This document shows positions 1 to 50,071 of a DNA stretch of 50,071 nucleotides, one piece after another. Every line of letters begins with the position of its first letter. Position 1 is the first letter of the stretch. A program made the position numbers and the translations under genes. The notes beneath the pieces are model-generated. The model was not told the DNA's origin. It saw nothing but the letters and a program-made list of their open reading frames with translations, and made no database searches. The DNA comes from Patescibacteria group bacterium. GTDB taxonomy: Bacteria; Patescibacteriota; Microgenomatia; Levybacterales; UBA12049. Location of the stretch: NCBI GenBank assembly GCA_035510535.1, contig DATKGY010000046.1, forward strand, positions 1 through 50,071, given 5' to 3'.

Positions 1-140
1 AGGGAGTGTTAATCCTTCACTTGGATTTTTAGAGAAGATAGCCTTTATTATGGGTTATAAACTAACAGTTCATCTGCAGTAGAAGTTCAAATCCTACCAG
101 TCTTTTTAGGCACAATTTGAGGCTAAAATAACTTGCTCCC

Positions 141-247
141 CGAGCTTAGAATTATTATAACAGAAAAAGTCATAGAATCCTTCCAGAATATGAGCTACAT
201 TGGAGAATTAAGGCAAAGGTGGGAGGAAATTAAGAAATTACAATTGA
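141..247 (+). repeat. Copy A of a 107-bp imperfect direct repeat (looks like the 3' tail of a gene)
   Basis: Aligns without gaps to 2552-2658 (hand alignment, about 17 mismatches, roughly 84% identity). Reads as ...RIIITEKVIESFQNMSYIGELRQRWEEIKKLQ... with stop at 265-267. An in-frame stop sits at 124-126 and there is no ATG ahead of the conserved part. Confidence 0.85.
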
Positions 248-362
248 ATCCTGCGATTGCGACTTAAGTATTAATGGACAAAGTAGAATCTATCTTCTAA
301 ATTTTTATATTTGATTGTCGCTACCTCTTTTCAATTGGTCTTTTTCCATGCTAGACTAAGCT

Positions 363-1724
363 ATGAGTATGAATCCAGGTTCAGGTTTTGACATGCCTCG
401 TCCAAGCGAACAAGGAGAGACTTCTGGTATTAAGATTGCTTCTGCAACAGTTGCTTCTGAAAAGCACCCCGATAGAAACGAAGATGCATTCTTTCATTCT
501 CAGCGAGGAAAAACAGCTGTTGCGGGAGTCTTCGATGGAGTTGGTGGTCTTGCAGCTGGAGATGAAGCATCCAGAGCGGCAAGAGGACGTGTTCTCACGC
601 GACTTCAGGAAATGCCTGCTGACATCCGTGCGGACGAAGCTCAAACCATTGTGCAAGATGCTCTTTCGGAGGCTGATGCGGATGTGCTCTCCCTAGTTAG
701 AGAGAAAGGTAGTGAAATGGCAACTACAGCTTCTATACTTGTAATTTGTGATTCATCAACAGAAGCGAATAAACAAGTAGCAGTTATAGGAAATGTCGGA
801 GACAGTCGGGTCTATCGTTTAAGGGATGGGCTACTTGAGCAAATTACATTAGATGATAGTGCAATAAGAAATGTAGGAGATGAAACTCAGGCTAAAGCGT
901 TGCAAGATAGACTAAGTAGGGCTCAGGAACCAAGTGATCTAAGCGATGAAGATCTGTTTCATTTTAGAACAAGAAATGTTGTAGATCAGGCTTTAGGCGT
1001 ACAAAAAATAATTACACCGAGAATTCATCAGGTGGATGTTCATTCCTCAGACAGGTTTTTCCTCGCTTCAGATGGGATTACGGATAACCTGACGTTAGAC
1101 GAAATTCAAGCGATTTTGAGAGAGAATACTGATCCACAGCACGCAGTAAATTTGTTGAAAGAAAAATCTGTAACAAGAAGCAGGGAAAGAAGTTTTCGTT
1201 CAAAACCAGATGACATGACAGGAGTCGTAATAGATGTAGGTGAACAAGGGTCAAAAGGACATGAAACACCAGTACGGATTGCAAAACCAGTAGAAAAAAC
1301 ATCCCCTTGGAAACCAGTATTGCCTGGCGAAAAAGTTATGGTTAGGCGGTCAAGCGGAGAAATAGATGGAGATTGGGAAGTTGTTGGTTCCGGAATTAGT
1401 GGCAACACAGTTGTTACAAAAGAAGTTGACGGAAGAACTCTGACAAAGCAGATTGCAACAGGCGAGCTTGAAAGATTAAATGATTCAGGCGAATTGAAGG
1501 CTATTGTTAGTAGCGTGCAATCAGAACAAGAATTATTTGATGCTTTAATGGGGCTTGGTGGGTTGCAGGGATCACAAGGATTCCATAATAGTGCAGAGCT
1601 AATAGCTCAGGTGAAAAGTGTGATGACTGGAGAAGCTGGTTTGACTACTCTCACAAGGACGGGCGATTTAAGACAAAAAGTCGCAGACTTAATGATCATG
1701 CGTAGAATCAGAGGAGAGTTGTGA
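363..1724 (+). CDS. PP2C-family Ser/Thr protein phosphatase with a ~160-aa C-terminal extension of unknown function
   Basis: PP2C motifs occur in order: HPDRNEDAFF, AGVFDGVGG, GNVGDSRVYRL, LASDGITDNL, DDMTGVVI. Residues ~295-453 carry no motif I recognise. Confidence 0.8.
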   Translation: MSMNPGSGFDMPRPSEQGETSGIKIASATVASEKHPDRNEDAFFHSQRGKTAVAGVFDGVGGLAAGDEASRAARGRVLTRLQEMPADIRADEAQTIVQDALSEADADVLSLVREKGSEMATTASILVICDSSTEANKQVAVIGNVGDSRVYRLRDGLLEQITLDDSAIRNVGDETQAKALQDRLSRAQEPSDLSDEDLFHFRTRNVVDQALGVQKIITPRIHQVDVHSSDRFFLASDGITDNLTLDEIQAILRENTDPQHAVNLLKEKSVTRSRERSFRSKPDDMTGVVIDVGEQGSKGHETPVRIAKPVEKTSPWKPVLPGEKVMVRRSSGEIDGDWEVVGSGISGNTVVTKEVDGRTLTKQIATGELERLNDSGELKAIVSSVQSEQELFDALMGLGGLQGSQGFHNSAELIAQVKSVMTGEAGLTTLTRTGDLRQKVADLMIMRRIRGEL

Positions 1725-1789
1725 TAAAGATTAAAAATCAAATAAATCCGCAGAAAAAGCTCCGCAGGATAGTGGAATCAGAACCTGAT

Positions 1790-2446
1790 TCAAAATTTTA
1801 GCGTAGATAGAATCTGATTAAAAATACCATCACTGATTCCATAACATTTGGCGTTGTTAGCTAGGCTAATGATAAAATCTCCACTCTTAAGCAAATATTG
1901 ATTACCACTTCCACATCCTGCTCCGTGTGTCTCTGTTGTTACAATAAAAGTATTTGCACTTACTGACTGCGTTGATAAATAAGTTAGATTATTGTTTTTA
2001 TTATTAACGTAATCTGTAATACTAACAGTACTTGGATTAATGGAAATTGTAAAATACGGGTTTATATTTCCACCGCCTTCATACCCAACTTGTTTTGACA
2101 TATCTTCTACGAATAGCGTAGATGGAGGGAATTGTTTGGAGCGATTATCGACAGCATAGTTACTTGGATAAGTAAAACTAAATACAGGCGTTGTGTTTGT
2201 ATATGTTTTCCAGTTTGTGGTTGAACCGATTGTTGAAGATGGAGTTGGGGTTGGTGTTGGAGGCTTTTGAACTTCCGATACAACTGGCGTAGCTACGGTT
2301 ACTTTTTGTTGATATTGCATTCCTAAATAAAATCCTAAGAATGGAAGGATAATAAAAAGACTTAAAGCTAGAAGTTTTGAAAAGGCAGTTACTGTAAATA
2401 AATATCTATGAAGGGTTGGATTTGCTATCTTAATCTTTTCTTCCAT
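1790..2446 (-). CDS. Membrane-anchored secreted protein with a Pro/Thr linker, function unknown
   Basis: 218-aa ORF with an N-terminal hydrophobic helix (LLALSLFIILPFLGFYLGM), then PPTPTPTPSS and a Ser/Thr/Asn-rich domain. Confidence 0.6.
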   Translation of the reverse strand: MEEKIKIANPTLHRYLFTVTAFSKLLALSLFIILPFLGFYLGMQYQQKVTVATPVVSEVQKPPTPTPTPSSTIGSTTNWKTYTNTTPVFSFTYPSNYAVDNRSKQFPPSTLFVEDMSKQVGYEGGGNINPYFTISINPSTVSITDYVNNKNNNLTYLSTQSVSANTFIVTTETHGAGCGSGNQYLLKSGDFIISLANNAKCYGISDGIFNQILSTLKF

Positions 2447-2551
2447 AAATAAATCATCTCACAATTTAACAAGAAATCAAAGGTGAGGTTATAATAAGAG
2501 GCTCACCGATTGCCTAAGGCGTTATAAGTATAATAGTGAGACCATTTTCCG

Positions 2552-2658
2552 CGAGCCTAGAATTATTATAACTGCAAGAGTAATAGAATCCTTCCAGAAC
2601 TTAAGCTATATCGGGGAATTAAGACAAAGATGGGAGGAGATAAAGAAATTGCAATCGA
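2552..2658 (+). repeat. Copy B of the 107-bp imperfect direct repeat
   Basis: Offset is exactly 2411 bp from copy A. Reads ...RIIITARVIESFQNLSYIGELRQRWEEIKKLQ... with stop at 2682-2684 and an upstream in-frame stop at 2484-2486. Confidence 0.85.
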
Positions 2659-2707
2659 GAACGATACTGGCTGGCTCAATTTAATTTAATAGTGACGTAG
2701 AGCGAGT

Positions 2708-3181
2708 TTATTTTTTTTGTTCTGGCGACAGCGGAAATTTCTTAAAAATCGAGTTACTAACCATATCCAGCAACAGCTTTACGCTATCTCTCATACTATC
2801 AAGATTAGGTAGCTCCTTGAATCCTGTTTGTGGATATTCAAACTGCTTCGTTTTATAGTACTGATTTGCGGTAAATGTTCGCACCATACTGTCTACGTCC
2901 ATTAGCACTTCATTGCTATGCAGCTCTTTGATAAGTTTCTCAAGATCGTGTCCAATATCCAACAGTTGTTTGCGCGTGTAACCTTTTTCTCTCAAATAGG
3001 CCTTCATTGCTAACTCTATAGCGTGACAAAGTAAATAATATTTTACTTCATATCTACTTATGGGTTTTGGGTGCTTTTCGTGGAGATCTTCAAAAGACTT
3101 GAAGTAATCCCATGCATACATAATAAGACCACGGGAGGTCAATCTTGTCTCTAATTCTTCCTCAAGTTTTTTCTTATCCAT
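2708..3181 (-). CDS. Helical protein, weakly HEPN-like (tentative)
   Basis: 157-aa ORF. CHAIELAMKAYLREKGY and IGHDLEKLIKEL resemble HEPN helices. However R..H in RKQLLDIGH is spaced by 7 residues, not the canonical 4-6. It lies 6 nt downstream of the preceding gene on the same strand. Confidence 0.4.
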   Translation of the reverse strand: MDKKKLEEELETRLTSRGLIMYAWDYFKSFEDLHEKHPKPISRYEVKYYLLCHAIELAMKAYLREKGYTRKQLLDIGHDLEKLIKELHSNEVLMDVDSMVRTFTANQYYKTKQFEYPQTGFKELPNLDSMRDSVKLLLDMVSNSIFKKFPLSPEQKK

Positions 3182-3187
3182 AGTTGG

Positions 3188-3694
3188 TTATTCCCCGAGT
3201 TCTCCTCTTGTTCTGATTGGTTCACCTGTACTGATTACTTTAAACTTCTCATCTTTTAACTGTTCAGCGGGTAGAAATGTTTGCCAGCCTAAATCATACA
3301 TGGTCTTCATATTCCAAATGTGATGCTTTTTCTTGGTTATCAGATCAAGCAGGAATATTGCACCAGGCGCTTTCTCACTCTCAATTAGCTTATATGTTTT
3401 ACCATGCTTGTCTGGTGCGTATTTTTCTCTAAATTCCTTTATTGTTCTCCTCCTGTAGAGTTCTTCTCGAAAATAAGAGGTTCCAAAATATGCCGTAATC
3501 AATGCAGCTATACCAATGGCTACTTTATTGAAGTTATCTGAAAGCGCAGCAAGTCGATTAAGAGGAACAAAAAAGAAATGAGCAAGGATAAAAAGTAAAG
3601 AGATAAATATCAGTACCGTTATATCGTTAAACCATCGTTTCATAATCCCAACCATTATAGCACCCTGAAATCGTACGGGGAAAAACTTACACAT
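3188..3694 (-). CDS. Two-TM membrane protein with a soluble C-terminal domain, unknown function
   Basis: 168-aa ORF with hydrophobic segments ITVLIFISLLFILAHFFFV and VAIGIAALITAYFGTSYF. It begins 11 nt after the vsr stop on the same strand. The true start may be an internal Met (MKRWFND). Confidence 0.55.
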   Translation of the reverse strand: MCKFFPVRFQGAIMVGIMKRWFNDITVLIFISLLFILAHFFFVPLNRLAALSDNFNKVAIGIAALITAYFGTSYFREELYRRRTIKEFREKYAPDKHGKTYKLIESEKAPGAIFLLDLITKKKHHIWNMKTMYDLGWQTFLPAEQLKDEKFKVISTGEPIRTRGELGE

Positions 3695-3705
3695 ACAACG
3701 TCAAC

Positions 3706-4110
3706 CTAATTTTCTATGATTACATTTCTAATTTTCTCAGCACACTCATTGGGATTTTTAATAATTTCCGCTTTCCAAAACCTCAACACTTTCCAACCGT
3801 TTTTCTTAAGAGTTTTATTTACAAGACTATCTCTTTCAATGTTGGTTTTTATCTTGTTTTTCCAAAAGATTTTATATCCCTCTCCTTCTTTTTTGAAATT
3901 TTTACCGTGCCAAAAATCTCCATCGCAAAAAATAGCAACTTTCTTAGATGGAAAAATTATGTCTGGTTTTCCAAATAATTTATTTTTAACCCTAAACCTT
4001 AAACCTTTTTTAAACAAAGCTTTACGTAAAATAAGCTCAATATTAGTATTCTTATTCCTTACTTTCCGCATTATTTCACTGCGTTTTTTTACCGAAAATA
4101 TGTCCGACAT
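3706..4110 (-). CDS. vsr: Very short patch repair (T:G mismatch) endonuclease
   Basis: 134 aa. MSDIFSVKKRSEIMRKVRNKNTNIELILRKAL..KGLRFR ... PDIIFPSKKVAIFCDGDFWHG ... GWKVLRFW is the characteristic Vsr layout. It is divergent from the adjacent C5 methylase. Confidence 0.85.
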   Translation of the reverse strand: MSDIFSVKKRSEIMRKVRNKNTNIELILRKALFKKGLRFRVKNKLFGKPDIIFPSKKVAIFCDGDFWHGKNFKKEGEGYKIFWKNKIKTNIERDSLVNKTLKKNGWKVLRFWKAEIIKNPNECAEKIRNVIIEN

Positions 4111-4149
4111 TGTAATTGTCTTTCTTACCGGCTATTATATATAAAGTGT

Positions 4150-5166
4150 ATGAAGAACCTCAAGGCTGTTGATTTATTTGCTGGCATTGGAGGAGTAAGA
4201 CTGGGCCTTGAAAAAGCAGGTTTTGAGGTTAGTTATTCAAACGATTGCGACAGATTTTGTAAAATAACATTTGAAAATTATTTTAAAGAACCTCTTGATA
4301 CAAGGAAAATAGAAGATGTCCCATTTGATGAAATCCCCGATGATATAGACCTTTTAGCGGCGGGGTTTCCGTGCCAGCCCTTCTCTCTAGCAGGCTTAAA
4401 AAAGGGTTTTGACGATCCAAGAGGTTCATTATTTCAAAAAGTGGCTGAGATAATTGACAATAAACAACCTAGGGCTTTTCTATTAGAGAATGTGAAGCAT
4501 TTAAAAAGGCATGACGGAGGAAAAACTTTAGAGCATATTTTAAGTGTGTTAAGAAAAGAATTAAAGTATTACGTACCAGACCCCATGGTATTAAACAGTA
4601 AGGATTTTGGAGTACCTCAAAATAGAGAAAGAATTTACATTGTAGGATTCAGAGAGAAAACAGATTTTGAATATCCGAAGGGAAACGTCGAACAGCCTAA
4701 GCTTGCAAGTATTCTTGAAGAGGGCATTGACGATGAATTCTATTTTTTATCTCAAAAATATCTGGACTGTCTTATTAGGCATAAAAAGAGGCATAAAAAG
4801 AGGGGGAATGGATTCGGCCTAGAAATTCTTGACCCAGAGGGAATATCAAATACCTTAGTCGTTGGGAATATGGGAAGAGAAAGAAACTTAATTAAGGATA
4901 TTTCTTCTAAAATAGCCTTTTCAAAGAATAATGCTGGGGTAAGAAAATTGACTATTCGTGAATGTACAAGGCTACAAGGCTTGCCCAAGGATTTTGAATT
5001 CCCTGTTTCTCGTACTCAAGCTTATAAGCAACTAGGGAATTCCGTATCCGTACCCGTAATTAAAGCTATCGGAAAACAAATTTTAAAAGCCTTAACAAAG
5101 GAGAAAAATATTAAAGTTGGAAGCGAAATAATGATGGATGTAGCTAGAATTCCCTTAGTCTCCTAA
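4150..5166 (+). CDS. dcm: DNA (cytosine-5)-methyltransferase
   Basis: C5-MTase motifs occur in order: I DLFAGIGG, IV GFPCQPFS, VI LLENV, VIII QNRERIYIVG, IX RKLTIRECTRLQGLP, X GNSVSVPV. Confidence 0.95.
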   Translation: MKNLKAVDLFAGIGGVRLGLEKAGFEVSYSNDCDRFCKITFENYFKEPLDTRKIEDVPFDEIPDDIDLLAAGFPCQPFSLAGLKKGFDDPRGSLFQKVAEIIDNKQPRAFLLENVKHLKRHDGGKTLEHILSVLRKELKYYVPDPMVLNSKDFGVPQNRERIYIVGFREKTDFEYPKGNVEQPKLASILEEGIDDEFYFLSQKYLDCLIRHKKRHKKRGNGFGLEILDPEGISNTLVVGNMGRERNLIKDISSKIAFSKNNAGVRKLTIRECTRLQGLPKDFEFPVSRTQAYKQLGNSVSVPVIKAIGKQILKALTKEKNIKVGSEIMMDVARIPLVS

Positions 5167-5910
5167 GTACGCCGCAATTTCTTTATCGAATGATTTGAAT
5201 ATCTCCTTTATTTGATCTTTAGACAGAGACGTAAACAACTTATAGCCTCCTATTGCATTCACTCTTCTCATTAACAACCTTACCTTGCCTTCTTTTTTAG
5301 CTGAGAACAGATCTGGATTTTCTAAAATATACTCAAGGATAGCGTGCGTAAATTCGGCATTTCTTCCTTGAACTCCCGCAATTATAGTTCTATAAAAATC
5401 CAACATCGAAAATAGTTGTTCAGTTAGTTCATATGGATTTTCGCGGTTCTTATCGTAAGTTAAATAGCAACCCCACCATAAAGAAGAGATGGCATTTCTA
5501 GCCAAGTCTGGTGCCCCAACATTCTTCACAAACCAATGCTCTAATATATACGAACTTTTATCAATATTGGGCTTGAGTTGTTCAATCGGCCATCTTGTTC
5601 TTGTGTATTTCCAAAATGTACCATGTGTTAAATAAGTCCACAAGCCTGGATCGGATGCTTTTATAAGAGGAAGGTCTTTATATATTTCAAAAATGATTTT
5701 TGCGTTTTCAAGATTATGTTTATTTTCTCCCTGAGGTAAAATCAACATAATTTCATCTGGAATAGTGAGGCGTGCGTCAATAAGGCAATTTTCATCTTCA
5801 ATAGGAAAATGATCTTTTTCATAGAGTTCAAGAATTTCAGGCTCTCCCTTTATTATTCTTTCCTCCAGTGACTTTATGTAGTTATTTTTAAATACTTTTT
5901 GAAATGCCAT
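5155..5910 (-). CDS. Unknown protein, last gene of the GHKL-ATPase operon
   Basis: The track ORF runs 5155-5967. I prefer the ATG at 5908-5910 (MAFQKVF...) because GGAGG lies 8 nt upstream and it begins 1 nt after the stop (5912-5914) of the preceding gene. That gives 251 aa with no catalytic motif I recognise. Its 3' end overlaps the dcm 3' end by 12 nt (convergent). Confidence 0.7.
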   Translation of the reverse strand: MAFQKVFKNNYIKSLEERIIKGEPEILELYEKDHFPIEDENCLIDARLTIPDEIMLILPQGENKHNLENAKIIFEIYKDLPLIKASDPGLWTYLTHGTFWKYTRTRWPIEQLKPNIDKSSYILEHWFVKNVGAPDLARNAISSLWWGCYLTYDKNRENPYELTEQLFSMLDFYRTIIAGVQGRNAEFTHAILEYILENPDLFSAKKEGKVRLLMRRVNAIGGYKLFTSLSKDQIKEIFKSFDKEIAAYLGD

Positions 5911-5911
5911 A

Positions 5912-6778
5912 TTATTCGCCTCCAGTTTCCGTTGAAAGACCCTCCACAGCGGAGAACATTCTTTCAAACGGAATTCCGAGCAACTTTTGTGCTATCTCAG
6001 GTATATTTCTTGAATCCCAAATTGCTTTAATTTCATTATCATTCACCCTTCTCGAATCCAAAACTCTGAACCATTTCCATTCTTTGTAATCGTCTTGTCT
6101 TTCTGACATCATCTCTGTTAGTGCGAATATCAGGCAAGGTAAAACTATAGAGCAATGATAAATTGCCGTAAAGTTTTCATTTTCCTCTTTATAATTATCA
6201 TAGTTTTGATAGTCCTTTTTAGATAGAGATATGAAGATAATGTTACCATTCAAATCGAATAGTGCTGGTCCATCTTCTCTTTCCTCGTCTTTTCTAATTT
6301 TTATTATGTTAAAAATTCTTCTTAAATCTTCCCACAGGAGCTCTGCGTTAAAACTTATACTACCTGCGAATGCAAGCACATCGCCTTCACTTAAATCGAA
6401 TCCAGCGTTTTCATAATCTTCATTTGCATCCTGATTCTTATAATCAGCAATTTTAGTATTGGCAGTAATATAGAAAGATACGACCACTTTATCTCTTAAC
6501 TTATTTTTTTCTATTCCTATTTGATGTTTCTGGTCGAAGAATATAAAAGATTTTCTATAGAAAGTTGAAGGACATTCAACCTCCATGTTAAAAACAGCTT
6601 CTTTTTTTGAAATAAGCTCTTCTAAAGTTTTATTTTTTAGCAAAAACTCGACAGATAATTTAGTATCTTTTTCATCCTGCTCAATTATAAATCCATCCTC
6701 TTTAACCAAAAATTCTCCGGCAACATCGTCTCCCCTTCCCAAAACTGGATGTGGTAATAATAAACTATTAATTTTCAT
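5912..6778 (-). CDS. Unknown protein, middle gene of the GHKL-ATPase operon
   Basis: 288-aa ORF whose start overlaps the upstream ATPase gene by 11 nt. It is acidic and Lys-rich. I could find no Walker, PD-(D/E)xK, HNH or other recognisable motif. Confidence 0.7.
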   Translation of the reverse strand: MKINSLLLPHPVLGRGDDVAGEFLVKEDGFIIEQDEKDTKLSVEFLLKNKTLEELISKKEAVFNMEVECPSTFYRKSFIFFDQKHQIGIEKNKLRDKVVVSFYITANTKIADYKNQDANEDYENAGFDLSEGDVLAFAGSISFNAELLWEDLRRIFNIIKIRKDEEREDGPALFDLNGNIIFISLSKKDYQNYDNYKEENENFTAIYHCSIVLPCLIFALTEMMSERQDDYKEWKWFRVLDSRRVNDNEIKAIWDSRNIPEIAQKLLGIPFERMFSAVEGLSTETGGE

Positions 6779-8612
6779 AAGCTCTTAGATTCAATGAATA
6801 TTTCCCTGGTATTTTAAAGAAAAGTTTTACTTTCATTTGTTTTGACTCAGGAATAACCAGATTTTTAATAAGGTTACCCTCAACTTGATATTTGTTTCCG
6901 TTTTCGGCTATAGCTTCTTTTAAATCAATAGTGTCAAAAGAATCTTCTGTTCCTACCCTCACTTCTACATTAAAAGAATTCCCAGCATCTCCACTAATAA
7001 AAACAATGTGCTCCGTATTGTTATCTTTTTTAACCGCATAAGATCTTTTGAAGCGTATATTCTTGTTGATTTTAATCAATTTTGTTCCTTCGTCTTCTGG
7101 ATGACCTGTCCCTGTCCCTTCTCCTTGTCCGCCTCCATGACCTCCACCCTCGCCCTCTCCTTCAGGCTCTCCCGGGACTACGGTAGGAATTTTAACTTGA
7201 ATATTAATAACTGGAGGCTTTCCGATAAGATTATCACCTCTTAGTAATGACCCTGTTTCCTCTCTAACTATTTGTCCTTCTATACTTTCGGGGCTTCCTT
7301 CGTCATTCATTTCATTGTCTTCCGCAGGGGAATAGAAATATTTATCCAAGTCTTTAATCGTAGATTCGATTGAATCTACCGAAGCGGTAATTTCGTTCAG
7401 TTTTGATTCTACAAACTCCTTCAATTCTTTTTCCGCTTCCGAATATATTTTTTTCTCTTCTGGGTCGCTTGTCATTGGAACATCTTTACTCCATCTGCTG
7501 TGAGTAGGATCTTCCATTTTACGTAAAACCTCATTCTCGTCAGGACAAACAAATACTCCTGCGAACCCCTTTCCCGAGTTGAGAGGTTTGTTTTGAATAA
7601 CCATTCCTGTATTGCGGAAATATTCGATTCTTCTTGGAAAATCTTTTTGTAATAAGATACGTAATTCAACTGGTCCAATGGTTTTTAAATGACCTGAAAT
7701 TACAGTGCCTTCCTTATAGGCTCTGTAAAAGGGAATAGGATTGTCTTTGTCAGCAGTCCTATCTTCCGAAAAATACTCAAAAATCTTAGCTTCAACATTA
7801 GAATCATCTATGCAGAGTTCTCCTATTTTAACTTCCAATAATCCTTTAAGGATTGCTAACCAAAAATATCTTAGAACAGATTCTACCATCTTTTTCTGCC
7901 ACTGATAATTCTCCTCAAACCCAATAATAAATATGCTTGTGCCTTTTTCATCTCTCTTAAAAACTTCTGGAATGTCTTCATCTTTCCTTATTGCGGGATA
8001 TGTGAAAAGACCTATGCCATGCTTCATTTGATCTTCTTGTAAATGACTTACCAGCCTGAATTTTCCTTGAAAAACAGGCTGATTATTTCCCCAAATACTC
8101 GAAACAAATATTGTTCTAAAGAGGGAGGGTCTAAAATAAGCTCCCTTTCCCAATCCGTATGTCCCTCCCATACCTCTGGCTTTGTTGGAAGAACCCGAAA
8201 TCCTCATTAACTTGTAATAAGCACCATTTCTGTCTTCCTCATCTCCATATAAACCTGTCGTGTTGTAATCACTTATTTTCATTACATTTATTGACTTATT
8301 ATCATTCACATATTCGTAGGCCTTCTTAAAGAAATCTTTGCCTTCGCTATTGTCTTCTTTTTCATGTCTCCAACAAGCTTCAAAAATATCCTTAAGTTTA
8401 TTCGAATCAGGGAGCGATTGAGGAGCCATCTTGAACATTTCAAACTCGGCTTTTGCCGGTCCTTCTGCCTCTGGGTCTTTTGCATCTACAATATTTTGAA
8501 TTGCTTCTCGCGTAAGGTTATAGAGAACGTCACCGGTAAAATTATAGATAAGGGGATCATGGAACCCCGTCTCCTCAGCAACGTTTAAAGGAGGAAAGCA
8601 ATAAGTATTCAT
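6768..8612 (-). CDS. GHKL (Bergerat-fold, MORC/MutL/Hsp90-like) ATPase-domain protein with a Gly/Glu linker and beta-rich C-terminal domain
   Basis: 614 aa. N-box ExxxNxxDA appears as REAIQNIVDA, a G1-like ISDYNTTGL, and G2 GxxGxG as GGTYGLGKGA. A low-complexity stretch GEPEGEGEGGGHGGGQGEGTGTG is followed by ~100 aa of alternating-pattern sequence. Confidence 0.7.
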   Translation of the reverse strand: MNTYCFPPLNVAEETGFHDPLIYNFTGDVLYNLTREAIQNIVDAKDPEAEGPAKAEFEMFKMAPQSLPDSNKLKDIFEACWRHEKEDNSEGKDFFKKAYEYVNDNKSINVMKISDYNTTGLYGDEEDRNGAYYKLMRISGSSNKARGMGGTYGLGKGAYFRPSLFRTIFVSSIWGNNQPVFQGKFRLVSHLQEDQMKHGIGLFTYPAIRKDEDIPEVFKRDEKGTSIFIIGFEENYQWQKKMVESVLRYFWLAILKGLLEVKIGELCIDDSNVEAKIFEYFSEDRTADKDNPIPFYRAYKEGTVISGHLKTIGPVELRILLQKDFPRRIEYFRNTGMVIQNKPLNSGKGFAGVFVCPDENEVLRKMEDPTHSRWSKDVPMTSDPEEKKIYSEAEKELKEFVESKLNEITASVDSIESTIKDLDKYFYSPAEDNEMNDEGSPESIEGQIVREETGSLLRGDNLIGKPPVINIQVKIPTVVPGEPEGEGEGGGHGGGQGEGTGTGHPEDEGTKLIKINKNIRFKRSYAVKKDNNTEHIVFISGDAGNSFNVEVRVGTEDSFDTIDLKEAIAENGNKYQVEGNLIKNLVIPESKQMKVKLFFKIPGKYSLNLRAYEN

Positions 8613-8640
8613 ATCAATTTCAATATTTAGTTAGTTACCC

Positions 8641-8874
8641 TTAAAACTTAAATTGTTTTTTTCTTGACTTAAATCTTGCCTTAACAGTTCTGACTTGATC
8701 CTCTATCGCCTTAAATATACTATCAACTTCCTGGTCAGAATAGTCATAAGAACTTTTGTTTGAAAGATTTCCTAAAATCCTAATTTTCTCGAGGACTTCG
8801 TTTGTTCTCTTGAGTCCCAGTCTTTTAAAGCGATCGTTTCTTGTTTCCATTAAAAACCATTCTAGCACTTGCAT
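8641..8874 (-). CDS. Small basic protein, possible first gene of the GHKL operon
   Basis: 77-aa ORF (or 69 aa from the second Met, METRND...) ending 28 nt upstream of the ATPase start on the same strand. No recognisable domain. Confidence 0.45.
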   Translation of the reverse strand: MQVLEWFLMETRNDRFKRLGLKRTNEVLEKIRILGNLSNKSSYDYSDQEVDSIFKAIEDQVRTVKARFKSRKKQFKF

Positions 8875-8946
8875 ATAAGGATTTCAAGTATTTATATAAC
8901 TATCAATTTTACTTATATAAGGAAATGGGGTATATAATGTAATGAT

Positions 8947-9360
8947 ATGGCTAATGGCAAAAAAGGGAGACCTTTAACTTCTGCTTCTAAAAAAGAGGAG
9001 ATGGTCTCAAAAATAAAACCTTATTTACAGTCTGGTTTAAGCATCAGAAAAAGCGTAATTGAAGCTGGAATTAGTCGTGCAACCTTTTATCGCATAATGG
9101 GTGCCGACAAGAATTTTCGGAGTGAAATTACTCATTTTAGAAATTATTTATCTATACTTGTCAGTAATGCATTGGTTAAAGAGTTATTTGCAATTTCAGA
9201 GAAGCAATCCCAAGGTCAACCTTTAACAAAAGACGATATAAGATTTCTGTTTAGGCTTGTGCTTAAAACTCGTTTCGGAAAAGATGAATGGGGCAGAAAA
9301 AGAAATGCGGATTATGACCCGGAACTGGAATTACACAAACTAAGGCAGACATTTAACTAA
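8947..9360 (+). CDS. Helix-turn-helix DNA-binding protein
   Basis: 137 aa. LSIRKSVIEAGISRATFYRIM is a classic HTH segment, and the N-terminus is basic. Confidence 0.55.
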   Translation: MANGKKGRPLTSASKKEEMVSKIKPYLQSGLSIRKSVIEAGISRATFYRIMGADKNFRSEITHFRNYLSILVSNALVKELFAISEKQSQGQPLTKDDIRFLFRLVLKTRFGKDEWGRKRNADYDPELELHKLRQTFN

Positions 9361-9607
9361 ATAAATCGGACAATTTAACGCCTAGAACTCTTGCTATCTT
9401 GTCCAAGGTTGAGATTGAAGGATTCCGCACGCCTTGCTCAATAAAACCAACATACGTTTCAGATACTCCTATCATCTCTGCCATTCGTGCTTGAGTAAGG
9501 TTTTTTCTCTCCCTAAAACTTTTAATTCTTTGTCCCACATCTTTTGGAATTCTGGAATATTTTCTTTGCATAGATATATTATCAAAGGGACTATTTAAAA
9601 TCTTCAC
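9353..9607 (-). CDS. XRE/Cro-CI family transcriptional regulator
   Basis: 84 aa. RIKSFRERKNLTQARMAEMIGVSETYVGFIEQGVRNPSISTLDKIARVLGVKLSDLF is the canonical XRE HTH. Confidence 0.9.
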   Translation of the reverse strand: MKILNSPFDNISMQRKYSRIPKDVGQRIKSFRERKNLTQARMAEMIGVSETYVGFIEQGVRNPSISTLDKIARVLGVKLSDLFS

Positions 9608-9666
9608 AAACTATTTGTTTGACTTTACCCTGTAATTACGCTTATAATTTAGTCAAACTATTTGTT
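9607..9666 (+). promoter_or_regulatory. Near-consensus sigma70-type promoter flanked by two copies of a 13-bp putative operator
   Basis: TTGACT (9619-9624), an 18-nt spacer, then TATAAT (9643-9648). CAAACTATTTGTT occurs at 9607-9619 and again at 9654-9666. GTTTGAC (9617-9623) is the inverted partner of GTCAAAC (9652-9658). The region lies between the XRE gene and the divergent 9671 gene. Confidence 0.65.
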
Positions 9667-9670
9667 AGAT

Positions 9671-10270
9671 ATGAAAACTTGCAAAGCCTGCATGAAGAAA
9701 ATTGACGAAAAGGCAACAAAATGCCCCTTTTGCCGTGAAGACCAAAGAGGCTTCTTTCTGAAGCATAAGATAATAAGCGGCATTTTACTTCTTTTCCTAG
9801 TAATTATTTCGGGCATATTCTGGGTTAGTATTGCCTCTGTATTGATGCCTAAACCTAATCCAACATTAGCTCCTGAAAACAAACAATGGATTACTGACGC
9901 AGGAAAGCGGTATTACACTGCACAAAAAAATTATTACGATACGCTTGGTAAGGCTATGCATGCCTCCCCTGATGAGATGAATATAACCAAAAATATTGCT
10001 TCTGCAGAGGCGACAATGAAGCTTTGCTTATACAAACTAGATAAGCAGCATTGTGAGAATGTGATAGATGGAACTCTTTGGATTGGCGAACCCAAATTTT
10101 GGGTAGAGATGACTATTGGAGCTTATACAAGCTCCCGAAACACAACCATTGTAAGGGGAGTTACGCATGAACAATGGGTTTTTGGTAACCCGTTATACGG
10201 TGCAACATATGCCTATTTTGATAACGATGTTTTATCCTCCTACCAAGAACAAAACCCAACTGGCAATTAG
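9671..10270 (+). CDS. Zinc-ribbon / single-TM / extracytoplasmic-domain protein
   Basis: The track ORF starts at a TTG at 9662, and the ATG at 9671 (MKTCKAC...) is more likely. It has CKAC...CPFC, then the TM IISGILLLFLVIISGIFWVSIASVL and a ~130-aa outside domain. Confidence 0.6.
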   Translation: MKTCKACMKKIDEKATKCPFCREDQRGFFLKHKIISGILLLFLVIISGIFWVSIASVLMPKPNPTLAPENKQWITDAGKRYYTAQKNYYDTLGKAMHASPDEMNITKNIASAEATMKLCLYKLDKQHCENVIDGTLWIGEPKFWVEMTIGAYTSSRNTTIVRGVTHEQWVFGNPLYGATYAYFDNDVLSSYQEQNPTGN

Positions 10271-10367
10271 CTTTGAACTTAGCTTCAGTATTTAAACCCC
10301 CTTCTCGCCTATTCTACGGCGTTTTACGCTATTTAATTTTCCATAAAGGTATGTATAATTACGGCAG

Positions 10368-11225
10368 ATGAAAATTGATATTCAAACGCCTGACAAAAAA
10401 CACGCAACAGATATCGCGATGCTCGTAGATAAGCCTGAATTTCTTCTGGAAATAGAAAAGTTAAGACAAAAATGGAGTATTAAAGAACTTTACAGACCTT
10501 CTGCTTTCCATTCATTTTTAGAATTCCATATTATGACTAATAAGGATACCGTATCAATTGATAAAGAGGTGAAAAAAAGATTATCGGAATTCAATAATGA
10601 CATTGATTTGGTTCTCAAAAAATTCAATAGAGGAAGAAACTTTAAGCGAGTGGTTGAATATGCTTTAGCAACGGGTATCGTTCCCAATGGCATTTATCGT
10701 AGTTGTTATTTTGATCTAGTTAAAATTGGCGAATCTAATGATTTAGAACAGCCAGAAAGATACGAATATGTCATAGTTTTGTCTCCCAGAACAGAGCTAA
10801 AAGAAGTAAGAAATGCTTATAAGGAATTCAAGGAGCATATTAAGGGTAAGATTGACTTCGAATCTATTGCTAATCTAGACATTGAAATTCCTACGGATAA
10901 AGAGTTAATTGAACAGTATCATAGGGGAAATATTTATAAGTCTGCTGATATTGATAAATTTAAAACACTAAAAGAACTGAGTAGAACAAGAGAATGGTAT
11001 TGGATTAAATATGAAACTTATTTTAGTCACGAAACAAAAAAACCTATGTCTTACCCAGAGGTTCTTAAGAAATGGCAAGAAAATTGTCCGATAAATAAGC
11101 AAAATCAGAAGAAAAAAAGATTAGAAGACAAAACGGAATGTTCTTGCCCCTATTGTTTGTTTTATGACATCAATATTATTGAACAGGCTATCAATTCTTA
11201 CAATAAACTTCTTGTAGAATCCTGA
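10368..11225 (+). CDS. Hypothetical protein
   Basis: 285-aa ORF with a Lys/Glu-rich composition and a C-terminal CSCPYC. No recognisable domain. Confidence 0.5.
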   Translation: MKIDIQTPDKKHATDIAMLVDKPEFLLEIEKLRQKWSIKELYRPSAFHSFLEFHIMTNKDTVSIDKEVKKRLSEFNNDIDLVLKKFNRGRNFKRVVEYALATGIVPNGIYRSCYFDLVKIGESNDLEQPERYEYVIVLSPRTELKEVRNAYKEFKEHIKGKIDFESIANLDIEIPTDKELIEQYHRGNIYKSADIDKFKTLKELSRTREWYWIKYETYFSHETKKPMSYPEVLKKWQENCPINKQNQKKKRLEDKTECSCPYCLFYDINIIEQAINSYNKLLVES

Positions 11226-11284
11226 ACTTCTAAATTTTTGTAACTTCATTTTTTTCTTCCTCAAGGCAATTTAGAATAAACCCT

Positions 11285-11446
11285 ATGAAGGTAAAGATTG
11301 AAAACGATTCTGAATTGCAATGTCAAAAACAGATTGAACTTGCCGCAGAGACTTTGGCTCATATTCTAATCCAACAGGCTATGAGTAAGAGAAATCTTGT
11401 GGGCAGTCAACAGATTGAAAACAAATATGGAAAACCAAATAAATAA
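11285..11446 (+). CDS. Small hypothetical ORF (53 aa), below the track threshold
   Basis: ATG at 11285 and TAA at 11444-11446 (MKVKIENDSELQCQKQIELAAETLAHILIQQAMSKRNLVGSQQIENKYGKPNK). It overlaps the start of the next gene. This is coding-like only. Confidence 0.25.
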   Translation: MKVKIENDSELQCQKQIELAAETLAHILIQQAMSKRNLVGSQQIENKYGKPNK

Positions 11447-11678
11447 TTTTTCTACATCGGATATAAAAATTGCCTCCTATCTTCTAAGCAAGGGCATCTC
11501 GCTTATTGGAGTTGAAAGACCACAGGTTAAAAAAGTTATTTTTGTTTTCGAAAACTCCAATCGAATAACACATTTAATTCAAGATTATTTGTCAGATAAA
11601 GCCAGTGTAAATCCTAGGGTTCTGTTTGAAAGTTTTAGCAACCTAAAAAGTGTGATTTTCAAGGAAATAGGGATTTAA
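11427..11678 (+). CDS. Small hypothetical protein
   Basis: The track ORF is 11397-11678. The internal ATG at 11427 (MENQINNF...) is more plausible than the upstream start. Confidence 0.45.
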   Translation: MENQINNFSTSDIKIASYLLSKGISLIGVERPQVKKVIFVFENSNRITHLIQDYLSDKASVNPRVLFESFSNLKSVIFKEIGI

Positions 11679-11704
11679 AGACAAGTAAAAGATTGATAAT
11701 AAAT

Positions 11705-11851
11705 ATGAATCAAGAATCCATTTATAAGATTAACAAGTTTAAGATTGAGCAAATTCTGGCAGACAAAACAATTCCTCCTGGTGCCAAATTAGTTCTGCTT
11801 AATCTTCTTCGCAGAGCAGGAGGAATACCCAAAGGAGGAGGTAATCGATAA
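11705..11851 (+). CDS. Small protein (48 aa), winged-helix-like, translationally coupled to the next gene
   Basis: MNQESIYKINKFKIEQILADKTIPPGAKLVLLNLLRRAGGIPKGGGNR. Its TAA overlaps the next ATG as TAATG at 11849-11853. Confidence 0.35.
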   Translation: MNQESIYKINKFKIEQILADKTIPPGAKLVLLNLLRRAGGIPKGGGNR

Positions 11852-12591
11852 TGGGAAATAAGTATTTTGTAAAGTTTGTTGAGAGTAGCCCTGAATTCTA
11901 TTCACTTATTAATCAACGTCCAACAGCTTTTGTCTTACTTGCACTTATTGTTGATAGAGCAAGAAAGGTCCCCCTTACCATAAAAGATGGAATTGAAGTT
12001 GGGGAAGCACTAATTGGAGACTATAAAGAATATGGGGCGACAGAACAAACGTACAAAACTGATAAAAATTATTTAAAAAAGTTCGGAATTGCAACGTTCA
12101 AATCAACGAGCAAAGGAACTATTGCAAAGCTTGTTAATTCAAGCATATTTGATATTTCAAGAAATCTATCAACGGACAAATCAACAGGAGAACAACAAGC
12201 AACCAACGAGCAACCAACGACTAAACAAGAGGTAAGAAGTAAGAAAGAAGAAGCTAGCCAAGCCAAGCCAATGGAAAAAAACGCTTTTTTCCATGATAGA
12301 CACACAGAAACTCTCTTAAATGAGACTAATCAATCACTTAATGAAGATGAAGATGCACATCCTGCTTACAAGGATAACAATGCTAGCGATGATGAGAAAA
12401 GAGGGCTTTATTGGGATATACATGCTCCAAGATTAGCAGCGGAGATAGATATACAAGAGGAGTCGTGGCAATACTTAAATGCTAAAAAGGATTGGATGAA
12501 GAAAGTAAAGGTACCCTCTCATGGTTCAATAAAAGCATTTTTAAACAATGCTAATGATTGGGATGAGACAGATAAGGGTAACAGATACTGA
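11851..12591 (+). CDS. Hypothetical protein, N-terminal winged-helix-like region and acidic low-complexity C-terminal half
   Basis: 246-aa ORF. The FVLLALIVDRARK segment echoes the upstream small ORF. No catalytic motif seen. Confidence 0.5.
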   Translation: MGNKYFVKFVESSPEFYSLINQRPTAFVLLALIVDRARKVPLTIKDGIEVGEALIGDYKEYGATEQTYKTDKNYLKKFGIATFKSTSKGTIAKLVNSSIFDISRNLSTDKSTGEQQATNEQPTTKQEVRSKKEEASQAKPMEKNAFFHDRHTETLLNETNQSLNEDEDAHPAYKDNNASDDEKRGLYWDIHAPRLAAEIDIQEESWQYLNAKKDWMKKVKVPSHGSIKAFLNNANDWDETDKGNRY

Positions 12592-12669
12592 TTATCAGCT
12601 TGTGTAATAGCAGCACACAAAGTCAAGGCGTAATTAGTCTATGTATAAAGGGGAATAGTAAAAACTAAT

Positions 12670-13185
12670 ATGAATCAAAAAACGAGTAATTTACAGAAAA
12701 GAATTTTAACAACTATATATTCACAAGGTGAATATGAAGATTTAGTTTCGGTTGTGGAGTTAAATCCTGAAAAAGTTAGCGTTGAGTATCAACTTGAGAA
12801 GCAAAAGTTAGTAGATGAAAGAGGTGGCGTATTTGTTAGAGAAGATAGAGATACTGAAGGGCTTTTAACTAAAAATTATAAAGTAAAGACCTACAGGCTC
12901 AAAAGGAGTAAATTGGCCTGTTTATTGTTTGATTGGCAGGAATTCAATTTATATCTTGAATCTTTAAATGAGGCACATTTGGGAATGAAACCTGAAGACT
13001 ATTATGCTCGCGAAGTTGCACTTACTAACAGCCTAAAAAGTCTAAAGGCAAAAGGATATGTAGAGTTTCTTGATTATTACGAAATGAAGCTAGGTTTGTT
13101 TGGAAAAAAACATGCAAAAATTATATGGTTGACCACAGAAGGTATTAATAAAGCAGAAAGCATCCTAACTATTAAATTGAATTAG
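12670..13185 (+). CDS. Hypothetical protein
   Basis: 171-aa ORF. LQKRILTTIYSQGE and LKSLKAKGYVEF are reminiscent of wHTH regulators, but the resemblance is weak. Confidence 0.45.
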   Translation: MNQKTSNLQKRILTTIYSQGEYEDLVSVVELNPEKVSVEYQLEKQKLVDERGGVFVREDRDTEGLLTKNYKVKTYRLKRSKLACLLFDWQEFNLYLESLNEAHLGMKPEDYYAREVALTNSLKSLKAKGYVEFLDYYEMKLGLFGKKHAKIIWLTTEGINKAESILTIKLN

Positions 13186-13263
13186 TGGTTTTTAGATTTA
13201 ATAGTTAGAAAACAATTATGGTTATAAGAAAATACTTGAAATATTTTCAGAAGGGAAAAAATT

Positions 13264-13617
13264 ATGAAACAATTTACAATAAAAGTAACAGTACCCACTA
13301 AAGGAGATGCTTGGAAAATAAGCATAGGGAGAGGACGACCAAGAAAGAAGAAAAATGCCGTCGCAGTCTTCCGTCATGCGGAACGCTTTTTAACGCAAAA
13401 GTTTTTGACAAATTCAGCTTCAGAAGTCGAGGAAGAAATTAAAGTTTTAGTGGACTCTAGTATGGTAGACCATCTCAAGCCTATGAGTCAAACAGATTAT
13501 GGAATTTGTGCGGGGAAAAATGAAGCACTTTATTGTTTAGCTTCACACTTAGAAAATTTTCTCCCAATTCGTTATCTAAAAGCAAAGTATAAGTTGTATG
13601 ACAAAATAATGCGTTGA
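13264..13617 (+). CDS. Small protein with an AT-hook-like motif, immediately upstream of the recombinase
   Basis: 117 aa containing ISIGRGRPRKKKN (RGRP core flanked by basic residues). Confidence 0.5.
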   Translation: MKQFTIKVTVPTKGDAWKISIGRGRPRKKKNAVAVFRHAERFLTQKFLTNSASEVEEEIKVLVDSSMVDHLKPMSQTDYGICAGKNEALYCLASHLENFLPIRYLKAKYKLYDKIMR

Positions 13618-13694
13618 GGATATGATAAAGTCGCCCTTTATGCGTGAATTACATATAATTATTATGCTATAGGATTAAAGATTAAGATTGAAAT

Positions 13695-15200
13695 ATGAAT
13701 CAAGCATACACATACATAAGAGTTAGCACGGAAGAACAAAAAAATCATGGCTATAGCCCTGATAATCAAATTCGTCAATGTAAAGACTATGCTCGGATGC
13801 ACGGATACCACACAAGAAGAATGTTTGACGATAGTGGTAGAAGTGGTAGGTCGGCAGAAAAAAGACCTGCACTTCAAGAGTTGCTCAGAGCAGTTAACGA
13901 GCATCCAGTTGATGCAATCATAATCTATAAAATTGATAGGTTCGCGAGAAATGTTGGGGATTTCGACAGGATGTATAAAGATTTTAAGGCAAAGGGAATT
14001 AAGTTGCTTTCCGTAAACGAAGGAGATTTGATGGAAGGCAATAGTCTTATCCCTAATATTTTTGCTACCGTGGCTCAATGGGAGTCTGAAGTTAACTCCT
14101 CGCGAACAAAAGATGCTTTGCAACAAAAGTTTGAAGAAGGATGGCAGCCATACTCGCGTTATCCAGGTTACAGAAGTGTTGGGAAGAAAGATGAAAAGAA
14201 AACCTGTGAACCGGACCCTTATATTGCTCCAATTGTTAAAGAGTTATTTGAGCTTTACGCAACGGGAAATTACAGTATTATTGAATTGCAGGACTGGTTG
14301 GCGGAAAAGAATATCCTTTCCAGAAATGGCACAACGCTTGGTCATTCCGTTATTGACACAATTTTAAACAACCCTTTTTATTACGGACTTTGTCGCTGGC
14401 ACGGAGTAAGCAAGATGGGAAAACACAAACCGATTATTTCAAAGGAACTTTATGATACCTGCCAATACACCCTGTCAAAGCATCGCAGTTTTCTTTTACG
14501 AAGACGTATTCACGATTTTCTTCTCAGAGGTTTTTTAATCTGTGCCGAGTGCGGACAAAGATATACTGCGGAATGGCACAAAGATGCAGATAAATTGAAA
14601 AATAGAGATGGAAAAATAGCATACTACCATTGCCAAAAACGAGACAGAAACGGATGTCCTGCTCCGTATGTGCAGGTGGACGTAATGGAACAATTAGTTG
14701 AGGAAACATTTAAGACGATGGAATTTAGCGAAGAATTTACAACTGCTGTAGTTAATAAAACAAAAGAGATACTAAAAGAAGCCAGAAGAACTTCATCGTC
14801 TAGTCAACAAGGGATACTTAATCAGAAAACAGCATTAGAAACAAAAAGAAACAAACTTGAAGACAGTTTGATGGAAGGAATAGTTGACAGGGAAACCTAC
14901 AAGAGAATCCACGATAAACTACAAGAACAAATAATAAAGTTGGACAACGAAATGACAGAAACGGATAGCAAGCAGAAGATTGATATCGATTTAATTGAGG
15001 AAGTATTAGCCTTTAGCAGAAACATTCACCAAACATACATCGATGCCCCAACATACCTGAAAAGACACTATCTGAGATTCTTTTTTGAGTCTTTTGTTAT
15101 AAGAAATAAGAAGATATATAAAGTCGTGCCCACTCCTATATTCAAAATATTGGAAAATAGGCACGAAATTATAATAAGGGTGGCAGGGCTCCGCGGCTAG
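13695..15200 (+). CDS. Large serine recombinase (integrase)
   Basis: 501 aa. The resolvase catalytic domain is present (YTYIRVSTEEQ, GRSAEKRPALQELL, IIIYKIDRFARN), followed by a recombinase domain, a zinc ribbon (CAECGQ...YYHCQKRDRNGC) and a coiled-coil. The last 12 nt including the stop overlap the tRNA-Asn 3' end. Confidence 0.92.
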   Translation: MNQAYTYIRVSTEEQKNHGYSPDNQIRQCKDYARMHGYHTRRMFDDSGRSGRSAEKRPALQELLRAVNEHPVDAIIIYKIDRFARNVGDFDRMYKDFKAKGIKLLSVNEGDLMEGNSLIPNIFATVAQWESEVNSSRTKDALQQKFEEGWQPYSRYPGYRSVGKKDEKKTCEPDPYIAPIVKELFELYATGNYSIIELQDWLAEKNILSRNGTTLGHSVIDTILNNPFYYGLCRWHGVSKMGKHKPIISKELYDTCQYTLSKHRSFLLRRRIHDFLLRGFLICAECGQRYTAEWHKDADKLKNRDGKIAYYHCQKRDRNGCPAPYVQVDVMEQLVEETFKTMEFSEEFTTAVVNKTKEILKEARRTSSSSQQGILNQKTALETKRNKLEDSLMEGIVDRETYKRIHDKLQEQIIKLDNEMTETDSKQKIDIDLIEEVLAFSRNIHQTYIDAPTYLKRHYLRFFFESFVIRNKKIYKVVPTPIFKILENRHEIIIRVAGLRG

Positions 15201-15260
15201 GACTCGAACCTAGAACCTTGAAATTAACAGTTTCCTGCTCTACCATTGAGCTACCGCGGA
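15189..15260 (-). tRNA. tRNA-Asn (anticodon GTT)
   Basis: Folded by hand. Acceptor stem TCCGCGG/CCGCGGA, D-arm GCTC-AATGGTA-GAGC, anticodon arm GGAAA-CTGTTAA-TTTCA, T-arm CTAGG-TTCGAGT-CCTAG, discriminator G. CCA is not encoded. Confidence 0.9.
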
Positions 15261-15271
15261 ATGTGTATTTG

Positions 15272-15300
15272 ATTATACCTTGTAAACCAAAAATTGTAAA
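15272..15300 (-). promoter_or_regulatory. Putative promoter of tRNA-Asn
   Basis: On the minus strand: TTTACA (15295-15300), a 17-nt spacer, then TATAAT (15272-15277), ending 11 nt before the mature tRNA 5' end. Confidence 0.55.
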
Positions 15301-15366
15301 TTGAAAATTGACAATTGACAAAAAACACTTGTGTATTCTCTTATAACGGCGTACACTTAATCTAGT

Positions 15367-15816
15367 ATGGCTGAGTCAGATACTACTCAAGAAGAAATAA
15401 CAACAATTGACAATCCATCTCCTCAACAGATCGTGAGGAAAACCACAAGACAAGTTGAGCCTCAGGCAAAAGGAGAAGCGCCTCAGAAAGTATATGAAAA
15501 GAAAAGAACAATTTTCAGATTTAATCAAATTATTTGGTATATTTTGGGTTTTGTTGAAGTGCTACTGGTATTTAGAACTATCCTAAAAATGTTAGGCGCA
15601 AATCAATTTTCTGGATTTGCCAGTTTAATTTATGCCATAACTAATCCATTAGTAGTTCCTTTTAACGGTATTTTACGTATGTCCGTCACGGGTAATTCTG
15701 TAATTGAATGGTCAACGATAATTGCTGCTATTGTTTATCTTTGCATCGCCGGTGGACTAGTTTACCTTTTGGATCTTATTTACCCAATTACACCAAAAGA
15801 CGTTGAAACGCAATAG
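15367..15816 (+). CDS. YggT-family membrane protein
   Basis: 149 aa. After a hydrophilic N-terminus it shows a YggT-like pattern: IIWYILGFVEVLLVFRTILKMLGAN ... LIYAITNPLVVPFNGI. Confidence 0.65.
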   Translation: MAESDTTQEEITTIDNPSPQQIVRKTTRQVEPQAKGEAPQKVYEKKRTIFRFNQIIWYILGFVEVLLVFRTILKMLGANQFSGFASLIYAITNPLVVPFNGILRMSVTGNSVIEWSTIIAAIVYLCIAGGLVYLLDLIYPITPKDVETQ

Positions 15817-15831
15817 TAATAAGTAAAATAT

Positions 15832-16074
15832 ATGAATATAATACTTTGGATAATCTTAGGAGCAGTAGCGGGATGGATTGCGGACATGATTATGGAAAGT
15901 AGTCATGGAATGCTTGAAGACATAATTCTGGGTATTATTGGTGCATTTGTGGGAGGGTTTATCATGAATTTCTTTGGACAGCCCGGCGTGACAGGTTTTA
16001 ATATTTACAGTCTTATCGTAGCTGTAATTGGCGCAGTTGCCCTTATTTTCTTAGGACGAATTGTGCATAAATAA
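15832..16074 (+). CDS. GlsB/YeaQ/YmgE-family (transglycosylase-associated) small membrane protein
   Basis: 80 aa with ILGAVAGWIAD ... GIIGAFVGGFI ... repeated Gly-zipper helices. Confidence 0.75.
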   Translation: MNIILWIILGAVAGWIADMIMESSHGMLEDIILGIIGAFVGGFIMNFFGQPGVTGFNIYSLIVAVIGAVALIFLGRIVHK

Positions 16075-16078
16075 CAAT

Positions 16079-16225
16079 ATGGGAATTCTTGAAATCATTG
16101 CAATCATTTTAATAGTTTTGTGGTTGGGGGGATTTGTATTTCACATCGCGGGAAAATTTATCCACGTCTTGTTAATTATTGCTGTAGTTGTATTGCTACT
16201 AAGATTTATTGGGGGTGGATTTTAA
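16079..16225 (+). CDS. lmo0937-family small membrane protein (48 aa), missing from the ORF track
   Basis: MGILEIIAIILIVLWLGGFVFHIAGKFIHVLLIIAVVVLLLRFIGGGF. ATG at 16079-16081 and TAA at 16223-16225. Confidence 0.6.
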   Translation: MGILEIIAIILIVLWLGGFVFHIAGKFIHVLLIIAVVVLLLRFIGGGF

Positions 16226-16227
16226 AT

Positions 16228-16401
16228 ATGGATGATACACAACAAAAATCACAAATAGACGAAGATGCAAGAAAAGCTAAGGAGGGAATAGATACAGATA
16301 CTTTTAACGCAAGACAAGCATTGGCAGATCAAGAATCCGAGAAAATAAGAAGTGACGCAGAAGCGGAAATTGCGCAAATCCAAAACGACGCACAAAAATA
16401 G
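16228..16401 (+). CDS. Small hydrophilic protein (57 aa)
   Basis: The track ORF 16120-16401 begins inside the previous gene in another frame. The ATG at 16228 (MDDTQQKSQIDEDARKAKEG...) starts 2 nt after that gene's stop. Confidence 0.4.
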   Translation: MDDTQQKSQIDEDARKAKEGIDTDTFNARQALADQESEKIRSDAEAEIAQIQNDAQK

Positions 16402-16487
16402 GTTCTGACGCCCCCATTGCTTTCTTCAGCGTCTCTTCAGAAAGATATATTAATCTAAATTTAGATAACGGGGGGAGGTGAAAATAT

Positions 16488-16634
16488 ATGATGGATAAAA
16501 AATGTAATTGCGGTGGGCATGAGATGCCGGATTGTTGCCAAGAACATAAAATGTCAAAAGAACATCTTAAAATGAAAAAGGAGATGTTGGAAGAAAAGCT
16601 CAAATGGGTGAACGAACAGTTGGAAGAAAAATAA
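16488..16634 (+). CDS. Small Cys/His-rich protein (48 aa), missing from the ORF track
   Basis: MMDKKCNCGGHEMPDCCQEHKMSKEHLKMKKEMLEEKLKWVNEQLEEK, preceded by GGGGGGAGGTG about 8 nt upstream and followed by a strong hairpin terminator. Confidence 0.5.
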   Translation: MMDKKCNCGGHEMPDCCQEHKMSKEHLKMKKEMLEEKLKWVNEQLEEK

Positions 16635-16660
16635 TAATCGTTTATCAATAAATCTTTTTA

Positions 16661-16700
16661 ATACATAGCTTTACTTTTGGGTAGAGTTATGTATTTTTTG
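16661..16700 (+). terminator. Rho-independent terminator
   Basis: A 12-bp stem pairs ACATAGCTTTAC (16663-16674) with GTAGAGTTATGT (16681-16692), including 2 G:U pairs. The loop is 6 nt, and the stem is followed by a TTTTTT run. Confidence 0.7.
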
Positions 16701-16767
16701 TTTTCAGGTCAGCCTTCAGATACAACATGATCCAAGTAGTCGATTAAAAATAGTGTATAATCTGTTT

Positions 16768-16893
16768 ATGGCAAAAAGAGATACCGGAGTTGGGAAAATG
16801 AAAAAAACCCATTCCTATAAAACCAAAAAGAGGCTTGAGGTAAAGCGCCAAATGCTTCTGAGAACAGCTACTAAGCACAAACACCGCAGCTAA
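16768..16893 (+). CDS. Very basic 41-aa ORF (speculative)
   Basis: MAKRDTGVGKMKKTHSYKTKKRLEVKRQMLLRTATKHKHRS. The composition resembles a small ribosomal or nucleic-acid-binding protein, but I cannot match it to a family. Confidence 0.25.
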   Translation: MAKRDTGVGKMKKTHSYKTKKRLEVKRQMLLRTATKHKHRS

Positions 16894-16907
16894 AACAATT
16901 CTTCTAT

Positions 16908-17969
16908 TTACGGAGATTGTGGTTGGTCTTGATTTGAAGCTTCATCTTGTTGATTCTCCTTATTGTTTATTGTCGGCAATTGCTTATTTTTTTGATGTTT
17001 CCAATAAATAAACCAGCCAATCCCGCCGACTATTAGAATAAATGCAATAATGCCTACCAGCATCGTTATATCTGAAGTACCCGCAACTGAAGTTGGTGCT
17101 GGAGTTGGAGTAGTAGTCGGCTGTATATTCTCCGTTGGAGTTGGAGTATCGGTGGGAGCAACATTATTTTGACTAGTTGTGTCTAAAGACGTATCCGGCG
17201 TTGGCGTGGGAGTCGCGGCGGCGACCCCGCCGGCTGTGGTGGCGGAAACTTCATTTGAAAAACTTCCGGGAGTACACCCGTTAACCGCTTTTACAACAAA
17301 ATAATAAGTTGTTCCTTTCGCCAAATTACCAACCGTGTACGAAGTCGTTCCTTGCTCACCGACATTAGGATTTCCATAAATATATTGTCCCGCGGCAATT
17401 CCATACGAAACTAAATAATAACTGACTGGATTAGCTACATCTGTCCACGTTAGCATTATTTGACTATTCCCATTGGCTACCGCCGAAGTTAATTGCGGCG
17501 TCCCCGGCGTTCCGTAAGCGCAAGAATTAGGTGTCGTAAAAGTTACGGTTATGCTGCTGGTTGAACCAAGTGGGATAGATGGATTGTCGCTGGTATCCGA
17601 AGCCGTGAAGGTATCCGTACCGGGATTTGGATTGTTTGAACTGACCGCAAAGCTAACATTTCCGTTTGAATCGGTGGTCGCGGTGGCATTATCTGCCCCA
17701 ACGCTCCCGCCATTAATCACTAAGCCCGAGTCGCCGGTGCTGGTTAAAGTCACCGTGTCTCCGGAAACTGCATTATTTGCATCATCTCTTACGGTAATTG
17801 AAATGGTCGCCGTGGTTGATCCATCCGCGGGAACCGAAGTTGAGTTGACTGAAAAAAGCGAATTATTAGTATTGGCATTATTATTTGCCAGCGCGGGCAA
17901 AGCAAAGAAAAAAGAAGAGAAGAAGAGCAAACAGATAAAGACAATAATCTTACTTCTTAGTTGCCGCAT
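16908..17969 (-). CDS. Cell-surface protein: signal peptide, bacterial Ig-like (Big_1-like) domain, fibronectin-III-like domain, Pro/Thr linker, C-terminal TM anchor
   Basis: 353 aa. Signal peptide LFFSSFFFALPALA, Big-like TATISITVRDDANNAVSGDTVTLTS, FN3-like IMLTWTDVANPVSYYLVSYG...GTTYYFVVKAVN, linker TPTPTPD...PTPAPT, and TM LVGIIAFILIVGGIGWFIYW. Confidence 0.7.
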   Translation of the reverse strand: MRQLRSKIIVFICLLFFSSFFFALPALANNNANTNNSLFSVNSTSVPADGSTTATISITVRDDANNAVSGDTVTLTSTGDSGLVINGGSVGADNATATTDSNGNVSFAVSSNNPNPGTDTFTASDTSDNPSIPLGSTSSITVTFTTPNSCAYGTPGTPQLTSAVANGNSQIMLTWTDVANPVSYYLVSYGIAAGQYIYGNPNVGEQGTTSYTVGNLAKGTTYYFVVKAVNGCTPGSFSNEVSATTAGGVAAATPTPTPDTSLDTTSQNNVAPTDTPTPTENIQPTTTPTPAPTSVAGTSDITMLVGIIAFILIVGGIGWFIYWKHQKNKQLPTINNKENQQDEASNQDQPQSP

Positions 17970-18073
17970 AACTTCATTATATATCAGCGCCTTAAGAATC
18001 TAATCTGATACGTTTTTACCATAATCTTACTTCCTGAAAAAAAGCTTAAAAGATTTTGGGAATAGATTTTTAA

Positions 18074-19150
18074 TTATCCCAAGTAGTCTTTGAGTTTGTT
18101 GCCCCGCGATGGATGCCTTAATTTTCTTAATGCTTTGGCTTCGATTTGTCTGATTCGCTCCCTGGTAACAGCAAACATTTTGCCAACTTCTTCCAAAGTT
18201 TTTGGCCGCCCGTCTTTTAAACCAAACCTTTCTTCCAGCACCCTTTTTTCCCGATCCGATAAGGTTGAGAGGACTTGGTCAATTTGCTCTTTCAAAAGTT
18301 CGCGTGAGGCGGTATCAAAAAGCGTTGGTGCCGAAGTATCATGGATAAAATCACCAAGTCTCGAATCTTCTTCGTCTCCCACCGGCGATTCCAAACTGGC
18401 CGGCTCCTGGGAAATCTTGATAATCTCCAATGCTTTGTCCGGTTCAATCCCTAAAGCTTTAGCCACTTCTTCCGGCGTTGGTTCGCGGCCCAATTCCTGC
18501 ATCAACTTTCGCGAAGCTCTCAAGAATCTATTGATGTTTTCTACCATGTGCACGGGAATCCTGATGGTTCTGGCCTGATCGGCAATCGCGCGGGTAATTG
18601 ACTGTCTAATCCACCAAGTGGCATAAGTGGAGAACTTAAAACCTCTTCTCCAGTCGTATTTTTCCACCGCCCGAATTAATCCTTGATTTCCCTCCTGAAT
18701 TAAATCCAACAGTGTTAAGCCCCGGCCGACATATTTTTTGGCGATGGAAACTACTAACCTAAGGTTGGAATTGATTAACGTTTGCTTGGCGCGTTTGTCA
18801 CCCTTTTCCACTTTTTTAGCCAGCTCGATTTCTTGGTCAAACTTTAAAAGCGGAATCCGGCCGATTTCCTTAAGATACATTCGCACCGGATCGGAAACAG
18901 TTCCTTCGGTTAAAACCGTTAAAGCTTCCAGCTCTTTTTCTAAATCCTCAATCGGTTTTTCATCTTCCGTTTCGGCCGCCACCGACTCAAAAACATCAAT
19001 GTCGGAGCGGATCAATTTATCGTAAAGTAAATCTAGTTCCGCAATGTGCTCTTCGGGGCGGGGGAAAATTTTTAAGATTTCGTCTTGAGTAATATAACCC
19101 CGCTTTTTTGCACCACTAACAATCTCGGTGAGGATGTTGGGTTGCTTCAT
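18074..19150 (-). CDS. rpoD: RNA polymerase primary sigma factor (sigma-70 family)
   Basis: Regions 1.2-4.2 are recognisable ([64 protein letters not shown]). The track start at 19180 is a TTG, and the ATG at 19148-19150 (MKQPNIL...) is preferred. Confidence 0.93.
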
Positions 19151-19195
19151 AGAGTATATTTTACCACTTTTTACGCTCAATTGGAAGCGAAAAGA

Positions 19196-20956
19196 TTAAT
19201 CTTTGGGTAAACTCACGATTAATTTTGACAATTCTTCTCTTAATTCTGCCTTATCGGTGTCTTTATTTTTCTCTTTAGCTCTTAGCTGCGTTGTGATAAC
19301 ATTTACTCTTTCTTTAATAAATAGCGTTAAAAGTTCTTTAATTACTTTTTGGACTTCCTCTACGTATTTGTCCTCTTCCAGTTTTGGTAAAGGAAACAGA
19401 AAACAGGTGTCAAAAGATTGAATAAGTTCTTTGGAAAGAATTTTGGCGAATTTCTCCTGATCCAGCTTTTCGCTGGTTTTGAGAAACGTTCTGAGATTTT
19501 CCAAAAGCTTTCCTAAAGACGGAGTGGCGAACTGATAGAGCGTTAAGCTTTCCTGATTGTCTTCAAGTACTTTTTGCGGATTACTGCTTTGGACGATAAG
19601 AGCGATTAAATATTCTTCCAGCACTTCCCGGCGGCTTCTTTTATCTTTTTGGGAAATTGCAATTTTATCTTCCAAATCTTTTTTTTGTAATTTACTGACT
19701 TCCTTTAATAAACTCTCTAAAGAGATTTCAAAAATGGCGCTGAGTTTTTTTAGATAATGCTCTTTAATTATTTCGTTGGAAATATTAGCAAAAAGCGGCA
19801 ACAGATTGTCGGCAATCGCCTTTTTTCCTTGGGCGCTATCTTTATTATTTTCCGAAACAAATTTATCAACCAAATAATCATAAACTCCTGAGGCTTCCCG
19901 AACCGCTTGCTTAAACTGCGCCGGATTTTTCTTTAAGGCTTCGTCCGGATCTTTTCCATCTGTAATGACGATAATTGAAGTAGTCATCCCTTTTTTCTCC
20001 AAGACTTCCAAACTGCGCCTGGTGGCTTCAAAGCCGGCGTTATCCTGATCTAAACACAAAGTTACTTTGGGCGTAAAGCGACTAAGAAGCGCCACCTGAT
20101 TTTCGGTTAAGGCCGTCCCTTTAATCGCCACCGCGTTTTTAATTCCCTCCATGTATAAAGCAATAGCGTCAAACTCCCCCTCGACAATAATCGCGTCCTG
20201 CTTTTGTTTGATTTCGTCCTTAGCGGTATTTAAACCAAAAAACATGCTCCCTTTGTGATAAACCGCCGTTTCTTTGGTATTTAAGTACTTAGGTTGGTCA
20301 GTATCGTTTAGGGCTCTGCCGGAAAAGCCGGTCACGTTGCCACGGTGATCAAACAGCGGAAAAATAATCCGGCCCCTGAAAAAATCTAAACATTGACTGC
20401 CTCTTTCAAAAGACGCGCCGGCAGAAATTAAATCCCTATTTTTGTAGCTTTTCTTTTTTAAGAGATAATCCGATAAAGAACTCCCTGTGGATGGCGCAAA
20501 ACCCAATTGAAAAGTATCAATAATTCCCTTGTTGATTTTCCGTTTAGTCAAAAGATAAGCAAGCGCCTCTTTGCCCGCGGGAAGCTCGGTCAGCACATAA
20601 TGGTAAAATTTTAGAGCGTGGTTATTGACCGCAAAAATATTTTCTTTTTCCGAATACTCGCCTTGGCGGAAACTGCTTTCTTTTAAAGTCACTCCTGCCC
20701 GTTTGGCTAAACTGCGTAAAGCCTCGGGAAACTCCATATTTTCATACTCCATGAGAAAGGTATAGACGTCTCCGCCTTTGCCGCAGCCAAAACAATGCCA
20801 GATTTGTCTTTCGGGAGAAATGACTAAGGAAGGAGTTTTTTCGTTATGAAACGGGCAATTAGTTTTGAAATTGCGCCCGGCTTTTTTCAAGGGCAAATAA
20901 TCGGCGATAAAAGTCACGATATCTATTTTTTCCCTAATTTCCGACACTTGATCCAT
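19196..20956 (-). CDS. dnaG: DNA primase
   Basis: It has a zinc ribbon (CPFHNEKTPSLVISPERQIWHCFGCGKGGD), an RNA polymerase core and a TOPRIM domain (IIVEGEFDAIAL...LCLDQDNAG). The track start at 21013 is a TTG, and the ATG at 20954-20956 (MDQVSEIREKIDIV) is more likely. Confidence 0.92.
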   Translation of the reverse strand: MDQVSEIREKIDIVTFIADYLPLKKAGRNFKTNCPFHNEKTPSLVISPERQIWHCFGCGKGGDVYTFLMEYENMEFPEALRSLAKRAGVTLKESSFRQGEYSEKENIFAVNNHALKFYHYVLTELPAGKEALAYLLTKRKINKGIIDTFQLGFAPSTGSSLSDYLLKKKSYKNRDLISAGASFERGSQCLDFFRGRIIFPLFDHRGNVTGFSGRALNDTDQPKYLNTKETAVYHKGSMFFGLNTAKDEIKQKQDAIIVEGEFDAIALYMEGIKNAVAIKGTALTENQVALLSRFTPKVTLCLDQDNAGFEATRRSLEVLEKKGMTTSIIVITDGKDPDEALKKNPAQFKQAVREASGVYDYLVDKFVSENNKDSAQGKKAIADNLLPLFANISNEIIKEHYLKKLSAIFEISLESLLKEVSKLQKKDLEDKIAISQKDKRSRREVLEEYLIALIVQSSNPQKVLEDNQESLTLYQFATPSLGKLLENLRTFLKTSEKLDQEKFAKILSKELIQSFDTCFLFPLPKLEEDKYVEEVQKVIKELLTLFIKERVNVITTQLRAKEKNKDTDKAELREELSKLIVSLPKD

Positions 20957-21017
20957 AGATGCCGCTATTGTAGCACGCGGGAACTCATCCTGTACATTGA
21001 TAAATGAAAACAAAATT

Positions 21018-22544
21018 CTATTCCCATTCCATCGTTGCGGGAGGCTTAGTCGTTATGTCATAAACAACGCGGGAAACACCTGGGACTTCATTTACAATTC
21101 TTGATGAAATTGTTTGCAATAAATCGTAAGGAAGATGCGACCAGACTGTTGACATTATGTCTTTTGATTCAATTACTCTTAAAGCGACCACTTCTTCAAA
21201 AAAACGGCCATCCCCCTTTACCGCAGTAGAAAAGGCTCCTGTCATAACCGGAAAAGAAATAAATACTTTTTTTAACCACCCGGCTTTTCTTAGCTCTTCC
21301 ATCACGATTTTATCTGCTTGTTTTTCCTGATTTAAACGCTTACTAGTTACTTCACCTCGAATTCTCACTGCATACCCGGGCCCTGGAAACGGCTGCTTAT
21401 AAACAAAAGCGTCTGGAAGTTTAAGTAGTTTTCCTATTTTTCTTACCTCATCTTTATAAAAATTTCTGACCGGTTCAATTAACTGTAGTCTCATATTCTT
21501 AGGCAATCCACCAACATTATGATGACTTTTTATTTTAGCGGCATTTCTTGTCCCCTTGCTTTCGATTACATCCGAATAGATTGTTCCTTGCATTAAATAT
21601 TTGACGTTTTTACCAGTTTTGATAATTTTTTCCATTTCCCTTTCGAAAATATCGATATATAACTTGCCTATTATTTTGCGCTTTCTTTCCGGGTCAATAG
21701 CGCCTTCTAATTTTTTAAGGGCTTCCTGCTGAACATTAATTACTCTAACTTTAATCCCGGTATGTTTAAAAAACTTGGCCAAATGCTCTTTAGTGTCATA
21801 ACGCATTAAGCCATTATCAACGTAGATTGGGATAAATTGTTTTTCCAAGGCCTTAGCCATTAATGCCGCTGCCACTGTTGAATCAACCCCTCCGGAAACT
21901 GCTCCGATTACATAATCCTTGCCCACTTGAGTTCTAATCGAACTCACGATTTGATCAATATCGATCTTTTTTATCTCTTTTTTTGCTCCGCAAATATTGA
22001 TGAAGTTTTCCAATACTTGTTTTCCGATTTCCGTATGCTCAACTTCCGGATGAAATTGAACACCGAATATTTTTTTAACAGAGTTTTCGACAAATGAAGC
22101 GGGTACTTTTTCTGTTGAGCCAATTATCTTAAATCCTGAGGCAAGCCTGATAACTTCATCGCCGTGGCTTACCCAAACAGTCGAAATTTTTGGTATTTTA
22201 TTCAAAATTCTTGATTGATGATTTTTGATTCTTAATGTGGCCGGGCCGTATTCCTTTTTACCGGAAACAACTTTCCCCCCCATTAAATACATCATTAGTT
22301 GTAATCCATAACAAATTCCCAAGATTGGGATTTTGGAAGCAAAAATGCTTTTGTCGATAGTCGGCGCGCCTTTTTGATAAACCGAATCCGGACCTCCCGA
22401 AAGGATAATTCCTTGAGGTTTATCTTTTTTTATTTCCGCGAGAGCTTCTTCGGGAAGAATAATTTTCGTTTTTGCGCCAAGATCATTTATTCTTCTTGAG
22501 ATGAGATGTGCAACTTGTGACCCAAAATCTATAACTAAAATCAT
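21018..22544 (-). CDS. guaA: GMP synthase (glutamine-hydrolysing)
   Basis: 508 aa. The GATase domain is present (ILGICYGLQLM, FGVQFHPEV), along with the ATP-PPase P-loop (GAVSGGVDSTV) and the C-terminal dimerisation motif ending PPATMEWE. Confidence 0.95.
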   Translation of the reverse strand: MILVIDFGSQVAHLISRRINDLGAKTKIILPEEALAEIKKDKPQGIILSGGPDSVYQKGAPTIDKSIFASKIPILGICYGLQLMMYLMGGKVVSGKKEYGPATLRIKNHQSRILNKIPKISTVWVSHGDEVIRLASGFKIIGSTEKVPASFVENSVKKIFGVQFHPEVEHTEIGKQVLENFINICGAKKEIKKIDIDQIVSSIRTQVGKDYVIGAVSGGVDSTVAAALMAKALEKQFIPIYVDNGLMRYDTKEHLAKFFKHTGIKVRVINVQQEALKKLEGAIDPERKRKIIGKLYIDIFEREMEKIIKTGKNVKYLMQGTIYSDVIESKGTRNAAKIKSHHNVGGLPKNMRLQLIEPVRNFYKDEVRKIGKLLKLPDAFVYKQPFPGPGYAVRIRGEVTSKRLNQEKQADKIVMEELRKAGWLKKVFISFPVMTGAFSTAVKGDGRFFEEVVALRVIESKDIMSTVWSHLPYDLLQTISSRIVNEVPGVSRVVYDITTKPPATMEWE

Positions 22545-22545
22545 C

Positions 22546-23691
22546 TTAGTAATTTTTCCCGGGGTTGGTAATTAAAACGTCATGGGGATGGCTTTCGTTC
22601 AAAGACGCTTGAGTTATCTGTATAAATTTTGCTTTTTGCCAAAGCTCTTGGATATTTTTTGCCCCCACGTAATACATTCCCGATCTTATTCCGCCAACCG
22701 CCTGATCGATAAGTTCTTCCACCGAACCCTTAAGTGGCACCAAAGATTCTACCCCTTCGGCAATCATGACGCGGTCTTTGTAACTTTTGCCATGAAACTC
22801 ATCTTCGGATTTTATTTTTGCCCCTCTTGCCATGGCGGCAATTGAACCCATGCCGCGATACTGCTTAAATTTATAAGTTCTGAGTTTTTTATTCAAACTG
22901 CTCTTAAAACGGCTGGGAACTTGCTCTGGTTTGAGCTTAATAATCTTTCCCGGAGACTCCACGCTAGCGGCAAAATAACTTCCCATCATCACCGCCGAGG
23001 CGCCGGCCGCCAAAGCTTTAACGATGTCTCCCGAATATTTTATTCCTCCATCGGCAATAATTGGAATTCCTGCTTTTTTTGCCGCCCGCGCAGTTTCCAT
23101 AATGGCGGTTATTTGCGGCATTCCCATACCGGAAATAATCCGGGTGGTGCAAATCGCTCCCGGGCCCATGCCAACTCTAACCCCATCCGCTCCGGCCAGA
23201 ATTAGCGCTTTCGCGCCCGCAAAAGTGGCGACATTACCGGCGATCACTTCCATTTTAGGGAATTTCTTTTTAATATATTCTGTGGTCTCAATTACTCCTT
23301 TTGAGAATCCATGCGCCGAATCAACAATAATGACATCTACTTCTGTTTTAACTAAAGCCTCCACTCTTTCTTCAAACCCTTTGCCGACGCCAATGGCCGC
23401 TCCGACCAACAGTTTTTTATTTTTGACTTTTTTAACTTCATTGGCCTGGTTTTGCACAGTTAAATTACGGTGGATGATGCCAATTCCGCCTAGTCTTGCC
23501 AAGGCGATTGCTAACTTACTTTCAGTGACGGTGTCCATAGGAGCCGAAACAAAGGGAAGTGTCAGGGTTATTTTTTTGGTGATTTTGGTGGAGAGATCAA
23601 TGTCGGAACGGGAAAAATCAGCGTAATCCGGGAGAAGTAAGATGTCGTCAAACGAGAGGCCAATGGGAAATGTAGATTTTGTAGGCTCCAT
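22546..23691 (-). CDS. guaB: IMP dehydrogenase lacking the CBS/Bateman subdomain
   Basis: 381 aa with GGIGIIHRN, catalytic-loop [22 protein letters not shown] and [10 protein letters not shown]. The sequence runs straight from [11 protein letters not shown] into LVGAAIGV, where canonical enzymes carry ~120 aa of CBS repeats. Confidence 0.85.
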
Positions 23692-23696
23692 AACTT

Positions 23697-23725
23697 ACTA
23701 TAATCTTTTTCGTTTTTTTTGTCAA
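23697..23725 (-). promoter_or_regulatory. Putative promoter of the guaB-guaA-dnaG-rpoD gene string
   Basis: On the minus strand: TTGACA (23720-23725), a 17-nt spacer, then TATAGT (23697-23702), with only 5 nt (AAGTT) before the guaB ATG. Confidence 0.55.
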
Positions 23726-23764
23726 GAAATATCGGAGCCGCTCCAAACCCTCATGGCCTAAAAA

Positions 23765-24124
23765 TTATTTTGAGTTATACCATTGATGAAACTCTGTGCA
23801 TTTGCCATTATCATCTAGTGTAATTTTATAAATTCCGTCTAACTCTGCCTCTTCTTTTGAAAGAAGCCTTATAAAAGTTGCGTGCCAATGTGCAATCCCA
23901 ACGTTATTTTCTATGCCTAGCATCTCATAAGTTACTTGTATTGCGTCGTGATTTAGGACGCTTTGCCACTCTCGTAAAAGATCTTCTTTCGTTGTCAATG
24001 GTTTATCGAAAGGAGCGTCATGCCATATAAACTTTTCTGAAACCAAATCTAAAACACCATTGGGATTTTTCGACTCCCAGACATTTATAAGCTTTTTCAA
24101 CCAATCTTCAAATTGTTCTTCCAT
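23765..24124 (-). CDS. SnoaL/NTF2-like fold protein
   Basis: 119 aa. The N-terminal helix plus W/H-rich beta segments (FIWHDAPFD, GIAHWHATF) are typical of this fold. Function unknown. Confidence 0.5.
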   Translation of the reverse strand: MEEQFEDWLKKLINVWESKNPNGVLDLVSEKFIWHDAPFDKPLTTKEDLLREWQSVLNHDAIQVTYEMLGIENNVGIAHWHATFIRLLSKEEAELDGIYKITLDDNGKCTEFHQWYNSK

Positions 24125-24190
24125 TGCAACTTGATTATACCAAAATATTTATCCTTAAAAAATTTCTGAATAATGCTATGATAGGTATAT

Positions 24191-25726
24191 ATGCTTGCCC
24201 GCGTATTTTCAGCCGCCGTAGTTGGACTCGACGGCGTTTTAGTCGAAGTTGAAGTCGATATTCAAAATCAGGGACTGCCCTCTTTTACCATTGTCGGGTT
24301 GCCGGACAAAGCCGTCGAAGAAGCCAAAGAAAGAGTCCGCTCTGCCATTAAGAACACCGGCTGCGAATTTCCGCAAAAAAGAATCACCGTGAACCTGGCC
24401 CCCGCCGATTTGCCCAAAGAAGGCGCCTCTTATGATTTGCCAATTGCCTTAGGGATTTTAATCGCTTCCGGACAAATTCTGACTGAAACCAATAACATGT
24501 TTTTTACAGGAGAACTATCTTTAGATGGGAGGTTAAGGCATACCAATGGTATTTTACCGATGGTTTTGGCGGCCAAGGAAAAGCAGTTTAAACAAATCTA
24601 TTTGCCCGCAATTAATGCCAACGAAGCTTCAATTGTCAAAGCGGTGGAAGTTTATCCGGTGGAAACTCTGTTGACACTCTTGCGGCATCTGACCAAAGAA
24701 ATGGTGATAAAGCCGCAAAAGACCAAAAGTCTGGAAAGTTACATGCAAAATCAAGTTTATGAATTTGATATGGCCGACGTTAAAGGTCAGGAACAAGCCA
24801 AGCGCGCTTTGGAAATTGCCGCCGCAGGCGGACACAATTTATTATTGAAAGGTCCGCCCGGCGCCGGAAAAACTTTACTGGCCAGAACTTTACCGTCGAT
24901 TTTACCCAAACTGACTTTGAACGAAAGCTTGGAAGTCACCAAAATCTACAGCATTTCGGGGCTTTTGGATAAAAATCCGATTGTTACCGAACGGCCGTTC
25001 CGCTCGCCGCACCATACCACTTCGCACATCGGTTTAATCGGCGGCGGCCAAAACCCCAAACCGGGGGAAATTTCGCTGGCCCACCGCGGCATTTTATTTT
25101 TGGACGAGTTCCCCGAATTTCCGCGCCACGTTTTAGAGGCTCTTCGCCAACCGATGGAAGACGGGTTTGTGGTGATATCCAGAGCCAGCGGCCGGGTGTT
25201 GTTCCCTTCCAAATTTATTTTATTTGCCGCCCAAAATCCCTGTCCCTGCGGCTATTTTGGCGATCCAATGCACGACTGTAAATGTATGCCCGGACAGGTT
25301 ATGCGCTACCAAAAACGGGTTTCCGGCCCGATGCTGGACCGGATTGACATTCATTTGGATGTTCCGGCGGTAAAAATTGATAAATTAACTTCTAAAGAAA
25401 AAGATAATAATGAAAGTTCTAAAATTATTCAAAAACGGGTCCAAGCGGCTAGAGATATTCAGACTAAGAGGTTTAAGGGCACCAAAACTAATTCCAATGC
25501 CGAAATGACTAATAAAGATATCCGCAAGTTTTGTGAATTATCCGACGAATGTCTATCGTTGTTAAGATTAGCAGTGACCAAAATGCAACTGTCGGCCCGG
25601 TCTTACCAAAGAATTATTAAACTAAGCCGGACGATTGCCGATTTAGAAAACAGTGTTGAAATTAAACCGCAGCATATTGCCGAAGCGCTGCAGTACCGCC
25701 CCAAAATCGAAAACACGATGTATTGA
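24191..25726 (+). CDS. YifB/ComM-family Mg-chelatase-like AAA+ ATPase
   Basis: 511 aa. It has an N-terminal Lon-protease-like domain (VEVDIQNQGLPSFTIVGLPD...NLAPADLPKEGASYDLPIA), Walker A (GPPGAGKT), Walker B (ILFLDEFPEF) and a Cys cluster (CPCGYFGD..HDCKC). Confidence 0.92.
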   Translation: MLARVFSAAVVGLDGVLVEVEVDIQNQGLPSFTIVGLPDKAVEEAKERVRSAIKNTGCEFPQKRITVNLAPADLPKEGASYDLPIALGILIASGQILTETNNMFFTGELSLDGRLRHTNGILPMVLAAKEKQFKQIYLPAINANEASIVKAVEVYPVETLLTLLRHLTKEMVIKPQKTKSLESYMQNQVYEFDMADVKGQEQAKRALEIAAAGGHNLLLKGPPGAGKTLLARTLPSILPKLTLNESLEVTKIYSISGLLDKNPIVTERPFRSPHHTTSHIGLIGGGQNPKPGEISLAHRGILFLDEFPEFPRHVLEALRQPMEDGFVVISRASGRVLFPSKFILFAAQNPCPCGYFGDPMHDCKCMPGQVMRYQKRVSGPMLDRIDIHLDVPAVKIDKLTSKEKDNNESSKIIQKRVQAARDIQTKRFKGTKTNSNAEMTNKDIRKFCELSDECLSLLRLAVTKMQLSARSYQRIIKLSRTIADLENSVEIKPQHIAEALQYRPKIENTMY

Positions 25727-25747
25727 TGCTACTGCTATAATTAAGGT

Positions 25748-26407
25748 ATGGAAAATATTTCTTGGTTTGGGCATGCCAGCTTTAGTTTTATTGACCAAAA
25801 TGGTCAGAGGATTTATTATGTTGACCCATTCGATTTGACATTCGGTGAATTGAAAAAAGCGGATTTGGTGTTTATTACCCATGCCCATCAGGATCATTTC
25901 TCACCGCCGGACCTGGAAAAAATTCTAACCAACACTACGCTGGTTATTGCGCCACCGGACATTTTGGAACAAATTGATATTGACGAAGATTTAAAATTCG
26001 TGGTTGAACCAAATAAAAGTTACGAAATTAAAGGTTTTAAATTCCAAACCATTCCTGCCTACAATAATCATCCGGATAAATTAGCTTTTCATCCCAAAAC
26101 CAATAATTGGGTTGGCTATATTTTTGAGTTGAATGGGAAAAAGATTTATCATGCCGGTGACACGGATTTTATTGACGAGATGAAAGGCTTGCAAGATTTA
26201 CATTTAGATGTGGCAATGCTACCAATCGGCGGACATTTTACCATGGACGTTGTGGAAGCAGCCGAAGCGGCTAACGTCATTGCCGCCAAAATTACCATTC
26301 CAATGCATTACCGCAGATTGAATCCCGAGAATTATCAGGCGCTTGAAGAAAAATTCAAAAACTTAGTTACGGCCTCTGATGTGGTTGTTCTTGAGGAGTT
26401 GGCCTAA
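25748..26407 (+). CDS. Metallo-beta-lactamase-fold hydrolase
   Basis: 219 aa with the HxHxDH motif as ITHAHQDHF and downstream H/D ligands (YHAGDTD, IPMHY). Confidence 0.8.
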   Translation: MENISWFGHASFSFIDQNGQRIYYVDPFDLTFGELKKADLVFITHAHQDHFSPPDLEKILTNTTLVIAPPDILEQIDIDEDLKFVVEPNKSYEIKGFKFQTIPAYNNHPDKLAFHPKTNNWVGYIFELNGKKIYHAGDTDFIDEMKGLQDLHLDVAMLPIGGHFTMDVVEAAEAANVIAAKITIPMHYRRLNPENYQALEEKFKNLVTASDVVVLEELA

Positions 26408-26837
26408 CCATTTTATCCAACAAGACTATCCTTTCATTTAGGCTATTTATTGTCTGATCACAAATTTCAACCACAACTCTTGCCCCCATCCACACAGCTA
26501 CTCCACTCAATAAGCCGATAGCAACTCGTCTGGCTGATCTATTTCTTACGGCTCCATCAAGCACAATCGCTCCTGCCAACACGCTGGTTGCCTCCGCAGC
26601 TACATTAAGCGGTTTTTTGCATTTGGAAATTATATCCCGCCTATCTTCTAGTCTTAGGCTACCAATAGTAGGACTGGCCGCTCCTTCTCTTTCAACATTC
26701 AAACCACCGTGTTTCTTTCCAAATATTACGCGCCCGTGCCCACCAGGTTTAAATTCCGCAAAAGCTTTCCCTTGTGGATGGGCCCTACTTGCTATTATCT
26801 CTATAAGCTGATCACTTAATCGTTCTGTTTTGGCCAT
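26367..26837 (-). CDS. Hypothetical protein
   Basis: 156-aa ORF with a C-terminal hydrophobic segment (VAIGLLSGVAVWMGARVVV). Its 3' end overlaps the convergent MBL gene by 41 nt. No recognisable domain. Confidence 0.4.
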   Translation of the reverse strand: MAKTERLSDQLIEIIASRAHPQGKAFAEFKPGGHGRVIFGKKHGGLNVEREGAASPTIGSLRLEDRRDIISKCKKPLNVAAEATSVLAGAIVLDGAVRNRSARRVAIGLLSGVAVWMGARVVVEICDQTINSLNERIVLLDKMVRPTPQEQPHQRP

Positions 26838-26877
26838 AGTTTGAGAAGTATAGCAAGATGCCGGCCTGTAGTCAATT

Positions 26878-27906
26878 TTAGAGGAGTTTAGTTTGTTTGG
26901 AAGATTTTGGAAGACTGATTTTTAAATGATGGTAAGCCGCCGGAGTGGCTACGCGGCCGCGGGCGGTTTTTTTAATAAACCCGACTTGCAATAAATACGG
27001 CTCAATTACTTCTTCAATTGTCCCGATATCCTCACTAATTGTTGAGGCAATCGTTTCAATTCCTACCGGCCCGCCACTGTGTTTTTCAATGATTGATTTT
27101 AGATAGCGGACATCCGATGAGTCCAATCCGACTTCGTCAACTTCGAGCATATCCAAAGCTTTGGCGATTAAATCCTTGGTTAATTTCCCTTCCGCCTTTA
27201 CCTGCACAAAATCCCTGGCCCTCTTTAATAATTTGAGAGCGATGCGCGGTGTCCCTCTGGCCCGTTTGGCAATTTCCGAAATTGACTCTTTATCCACCGG
27301 CACTTTTAATTTATGCGCTCCTTTGGTAATTATTTCCTCCAAATCCTTCGGTTCGTAAAAGCTGAGTCGGTGAACGACTCCAAATCTGTCCCGAAGAGGT
27401 GCCGACATTAAGCCGATGCGGGTGGTCGCGCCGATGATGGTAAACGGCGGCAAATCCAACCGGACGGTCCGGGCCGACGGCCCTTTGCCAATAATAATAT
27501 CTAAAGCATAGTCTTCCATCGCCGGGTACAAAGTTTCCTCAACCACCTTGTTAAGTCGGTGGATTTCATCAATAAATAATACGTCACCTTTCTCCAAATT
27601 AGTGAGAATTGAAGCTAAATCGCCGGCTCTTTCAATCGCCGGGCCACTGGTGACACGGATATTAACGCCCATTTCCTTGGCGATAATGTGCGCCAGTGTG
27701 GTTTTGCCCAAGCCCGGAGGCCCGTACAAAAGGATATGCTCAATTGCTTCTTTGCGTTTTTTGGCGGCGGTAATGCCGATCCGCAAAGACTCTTTAAGTT
27801 TTTTCTGTCCGAAAAACTCTTCCCACGACGACGCCCGAAGCGAAGTGAATAATATTTCTTCTTCCGGTGTTTCCTGTATTTCTGTTTTAGTTTTATCTTT
27901 TGCCAT
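26878..27906 (-). CDS. ruvB: Holliday junction branch-migration ATPase RuvB
   Basis: Walker A ([11 protein letters not shown]), Walker B ([10 protein letters not shown]), sensor and arginine-finger regions, and a C-terminal winged helix. Confidence 0.96.
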
Positions 27907-27907
27907 T

Positions 27908-28483
27908 TTATTTGCCTAAGTTTTTGAGCGCCAGCCTGATTTTTTCTTCGGTGGTTAGCCCAACCTGTTTAATCTCCCGCACGGCTTTTTGCGCCTCCGA
28001 AACCGAAAAGCCAAAATTTTTTAAAGCCTGTACCACTTCGGCGTTTTCCAACAAATCTTTACCCGATAAATCCAGATCCGAACCGGCTCCCATTTTGTTT
28101 TTAAGCTCGATAATGATTTTCTGGGCGTTTTTCGTCCCTAAACGTGGGACGGAAGTAAAAAATGTGACGTCGCCTTTAATAATCGCTTCAATAATGTCTT
28201 TGCGCTCGCCAAAAGAAAAAATGTTTAAAGCGGTTTTTGGCCCGATTCCCGAAACTGTCAATAAGCTTTCAAATAGTCCTAAATCTTCCGCTTCCAAAAA
28301 GCCGAACAAATCCAAAGCGTCCTCGCGGACATAAGTGTAGGTAAAGATTTTGAGAGCTTCACCTAAAGATAATTTGGCGTAAATAGTTTCGGGGACCAGT
28401 ACTTTGTAGCCAACACCGTTAACGTCAATTATCACAAATGGTCGTTTGAGCAGCTCAACTTTGCCTTTGAGGAATCCAATCAT
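27908..28483 (-). CDS. ruvA: Holliday junction DNA-binding protein RuvA
   Basis: MIGFLKGKV...VNGVGYKV, HhH motifs ([31 protein letters not shown]), and a position between ruvC and ruvB. Confidence 0.93.
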
Positions 28484-28506
28484 AATTTAGTTGATTATAA
28501 CACAAG

Positions 28507-28995
28507 CTAATTTCCAAGCTTTGAGAATTTATTTGAAAAAGCATGGGTGATGGCAATTGCCAGAGCATCAGCCGTGTCGTCAGGCTTTGGCACTTCCTTA
28601 AGCTTAAGTAAAGTTTTGACCATTTGTCCGACCTGCGGTTTTTCCGCCCGTCCGTAGCCGGTTAAAGCCAGCTTTACCTGCAAAGGCGTATAAATACCAA
28701 TCTGGAGATTATTTTCCGCGGCAGCCAGTAAAATTACTCCGCGGGCTTGCCCAACCACAAAAGCGGTTTTGGCGTTAGTGTTAAAAAACAATTCTTCAAT
28801 GGCTAAAACTCCGGGTTGGTAAACTTTGATGATTTTGGTGACTTCTTGATAGATTTCCAAGAGCCTATCTTGAACATTTTTCTTCGGAGAAGTCTCAATG
28901 CAACCAAACTCTCTAACTTCCAGCTTCGAACTTCTAGCTTCCAGAACTCCCCAGCCGCATCTTGCAATTCCCGGATCAATCCCCAGTATTCTCAT
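28507..28995 (-). CDS. ruvC: Crossover junction endodeoxyribonuclease RuvC
   Basis: MRILGIDPG..., LAIEELFF, and C-terminal DDTADALAIAITH. Confidence 0.93.
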   Translation of the reverse strand: MRILGIDPGIARCGWGVLEARSSKLEVREFGCIETSPKKNVQDRLLEIYQEVTKIIKVYQPGVLAIEELFFNTNAKTAFVVGQARGVILLAAAENNLQIGIYTPLQVKLALTGYGRAEKPQVGQMVKTLLKLKEVPKPDDTADALAIAITHAFSNKFSKLGN

Positions 28996-29055
28996 TTCTG
29001 AAACAATAATAGCACATCTTGTATTGAAAGCTAGTTTCCTGTAAAATAGGTTCTT

Positions 29056-29802
29056 GTGAAGAGATACAGCTTAAAAGTTACAAAACGCACCGTTTTGGGC
29101 AAGCAAGTCAAAAAATTAAGACGGGAAGGCATTTTACCCTGCAATATCTACGGCAAAGATTTAAAATCCACAGCGGTTCAGGTTCCGGAAAAAGACTTTT
29201 TGGCAGTTTTTAAAGAAGCCGGCGAAACAGGCTTGGTTGATGTTGAGCTTGACGGCAAAGCCACTCCGGTTTTAATCCACAATATGCAAAAAAACTTCCG
29301 CGGACAAATCCTGCACGCTGATTTCTTCCAAGTTAATCTTAAAGAAAAAGTTAAGACGATGGCGCCTTTGGAAGTTGTTGGTGAACCAAAAGCGGTTGTG
29401 GATAAAATCGGAATTTTGATGAACATTATTTCCGAAATTGAAGTCGAGGCGTTGCCGACAGAGCTTCCGGAAAAAATTGAGGTTAATGTTGAACATTTAG
29501 CTAATATCGACGACCAAGTCACCGTTGCCGATCTTAAGATTCCGGAAGGTGTGACTGTTTTGACCGAAGCCGAGCAAGTGGTTGCCAAGATTGGTGAGTT
29601 AGTAACCAAAGAAGCTGCCGAACAAGCGGCCGCCGAAGCCGCCGCAGCCGCTGAGGCGTCAGCCGAAGCCGCACCAGAAGGAGCTGTTGAAGGCGAAGCG
29701 CCGGCGGAAGGTGAAGCACCAACTGAAGCTCCGGCCGAAGGCGGAGAAAAACCAGCTGAAGCAGCAAAAGAAGAAAAACCACAAGAAGCTAAAGCAGAAT
29801 AA
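29056..29802 (+). CDS. rplY: Ribosomal protein L25 / Ctc form with an Ala/Glu/Pro-rich tail
   Basis: GTG start at 29056. It has LRREGILPCNIYG, LIHNMQ...ILHADFFQV, a Ctc-type second domain, then ~60 aa of low-complexity tail. Confidence 0.85.
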   Translation: MKRYSLKVTKRTVLGKQVKKLRREGILPCNIYGKDLKSTAVQVPEKDFLAVFKEAGETGLVDVELDGKATPVLIHNMQKNFRGQILHADFFQVNLKEKVKTMAPLEVVGEPKAVVDKIGILMNIISEIEVEALPTELPEKIEVNVEHLANIDDQVTVADLKIPEGVTVLTEAEQVVAKIGELVTKEAAEQAAAEAAAAAEASAEAAPEGAVEGEAPAEGEAPTEAPAEGGEKPAEAAKEEKPQEAKAE

Positions 29803-30300
29803 TTATTTCTCCAGAACAGTCTCTAATTTTTTGGCGTCGGCAAAATTAGGATCCAACAATAAAGCTTTTTGATTATCGTCCTTGGCTTTATCAATTTGTC
29901 CCAATTTATATTCCAATAAGGCTTTTTGAAAATACGCGTCTTTATAGCCATCATATTTATCAATAATCGATTGCCAAAAATTAATTTTACTTTGTAAATC
30001 CCGCCTTTGATTATTGATTTGGACCGCTTGAGATGAATTTTGGTAAACTTTAACGCCAAAAAATACAATTCCGGCAATTAAAATCAGTGAAATTACGATT
30101 AATGCTGAAGCTAATACCAAAACCGTGATTTTACTTAGTTTAGGTTTCCATGACAAGCTAAACGCTGGTTTTTCGGTAATTCTTCGGTAAATGTTCGGGA
30201 ATTGTGAAGTTTTTCCCGAATCCCCTATTCCTTTTTTTACAGGCTTTCTGATGGGAGGAGCGCTCCTACGCTTATTTTGTTTAATATTCTTAAACTTCAT
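29803..30300 (-). CDS. Membrane-anchored TPR-repeat protein
   Basis: It has a basic N-terminus, the TM VLVLASALIVISLILIAGIVFFGV, and a TPR-like AYFQKALLEYKLGQIDKAKDDNQKALLLDPNF. The start at MKFKNIK (ATG 30298-30300) forms an ATGA overlap with the valS stop. The track start is 30312. Confidence 0.7.
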   Translation of the reverse strand: MKFKNIKQNKRRSAPPIRKPVKKGIGDSGKTSQFPNIYRRITEKPAFSLSWKPKLSKITVLVLASALIVISLILIAGIVFFGVKVYQNSSQAVQINNQRRDLQSKINFWQSIIDKYDGYKDAYFQKALLEYKLGQIDKAKDDNQKALLLDPNFADAKKLETVLEK

Positions 30301-32372
30301 ACTTGTGGCCACTGACTAATCATTAAATTCCCTTCTCCGCCGTAAAGCCTGGTATAAATTTCCTCCGTAATAAACGGCATAAACGGATGCAGAAGCTTGA
30401 GTTGAATTTCAAACAGCTCTTTTAAGGTTTTTAATGAACCCCCTGTTAGCCTAACTTTGACGTCCTCAATATATTTATCGGCAAACTCATGCCAAATAAA
30501 TTCATAAAGTTTTTCTGTCGCATAATTGAATTGATAGGATTCAATGTCTTTTGTAATTTCTTTGGCTAACTCGGAAACTTTTTTCTTCCACACCTCATCA
30601 TTTTCATGTTCCTTTCCTTTCCCGGCCTCTTTTACTAAATCTTTGCTCATTTCTATAAACCTAGCCATGTTCCAAAGTTTATTAGTAAACTTTCTGGCGG
30701 CTTCCAGCTTTGGATAAGAGAGCGCTTGATCGCTTCCCGTGGCGTTTCCATAAATTAGCGCGAACCGGACCGAGTCTGCTCCGTATTGATCGATAAGTTC
30801 AAGCGGATCCACCACATTTCCTTTTGATTTACTCATTTTCTTGCCATACGGATCGGTGATCATTCCATGTAGTAAAACGTGCTTAAAAGGAACTTCACCG
30901 GTCATATAAAGCCCGAGCATAATCATTCTCGAGACCCAAGCTTTTAAAATATCCGCCGCCGTTTCCAAAACTGAAGTCGGGTAGAACTTTTCAAAATCAC
31001 CAGGTTGAGAAGTTTTAAGTGTTACAAAAGGCCATTGCCCGGACGAAAACCAAGTGTCAAACGTGTCCTTATCTTGTTCCCAATCCGCTCCTTCAGGAGC
31101 TTTTCCTTCAGTAACTATCCATTCCCCTGTCTTTTTGTTTTTCCACGCCGGAATTTGGATGCCCCAAACAATTTGGCGGGAAATATTCCAATCTTTCAAA
31201 TTATCCAACCACTGAAAATAGATTTTTTCAAAGCTCTTGGGGAAAATTTTGATTTCGCCTTTTTTAACTACCTCGATAGCTTTCTTCTTAAGCTCCTCTA
31301 CTTTTACGAACCACTGCTCCAGGGGAAGTGGCTCAATCGGATTCTTGCACTTATAACAAACTTTGACTATTAATTTATGCGGCTCTGTTTTTTCGAGCAA
31401 CCCTTTTTTCGTCAATAGCTCTAACGTTTTTGCTCTTGCTTGCTTTGTAAATAAGCCGTCCACTACTCCTGTATCTTTTAATTTCCCATCAAAGCCGATT
31501 ACCTGTAGGGTTGACAAATTGTGTCTTTTACCAACTTCAAAATCATTAAAATCGTGTGCGGGAGTAACTTTAACCGCGCCCGTGCCAAATTCCATATCGA
31601 CGGACTCATCGGCAATAATCTCAATCTCCCTATCTGTCAACGGAAGTTTTACTCTCTTCCCCACCAGACTCTGATACCTTCTGTCTTTCGGATTAACCAT
31701 TACCGCCGTATCGCCAAACATCGTTTCTGGCCTGGTAGTAGCAACCGTAATCAAACCCCCATCGACTAATGGGTACTTAATGAAATACAGACTGCCTTCT
31801 TTTTCTTCGCTTAGAACTTCCAAATCCGAAAAAGACGTGCCGTCAAAAGTGCAGCAATTAACCAAGCGGTAGCCTCTGTAAGCATATCCGTCATCAAACA
31901 TTTTCTTAAAGGTTTTGTAAACTAACTCGACAATTTCGGGGTTAAGCGGATATTTTTCTCTTGACCAATCTAGTGAAAGTCCAAGCCGCCTAAGCTGCTT
32001 TTCGATATTTCCCCGATTTTTTTCGACATAATCCCAGATCATTTTATAAAGGGTCTCCTGATCAAAGTCAAAGCGTGATTTTCCCTCGGCTCGAAGCATT
32101 TTTTCAAAAACAAACTGTGTTTCAATCCCCGCATGATCCGTTCCGGGAAACCACAGCGTAGAATCACCTTTCATGCGATGATACCTAATTAGAATATCTT
32201 CGACGGTAAACATTCCATGACCAAGATGCAGGGCGCCGTTGGCATTAGGTAGAGGAAGCATGATGCAATATGGTTTTCCGTTTGGATTTATTTCCGGCTT
32301 AAAATAGCCTTTTTCTTCCCAGTCTTGATAGATTTTCTCTTCGACATCTTTGTGATTATAAACTTTATCCAT
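30297..32372 (-). CDS. valS: Valyl-tRNA synthetase, short form
   Basis: 691 aa. HIGH region PNANGALHLGHG, GTDHAGIETQ, editing domain TTRPETMFGDTAVMVNP / GTGAVKVTPAHDFND, and KMSKS as GKKMSKSKGN. The protein ends just after the anticodon-binding helices. Confidence 0.9.
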   Translation of the reverse strand: MDKVYNHKDVEEKIYQDWEEKGYFKPEINPNGKPYCIMLPLPNANGALHLGHGMFTVEDILIRYHRMKGDSTLWFPGTDHAGIETQFVFEKMLRAEGKSRFDFDQETLYKMIWDYVEKNRGNIEKQLRRLGLSLDWSREKYPLNPEIVELVYKTFKKMFDDGYAYRGYRLVNCCTFDGTSFSDLEVLSEEKEGSLYFIKYPLVDGGLITVATTRPETMFGDTAVMVNPKDRRYQSLVGKRVKLPLTDREIEIIADESVDMEFGTGAVKVTPAHDFNDFEVGKRHNLSTLQVIGFDGKLKDTGVVDGLFTKQARAKTLELLTKKGLLEKTEPHKLIVKVCYKCKNPIEPLPLEQWFVKVEELKKKAIEVVKKGEIKIFPKSFEKIYFQWLDNLKDWNISRQIVWGIQIPAWKNKKTGEWIVTEGKAPEGADWEQDKDTFDTWFSSGQWPFVTLKTSQPGDFEKFYPTSVLETAADILKAWVSRMIMLGLYMTGEVPFKHVLLHGMITDPYGKKMSKSKGNVVDPLELIDQYGADSVRFALIYGNATGSDQALSYPKLEAARKFTNKLWNMARFIEMSKDLVKEAGKGKEHENDEVWKKKVSELAKEITKDIESYQFNYATEKLYEFIWHEFADKYIEDVKVRLTGGSLKTLKELFEIQLKLLHPFMPFITEEIYTRLYGGEGNLMISQWPQV

Positions 32373-32429
32373 AAATTCGTTGCTTTAATTATATACTAAC
32401 TCTAATAAATTAGAAACGGATTGAGGTTT

Positions 32430-35132
32430 TTATTTTGCGGCTAAATTGATTGACACTTCCCTATCTTGGGTAATCTGCGTTGACAAAACTGCACTTTGCC
32501 CGCTTGGCTTAATATCAGTGTCAGACTTAACCACCTTTAGATTACTGGGGAAATTCAAAGATAAATCATAGGGCATAAAATCTATTCCCGGCTGTTTAAA
32601 AACTTTTAATTGATAGCCTAATTGAGGTTGCGAAGTATTTATTTTTTGCGCCAGCGTATAGCTTACTTTAATTGTTTTTAAGTTTTGCGGCGAGATAGTG
32701 ACTAAAAATCCATAAGTCGTTCTGCCGCTTTCATCTTCTCTTTGCACTTCAAGTCCAGTCGGTGGAACAAAACCTTTCTTTTCGTAAACCGTTGGGTCGG
32801 TAATGGCCGGAATAATTTTTTGCTCTTGCCCATCTATTTGGATGCCGGTTATCGTCACGTTGAAAGGCAAAATAAAGCGTAGGTAATTCTTATAGACTCC
32901 CTTGTCCCCTGAATTTTGCGGAGCAGAATTTTTAAATGAAACTGTTAACGCCTCATTGATATTTTTGTCACTACTTATAGTTACCGTCTGTGAAACGCTT
33001 CTGGCAATATCATAATTAACTTTGTTGCCACCTAAATTGGCCTCATTAATACCGATGAAGTCATCAACGAGAGAGTTACTGGATGATGTGTCTTGAACTA
33101 AAGCGGAAGACCAACCATTCACCGCAAACGCCGTTTGCTCGTTTGAGTTATTAAAGGCAAATAAAACATGTTTTTCGTTGATAGATTGTATTAACGCTTG
33201 CGCAAAACTTAGGTAAGAGAGATTTTTTTGTCCGGCGATTTTAGCTTGTAAAGCGTTATAAAAAGAAGTGAGAAAATCTTTTTTTTGTGTTGAGCCCGGG
33301 AAAAAGTTGTCATCCGCGTGCGCTTGAGTTACTTGATAAAAATTGTCAGCATTAACGGTTTGATTATAATCCGGAACGTTCACCGGCCCGATAACTGTTA
33401 ATAGATTCTTAATGAAGGATAAATCAACACCAATTACCCCGTCCACAGTTTGCTGCATTTCGGTATTCAGAAAAACCGCTGAAGCCACCGCTCCCTTACT
33501 AAAATCAACATTGAAATTACTATCGCGCAAATACCAATGTATTGATGGCAAATATCTTCTGATTGGAAAGGGAGGCTCAATGTGTCCCTTCAGTTGTCCG
33601 TCGGCATCGTAAACATCGTAAATTTTGAAACTGACAATCTTTCCCCTGTTAAGAGTGGCGAGCGCGTAGGATCCAATGAATCCCCCGCCCGGCCTTAGCT
33701 CCATATTGTTCTGAAAAAGAATTAGGTAGTTTTTGGTCCCCTGAAAACCTAATGCCTCCGGCCAGAAATCAATAGTTGAAGACACAACTTGAGCTAAATT
33801 ATCCAACGGTTTTACTAAACTTGCGGGAATAATTTTGGCTTGTTTTTCCTGGTCGTAAATATAGAGCGCGCTTTTAATTTCCATTGTGGCGCTGGAAAAA
33901 TCTGTGGCAGGATTTTTGGAACTCCCTGTTAAAACAGCTCTCATTTTATCTGAAGCGTCTATTGCCGAAGTTAAAGCGCCCGAAACATCTCTACCAAGAT
34001 TAATATCATTAGAGAGCAAACTTAAACTACCATCTAAACCAACTAGTTTTGTCTCATAGCTTAAAACTTGTAAGGAGAGTTGGGCAATGCTAAAGCTATT
34101 TGCCGCCAGAATTACCGGCGCTTTAGACGCAGAAAAATCCCCTTTGACAATTTCGTTTTTGCTAACCAGCAATGCTCCCGCTCCCACAGCTGCAAATAAA
34201 ATGGTGGCGATCAAAGGAAGTACTAAGAGCAGCAATAAAGACAAAACTAACGCTTTAATTTTTAATTTACGCTTACTTTTTGGCCGGAGAGAAAACTTTT
34301 CTTCTTTAACGCTTTCTGTTTTTATATCCGCGAATTTAATGCCTTTAATTTTATTTTCCAGGTCGTATGTCTCCCCCAGCAAATACTTTCCTTCAACTGA
34401 CGGCTTAAACTCCGCGCTTGGCGATTTATCCTCTTTGACAAAATCTACTTTTAAATCTGGATTAATTTTTTGGAAGATGTGCGCCAGCGACAAAAGCGTA
34501 ATACGGTGTTTTGGGAAAAGGTAAAATATTTTATTTTCCTCTGCCCCAAAAACTGTTTCCAAAATACCAAAAACGACGTCATCAAAACAAACCGGGACAA
34601 CCAACCTTGTTCCGTCACCCGGGATATCAATTCTGCCGCTGGATTTTATTTTCGTAATATATTTATTTATTTCCGAGCCGGAATTGTAAAGCGCATCCTG
34701 CTTAAAAATATCGCCGAGAACGACAATTTTTGCTTTATCGTACGAAGAAATAAAATCAAGCGGAAAAGAGTCTTGCACAAAAGAAGCATTTACTACCAAA
34801 ACCAAATAGGCTTTATTTTGTTCGGCTTTTTGAAGAAAAGCTTTAACTACGTCTTTGGTAATTTCAAAGTTTTCATCAATTAAGAAAATGTGGGAATAGT
34901 TATTGTCGGGAATGGTTGGGAACTGTTTATCAAAAGGAACGTGAATAACGTTATCTGAAGTTTGGGGCACTTTTCTACTGACGTAGACTATTAATGCTTG
35001 TTCTTTAAGCTCTTTGATTAACGCCTCGCCGATCTCCCCTTTCCGGTCAACCACTAAAATTGGCTGGTCTTGATTATTTTCGCTTGAAATAAGGGCAGTG
35101 TGGGTCATTGGCTTTATTCTAATCACTCTCAA
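32430..35132 (-). CDS. DUF4012-family membrane protein with an N-terminal cytoplasmic Rossmann-like region
   Basis: 900 aa. The DUF4012 signature FQNNMELRPGGGFIGSYA is present. A TM lies around ALVLSLLLLLVLPLIATILFAAVGAGALLV. The N-terminal ~290 aa begin ILVVDRKGEIGEALIKEL. An alternative start is the Met at 35108. Confidence 0.75.
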   Translation of the reverse strand: MRVIRIKPMTHTALISSENNQDQPILVVDRKGEIGEALIKELKEQALIVYVSRKVPQTSDNVIHVPFDKQFPTIPDNNYSHIFLIDENFEITKDVVKAFLQKAEQNKAYLVLVVNASFVQDSFPLDFISSYDKAKIVVLGDIFKQDALYNSGSEINKYITKIKSSGRIDIPGDGTRLVVPVCFDDVVFGILETVFGAEENKIFYLFPKHRITLLSLAHIFQKINPDLKVDFVKEDKSPSAEFKPSVEGKYLLGETYDLENKIKGIKFADIKTESVKEEKFSLRPKSKRKLKIKALVLSLLLLLVLPLIATILFAAVGAGALLVSKNEIVKGDFSASKAPVILAANSFSIAQLSLQVLSYETKLVGLDGSLSLLSNDINLGRDVSGALTSAIDASDKMRAVLTGSSKNPATDFSSATMEIKSALYIYDQEKQAKIIPASLVKPLDNLAQVVSSTIDFWPEALGFQGTKNYLILFQNNMELRPGGGFIGSYALATLNRGKIVSFKIYDVYDADGQLKGHIEPPFPIRRYLPSIHWYLRDSNFNVDFSKGAVASAVFLNTEMQQTVDGVIGVDLSFIKNLLTVIGPVNVPDYNQTVNADNFYQVTQAHADDNFFPGSTQKKDFLTSFYNALQAKIAGQKNLSYLSFAQALIQSINEKHVLFAFNNSNEQTAFAVNGWSSALVQDTSSSNSLVDDFIGINEANLGGNKVNYDIARSVSQTVTISSDKNINEALTVSFKNSAPQNSGDKGVYKNYLRFILPFNVTITGIQIDGQEQKIIPAITDPTVYEKKGFVPPTGLEVQREDESGRTTYGFLVTISPQNLKTIKVSYTLAQKINTSQPQLGYQLKVFKQPGIDFMPYDLSLNFPSNLKVVKSDTDIKPSGQSAVLSTQITQDREVSINLAAK

Positions 35133-35547
35133 GTTGGTTGTCCAGAGCCTGATTCACCATAAAATCTGCTTTAGTATTTTGCTCACGGTGAACATGCGCG
35201 TAGGCAATTTGTATACCAAGCTCCATTTCTTTTTGCCGGATCGCAAAAACAAACTCTCTAATCCGTGCATTCTTAACTTTATACACTCCGTTTAGTTGAG
35301 AACAAGCCAATTGAGAGTCCATAAAAAAATTCGCACTCTCAATATCTAACCTTTGTTTATTTTCCAAAAGCCAATTCAAGCCTTCAATAATGGCTGAATA
35401 TTCGGCAACGTTGTTGGTTGCCTCACCGATTGTCTTGCCTATTCTTGCCAGCTCTTTGCCATGTTCGTCTTGGATAAAAACCCCGAGAGCCGCCGGCCCC
35501 GGATTCCCCCTTGCTCCCCCATCCGTAAAAACTGTAATCTTTGACAT
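35119..35547 (-). CDS. rnhA: Ribonuclease HI-family protein
   Basis: The start was moved to the ATG at 35545-35547 (MSKITVFTDGGARGNPGPAALG...), 142 aa. DEDD residues are in context (TDGGA, NNVAEYSA, MDSQL, NTKADFMVNQA). The track's 5' extension overlaps the upstream flippase gene. Confidence 0.85.
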   Translation of the reverse strand: MSKITVFTDGGARGNPGPAALGVFIQDEHGKELARIGKTIGEATNNVAEYSAIIEGLNWLLENKQRLDIESANFFMDSQLACSQLNGVYKVKNARIREFVFAIRQKEMELGIQIAYAHVHREQNTKADFMVNQALDNQLESD

Positions 35548-35549
35548 GT

Positions 35550-36782
35550 TTATAGTTTCCTTTCTAATAAAATTCTGACTCTTAGAAGCTGGGCAGCTAA
35601 GAACACGAAAACAATTCCTTCCGAAACCAAAGTGGTTGTAGCGCAGGCAACATAAGAAAACTGTGGAATAAAAATAACATTTAAAACGATATTTAGAAAC
35701 GTTGAGAAAAAATAAATAACCATTAAATATTTTTGTCTGCCTAAAGTTATTAAAACCCATTGCAAAAAGCTGGTGGTAAAGAAAAAAGGCAAAGAGAGCA
35801 AAAGAATCCGAAACGGCAAGATAGATGCGGAAAAATCCGCCTTCACCAAAGTAAATAGCGGCGAAATAAACCAGAAGGGAATAATTGTGACAAACGAGGA
35901 GATTAAGAAAACCAGAAAATATTTACCGGTTAAATTAAAAAATAGTTGCTTGTCGTTTTTTGCTTTGATCAAAAACGGATAAACAGCGTTGGAGAGAAAA
36001 AGAGGAAGGGCAATCAAGAAATCAAAAAACTTATAAGAAAGTCCATAAATTCCGACATCCTGAGTGGTTTTTAAAATAGATAACAAAAACATATCCGCCC
36101 GAAAATAGACCAAATTAAAAATCAGCATCAGGCCCAATGGCCAAGAAACGAGCATAATTTTTACGGCAAAATCTTTATCTAAAGATAGCGGCAATATTTT
36201 TTCTTTGGCAAAATATAATAAAGCTAAAGCGCCGATAAAACTACTAGCAACGAATCCAAACAAAATGTAGATTATGGAAAAATTCAAAAACGCCAGAATT
36301 AAAACTACAATTAAATTAACGACGGAACCGATAATTGTCCCAACCATATAGAAATAGTAATTGACTGCTTTTTGAAAGACGGCCGAGGTGGATAAAATAA
36401 TGCTTTGAGCAAAAATGCCAAAGGAGAAAATGAAAATACCAAATCTTTCCGCGCCGGAAAAGCCGGTACCTAAGACTGCATTGTAAGGGAGAAAAAATGC
36501 AATGATATTAAGCAACATAAAAATTCCTACTGAAATAATCATCCGCAGATAAAATAGATTTTTGAACTTGGCATTTTCGTATTGCAGAAAGAAAGCATTC
36601 AACCCAAAATCAATTATTAGATAAAAAAGAGCGACGTAAGAAGTGATTTTAGTAAAATCTCCATATCCTAAAACTCCAAATTTTCTGGCGATAATTAAAG
36701 TGATTAAAAAACCGATGAAAGAAGCAATGCCGCGAGCCAATATTTGGTACGAAGTATTTTTGGCAATTAATTTATGCTGCAT
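35550..36782 (-). CDS. Polysaccharide/oligosaccharide flippase (Wzx/MOP superfamily)
   Basis: 410 aa and polytopic (~12 hydrophobic segments). The N-terminal NTSYQILARGIASFIGFLITLIIARKFG is typical of MOP flippases. Confidence 0.7.
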   Translation of the reverse strand: MQHKLIAKNTSYQILARGIASFIGFLITLIIARKFGVLGYGDFTKITSYVALFYLIIDFGLNAFFLQYENAKFKNLFYLRMIISVGIFMLLNIIAFFLPYNAVLGTGFSGAERFGIFIFSFGIFAQSIILSTSAVFQKAVNYYFYMVGTIIGSVVNLIVVLILAFLNFSIIYILFGFVASSFIGALALLYFAKEKILPLSLDKDFAVKIMLVSWPLGLMLIFNLVYFRADMFLLSILKTTQDVGIYGLSYKFFDFLIALPLFLSNAVYPFLIKAKNDKQLFFNLTGKYFLVFLISSFVTIIPFWFISPLFTLVKADFSASILPFRILLLSLPFFFTTSFLQWVLITLGRQKYLMVIYFFSTFLNIVLNVIFIPQFSYVACATTTLVSEGIVFVFLAAQLLRVRILLERKL

Positions 36783-36825
36783 ATCCGTATTCTAGCATAG
36801 AATAAGTGGCGCAGTAATTTAGGAT

Positions 36826-37344
36826 TTATGGTCTGAAGATATGGAAACCTTTACCTTCGATTGGCTCACCAGTGGAATAAACGCGTTTATGTCTTTCTGG
36901 CGCAGATTCTAAATCTCCAAAGTAAGGCGTGATAACTTTCGGATCCCTCATCCATACTTCTTCACTAACTCCAACTGGAGGGACACCATATGGATCTATT
37001 ATTAAGGGCTCACCGCCCTCGTTCATTGTTGCGGTCAGGTAAAAATGCGCACCCCCACCATAGCTCATTGGGGCAAATTGTATGCCGGTTAGTTTCCCGT
37101 TTGTCTGTAGTTGCCTAACAACTCTATTTAAATATTCTGCACCGCGACATCCTCCAGGACGCCAATCCTCTCCTGTTTCTCTAAATAATTCTCTTAATAC
37201 TTCTAAAAAACTTTGTCTGGCTCGCTCATCAGCTACATGGACAAATGGTAAAAAACTATCAAATCTTGGAGTAAAATCTTTTCTGTATGGATGGCGAGGA
37301 GCTGGCCCTTCCTCAATCGTTTGCCCGTCAACTGACATATTCAA
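36826..37344 (-). CDS. Soluble hypothetical protein with ordered Cys...His...Asp (possible transglutaminase/papain-like fold)
   Basis: 172 aa with GGCRGAEYL ... GGAHFYLTA ... LIIDPYG, located between the flippase and ligase-like genes. Confidence 0.4.
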   Translation of the reverse strand: MNMSVDGQTIEEGPAPRHPYRKDFTPRFDSFLPFVHVADERARQSFLEVLRELFRETGEDWRPGGCRGAEYLNRVVRQLQTNGKLTGIQFAPMSYGGGAHFYLTATMNEGGEPLIIDPYGVPPVGVSEEVWMRDPKVITPYFGDLESAPERHKRVYSTGEPIEGKGFHIFRP

Positions 37345-37371
37345 TATTATACAAGAGTTTTAAAATCATTT

Positions 37372-38715
37372 CTACTCATTAATAGTTCTTGAAAAACTGG
37401 CACCTAAAACTAGCGCAAACAGCAGTTGGCCTTGTTGGAGAGTTAAGAAGTAATGGTCAAACATGCCTAAGAAGATAATTGCCAGAAGACAAAGCAGCAG
37501 ATATTTATTTTGTTTTTTGAGAATTGACAGAAAGGATTTTGCAAGAATGAATAAAAACGCGATAAGTCCGATAATGCCGGTCTCTGAGAGAACTAAGAGG
37601 AAAATATTGTGCACCGGCTGAATTAAAGAAATGTTTTCTCTTACGGAAATTGCATTTAGATTATTAAAAAAGTTATTGATGCCGACTCCGAAAACCGGGC
37701 TCTGCCAAAACATATTCAGAGACTGCGTGATTAGTTCTTGTCTTTGCACTAAGGATTCATCGGATAATTTAGTCGTTAAAAATCTTTGTAAAATAAAATT
37801 GTTTTGTAAAATGATAAAAATTACTATTGCCGCAAAGATTAAAATTGAAAGAGTTAATTGTTGCGAATTGAATTTGCCTTTCTTATATTTTTCAACGACC
37901 CATAGCCCAAATAGAATAATTAGATAAACTAACCAAAGTAAAATTACGGTCCGGCTTAAAGTTAACAGTAATGCGGCTGTCCCCAAAAAACTTCCGAAGA
38001 GGGCAAATATTTTTAAGTGTTGGTTTTTGTAGGAAAACATAAAAAGAAATAACATTGCTAAAACTAAAAAGCCGGCTAATACATTTGGGTGGGAGAAAGT
38101 GGCGTAAGGCCTTAGAAATAATTGGCCATTGATAGAAGCATTAGCAATCCCCGGAGTCTCGGCGTTAAAAGCTCTTTCGCCAAATAAATAGAACATTCCC
38201 CCGATTGAACCCTGATTGAAGTATTGTAAAAAGGCAAGCAGCGCTTCAAAAACAACAGCGCTAAAAACACAAATAAATAAGATTGTTTTGTTAAAAACTT
38301 TATAATTCCTGGCAACAAAGTAAGCCAAAAAGGAAAACGCCAAAAACTTGCCAATCCCGTAGATTCCGGCCCAATAATTTTTAGCCCCTGCTAAGCCAAG
38401 CAAAAATGAAACTAACACTAGCGTAAAACCGAATAAATATTTTTTATGAGTATTACTAACCCAAGAATAGAACTTGGGTAAAGAAAAAGTTAAAATTAAG
38501 ATTATAAAAACATCTGTGAGATAAAGAGTGGGGGAGAGATAATCAAGTCTTAGTCCGTAGACAAATGACCAGTCCGGCCAAAAATGTTTTCCCAGTTGTG
38601 TTGGCAAAAAAAGAAGCAGGAGATAAAAAAAGAGCTTGGAGATTTTATTTGGGCTTAATGACCAAAACCCTGTCTTTACCCTCGCCGCTTGACTCCGAAG
38701 TAACTTCTTTGTCAT
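37372..38715 (-). CDS. O-antigen ligase/polymerase-like (Wzy_C-type) polytopic membrane protein
   Basis: 447 aa with ~11 hydrophobic segments and a central loop (HPNVLAGFLV ... LTLSRTVILLW) typical of the family. The only ATG start overlaps the jag 3' end by 71 nt. Confidence 0.65.
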   Translation of the reverse strand: MTKKLLRSQAARVKTGFWSLSPNKISKLFFYLLLLFLPTQLGKHFWPDWSFVYGLRLDYLSPTLYLTDVFIILILTFSLPKFYSWVSNTHKKYLFGFTLVLVSFLLGLAGAKNYWAGIYGIGKFLAFSFLAYFVARNYKVFNKTILFICVFSAVVFEALLAFLQYFNQGSIGGMFYLFGERAFNAETPGIANASINGQLFLRPYATFSHPNVLAGFLVLAMLFLFMFSYKNQHLKIFALFGSFLGTAALLLTLSRTVILLWLVYLIILFGLWVVEKYKKGKFNSQQLTLSILIFAAIVIFIILQNNFILQRFLTTKLSDESLVQRQELITQSLNMFWQSPVFGVGINNFFNNLNAISVRENISLIQPVHNIFLLVLSETGIIGLIAFLFILAKSFLSILKKQNKYLLLCLLAIIFLGMFDHYFLTLQQGQLLFALVLGASFSRTINE

Positions 38716-39094
38716 CTTGCAAAAAAAGATGCACCACTCTTCTTTCCCAGGATTTTAATTCGGAAAGATAAACTTCTTTCTCCTGCGCAAGCGCTCTTTC
38801 TTTAGCGTCAAGCGCCAATCTTTCCAGCCACTCTGTGCGGTTTTTCTTATAATCTCCGACTTCAATTGAAACTCTTTTAAATTCGCCATTCTGTTTTGCT
38901 AGAATCAGGGATAAAACCAACTGAAGGGCTTCCAGCGTTTCACCGTGATAGCCGATAACCATGCCTGTGTCTTCGGTTTCCATATTAACCGAGATTGCTT
39001 CTTCGTCCTCGGTTATTTTCATCTCCGCCTCAACACCCAGAGAAACAAAAAAATCTTTAATTGCTTTTTCCTGTTTTTTATTTACTTTTGCCAT
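38645..39094 (-). CDS. jag: Jag-like RNA-binding protein (KH + R3H domains)
   Basis: KH domain GMVIGYHGETLEALQ and R3H-like LSELKSWERRVVHLFL. It lies directly downstream of yidC. Confidence 0.8.
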   Translation of the reverse strand: MAKVNKKQEKAIKDFFVSLGVEAEMKITEDEEAISVNMETEDTGMVIGYHGETLEALQLVLSLILAKQNGEFKRVSIEVGDYKKNRTEWLERLALDAKERALAQEKEVYLSELKSWERRVVHLFLQDDKEVTSESSGEGKDRVLVIKPK

Positions 39095-39920
39095 AGATTT
39101 TGTCCGTCCATTCTTTCAAACCACCCAAACCTGAAATTCTGTATTGCTGTATGATACCAAAAATTGTAAACGTGTTCCAGTATAAAGATAGGCCGATCGG
39201 AAAACCATAAGAGAAAAAGGCAATCATAATCGGGAAGATGTATAAAGATTGCGATTGAAAAGCGGTGGCAAAATCTTCTTTTTTCTTTTCATCTTTTTTG
39301 TTCCCATCCTTATTTTGCGCTTGTGGAATAAACATCATCTTGGTTTGAATAAACTGGAAAAGTCCGGTCGCAATCGGAATTGCTAGGACCAGCGGTCCAA
39401 TGGTTGTCAATAAATGGGAAGGGTTTTGAGCCAGCGGCAGTCCAAAAAAAGTGGTGTCCCAAGGAGTAGTTAATCTTAAGGAGTTTGAATAAAGCATATG
39501 ATTAATTTGCGCTAAAATTGCGGCCCCCGGCTTAACAATTAACTGCAATGCTTGATACAGCGCCCAAATTAATGGCAGTTGGATTAAAACTGGCAAGCAG
39601 CCGGCGGCCGGATTAACCCCAAACTCTTTATAGAGTTTCATTGTCTCCGCTTGCAAAGTTTTGGCATCGTTTTTGTGCTTTTCTTTCAACCGATTTAGGT
39701 GCGGTGTTAACTCCTGCATTTTCTTTGAAGCTTTTAATTGCGTATTTGTCAGGGGATATAAAACCAGCCTGATTAGAACCGTTAGGGCGATTATTGAAAA
39801 GCCAAGCGCGAAGGGAAGATGGACGTAGTAAAAAGCATGGTAAAGAGCTACCAATAGGTTGATGATTGGCACGAACAGTACGAAATGAAAAGCATCTCCA
39901 ATGGAACTAAGTATATTCAT
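39078..39920 (-). CDS. yidC: Membrane protein insertase YidC (short Gram-positive-type form)
   Basis: 280 aa with LYPLTNTQLKASKKMQELTPHLNRLKEKHK ... NPAAGCLPVLIQLPLIWALY and C-terminal TMs. Confidence 0.92.
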   Translation of the reverse strand: MNILSSIGDAFHFVLFVPIINLLVALYHAFYYVHLPFALGFSIIALTVLIRLVLYPLTNTQLKASKKMQELTPHLNRLKEKHKNDAKTLQAETMKLYKEFGVNPAAGCLPVLIQLPLIWALYQALQLIVKPGAAILAQINHMLYSNSLRLTTPWDTTFFGLPLAQNPSHLLTTIGPLVLAIPIATGLFQFIQTKMMFIPQAQNKDGNKKDEKKKEDFATAFQSQSLYIFPIMIAFFSYGFPIGLSLYWNTFTIFGIIQQYRISGLGGLKEWTDKIYGKSK

Positions 39921-39921
39921 A

Positions 39922-40131
39922 TTACTTGCCGTTATAAAACGGCTGGCATTTTAAAAGCCTGATCATCGCTAGATAACTGCCTTTTGCCAAACCGTTTTGG
40001 GAGATGGAGAGCTTGGCGTATTCCGAACAGGTTGGAGAAAACCGGCAATTTCCTTTTAACCCCAAATTAAATAATAGGACCGCTATTGTTCTTTGATAAG
40101 CGCTGATTAAAAATAAAGTCAATTTTTTCAT
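39922..40131 (-). CDS. yidD: Membrane protein insertion efficiency factor YidD
   Basis: 69 aa with CRFSPTCSEYA ... LKCQPF. Confidence 0.92.
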   Translation of the reverse strand: MKKLTLFLISAYQRTIAVLLFNLGLKGNCRFSPTCSEYAKLSISQNGLAKGSYLAMIRLLKCQPFYNGK

Positions 40132-40439
40132 TTCTTTAAAATATTCCTCAGTTCTTTTGCCACCATTTCTTTGTCCGTAAGGGTTAGGGATTTCTTAGCA
40201 ATAATGACGACGTCTTTGCCAACTAACTCTTTCAAAAACTCTTCCGCTACCATTCTTAAAACTCTTTTGGTCCGATTCCTAACTACCGCCCGCTTGTCGA
40301 TTTTTTTCGAAACAACAAATCCAAATCTTGCTTCGTTCTCTTTGTTATCAAAAACTTTGATGTTAAACAAAGCGGAAGAATATTTTTCTCCTCCTGTCCG
40401 TCTAACGATTTTTGTGAGACGGTTTTCTCTTTTTAACAT
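40128..40439 (-). CDS. rnpA: RNase P protein component
   Basis: 103 aa and basic, with FGFVVSKKIDKRAVVRNRTKRVLR (RNR motif). It forms an ATGA overlap with yidD. Confidence 0.9.
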   Translation of the reverse strand: MLKRENRLTKIVRRTGGEKYSSALFNIKVFDNKENEARFGFVVSKKIDKRAVVRNRTKRVLRMVAEEFLKELVGKDVVIIAKKSLTLTDKEMVAKELRNILKK

Positions 40440-40442
40440 TGT

Positions 40443-40577
40443 CTAGATGGTTAGGCTTTTTCTGCCGGCGGCTCTTCTTCTCCCTAAAACCTTCCTTCCG
40501 CCGTGAGTTTTTGACCGCTCAAGAAATCCATGTTTCCTTTGCCTTTTGACTTTTTTCAGTTTTATAGATTTTTCCAT
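40443..40577 (-). CDS. rpmH: Ribosomal protein L34 (44 aa), missing from the ORF track
   Basis: The reverse strand translates to [44 protein letters not shown]. It is in the canonical position upstream of rnpA. Confidence 0.9.
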
Positions 40578-40674
40578 GCATTAGAGTATACCAGAATAAA
40601 CATGCTTTTGAAAGACCAGCCGTGAGATTTAAAATTGACATAGTTTTACTTAGTTTACCTATCTTGACAAGAAG

Positions 40675-40683
40675 TTATCCACA
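40675..40683 (+). promoter_or_regulatory. Perfect DnaA box TTATCCACA upstream of dnaA
   Basis: Exact 9-mer, 25 nt upstream of the dnaA ATG and 5 nt downstream of a TTGACA hexamer (40664-40669). Confidence 0.75.
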
Positions 40684-40707
40684 TTATTAAACTGCACAGT
40701 ACCGCTT

Positions 40708-42066
40708 ATGCAAGAGTATCAAGATTTATGGACCAAAGTATTAGCCGAGGTTGAGCTTGAAGTTTCCCGGGCCAATTTTTTAACGTTATTTAAACGAACC
40801 CGCCTTTTATCGGTTGAGGAAAACTCCGTCACCATTGCTGCTCCCTCGGTAATGATTATTGACCTTTTGCAAAGACGTTTTTACGAAGTGATTAAAAAGG
40901 CTGCCGATAAACACCTCGGGAAAGACACGAAAATAATTTTTGTTCCCAAGACTGTTGTGGATGTTATTGATGAGCCCGAAGAGAAAAATGGGCCACTGTT
41001 TGAGAATGAAGGGAAAACCACTATGGCAATCGGCCATTTGCCAAGGGTTAGGCCGGACTACACTTTTGAGGACATGGCAGTTTCCTCAACCAATCAACTA
41101 GCTTTTGTTAGCGCCACTACTGTAGCAAAAAAACCAGGGGTTACTTACAATCCTTTATTTATTTATGGTCCCACGGGCGTAGGGAAGACCCATTTAATGC
41201 AAGCAATTGCCAACGAAGTTTATGCTAAAAACCCGAATAAAAAAATTCTCTACACTACCAGCGAAGAATTTACCACTGAGGTGGTAGAAGCGATTAGGAC
41301 CAACAACACCGGTAATATGAAGAAGAAATTTCGGGAGTTAGACCTTTTGATTATTGACGACATCCAGTTTGTCGCCGGAAAAGATAAGGTTCAGGAGGAA
41401 CTTTTTCATACTTTTAATATTTTAGTTGATAAAGCGGCGCAGATAGTTTTGTCCTCTGACCGGCCGCCGGCAGAGATGAAACAGGTTGAAAAAAGACTAT
41501 TGTCCCGTTTTTCGGGAGGATTAACAGTAGACATCGGCTCGCCGGATTTTGAACTAAGAACTGCCATTCTTCTAATTAAAGCGAAAAAATATGGCGTTTT
41601 ATTAACGATGGAGGCGGCAAAAATGATCGCCCAGAAAACCCAGGATGCCAGAGGACTTGAAGGATTACTTTTACGCATTATTACCCAAGCTCAAGCCGGG
41701 GACGGGGAGATTACTGAGGACTTGGTCGCTTCTGTTTTAGCTTTAAATAAAGAGGAGAGATTAAATAGTTTTCATCCGGATGAGATTATCCGTAATGTTT
41801 GTTATTTTTATAAAGTTAAATCTACTCAGTTAAGGAGTCCAAAAAGGGATGCTTTTTTAGTCAGGCCGCGACAGGTTGCAATGTATATTTTAAAAAAAGA
41901 GTTAAATTTAACTTTTGTGGAGATTGGTAATTTACTTGGCGGGAGAGACCACACCACAATTATGCATGGCGTAACTAAGGTTGAAGGAATGTTGAAAAAG
42001 TCTTTACTTTCGGAGGATATCTCGCGAATTGTAAAATTAAATGTTGATAACAATGTGGAATATTAA
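40708..42066 (+). CDS. dnaA: Chromosomal replication initiator DnaA
   Basis: 452 aa with Walker A (GPTGVGKTHL), Walker B (LLIIDDIQF), sensor regions, and a domain IV HTH (IGNLLGGRDHTTIMHG). Confidence 0.97.
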   Translation: MQEYQDLWTKVLAEVELEVSRANFLTLFKRTRLLSVEENSVTIAAPSVMIIDLLQRRFYEVIKKAADKHLGKDTKIIFVPKTVVDVIDEPEEKNGPLFENEGKTTMAIGHLPRVRPDYTFEDMAVSSTNQLAFVSATTVAKKPGVTYNPLFIYGPTGVGKTHLMQAIANEVYAKNPNKKILYTTSEEFTTEVVEAIRTNNTGNMKKKFRELDLLIIDDIQFVAGKDKVQEELFHTFNILVDKAAQIVLSSDRPPAEMKQVEKRLLSRFSGGLTVDIGSPDFELRTAILLIKAKKYGVLLTMEAAKMIAQKTQDARGLEGLLLRIITQAQAGDGEITEDLVASVLALNKEERLNSFHPDEIIRNVCYFYKVKSTQLRSPKRDAFLVRPRQVAMYILKKELNLTFVEIGNLLGGRDHTTIMHGVTKVEGMLKKSLLSEDISRIVKLNVDNNVEY

Positions 42067-42087
42067 AATTTTTTTGTTTTCAACTAT

Positions 42088-42161
42088 TTATCCACTTTTT
42101 TATCAACAATTTATCCCCTTATTTTTAGGCATAGGTTCTTGCTTTTTTCCACTTTTCCATA
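42088..42161 (+). promoter_or_regulatory. Cluster of five same-orientation DnaA-box-like 9-mers (probable oriC)
   Basis: TTATCCACT (42088), TTATCAACA (42100), TTATCCCCT (42111), TTTTCCACT (42145), TTTTCCATA (42153). The first three are spaced 11-12 bp apart. The cluster is flanked by AT-rich tracts in the dnaA-dnaN spacer. Confidence 0.7.
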
Positions 42162-42192
42162 TAAACTACAACAACTACAAATATATTAACTT

Positions 42193-43299
42193 ATGAAAGT
42201 TACTTTTCTTTCTGATAATTTACAACGGAAAATTTCTTTTTTAAACCATGCGGTTTCCCAAAGAGGACAACTACCAATACTTTCAAATTTCTTTTTAGAA
42301 GCAAAAAACGGAAAATTAATCATTAGTGCGACGGATTTAGAGATAGGAATTTCTTCAAGCATAGCCGTTAATATTCAAACAGAAGGCAAAACAACAATCC
42401 CCGCCAAAAATTTTTCCGACCTTTTAACTAACCTAGGCAGCCAAAAAATAACCCTTACATTAGAGGGTGAAACGGTTACTTTAAAGGGAGAAAAAATTAA
42501 TGCTTCTTTTCAAACTATGCCGGCTGAGGATTTCCCAAAACTTTATGAAGAAAAAGGGGAAGAATTAGCTACCCTTAAAAAAACCGAGATTGAAGAAAGT
42601 ATTCTACGGGTAGTTTTTGCAGCCGCTCAAGATGGCGGCCGGCCGGCTTTATCGGGAGTGCTTTTAAATGAAGATAAAAAAACAATTGATTTAGTGGCAA
42701 CAGATGGAGTTAGGCTTTCGCTGCAAAAAAACGTTTTTAAGACCAAAGAGGGGCTTAAAAAACCAATCATAACACCGGCGCGGATAATAAGGGAATTATT
42801 ATCAATTAAAGAAGACGAAGATGTAGTTAGAGTTTTTGTTTCCGAGGAGAACAATCAAATTCTTTTTGCACAAGGGGAGACAACTCTAGTAGGAAGATTA
42901 ATTGGGGCAGAATATCCCGATTACCAAAAAATAATTCCCCAAAATTTTGACACAAAAACCGAATTAAACAGAGAAGAACTATTGAACGCAATTAAAATTT
43001 GCTCGGTTTTTGCCAGAGAAACAGCTAATATTATTAAATTTACTATCAAAAAAAACAAAATGATTATCTCAGCCAACTCGCCATCTATCGGCGAAGACAA
43101 CGTTGAGATAGAAGCAAAAACCACCGGCGAAGAAAATGAAATCGCTTTTAACGGAAAGTATCTTTTGGACATTTTGGCGGTAGTTAATGAAGAAGATTTG
43201 GTTTTTGAAATGACGGGGCCATTAAATCCAGGGGTATTCAAAATTAAGGATGACGAGACGTTTCTTCATTTAATCATGCCGATTCGAGTTCAAAGTTAA
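42193..43299 (+). CDS. dnaN: DNA polymerase III beta sliding clamp
   Basis: 368 aa in a three-domain clamp pattern (ILSNFFLEA..GKL.ISATDLEIG; ATDGVRLS; LIMPIRV C-terminus). It lies downstream of dnaA. Confidence 0.95.
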   Translation: MKVTFLSDNLQRKISFLNHAVSQRGQLPILSNFFLEAKNGKLIISATDLEIGISSSIAVNIQTEGKTTIPAKNFSDLLTNLGSQKITLTLEGETVTLKGEKINASFQTMPAEDFPKLYEEKGEELATLKKTEIEESILRVVFAAAQDGGRPALSGVLLNEDKKTIDLVATDGVRLSLQKNVFKTKEGLKKPIITPARIIRELLSIKEDEDVVRVFVSEENNQILFAQGETTLVGRLIGAEYPDYQKIIPQNFDTKTELNREELLNAIKICSVFARETANIIKFTIKKNKMIISANSPSIGEDNVEIEAKTTGEENEIAFNGKYLLDILAVVNEEDLVFEMTGPLNPGVFKIKDDETFLHLIMPIRVQS

Positions 43300-44028
43300 T
43301 TACTGAGGGACAATAGTCCAGTCAATTTTATAAGAAGATATATCCACCCCAATTGATTGCAATTCAACTAATACGTCATTTTTAAAATGATTAATTTGAT
43401 CGTTTATGGACATAGAGTTATTTATGTGTGGATATAATTCAACAATAAATTGATTACTAGTGAAATCGAAGTCAATAAAATACTCGTCATTTACCGGAGG
43501 AAGGTTGTTGTACCAAGGATAAGCTTTTAGGAAATCTTGTTGCCCCTTAGCAAAAGCTGAGTCTTCTTGGGCCTGCTGATTAAGCAAGACTTGTTCCGCT
43601 GAAGTAGAAGCATAATTAGGGGCTGGTGTAGTAATGCTGGGGACGGGAGCAGTGGTTGTTGTAAAATGCCAAGAAAAAGATTCTACGCCATAATTAATTG
43701 TGATAGTGTAATTTGTTTGGAAAGAAAGATTTTTCCCTAAAACTATTTTAGCTGTGTCATTTTCTTTCTCCCAAAAAAGGGCATTCTCTACCTGCGGAGC
43801 TATTACAACAGAGATTGTTTTTCTCTCGTTTTCAGTTAAGGCTCGCGAGAAGGTAAGGATAATATTGGGAGAAGAAGCAACATTTACCGACCCATTTTGA
43901 GGAGAAACAGATATTAGTGTAAGATTATTTGGAGCGCTTGTTCTTTGTTGTGGCAATGATATTATAAAAAGAAAAGTTGCAAAGCCTCCCAAAATCAATA
44001 AGCCAATAATTAATAAAATTTTATTCAT
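43300..44028 (-). CDS. Membrane-anchored protein with an Ig-like (SbsA/Big_5-like) domain, last gene of the T4SS-like locus
   Basis: The start was moved to the ATG at 44026-44028 (MNKILLIIGLLILGGFATFLFII...), which forms an ATGA overlap with the upstream gene. ISVSPQNGSVNVASSPNIILTFSRAL is Ig-like. The stop codon abuts the dnaN stop with no spacer. Confidence 0.6.
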   Translation of the reverse strand: MNKILLIIGLLILGGFATFLFIISLPQQRTSAPNNLTLISVSPQNGSVNVASSPNIILTFSRALTENERKTISVVIAPQVENALFWEKENDTAKIVLGKNLSFQTNYTITINYGVESFSWHFTTTTAPVPSITTPAPNYASTSAEQVLLNQQAQEDSAFAKGQQDFLKAYPWYNNLPPVNDEYFIDFDFTSNQFIVELYPHINNSMSINDQINHFKNDVLVELQSIGVDISSYKIDWTIVPQ

Positions 44029-44906
44029 TGTATTTGTCCAAGCCAGAAATAGCGGGCAATACCAGTTGAGTTTAGGACGCCACAGGTTATACTCTCGGGA
44101 GTTGTAATATTCCAACCCCTTACGCGTAGGGTGTTGTATTCGCTGGGCATATTGGTATCAATAGTGGTTATTGTGCCGGCGCCATTACTATTAACGCTGA
44201 CATTTTCGATTAACGCAGCATGTCCAATTTCGTTTGTGGTAGTATCACATGACGGGAAAATAGCATCTCCGGGCGAGATTAAACTAAAAACGTTTTCGCC
44301 TGTAATTAACTGTACGCTGGGAATCCAATGCTCGGCCATAACATAAGCTTTTCTATTAAAATATTTACTAACCCCAGCCAAAGTATAAGACTGAATTACC
44401 AGATCTGTGCAAAGAAATGCGTTGTATCCGTCTCCTGAGCAAGTACCGTATTTTTGCGGAACCGTATGGCTCCCGTTTGTTATAGTTGCTAGCATAACAT
44501 TTCGATAAGAAGAGCATGCGAGTTTTGTTACGCTATCGTCTATCTGTTGCGCCCAAGAAATAATACTACTATTTGTCGTTGGTGGAGGCCCCGGTTGAGC
44601 ATTAACGCTAGCGGTAGTAGATGAATTATTTTGCCCGGTGATTGTAGCAATAGTCATTAGAAATAACGCAACTAGAATTACTATTCCAAGCACTATTGCA
44701 ATCCCAATCCAGAATTGGGGAGTCATAGCCGCTTTTTGTAAACCCTTTTTTAAGGCTTGTTTAGCTATCATTTCAGTTTTGTTCTTGATGTAGTTTTCGG
44801 CTAGATTTTTGGTTTGGCCGCCGATACCGGATAAAGGACCGGGAAGTTTAAAATTATTGCTAGATGGATTACTGTTATTTTGTTGTTTTGTCTGCTCGTC
44901 TGCCAT
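44025..44906 (-). CDS. Membrane-anchored CHAP/NlpC-P60-like cell-wall hydrolase (T4SS-associated)
   Basis: 293 aa with TM FWIGIAIVLGIVILVALFLMTIATI. The C-terminal domain has a Cys (NAFLCTDLVIQSY) and a downstream His (EIGHAALIENV) in the spacing expected of CHAP/NlpC-P60 amidases. Confidence 0.55.
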   Translation of the reverse strand: MADEQTKQQNNSNPSSNNFKLPGPLSGIGGQTKNLAENYIKNKTEMIAKQALKKGLQKAAMTPQFWIGIAIVLGIVILVALFLMTIATITGQNNSSTTASVNAQPGPPPTTNSSIISWAQQIDDSVTKLACSSYRNVMLATITNGSHTVPQKYGTCSGDGYNAFLCTDLVIQSYTLAGVSKYFNRKAYVMAEHWIPSVQLITGENVFSLISPGDAIFPSCDTTTNEIGHAALIENVSVNSNGAGTITTIDTNMPSEYNTLRVRGWNITTPESITCGVLNSTGIARYFWLGQIQ

Positions 44907-44923
44907 AGCTTTATCTTAACAAA

Positions 44924-46729
44924 TTATTTAGGGCCCGTAACACTTTCAGTACCTGCCGCTAGTGGCGATTCAGTAGCAATTGGTTGAGGTATGGGTGCGA
45001 CCGTTTTCGCCGCTTCCCGTGCTTTTAAGATTTCCTCGGGGCTGGAGGTGATCATCGCGTGTTCGTATGGTGCGGCGATGGAGCGAAGCGCGACATGACT
45101 TTGGCCAGCAAAGAATAATCCCTCGCCAACACTGGAAGAGAGTAATAATTGTTTTTCGCCCTCAGTCAGGTAAAAAAGTTTGGTCACCAAATCTATTTCC
45201 GCCGGACTTTGCTTCAAAAGAATCTGAATAGACGAGTTTGACAAAACCGCCTTCCCGTAGTCAGTTGATAAAAAGTCCTGTACGTCTTGAGTGGCGGTGG
45301 TTAGTCCTAGATAGTATTTTCTCGCCCTTTTGGCAACGCTGTAAACAAACGAAGCGGAATCTTCATAGCGCATCATATACCAAGCCTCATCAAGAATCAA
45401 AACCCTTTTTTTAAGCGTTTTTCTAACCCTGGTCCAAATAAAGTCCAAAATAATGTGCATCGCGATTGGTCTTAACTCTTCTTCCAGCGCTTTAACATTA
45501 AAAACAGTAAAAGGATTTTTAATATCAAAATTTGATTGCTGGTTAAAAATACCACTCATACTCCCCTTAATAAATTTTTCCAAGCGTAAGGCTAGCTCCT
45601 TAGAGATTTCGTCACCCGTTTTTAACAACACATTGTATAAGTCTTCTACGATTGGCGCCTGACTCTTTTGTGTGGCCGGATCAGTGGTAATACCTTTGAT
45701 GCGATAAGTTTCCACCAACGCTCGGTCAAGCATTGCCTCTTGGGAGGCGTCTAGATTTCCCATGACAATTTTAAATAAACCATGCAGGGATAATATCTTT
45801 AATCCCAACTCATTTTCCCCCTCTTCATAAAGTCCCGACAAATCAAAAGGATTAATTTTAAGCGCTGAAGAGGGAGTAAACATTAGTTCTTCTCCGCCTA
45901 AGACTTTAGTTAACTCACTATATTCTCCCTCGGGATCAACAATAACTACTTCAGTGCCAAACATAAACTGGCGCATCGCCTCAAGTTTAATTAAGTAAGA
46001 TTTTCCTGCGCCAGATTTGCCAAAAACAACCTCATTAGCATTTTCCAAAGAAAACCGGTCAAAAATAATTAAAGAGCCATTTTGCTGGTTAATGCCGTAC
46101 ATCACGCCTTTGTCCTGCGTCAGCATAGCGGAGCTGAATGGGAAAGTTGAGGCTAACGAAGTCGTGTCCATATTACGGGTGATATACAATTTATCTTGTC
46201 CCAATGGAGTGGTAGATTTAAATCCTTCCTCCATTTGCAGAGTGGCGGTTCTTGGCAAGATTAAGATTGAGCTAAGCGCGGTCATTAGTTTTTTTGCCGA
46301 TTCATTAAGTTCGCTTAAACTGTCAGAGGTTAAAGTAATGTAAAGACTAAACTGAAAAAATCTCTCCATGCCCTTAGCTAATTCTTCTTGAACAGATAAC
46401 GCGTCTTCAAGGGAGGCTTTAATTTTTGGATCTTCTTCTAAACCTCCTTCAATTTGCGAAGTTAAAGTGGCTTCCATCTCCGCAACCTTTCTTCTTAAAT
46501 CGGATAAAACATCAGGAGATGACGCGGGATAAATAAACATAGAAATATTCATTGAATGATCAAACTCAATTAATGGCTCAAGCCAGTCGGGCGAAACATA
46601 ACGGGGATAACCCACCACAAAAAGTGTTTTGTAATATTTTTCTCCGACTTTGATGCTATTGAAGTCTATCTCAACCGATGAGGGAGCAAGCATGTCGGGG
46701 ATTGATGATATTCCCCTTTTGTCAAACAT
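44924..46729 (-). CDS. VirB4/TrbE/PrgJ-like type IV secretion ATPase
   Basis: 601 aa with Walker A (FGKSGAGKSY), Walker B (RVLILDEAWYMM) and a TATQDVQDF motif. The N-terminal region (APSSVEIDFNSIKVGEKYYKTLFVVGYPRYV) is typical of Gram-positive VirB4 homologues. Confidence 0.85.
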   Translation of the reverse strand: MFDKRGISSIPDMLAPSSVEIDFNSIKVGEKYYKTLFVVGYPRYVSPDWLEPLIEFDHSMNISMFIYPASSPDVLSDLRRKVAEMEATLTSQIEGGLEEDPKIKASLEDALSVQEELAKGMERFFQFSLYITLTSDSLSELNESAKKLMTALSSILILPRTATLQMEEGFKSTTPLGQDKLYITRNMDTTSLASTFPFSSAMLTQDKGVMYGINQQNGSLIIFDRFSLENANEVVFGKSGAGKSYLIKLEAMRQFMFGTEVVIVDPEGEYSELTKVLGGEELMFTPSSALKINPFDLSGLYEEGENELGLKILSLHGLFKIVMGNLDASQEAMLDRALVETYRIKGITTDPATQKSQAPIVEDLYNVLLKTGDEISKELALRLEKFIKGSMSGIFNQQSNFDIKNPFTVFNVKALEEELRPIAMHIILDFIWTRVRKTLKKRVLILDEAWYMMRYEDSASFVYSVAKRARKYYLGLTTATQDVQDFLSTDYGKAVLSNSSIQILLKQSPAEIDLVTKLFYLTEGEKQLLLSSSVGEGLFFAGQSHVALRSIAAPYEHAMITSSPEEILKAREAAKTVAPIPQPIATESPLAAGTESVTGPK

Positions 46730-47383
46730 TTATTGCGTCTCCTTTCCTAAAGTTACCGGCGTTGTTTGACTTTGGGCATGGTCAATTGCGCTATCATTAA
46801 AAATGTCATAAAAAAGTTTAGTTAGTTGTTCTTCATCTAAAGTGCGGGCTTTTAAATTAAGTCTGCTTAATTGAGTGTGAATAGATTCAGCCTTTGAGTG
46901 CAGAGACGCTCTTGCGCCAACAACGAAGTTCTCCAGATTGGTTCCCGATTTAAGCGTTTCCCTTGCCCCCGAGGCACCCTTTTCAAGCGAAGAATAGGGA
47001 ATGATGATATAAAATTTCTTATCCAAAACAGTATTGACTTTTACCAACTCTTTAACAAAATCCCGATAGAGGCCGATTTGCTTAGCTAAGCTTGTGTTTT
47101 GGGTCTTTTCTTTTTCATCATCCAGTAACTTTAAATAGTTTGTAATATCGAGCTTTTTACTTCTAATCACGATTTGAATCGGAAAAGAAAGCGAATTGAG
47201 AAGCGAGGCATAAGCGTAGATCTTTGAGTCCTGTTCCTCGGGAGACAAAAGAGCAAAATTGGTGGCGCTGACTTCAATTACCAGGCAGGCGTTGCCTCCA
47301 CTTGAAACGACAATATCGTCAACGATATTTTGGATTTCTATAAATTTTTGGGTTGATGGTAGATTACGGGCAGGCGTTGCCAT
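46730..47383 (-). CDS. Soluble T4SS-locus protein of unknown function
   Basis: 217-aa ORF directly abutting the VirB4-like start with no spacer. No nucleotide-binding motif seen. Confidence 0.5.
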   Translation of the reverse strand: MATPARNLPSTQKFIEIQNIVDDIVVSSGGNACLVIEVSATNFALLSPEEQDSKIYAYASLLNSLSFPIQIVIRSKKLDITNYLKLLDDEKEKTQNTSLAKQIGLYRDFVKELVKVNTVLDKKFYIIIPYSSLEKGASGARETLKSGTNLENFVVGARASLHSKAESIHTQLSRLNLKARTLDEEQLTKLFYDIFNDSAIDHAQSQTTPVTLGKETQ

Positions 47384-47384
47384 A

Positions 47385-48602
47385 TTAGTTAAACAAGGAC
47401 CTCCTTAATTCCTCCCTAGTATCAACCGAAATGATTTCAATTGGTAAAATTATCTCACCAGTAGCTTTAAAGGCAACCGTGTCAAACTTATTTTGTTCTC
47501 TCGGGTCTTCAAATCCAATTGTATATTCACCATTAACAAGTGGGGTCGCGGAAGCAAATTGTCCAAGAGCATTGGTCTTAAATGCCCGGACTGCATTTCC
47601 TTGAGAATCTTTTACTTCCACGAGAATATTTTGCAGGGGATTACCGCGAGGATCTTTAATGATGCCGGTGACAACGTTGGGAAATTCAGGAGCAGTTGGT
47701 AAACCAGCGCTTTTTTGCATACTCTGGGGGATACTTCTGACAAATTTAGTTTCCTTTAATTCTTCAGGATGAGCGACAGAAGGAGTGTAAATAGACTTCC
47801 CCTGCATTTCCATTTTTTGCTGAAGAGAGATTAATTTTGATTCCAGTTCTTGTTTTTGAAAAGTAAGATCATTAAGGTTTTTTTGCAGTTCTAAAACTTT
47901 TTGATGCGCTTTAAGGTATTCCTCGGGGTTGGTTTTGTCCTCGGCTGCTTCTTTGGCCTTGGCGTTTTGCAATTCTTTCTCCAAAAGCGCGGCGGTTTTT
48001 TGTAGCTCTTCATTAGCTTCCTCTTGAGCGGGTTTTGTTACTTGCTGTTGCGCAACAGTTTGCGCAGAAGTTAGTTGTGTCTTGGAAGTTGCGATAGAGT
48101 GAGAAGCGACAAACCCGGGGTTTGCCTGAAGGGGCTTGTCTGTTTCGTATTGAGCTAAAGATTCAAAAAATACCATCTCTTTCTTATCAAGTTTATTTTT
48201 CCCAACCGGCAAAGAATTTAAAAAATCTTTGAGTTGTTTTTGGGAAGCTTCACTAAGCGATTGTTTTTTTCCGCCGGAGACTGAAGCTAGCGAAGCCTCA
48301 GCCAAAGGCTGGGCATCCATTTTTTGATAGATATATTGAGTTGGATTTAAAACCGCTCTCAGAAAGTTTCTAATCATTATATCCAATGGTCTGCCCTCAA
48401 AAGGCACAAAGGCAAAAAGAACACCTGTTCCCACAAAAATTAAGGCGATAGGAATTTTGATCAGGGCAAAAATGGGCAAAGCATAAAATATAAGCCCAAC
48501 AATCGCTCCGCCGGCGACATATGCGAACTGCTTTAGGGTCATGTCGCCGATTAGCTTAAACTCAAAGCCTGTAATATCCTGCGGAATAGGATGATTCTCC
48601 AT
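47385..48602 (-). CDS. PrgI/VirB3-like two-TM protein fused to a coiled-coil and a carboxypeptidase-regulatory-like beta-sandwich
   Basis: 405 aa. The N-terminus IPQDITGFEFKLIGDMTLKQFAYVAGGAIVGLIFYAL matches the PrgI-family pattern. A coiled-coil lies around residues 190-260. The C-terminal GIIKDPRGNPLQNILVEVKDSQGNAVRAFKTNALGQFA...GEYTIGFE is CarboxypepD_reg-like. Confidence 0.65.
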   Translation of the reverse strand: MENHPIPQDITGFEFKLIGDMTLKQFAYVAGGAIVGLIFYALPIFALIKIPIALIFVGTGVLFAFVPFEGRPLDIMIRNFLRAVLNPTQYIYQKMDAQPLAEASLASVSGGKKQSLSEASQKQLKDFLNSLPVGKNKLDKKEMVFFESLAQYETDKPLQANPGFVASHSIATSKTQLTSAQTVAQQQVTKPAQEEANEELQKTAALLEKELQNAKAKEAAEDKTNPEEYLKAHQKVLELQKNLNDLTFQKQELESKLISLQQKMEMQGKSIYTPSVAHPEELKETKFVRSIPQSMQKSAGLPTAPEFPNVVTGIIKDPRGNPLQNILVEVKDSQGNAVRAFKTNALGQFASATPLVNGEYTIGFEDPREQNKFDTVAFKATGEIILPIEIISVDTREELRRSLFN

Positions 48603-48691
48603 AATTCTAGGTTATAATGTGAAAAATATGTATGCAAGATAATCAAAGTGGGTCAAATGCGGTTTCAACTGTGTCGGTTTTGCGTGAAAAG

Positions 48692-49030
48692 TCAGTGGCA
48701 AGCGGTAAATCCAAATTGTCCTCTGGCGATGTCTTGCAAGCAAGTAACTCCGGTAACAGAACCAATAGCGCTTAAAATCATAAACGATAAAAATATCAAA
48801 ACTAATCCAAGAATAGCAAATGTTAAGGTTTTTCTGGCGCCATCAACGGCTTTGGCATCTCCGCCAGCAAACATCAATTGATAACCGGCGAAAATAATCA
48901 TAAATAAAGCCACTGTGCCGGCCATGCCGATTGCCCAAAAAATAACATTAGCAATTAAAGGGAAAATACAATTCAGCGTTGTCGCTCCGCCAACTCCACA
49001 ATTACCCATAACTAAAGAATAACAAGGCAA
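48692..49030 (-). CDS. VirB2/TrbC-like T4SS pilin paralogue 1 (Cys-rich ends)
   Basis: 112 aa and a two-TM hairpin, with the shared motif FAGYQLMFAGGDAKAVDGARKTLTFAILGLVLIF. It carries extra Cys at both termini. Confidence 0.65.
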   Translation of the reverse strand: MPCYSLVMGNCGVGGATTLNCIFPLIANVIFWAIGMAGTVALFMIIFAGYQLMFAGGDAKAVDGARKTLTFAILGLVLIFLSFMILSAIGSVTGVTCLQDIARGQFGFTACH

Positions 49031-49057
49031 TGCTAAAAAAGCAAGAAAGGGGGTTTA

Positions 49058-49456
49058 TTAGGCGCCTGGAATTTTTGGAATAGTTAGGTTTTTTAAGTCA
49101 ACACCAAAGAAACCAAGCAGTATGGTTAAAAGGAAATAAGATAAGAAAACAATTACCAGTCCGATGATGGCGGCGACGATATGCTCTCTGGCGGCTTGAA
49201 CTTGTGTTTTGTCTCCCGATGAAACCAGCCACCTAAATCCGCCATAGATTAGAAAGATGAGGGTTACCAGTACTGCAATGACAAAGATAAACTGGATTAA
49301 TGAACCAATCAATCCTCCTATGTCTCCGACTGAAAGATTACAAAGCGCATTAAACTCTCCGCTGCCACAAGGACTACCAATTTTTGTTTGTGCGAAAGCA
49401 GAGGAGGCAAGCGATAAATAAGCAATTGGAGATAATAAAATAAGATATTTCTTCAT
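49058..49456 (-). CDS. VirB2/TrbC-like T4SS pilin paralogue 2 (with signal peptide)
   Basis: 132 aa with signal MKKYLILLSPIAYLSLASSAFA and motif YGGFRWLVSSGDKTQVQAAREHIVAAIIGLVIVF. Confidence 0.7.
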   Translation of the reverse strand: MKKYLILLSPIAYLSLASSAFAQTKIGSPCGSGEFNALCNLSVGDIGGLIGSLIQFIFVIAVLVTLIFLIYGGFRWLVSSGDKTQVQAAREHIVAAIIGLVIVFLSYFLLTILLGFFGVDLKNLTIPKIPGA

Positions 49457-49520
49457 CTAACCTTATGCTAAAGCGTTTTTTTGCAATTGTCAAGCCCCTT
49501 TTATGAATTTGTCCGTAAAG

Positions 49521-49865
49521 CTACTGACTGCCTAAGAAATTAATTATTTTACTGCCAAAGAAAAAGGCGTAAAGGACATTAATAATCAGAAAAGACGCAA
49601 AAATCAAAACCAGACCAAGAATTGACATCGCCAGTCTTTGTCTGGCGTTAGCAATTTTTTGTTTATCTCCTTGGGAGAAAATCCATTCAAAACCTCCGAG
49701 CATAAGCATAAATAGACAAACAAAAATTGCTGCCGCTATCATTAAATCAATCCCCGCATTGATAATGATGGCAAGCTCACCCGGTTTGTCGGCAGGAATG
49801 CCATTAACATTAATTGAATTAGGACTGCCATTGATGCTGGGAAGTTGTAAAGCAAGATAGTGCAT
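49521..49865 (-). CDS. VirB2/TrbC-like T4SS pilin paralogue 3
   Basis: 114 aa with motif LGGFEWIFSQGDKQKIANARQRLAMSILGLVLIF. Confidence 0.65.
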   Translation of the reverse strand: MHYLALQLPSINGSPNSINVNGIPADKPGELAIIINAGIDLMIAAAIFVCLFMLMLGGFEWIFSQGDKQKIANARQRLAMSILGLVLIFASFLIINVLYAFFFGSKIINFLGSQ

Positions 49866-49872
49866 AACAAAG

Positions 49873-50071
49873 TTTAGCCAAAGCCCGGAATATTCAAAAT
49901 ATTCACGCCAATTACCTGTAGGATAACCAGCGAAAAAATTATAAACAATAATCCAACAATAGCAGCGGTTAATTGTTCACGGGCTCCTTTGACCTGTTCG
50001 GGATTTCCCTGAGAAATCATCAGCCTGTATCCGGAAGCAATGATTAGTCCCAAAGCAACTACTCCGGCGAT
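49873..50071 (-). CDS. VirB2/TrbC-like T4SS pilin paralogue 4 (5' end outside the window)
   Basis: The reverse strand reads ...IAGVVALGLIIASGYRLMISQGNPEQVKGAREQLTAAIVGLLFIIFSLVILQVIGVNILNIPGFG with stop at 49873-49875. It is not in the ORF track because it is truncated. Confidence 0.6.

Follow-up and report, generated by a model that had tools for sequence, protein, structure and literature searches.

Here we describe a four-gene cassette, S77-A-B-C, which by its profile matches is a member of the catalogued phage-defence candidate PDC-M33 and which is found in many bacteria next to a gene for a C5 cytosine DNA methyltransferase (Dcm). The linkage of a PDC-M33-type cassette to C5 methylation is the new element. 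The chances seem to us about even that the cassette belongs to a defence system keyed to DNA methylation, as its generic, ATP-driven effector or sensor module. The features of the locus, in the window (the whole stretch of 50,071 nucleotides that was analysed), are as follows:

3706-4110, minus strand: Vsr very-short-patch repair endonuclease (TIGR00632, 2.3e-36; Pfam Vsr, 4e-26)
4150-5166, plus strand: C5 cytosine DNA methyltransferase (Pfam DNA_methylase, 9.6e-89; TIGR00675, 1.3e-84)
5155-5910, minus strand: protein C gene, 251 aa from its ATG (Pfam DUF6339, 1.2e-49)
5912-6778, minus strand: protein B gene, 288 aa (PADLOC PDC-M33B, 1.5e-61)
6768-8612, minus strand: protein A gene, 614 aa, second gene of the cassette
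6771-7073, minus strand: protein A residues 514-614, tethered C-terminal beta-sandwich domain (AlphaFold2 model)
7074-7382, minus strand: protein A residues 411-513, low-complexity Gly/Glu/Pro linker, predicted disordered (pLDDT)
7383-7907, minus strand: protein A residues 236-410, transducer (S5-like) domain with a long end helix at 384-410 (Foldseek)
7908-8612, minus strand: protein A residues 1-235, GHKL (Bergerat-fold) ATP-binding domain (motifs, AlphaFold2, Foldseek)
8641-8874, minus strand: S77 gene, 77 aa, first gene of the cassette
8875-8946, no strand: divergent intergenic region between S77 and a 137-aa HTH-like gene, where the promoter of the cassette probably lies

The original prediction described four co-oriented minus-strand genes of 77, 614, 288 and 251 aa, joined by a 28-nt gap, an 11-nt overlap (of the protein B start with the protein A end) and a 1-nt gap, with a GGAGG 8 nt upstream of the protein C ATG (5910) and a 12-nt overlap between the protein C gene and the 3′ end of the C5 methylase gene. 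Recomputed, all of these coordinates and distances agree. The ORF lister prolongs the protein C frame to a TTG at 5967, as against the ATG at 5910. The public gene call for protein A is 513 aa long (P0001), and such a product would be devoid of motif I; the 614-aa reading frame is supported by homologues of 615-630 aa, whose alignments with it run from end to end. The locus stands on a low-GC island, adjoining a large serine recombinase and tRNA-Asn.

The proposal that the 614/288/251 trio is a conserved neighbourhood is confirmed by the A-B-C order in 79 of 80 related loci, a sample that represents the best-scoring 80 of at least 309, in which the loci are not phylogenetically independent and the genes were called by a simple ORF finder. 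This conservation, together with the database relatives of each protein (157 for A, 21 for B and 51 for C), indicates that A, B and C are not chance ORFs. The loci span at least eight phyla (Patescibacteria, Bacteroidota, Proteobacteria, Firmicutes, Chloroflexota, Deinococcota, Omnitrophota and Elusimicrobiota), many of the hosts being genome-reduced Patescibacteria, and the cassette is found beside a C5 methylase and Vsr in hundreds of bacterial species. Furthermore, B and C are invariably encoded together with A and co-evolve with it, the similarity correlations being 0.89 for A-B (Spearman) and 0.72 for A-C. The protein B family alone comprises 2572 clusters at 50% identity.

These proteins had been considered unassignable, a description that has to be abandoned: the three PADLOC models PDC-M33A, PDC-M33B and PDC-M33C match A (2.5e-111, residues 1-613), B (1.5e-61) and C (2.5e-46) over their full length and in the same gene order, and C corresponds to Pfam DUF6339. 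S77 is absent from the three listed families. PDC-M33 is one of 145 phage-defence candidates (Payne et al., 2024, bioRxiv 10.1101/2024.01.29.577857), and its entry consists of three families, a count of 98, which we read as RefSeq instances, and the wording “Assign as candidate PDC-M33”. The text and supplementary files of that work, as far as searched here, give no domain annotation for PDC-M33, and mention neither a link to a C5 methylase or Vsr nor the GHKL fold of A.

The methylase of the window, convergent with C, aligns over its full length with M.HhaI (6e-50) and also matches the DISARM DrmMII model (PADLOC, 6.8e-94); Vsr, whose TIGR00632 score is above the family cut-off, is divergent from it. 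Of the 43 loci with full flanks, 32 (74%) have a C5 methylase homologue no more than 3.5 kb from the cassette, and 21 (49%) have a Vsr homologue near it. Dcm density reaches 17.3 per 100 kb at up to 2.5 kb from the cassette versus 0.4 per 100 kb at 2.5-8 kb, a 40-fold local enrichment. Among the neighbours of the 80 loci, Dcm (56) and Vsr (36) are the only families that recur widely, the next largest counting 6, and Dcm is the sole methylase family to recur. Gene orders of operon-like appearance, for instance Dcm>Vsr>S77>A>B>C, are frequent, and in three loci (L024, L065, L078) the cassette is embedded between Dcm and Vsr. The expected co-occurrence with a C5 methylase is therefore strong, but it is not constant: in 11 of the 43 full-flank loci no methylase gene lies within 3.5 kb, and some of these loci are located among housekeeping genes. 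Moreover, Vsr is missing from 11 of the 32 Dcm-linked full-flank loci, and 11 of the 43 have neither gene.

The cassette is independent of the identity of the methylase. The A-Dcm similarity correlation is 0.24 and that of A-Vsr is a weak 0.36; near-identical A proteins (0.83) are paired with unrelated methylases (0.07), and the cassette-linked methylases form at least 17 clusters. In several loci, the linked methylase has a conventional restriction enzyme (REase) of HpaII, Sau3AI or NgoFVII type. Unrelated methylases on closely related cassettes, and ordinary restriction enzymes at several loci, thus indicate that the cassette is not a sequence-matched restriction enzyme.

Protein A is predicted to be a GHKL plus transducer ATPase with intact active-site motifs. 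The GHKL assignment, initially made from Bergerat motifs, is borne out by the fold (AlphaFold2 model, Foldseek), and the motifs quoted are present and constitute the most conserved columns of a 36-sequence alignment. In it, ATP motifs I-IV are invariant, with the conserved residues R35, E36, Q39, N40 and D43; D115, N117, T118 and G120; G149, G150, G153, G155 and K156; G224 and T225. The pLDDT of this domain is mostly above 90, except in the ATP-lid (about 130-160, with the minimum at 147-154). The best PDB match is TRAP1/Hsp90 (Foldseek, E=8.6e-9), followed by Topo VI-B (1.9e-7), GyrB (7.6e-7) and the MutL N40 fragment (1bkn, 2e-3); the alignments, of about 420 columns, correspond to the GHKL and middle domains of Hsp90, GyrB and Topo VI-B, at 10-13% sequence identity to these neighbours. 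None of the sequence-profile searches detects the GHKL domain, Pfam HATPase_c_3 and HATPase_c being silent, and neither Pfam nor NCBIfam gives a MutL family match. The transducer domain carries an invariant R333 and an invariant E367-x3-H371-x2-W374. The Gly/Glu linker and the beta-rich C-terminal domain that had been proposed both appear in the AlphaFold2 model: the former (412-512, pLDDT below 50) differs in length and composition between homologues, while the latter has eight strands (pLDDT about 80-90), a conserved sequence that includes a GT(D/E)D motif and ends in YE, and weak Ig/CBM-like matches only in the PDB (Foldseek).

Protein B is modelled (pLDDT 81) as an N-terminal beta-sandwich region (22-185) followed by a C-terminal helical bundle (187-283), with no enzyme fold among its Foldseek matches, which are just FnIII/cytokine-receptor-like at E>=1e-3. 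Protein C has the invariant residues A85, W91, Y102, W145 and W146, as well as conserved polar residues (D66, E75, D87, H96, R106, H125, R138, D153 and D171). Elsewhere it forms one protein with Topo-I-type zinc ribbons (L002) or, in L072, with a PAPS-reductase domain, which corresponds to a stand-alone SspD-like PAPS-reductase gene that adjoins C in L074; in two other loci (L042, L056) an HNH_2 nuclease gene directly follows C. As anticipated, B and C contain no known nuclease or HTH domain by Pfam, NCBIfam or PADLOC. Nor do the same searches and Foldseek identify a nuclease in A or B, and neither protein presents a toxin-like domain (HEPN, nuclease, TIR or pore-former).

Both mobile elements and defence islands carry the cassette. 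It is found on a conjugative L. lactis plasmid near AbiGI/II and an AlwI restriction-modification (R-M) system, on a temperate phage, where the integrase is close and a C5 methylase follows a few genes further downstream, and, in L. salivarius, inside a type I R-M locus. Among Lactobacillales variants, the context is of the N6-adenine or type I kind.

Several known systems offer points of comparison. As early as 2008, GHKL+S5 ATPases were described as associated, in R-M operons, with genes for Dcm and Vsr (Iyer, Abhiman and Aravind, 2008, PMC2292703). As the consulted portions of that account have it, the paraMORC and prokaryotic MORC proteins share with A the GHKL and S5/transducer domains with intact ATP motifs, their neighbourhoods contain DNA cytosine methylases and Vsr-family and HNH nucleases as does that of the cassette, and the stated hallmark of paraMORC2, ExxxH, is invariant in the C-terminal part of the transducer domain of A. 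Nevertheless, the Pfam models HATPase_c_3 and HATPase_c leave A undetected, an hhalign comparison of A with a MORC-like neighbour protein is not significant, and the cassette has no SFII helicase, typical of most MORC/paraMORC operons; partners such as B and C are not mentioned in those portions (PMC2292703). Among the best structural neighbours of A (Hsp90/TRAP1, Topo VI-B and the GyrB 43K fragment, by Foldseek), Topo VI-B has a transducer that also ends in a long helix, but a Toprim/Spo11-like partner is missing from the cassette, since B is a predicted beta-sandwich plus helical bundle, and the cassette has no chaperone context. BREX and DISARM, methylation-based defence systems with generic effectors, resemble it: self is marked by a methylase, and the large accessory proteins, which contain ATPases, have no sequence specificity of their own; BREX, too, has no obvious nuclease. 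However, their ATPase is a P-loop enzyme or helicase instead of GHKL, the cassette is far smaller, and PADLOC finds none of their core proteins in the window. Finally, AbiR of Lactococcus lactis pKR223 is a three-gene defence module beside the LlaKR2I R-M system (Twomey 2000; Yang 2006; both as covered by the review PMC13064643). It needs the LlaKR2I methylase, is toxic without it and impedes phage DNA replication; its proteins (sigma70-like, ParB-like, and a nuclease plus SNF2 helicase) are unrelated to those of the cassette, for which AbiR would be a functional precedent only.

If the cassette is indeed a module keyed to methylation, the neighbouring methylase would place 5-methylcytosine on host DNA and Vsr would repair the resulting T:G mismatches. 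Protein A would undergo ATP-driven dimerisation like MutL, GyrB, Hsp90 or MORC, acting as a clamp or matchmaker on DNA, with B as its adaptor and C as the subunit proximal to DNA or to the modification. The target of the complex would be DNA without the host mark, the specificity coming from the methylase or the mark itself, with no recognition subunit in the cassette. The complex could then bring in a nuclease that the cassette does not encode, whether Vsr, a neighbouring HNH or REase or an enzyme of the host, or it could block replication without cutting, as proposed for BREX. This effector step is pure conjecture, because no component has a recognizable nuclease and B has no enzyme-like fold. 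Obligatory protection by a methylase would make the 11 of 43 loci without one nearby difficult to explain, unless it is encoded at a distance or the variants work differently; and since several loci have an entire R-M system of conventional type, the methylase may be part of that system and not of the cassette.

These last two observations would be expected if the cassette were a stand-alone or “guard” module of abortive-infection type lodged in R-M loci, like PrrC/RloC, set off by phage or when the adjoining R-M or methylation system is interfered with, and making no use of the methyl mark to tell self from non-self: where an HpaII-, Sau3AI- or NgoFVII-type system is complete, no second restriction activity is needed. 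What defined PDC-M33 itself was its occurrence within BREX, DISARM or type I R-M loci, as the L. salivarius cassette illustrates, and paraMORC-HEPN fusions in R-M neighbourhoods have been proposed as PrrC/RloC analogues by Aravind's group. Yet the partner in the 80 loci is overwhelmingly a C5 methylase and not one of the commoner N6-adenine R-M types, Dcm accompanies 21 of the 23 full-flank loci with S77, and A and B have no toxin-like domain, so that we hold this reading to be unlikely, though worth keeping in view.

In Escherichia coli, MutL, a GHKL plus transducer ATPase, stimulates Vsr, and very-short-patch repair thus offers a case in which such an ATPase is functionally coupled to Vsr and Dcm methylation. 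A-B-C could similarly act as a matchmaker of MutL type, stimulating or directing Vsr or otherwise managing 5-methylcytosine damage, and be carried with mobile dcm-vsr modules for hosts without a compatible MutL. The architecture of A, that of the MutL N-terminal fragment, would suit this role, as would the many genome-reduced Patescibacteria among the hosts, the three loci in which Dcm and Vsr flank the cassette, and the linkage to C5 methylases of any identity, which a 5mC-damage function predicts. Such a helper of Vsr, already among the possibilities of the original prediction, fits worse on other grounds and appears improbable: a third of the Dcm-linked loci have no Vsr, A-Vsr similarity is weakly correlated, and A is closer to Hsp90, Topo VI-B and GyrB than to MutL, whose C-terminal dimerisation/endonuclease domain it does not have. 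The defence islands, the plasmids with Abi genes, the temperate phage and the N6-adenine or type I contexts of Lactobacillales variants also speak against repair.

Least probable is a multi-subunit restriction endonuclease cognate to the adjacent methylase, with a cryptic nuclease and recognition function in C or the beta-sandwich domains: the tight, often operonic methylase linkage, the many conserved polar residues of C and the HNH_2 genes after C in L042 and L056 are in its favour, but the earlier notion of a restriction module protected by Dcm fails in this simple form, since near-identical A proteins, with co-varying B and C, accompany unrelated methylases, a swapping that no sequence-specific REase could tolerate, conventional REases exist in the same loci, about a quarter of the full-flank loci have no methylase, and A and B carry no nuclease signature.

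S77 is a genuine fourth component of the cassette: a homologue is located directly upstream of A, usually 2-11 nt apart, in 48 of the 80 loci. It is a small, basic protein with invariant F16, R23, N39 and Y43, inside the motif LGNCxNRxNYxYTExDV, and has no match in Pfam, PADLOC, PHROGs or the PDB. Its start is probably Met9 (ATG 8850, 69 aa) rather than the first ATG, since homologues of 70-77 aa align from there and a promoter-like site overlaps the first ATG. This site, TTGAAA-17-TAGAAT with a TG extension (8887-8859, minus strand), comes from a pattern scan whose total matches were no more numerous than in shuffled sequence. In related loci, the gap before S77 is always 47-154 nt.

The cassette consists of four minus-strand genes, hereafter S77, A, B and C, lying beside genes for a C5 cytosine methylase (Dcm) and a very-short-patch repair endonuclease (Vsr), with the cassette reading frames taken from the ORF list:

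8641-8874, minus strand, S77, 77 aa
6768-8612, minus strand, A, 614 aa
5912-6778, minus strand, B, 288 aa
5155-5910, minus strand, C, 251 aa
4150-5166, plus strand, C5 methylase (Dcm), convergent with C
3706-4110, divergent from the methylase gene, vsr

S77 and A are separated by 28 nt, A and B overlap by 11 nt, and B and C are 1 nt apart; a GGAGG sequence precedes the ATG of C by 8 nt, and the C gene shares a 12-nt overlap with the 3′ end of the methylase gene. The gene sizes, spacings and signals described in the original prediction were all reproduced from the ORF list and the sequence. The four frames are not chance ORFs, since the protein database holds relatives of A (157), B (21) and C (51). 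The public gene call for A is a 5′-truncated protein of 513 aa that would be devoid of ATP motif I, and the 614-aa frame is the correct one because homologues of 615-630 aa align with it end to end. S77 probably starts at Met9 (ATG at 8850), where the alignment of its homologues begins; a promoter-like -35/-10 pair at 8887-8859, as a pattern match only, overlaps the first ATG of this gene.

In PADLOC, the three larger proteins match the families M33A (E=2.5e-111, residues 1-613 of 614), M33B (1.5e-61, 1-283 of 288) and M33C (2.5e-46, 38-240 of 251). Judged by these profiles, the window locus is a member of the phage-defence candidate PDC-M33, with three co-oriented genes in the order A>B>C on the minus strand. 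The PADLOC run that had been proposed thus returned this system in this gene order, and the term “unassignable” can no longer be applied to proteins that match PDC-M33A, B and C over their full length, C being a DUF6339 protein. According to the accessible parts of the source publication, PDC-M33 belongs to a set of 145 phage defence candidates proposed from their embedding inside BREX, DISARM and type I R-M loci, it is described together with its fellow candidates as untested by the authors, and its entry in the supplementary table consists of three protein families and a count of 98 (Payne et al., 2024, 10.1101/2024.01.29.577857). RefSeq labels A and B “hypothetical protein”, family members being otherwise DUF6339, and a literature search on PDC-M33 and DUF6339 found no papers. 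The feature is real, conserved and widespread, and belongs to an already catalogued candidate family, so that it is not categorically new. As far as the accessible parts of the sources searched extend, they contain neither a confirmation of the GHKL fold, nor a beta-sandwich B, nor S77 as a methylase-correlated fourth component; the quantified linkage to C5 methylases and Vsr and the interchangeability of the methylase are likewise absent from them.

Of 185,579 genomes, one per species, at least 309 encode a relative of A by a profile scan; the same profile found none in the IMG/VR viral contigs. Neighbourhoods were compared in the best 80 of these at least 309 loci, a top-scoring subset that is not phylogenetically independent, with genes called by a simple ORF finder; for plasmids, the PLSDB gene tables are incomplete. 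They comprise about 20 Patescibacteria, 38 Bacteroidota/Chlorobiota/Ignavibacteria, 5 Proteobacteria, 6 Firmicutes, 3 Chloroflexota, 2 Omnitrophota, 1 Elusimicrobiota, 1 Deinococcus and 4 unclassified loci. The cassette ranges over at least eight phyla, and is also carried by a temperate phage and by plasmids of lactic acid bacteria from dairy and gut. B and C, sought with HMMs, are co-oriented with A in the A-B-C order in 79/80 loci, which answers the question of synteny attached to the original prediction and bears out its recognition of the cassette as a real feature; in 48/80, S77 precedes A at a distance of 2-11 nt. Pairwise similarities within the cassette co-vary (Spearman 0.89 for A-B and 0.72 for A-C). 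B and C are obligatory partners of A.

The assignment of A to the GHKL ATPases, already made from its motifs, is sustained by two lines of evidence. Taking as signature ExxxNxxD for motif I, a DxGxG-like motif II, a GxxGxG lid for motif III and GT for motif IV, the Bergerat residues E36/N40/D43, D115/G120, G150/G153/G155-K156 and G224-T225 are invariant in an alignment of 36 sequences. In turn, Foldseek matched the AlphaFold2 model (pLDDT 78.6) to TRAP1/Hsp90 (E=8.6e-9), Topo VI-B (1.9e-7), GyrB 43K (7.6e-7) and MutL N40 (2e-3), each with probability 1.00 and over alignments of about 420 columns that cover the GHKL and the transducer/S5 (middle) domains. With both motifs and predicted fold in agreement, A is to be placed in the GHKL superfamily; the domain escaped sequence profiles alone (Pfam, profile searches of PDB sequences and a Pfam scan of 36 homologues, the latter giving no recurrent family). 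The subgroup that joins MutL, GyrB, Hsp90, Topo VI-B and MORC is defined by a post-GHKL domain that gives the ATP site a conserved basic residue, and A presents a second alpha/beta domain after GHKL, with an R333, invariant in the 36 sequences, whose equivalence to the catalytic Lys/Arg is putative. The transducer domain also holds an invariant E367-x3-H371-x2-W374. In the model, a long helix (384-410) is followed by a disordered Gly/Glu/Pro linker of about 100 residues and then by a beta-sandwich on this tether (514-614).

The association of GHKL+S5 ATPases with cytosine methylases and with Vsr-family and HNH nucleases in R-M operons was described by Iyer, Abhiman and Aravind, 2008 (PMC2292703). 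A resembles their paraMORC2 in the motif by which that family is described, E367-x3-H371 standing at the end of the transducer domain (36/36). HATPase_c_3, a criterion for the MORC family, matched neither A nor any of 36 homologues, the GhXhhpXXRhl motif of the MORC S5 domain is absent on inspection of the A consensus around the TGMVVQxK segment, and hhalign of the A profile with a HATPase_c_3 MORC-like protein from one related locus (L032) aligned motif I alone (E=0.15). A MutL protein is defined by an N-terminal GHKL+S5 region, a C-terminal dimerisation (often endonuclease) domain and a family signature; A differs in having no Pfam or NCBIfam MutL match and in ending with a disordered linker and a beta-sandwich, and MutL N40 was the 26th of its Foldseek matches. 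Among ten proteins of the locus, PADLOC found no BREX or DISARM core component (BrxC, PglZ, PglX; DrmA, DrmB, DrmC), and only the window methylase scores on DrmMII, with a higher score on the generic model for type II MTases. Judged by the defining components of those systems, the cassette is not MutL, BREX or DISARM. Lactococcal AbiR, three genes beside the LlaKR2I R-M system that are toxic unless the methylase of that system is present (PMC13064643), was also considered and rejected as an identity: its proteins are sigma70-like, ParB-like and a nuclease + SNF2, unrelated to those of the cassette, and it is a functional precedent only.

The model of B (pLDDT 81) comprises a beta-sandwich region and a helical bundle, which rules out a Spo11/Toprim protein by analogy with Topo VI; Foldseek returned no enzyme fold for it, at most weak FnIII-like matches (best E=9.7e-4, TM 0.24), few charged residues are conserved in its alignment, and a Pfam scan of 59 homologues gave no recurrent family. 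The B family amounts to 2572 clusters at 50% identity. C corresponds to Pfam DUF6339 (1.2e-49), and its alignment is rich in Trp, with invariant A85, W91, Y102, W145 and W146 and several conserved polar residues. Other genomes show it in fusions, with Topo-I-type zinc ribbons in L002 and with a PAPS-reductase domain in L072, and in L074 a separate SspD-like PAPS-reductase gene comes after it; these fusions and neighbours therefore place C next to DNA and DNA modification. A HEPN identity of C through an R-x6-H motif was ruled out, as the window copy has Gly for Arg and the residues between are hydrophobic, and histone H4 matches of its profile among PDB sequences (E~0.5) were disregarded. S77 is small and basic, with an LGNCxNRxNYxYTExDV motif and no relatives among known families in Pfam, NCBIfam, PHROGs or PDB sequences. 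HMMER profiles of all four alignments gave nothing significant against PDB sequences, and NCBIfam and PHROGs had no match for any of the four. In agreement with the missing effector of the original prediction, Pfam, PADLOC, NCBIfam and Foldseek revealed no nuclease fold in either A or B, nor did Pfam, PADLOC and NCBIfam, as sequence evidence only, reveal a nuclease in C.

Clustering of 464 neighbouring ORFs yielded only two widely recurrent families, with the C5 methylase in 56 loci and Vsr in 36; no other family exceeds 6 loci. Up to 2.5 kb from the cassette, methylase genes have a density of 17.3 per 100 kb, vs 0.4 at 2.5-8 kb in the same loci, a 40-fold local enrichment. In the 43 loci with at least 3.5 kb on each side (full-flank loci), and with detection by single-sequence phmmer at E<=1e-3, a C5 methylase is present in 32 (74%) and Vsr in 21 (49%). 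The suspected co-occurrence with a C5 methylase is thus upheld as a strong tendency and not as a rule, since 11 of the 43 have no methylase nearby, some of these lying among housekeeping genes. Among the full-flank loci, a methylase accompanies 21/23 cassettes with S77 vs 11/20 without it (Fisher p=0.012, uncorrected for phylogeny). Typically, Dcm and Vsr stand before the cassette, as Dcm>Vsr>S77>A>B>C, Vsr>Dcm>S77>A>B>C or <Dcm<Vsr S77>A>B>C, or they come after A>B>C, and in three loci the cassette stands between Dcm and Vsr. The window arrangement (S77 A B C, convergent Dcm, Vsr) recurs in L006 and, up to the contig end, as S77-A-B-C-<Dcm in L001, the methylases of both clustering with that of the window.

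Partner methylases fall into at least 17 clusters, similarity of A correlates with that of Dcm at 0.24, and A pairs at 0.83 normalised similarity carry Dcm at 0.07; the closest relatives of the window cassette, in Roizmanbacteria (A 61-63% identical), have different methylases in different positions. Specificity is not co-inherited with the methylase, and the proposal of a restriction module cognate to the adjacent Dcm fails in its simple form. In many loci a conventional restriction enzyme also stands beside the methylase: RE_HpaII in 4 loci and in L081, an NgoFVII-type enzyme in 2, a Sau3AI-family enzyme on a Priestia plasmid, and HNH_2 in 6 loci, directly after C in two. The methylase partner is interchangeable, and the cassette is independent of its identity.

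The reading that we favour, with about even confidence, is that of a generic ATP-driven defence or effector module tied to DNA modification, usually 5-methylcytosine. The GHKL motor of A is intact by its motifs and predicted fold, and the cassette has a mobile and defence-island context. The L. salivarius cassette, which has no S77, lies inside a type I R-M locus; in the L. lactis conjugative plasmid pS127, another S77-less cassette sits between an AlwI-type R-M system and AbiGI/II; and in a temperate phage the cassette is close to the integrase, a C5 methylase being encoded a few genes further downstream. AbiR offers a functional precedent for such a module. A would dimerise on ATP and act on DNA as a clamp or matchmaker, B would serve as adaptor and C as the DNA- or modification-proximal subunit; sequence specificity would come from the methylase or its mark and not from the cassette, and the outcome could be either a recruited nuclease encoded elsewhere or a BREX-like non-cleaving block. 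Rather unlikely is a PrrC-like guard, or a stand-alone Abi module, merely lodging in R-M loci: such a module would fit the solitary loci and the cassettes inside type I R-M systems, but the preference for C5 methylases is strong. The idea of a MutL-like protein that assists Vsr or deals with 5mC damage, favoured by the link with C5 methylases only and by the MutL-Vsr precedent, appears improbable, given that Vsr is missing from a third of the Dcm-linked loci, that A is without the MutL C-terminal domain and that the context is defence-related. A cognate sequence-specific restriction enzyme is very improbable, being contradicted by methylase swapping, which together with the co-resident restriction enzymes and the methylase-less loci argues that the cassette is not simply the enzyme of the adjacent methylase.

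MORC ATPases dimerise around DNA on ATP. In a bolder version, to which we assign a low probability, the cassette would be a nuclease-free clamp keyed to 5-methylcytosine: A, dimerising around DNA on ATP, would with B, C and S77 load or persist on DNA devoid of cytosine methylation, whatever the sequence context, and block the replication or expression of this unmethylated DNA. If true, this would account for the fact that the partner can be any C5 methylase, and would provide a prokaryotic counterpart, possibly an evolutionary antecedent, of the eukaryotic link between MORC and DNA methylation silencing. The family couples a GHKL motor to cytosine methylation and has neither a recognisable nuclease nor its own sequence specificity; it is relevant to the long-standing idea of a descent of eukaryotic MORC ATPases from R-M-associated GHKL proteins. 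Its mechanism would reveal a new way of reading methyl marks, a BREX-like non-cleaving defence or a mobile repair helper, and cultured hosts (Lactococcus lactis, Ligilactobacillus salivarius, Priestia) make it directly testable.

Other neighbours recur in small groups of loci. Three Bacteroidota loci (L024, L028, L032) encode a second, MORC-like GHKL protein of 700-987 aa upstream of Dcm (711 aa in L032, with HATPase_c_3 and HATPase_c domains), so that a single C5 methylase is accompanied there by two different GHKL ATPases. In Clostridia, the position of the methylase immediately upstream of the cassette is taken by a large protein with no Pfam or PADLOC match, which precedes S77 in L067 and L070 (914 and 1021 aa) and, as a 324-aa relative, directly precedes A in L069, where S77 is absent. 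This protein may be a partner or an unrecognised enzyme of modification. In three Patescibacteria loci (L012, L013, L014) a DUF6119 protein of 590 aa immediately follows C, and in three Bacteroidales loci (L056, L061, L063) a pair of proteins of 194 and ~625 aa lies downstream of the cassette; both may be further add-on modules.

The window cassette itself lies in a low-GC stretch (~2600-17000, GC 0.32-0.36 vs 0.37-0.47 to its right and 0.39-0.41 in the first 2 kb) that looks like an integrated mobile element and includes:

13695-15200, plus strand, large serine recombinase (Resolvase+Recombinase+Zn_ribbon_recom)
15186-15261, minus strand, tRNA-Asn, abutting the recombinase 3′ end

An att-type repeat of the tRNA-Asn 3′ end was searched for at the opposite end of the island and, none being found, this candidate was rejected. 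A direct repeat of 111 nt (137-247 and 2548-2658, 84% identity, no Rfam match) brackets a PP2C-phosphatase gene (363-1724) and a gene for a 218-aa protein (1790-2446), its second copy being at the left edge of the island. After vsr, on the minus strand (2708-3694) and with gaps of 11 and 6 nt, follow genes for a 168-aa protein with a hydrophobic N-terminus, possibly a membrane protein, that could not be assigned confidently to a family, and for a 157-aa protein whose match to HEPN is borderline (E=1.1e-4, 22.7 bits vs a cut-off of 22); they may form a separate small toxin-like pair, and neither has homologues in the 80 related loci. On the other flank, divergent from S77, a plus-strand gene (8947-9360) encodes a protein of 137 aa that weakly matches an HTH domain (Pfam HTH_7, 9e-4) and a terminase small subunit (phrog_1482, 1.7e-4). 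It is followed on the minus strand (9353-9607) by the gene for an XRE-family regulator of 84 aa, which PADLOC matches to “controller protein” models of R-M systems (4e-16), and XRE genes are present in 14 of the related loci.
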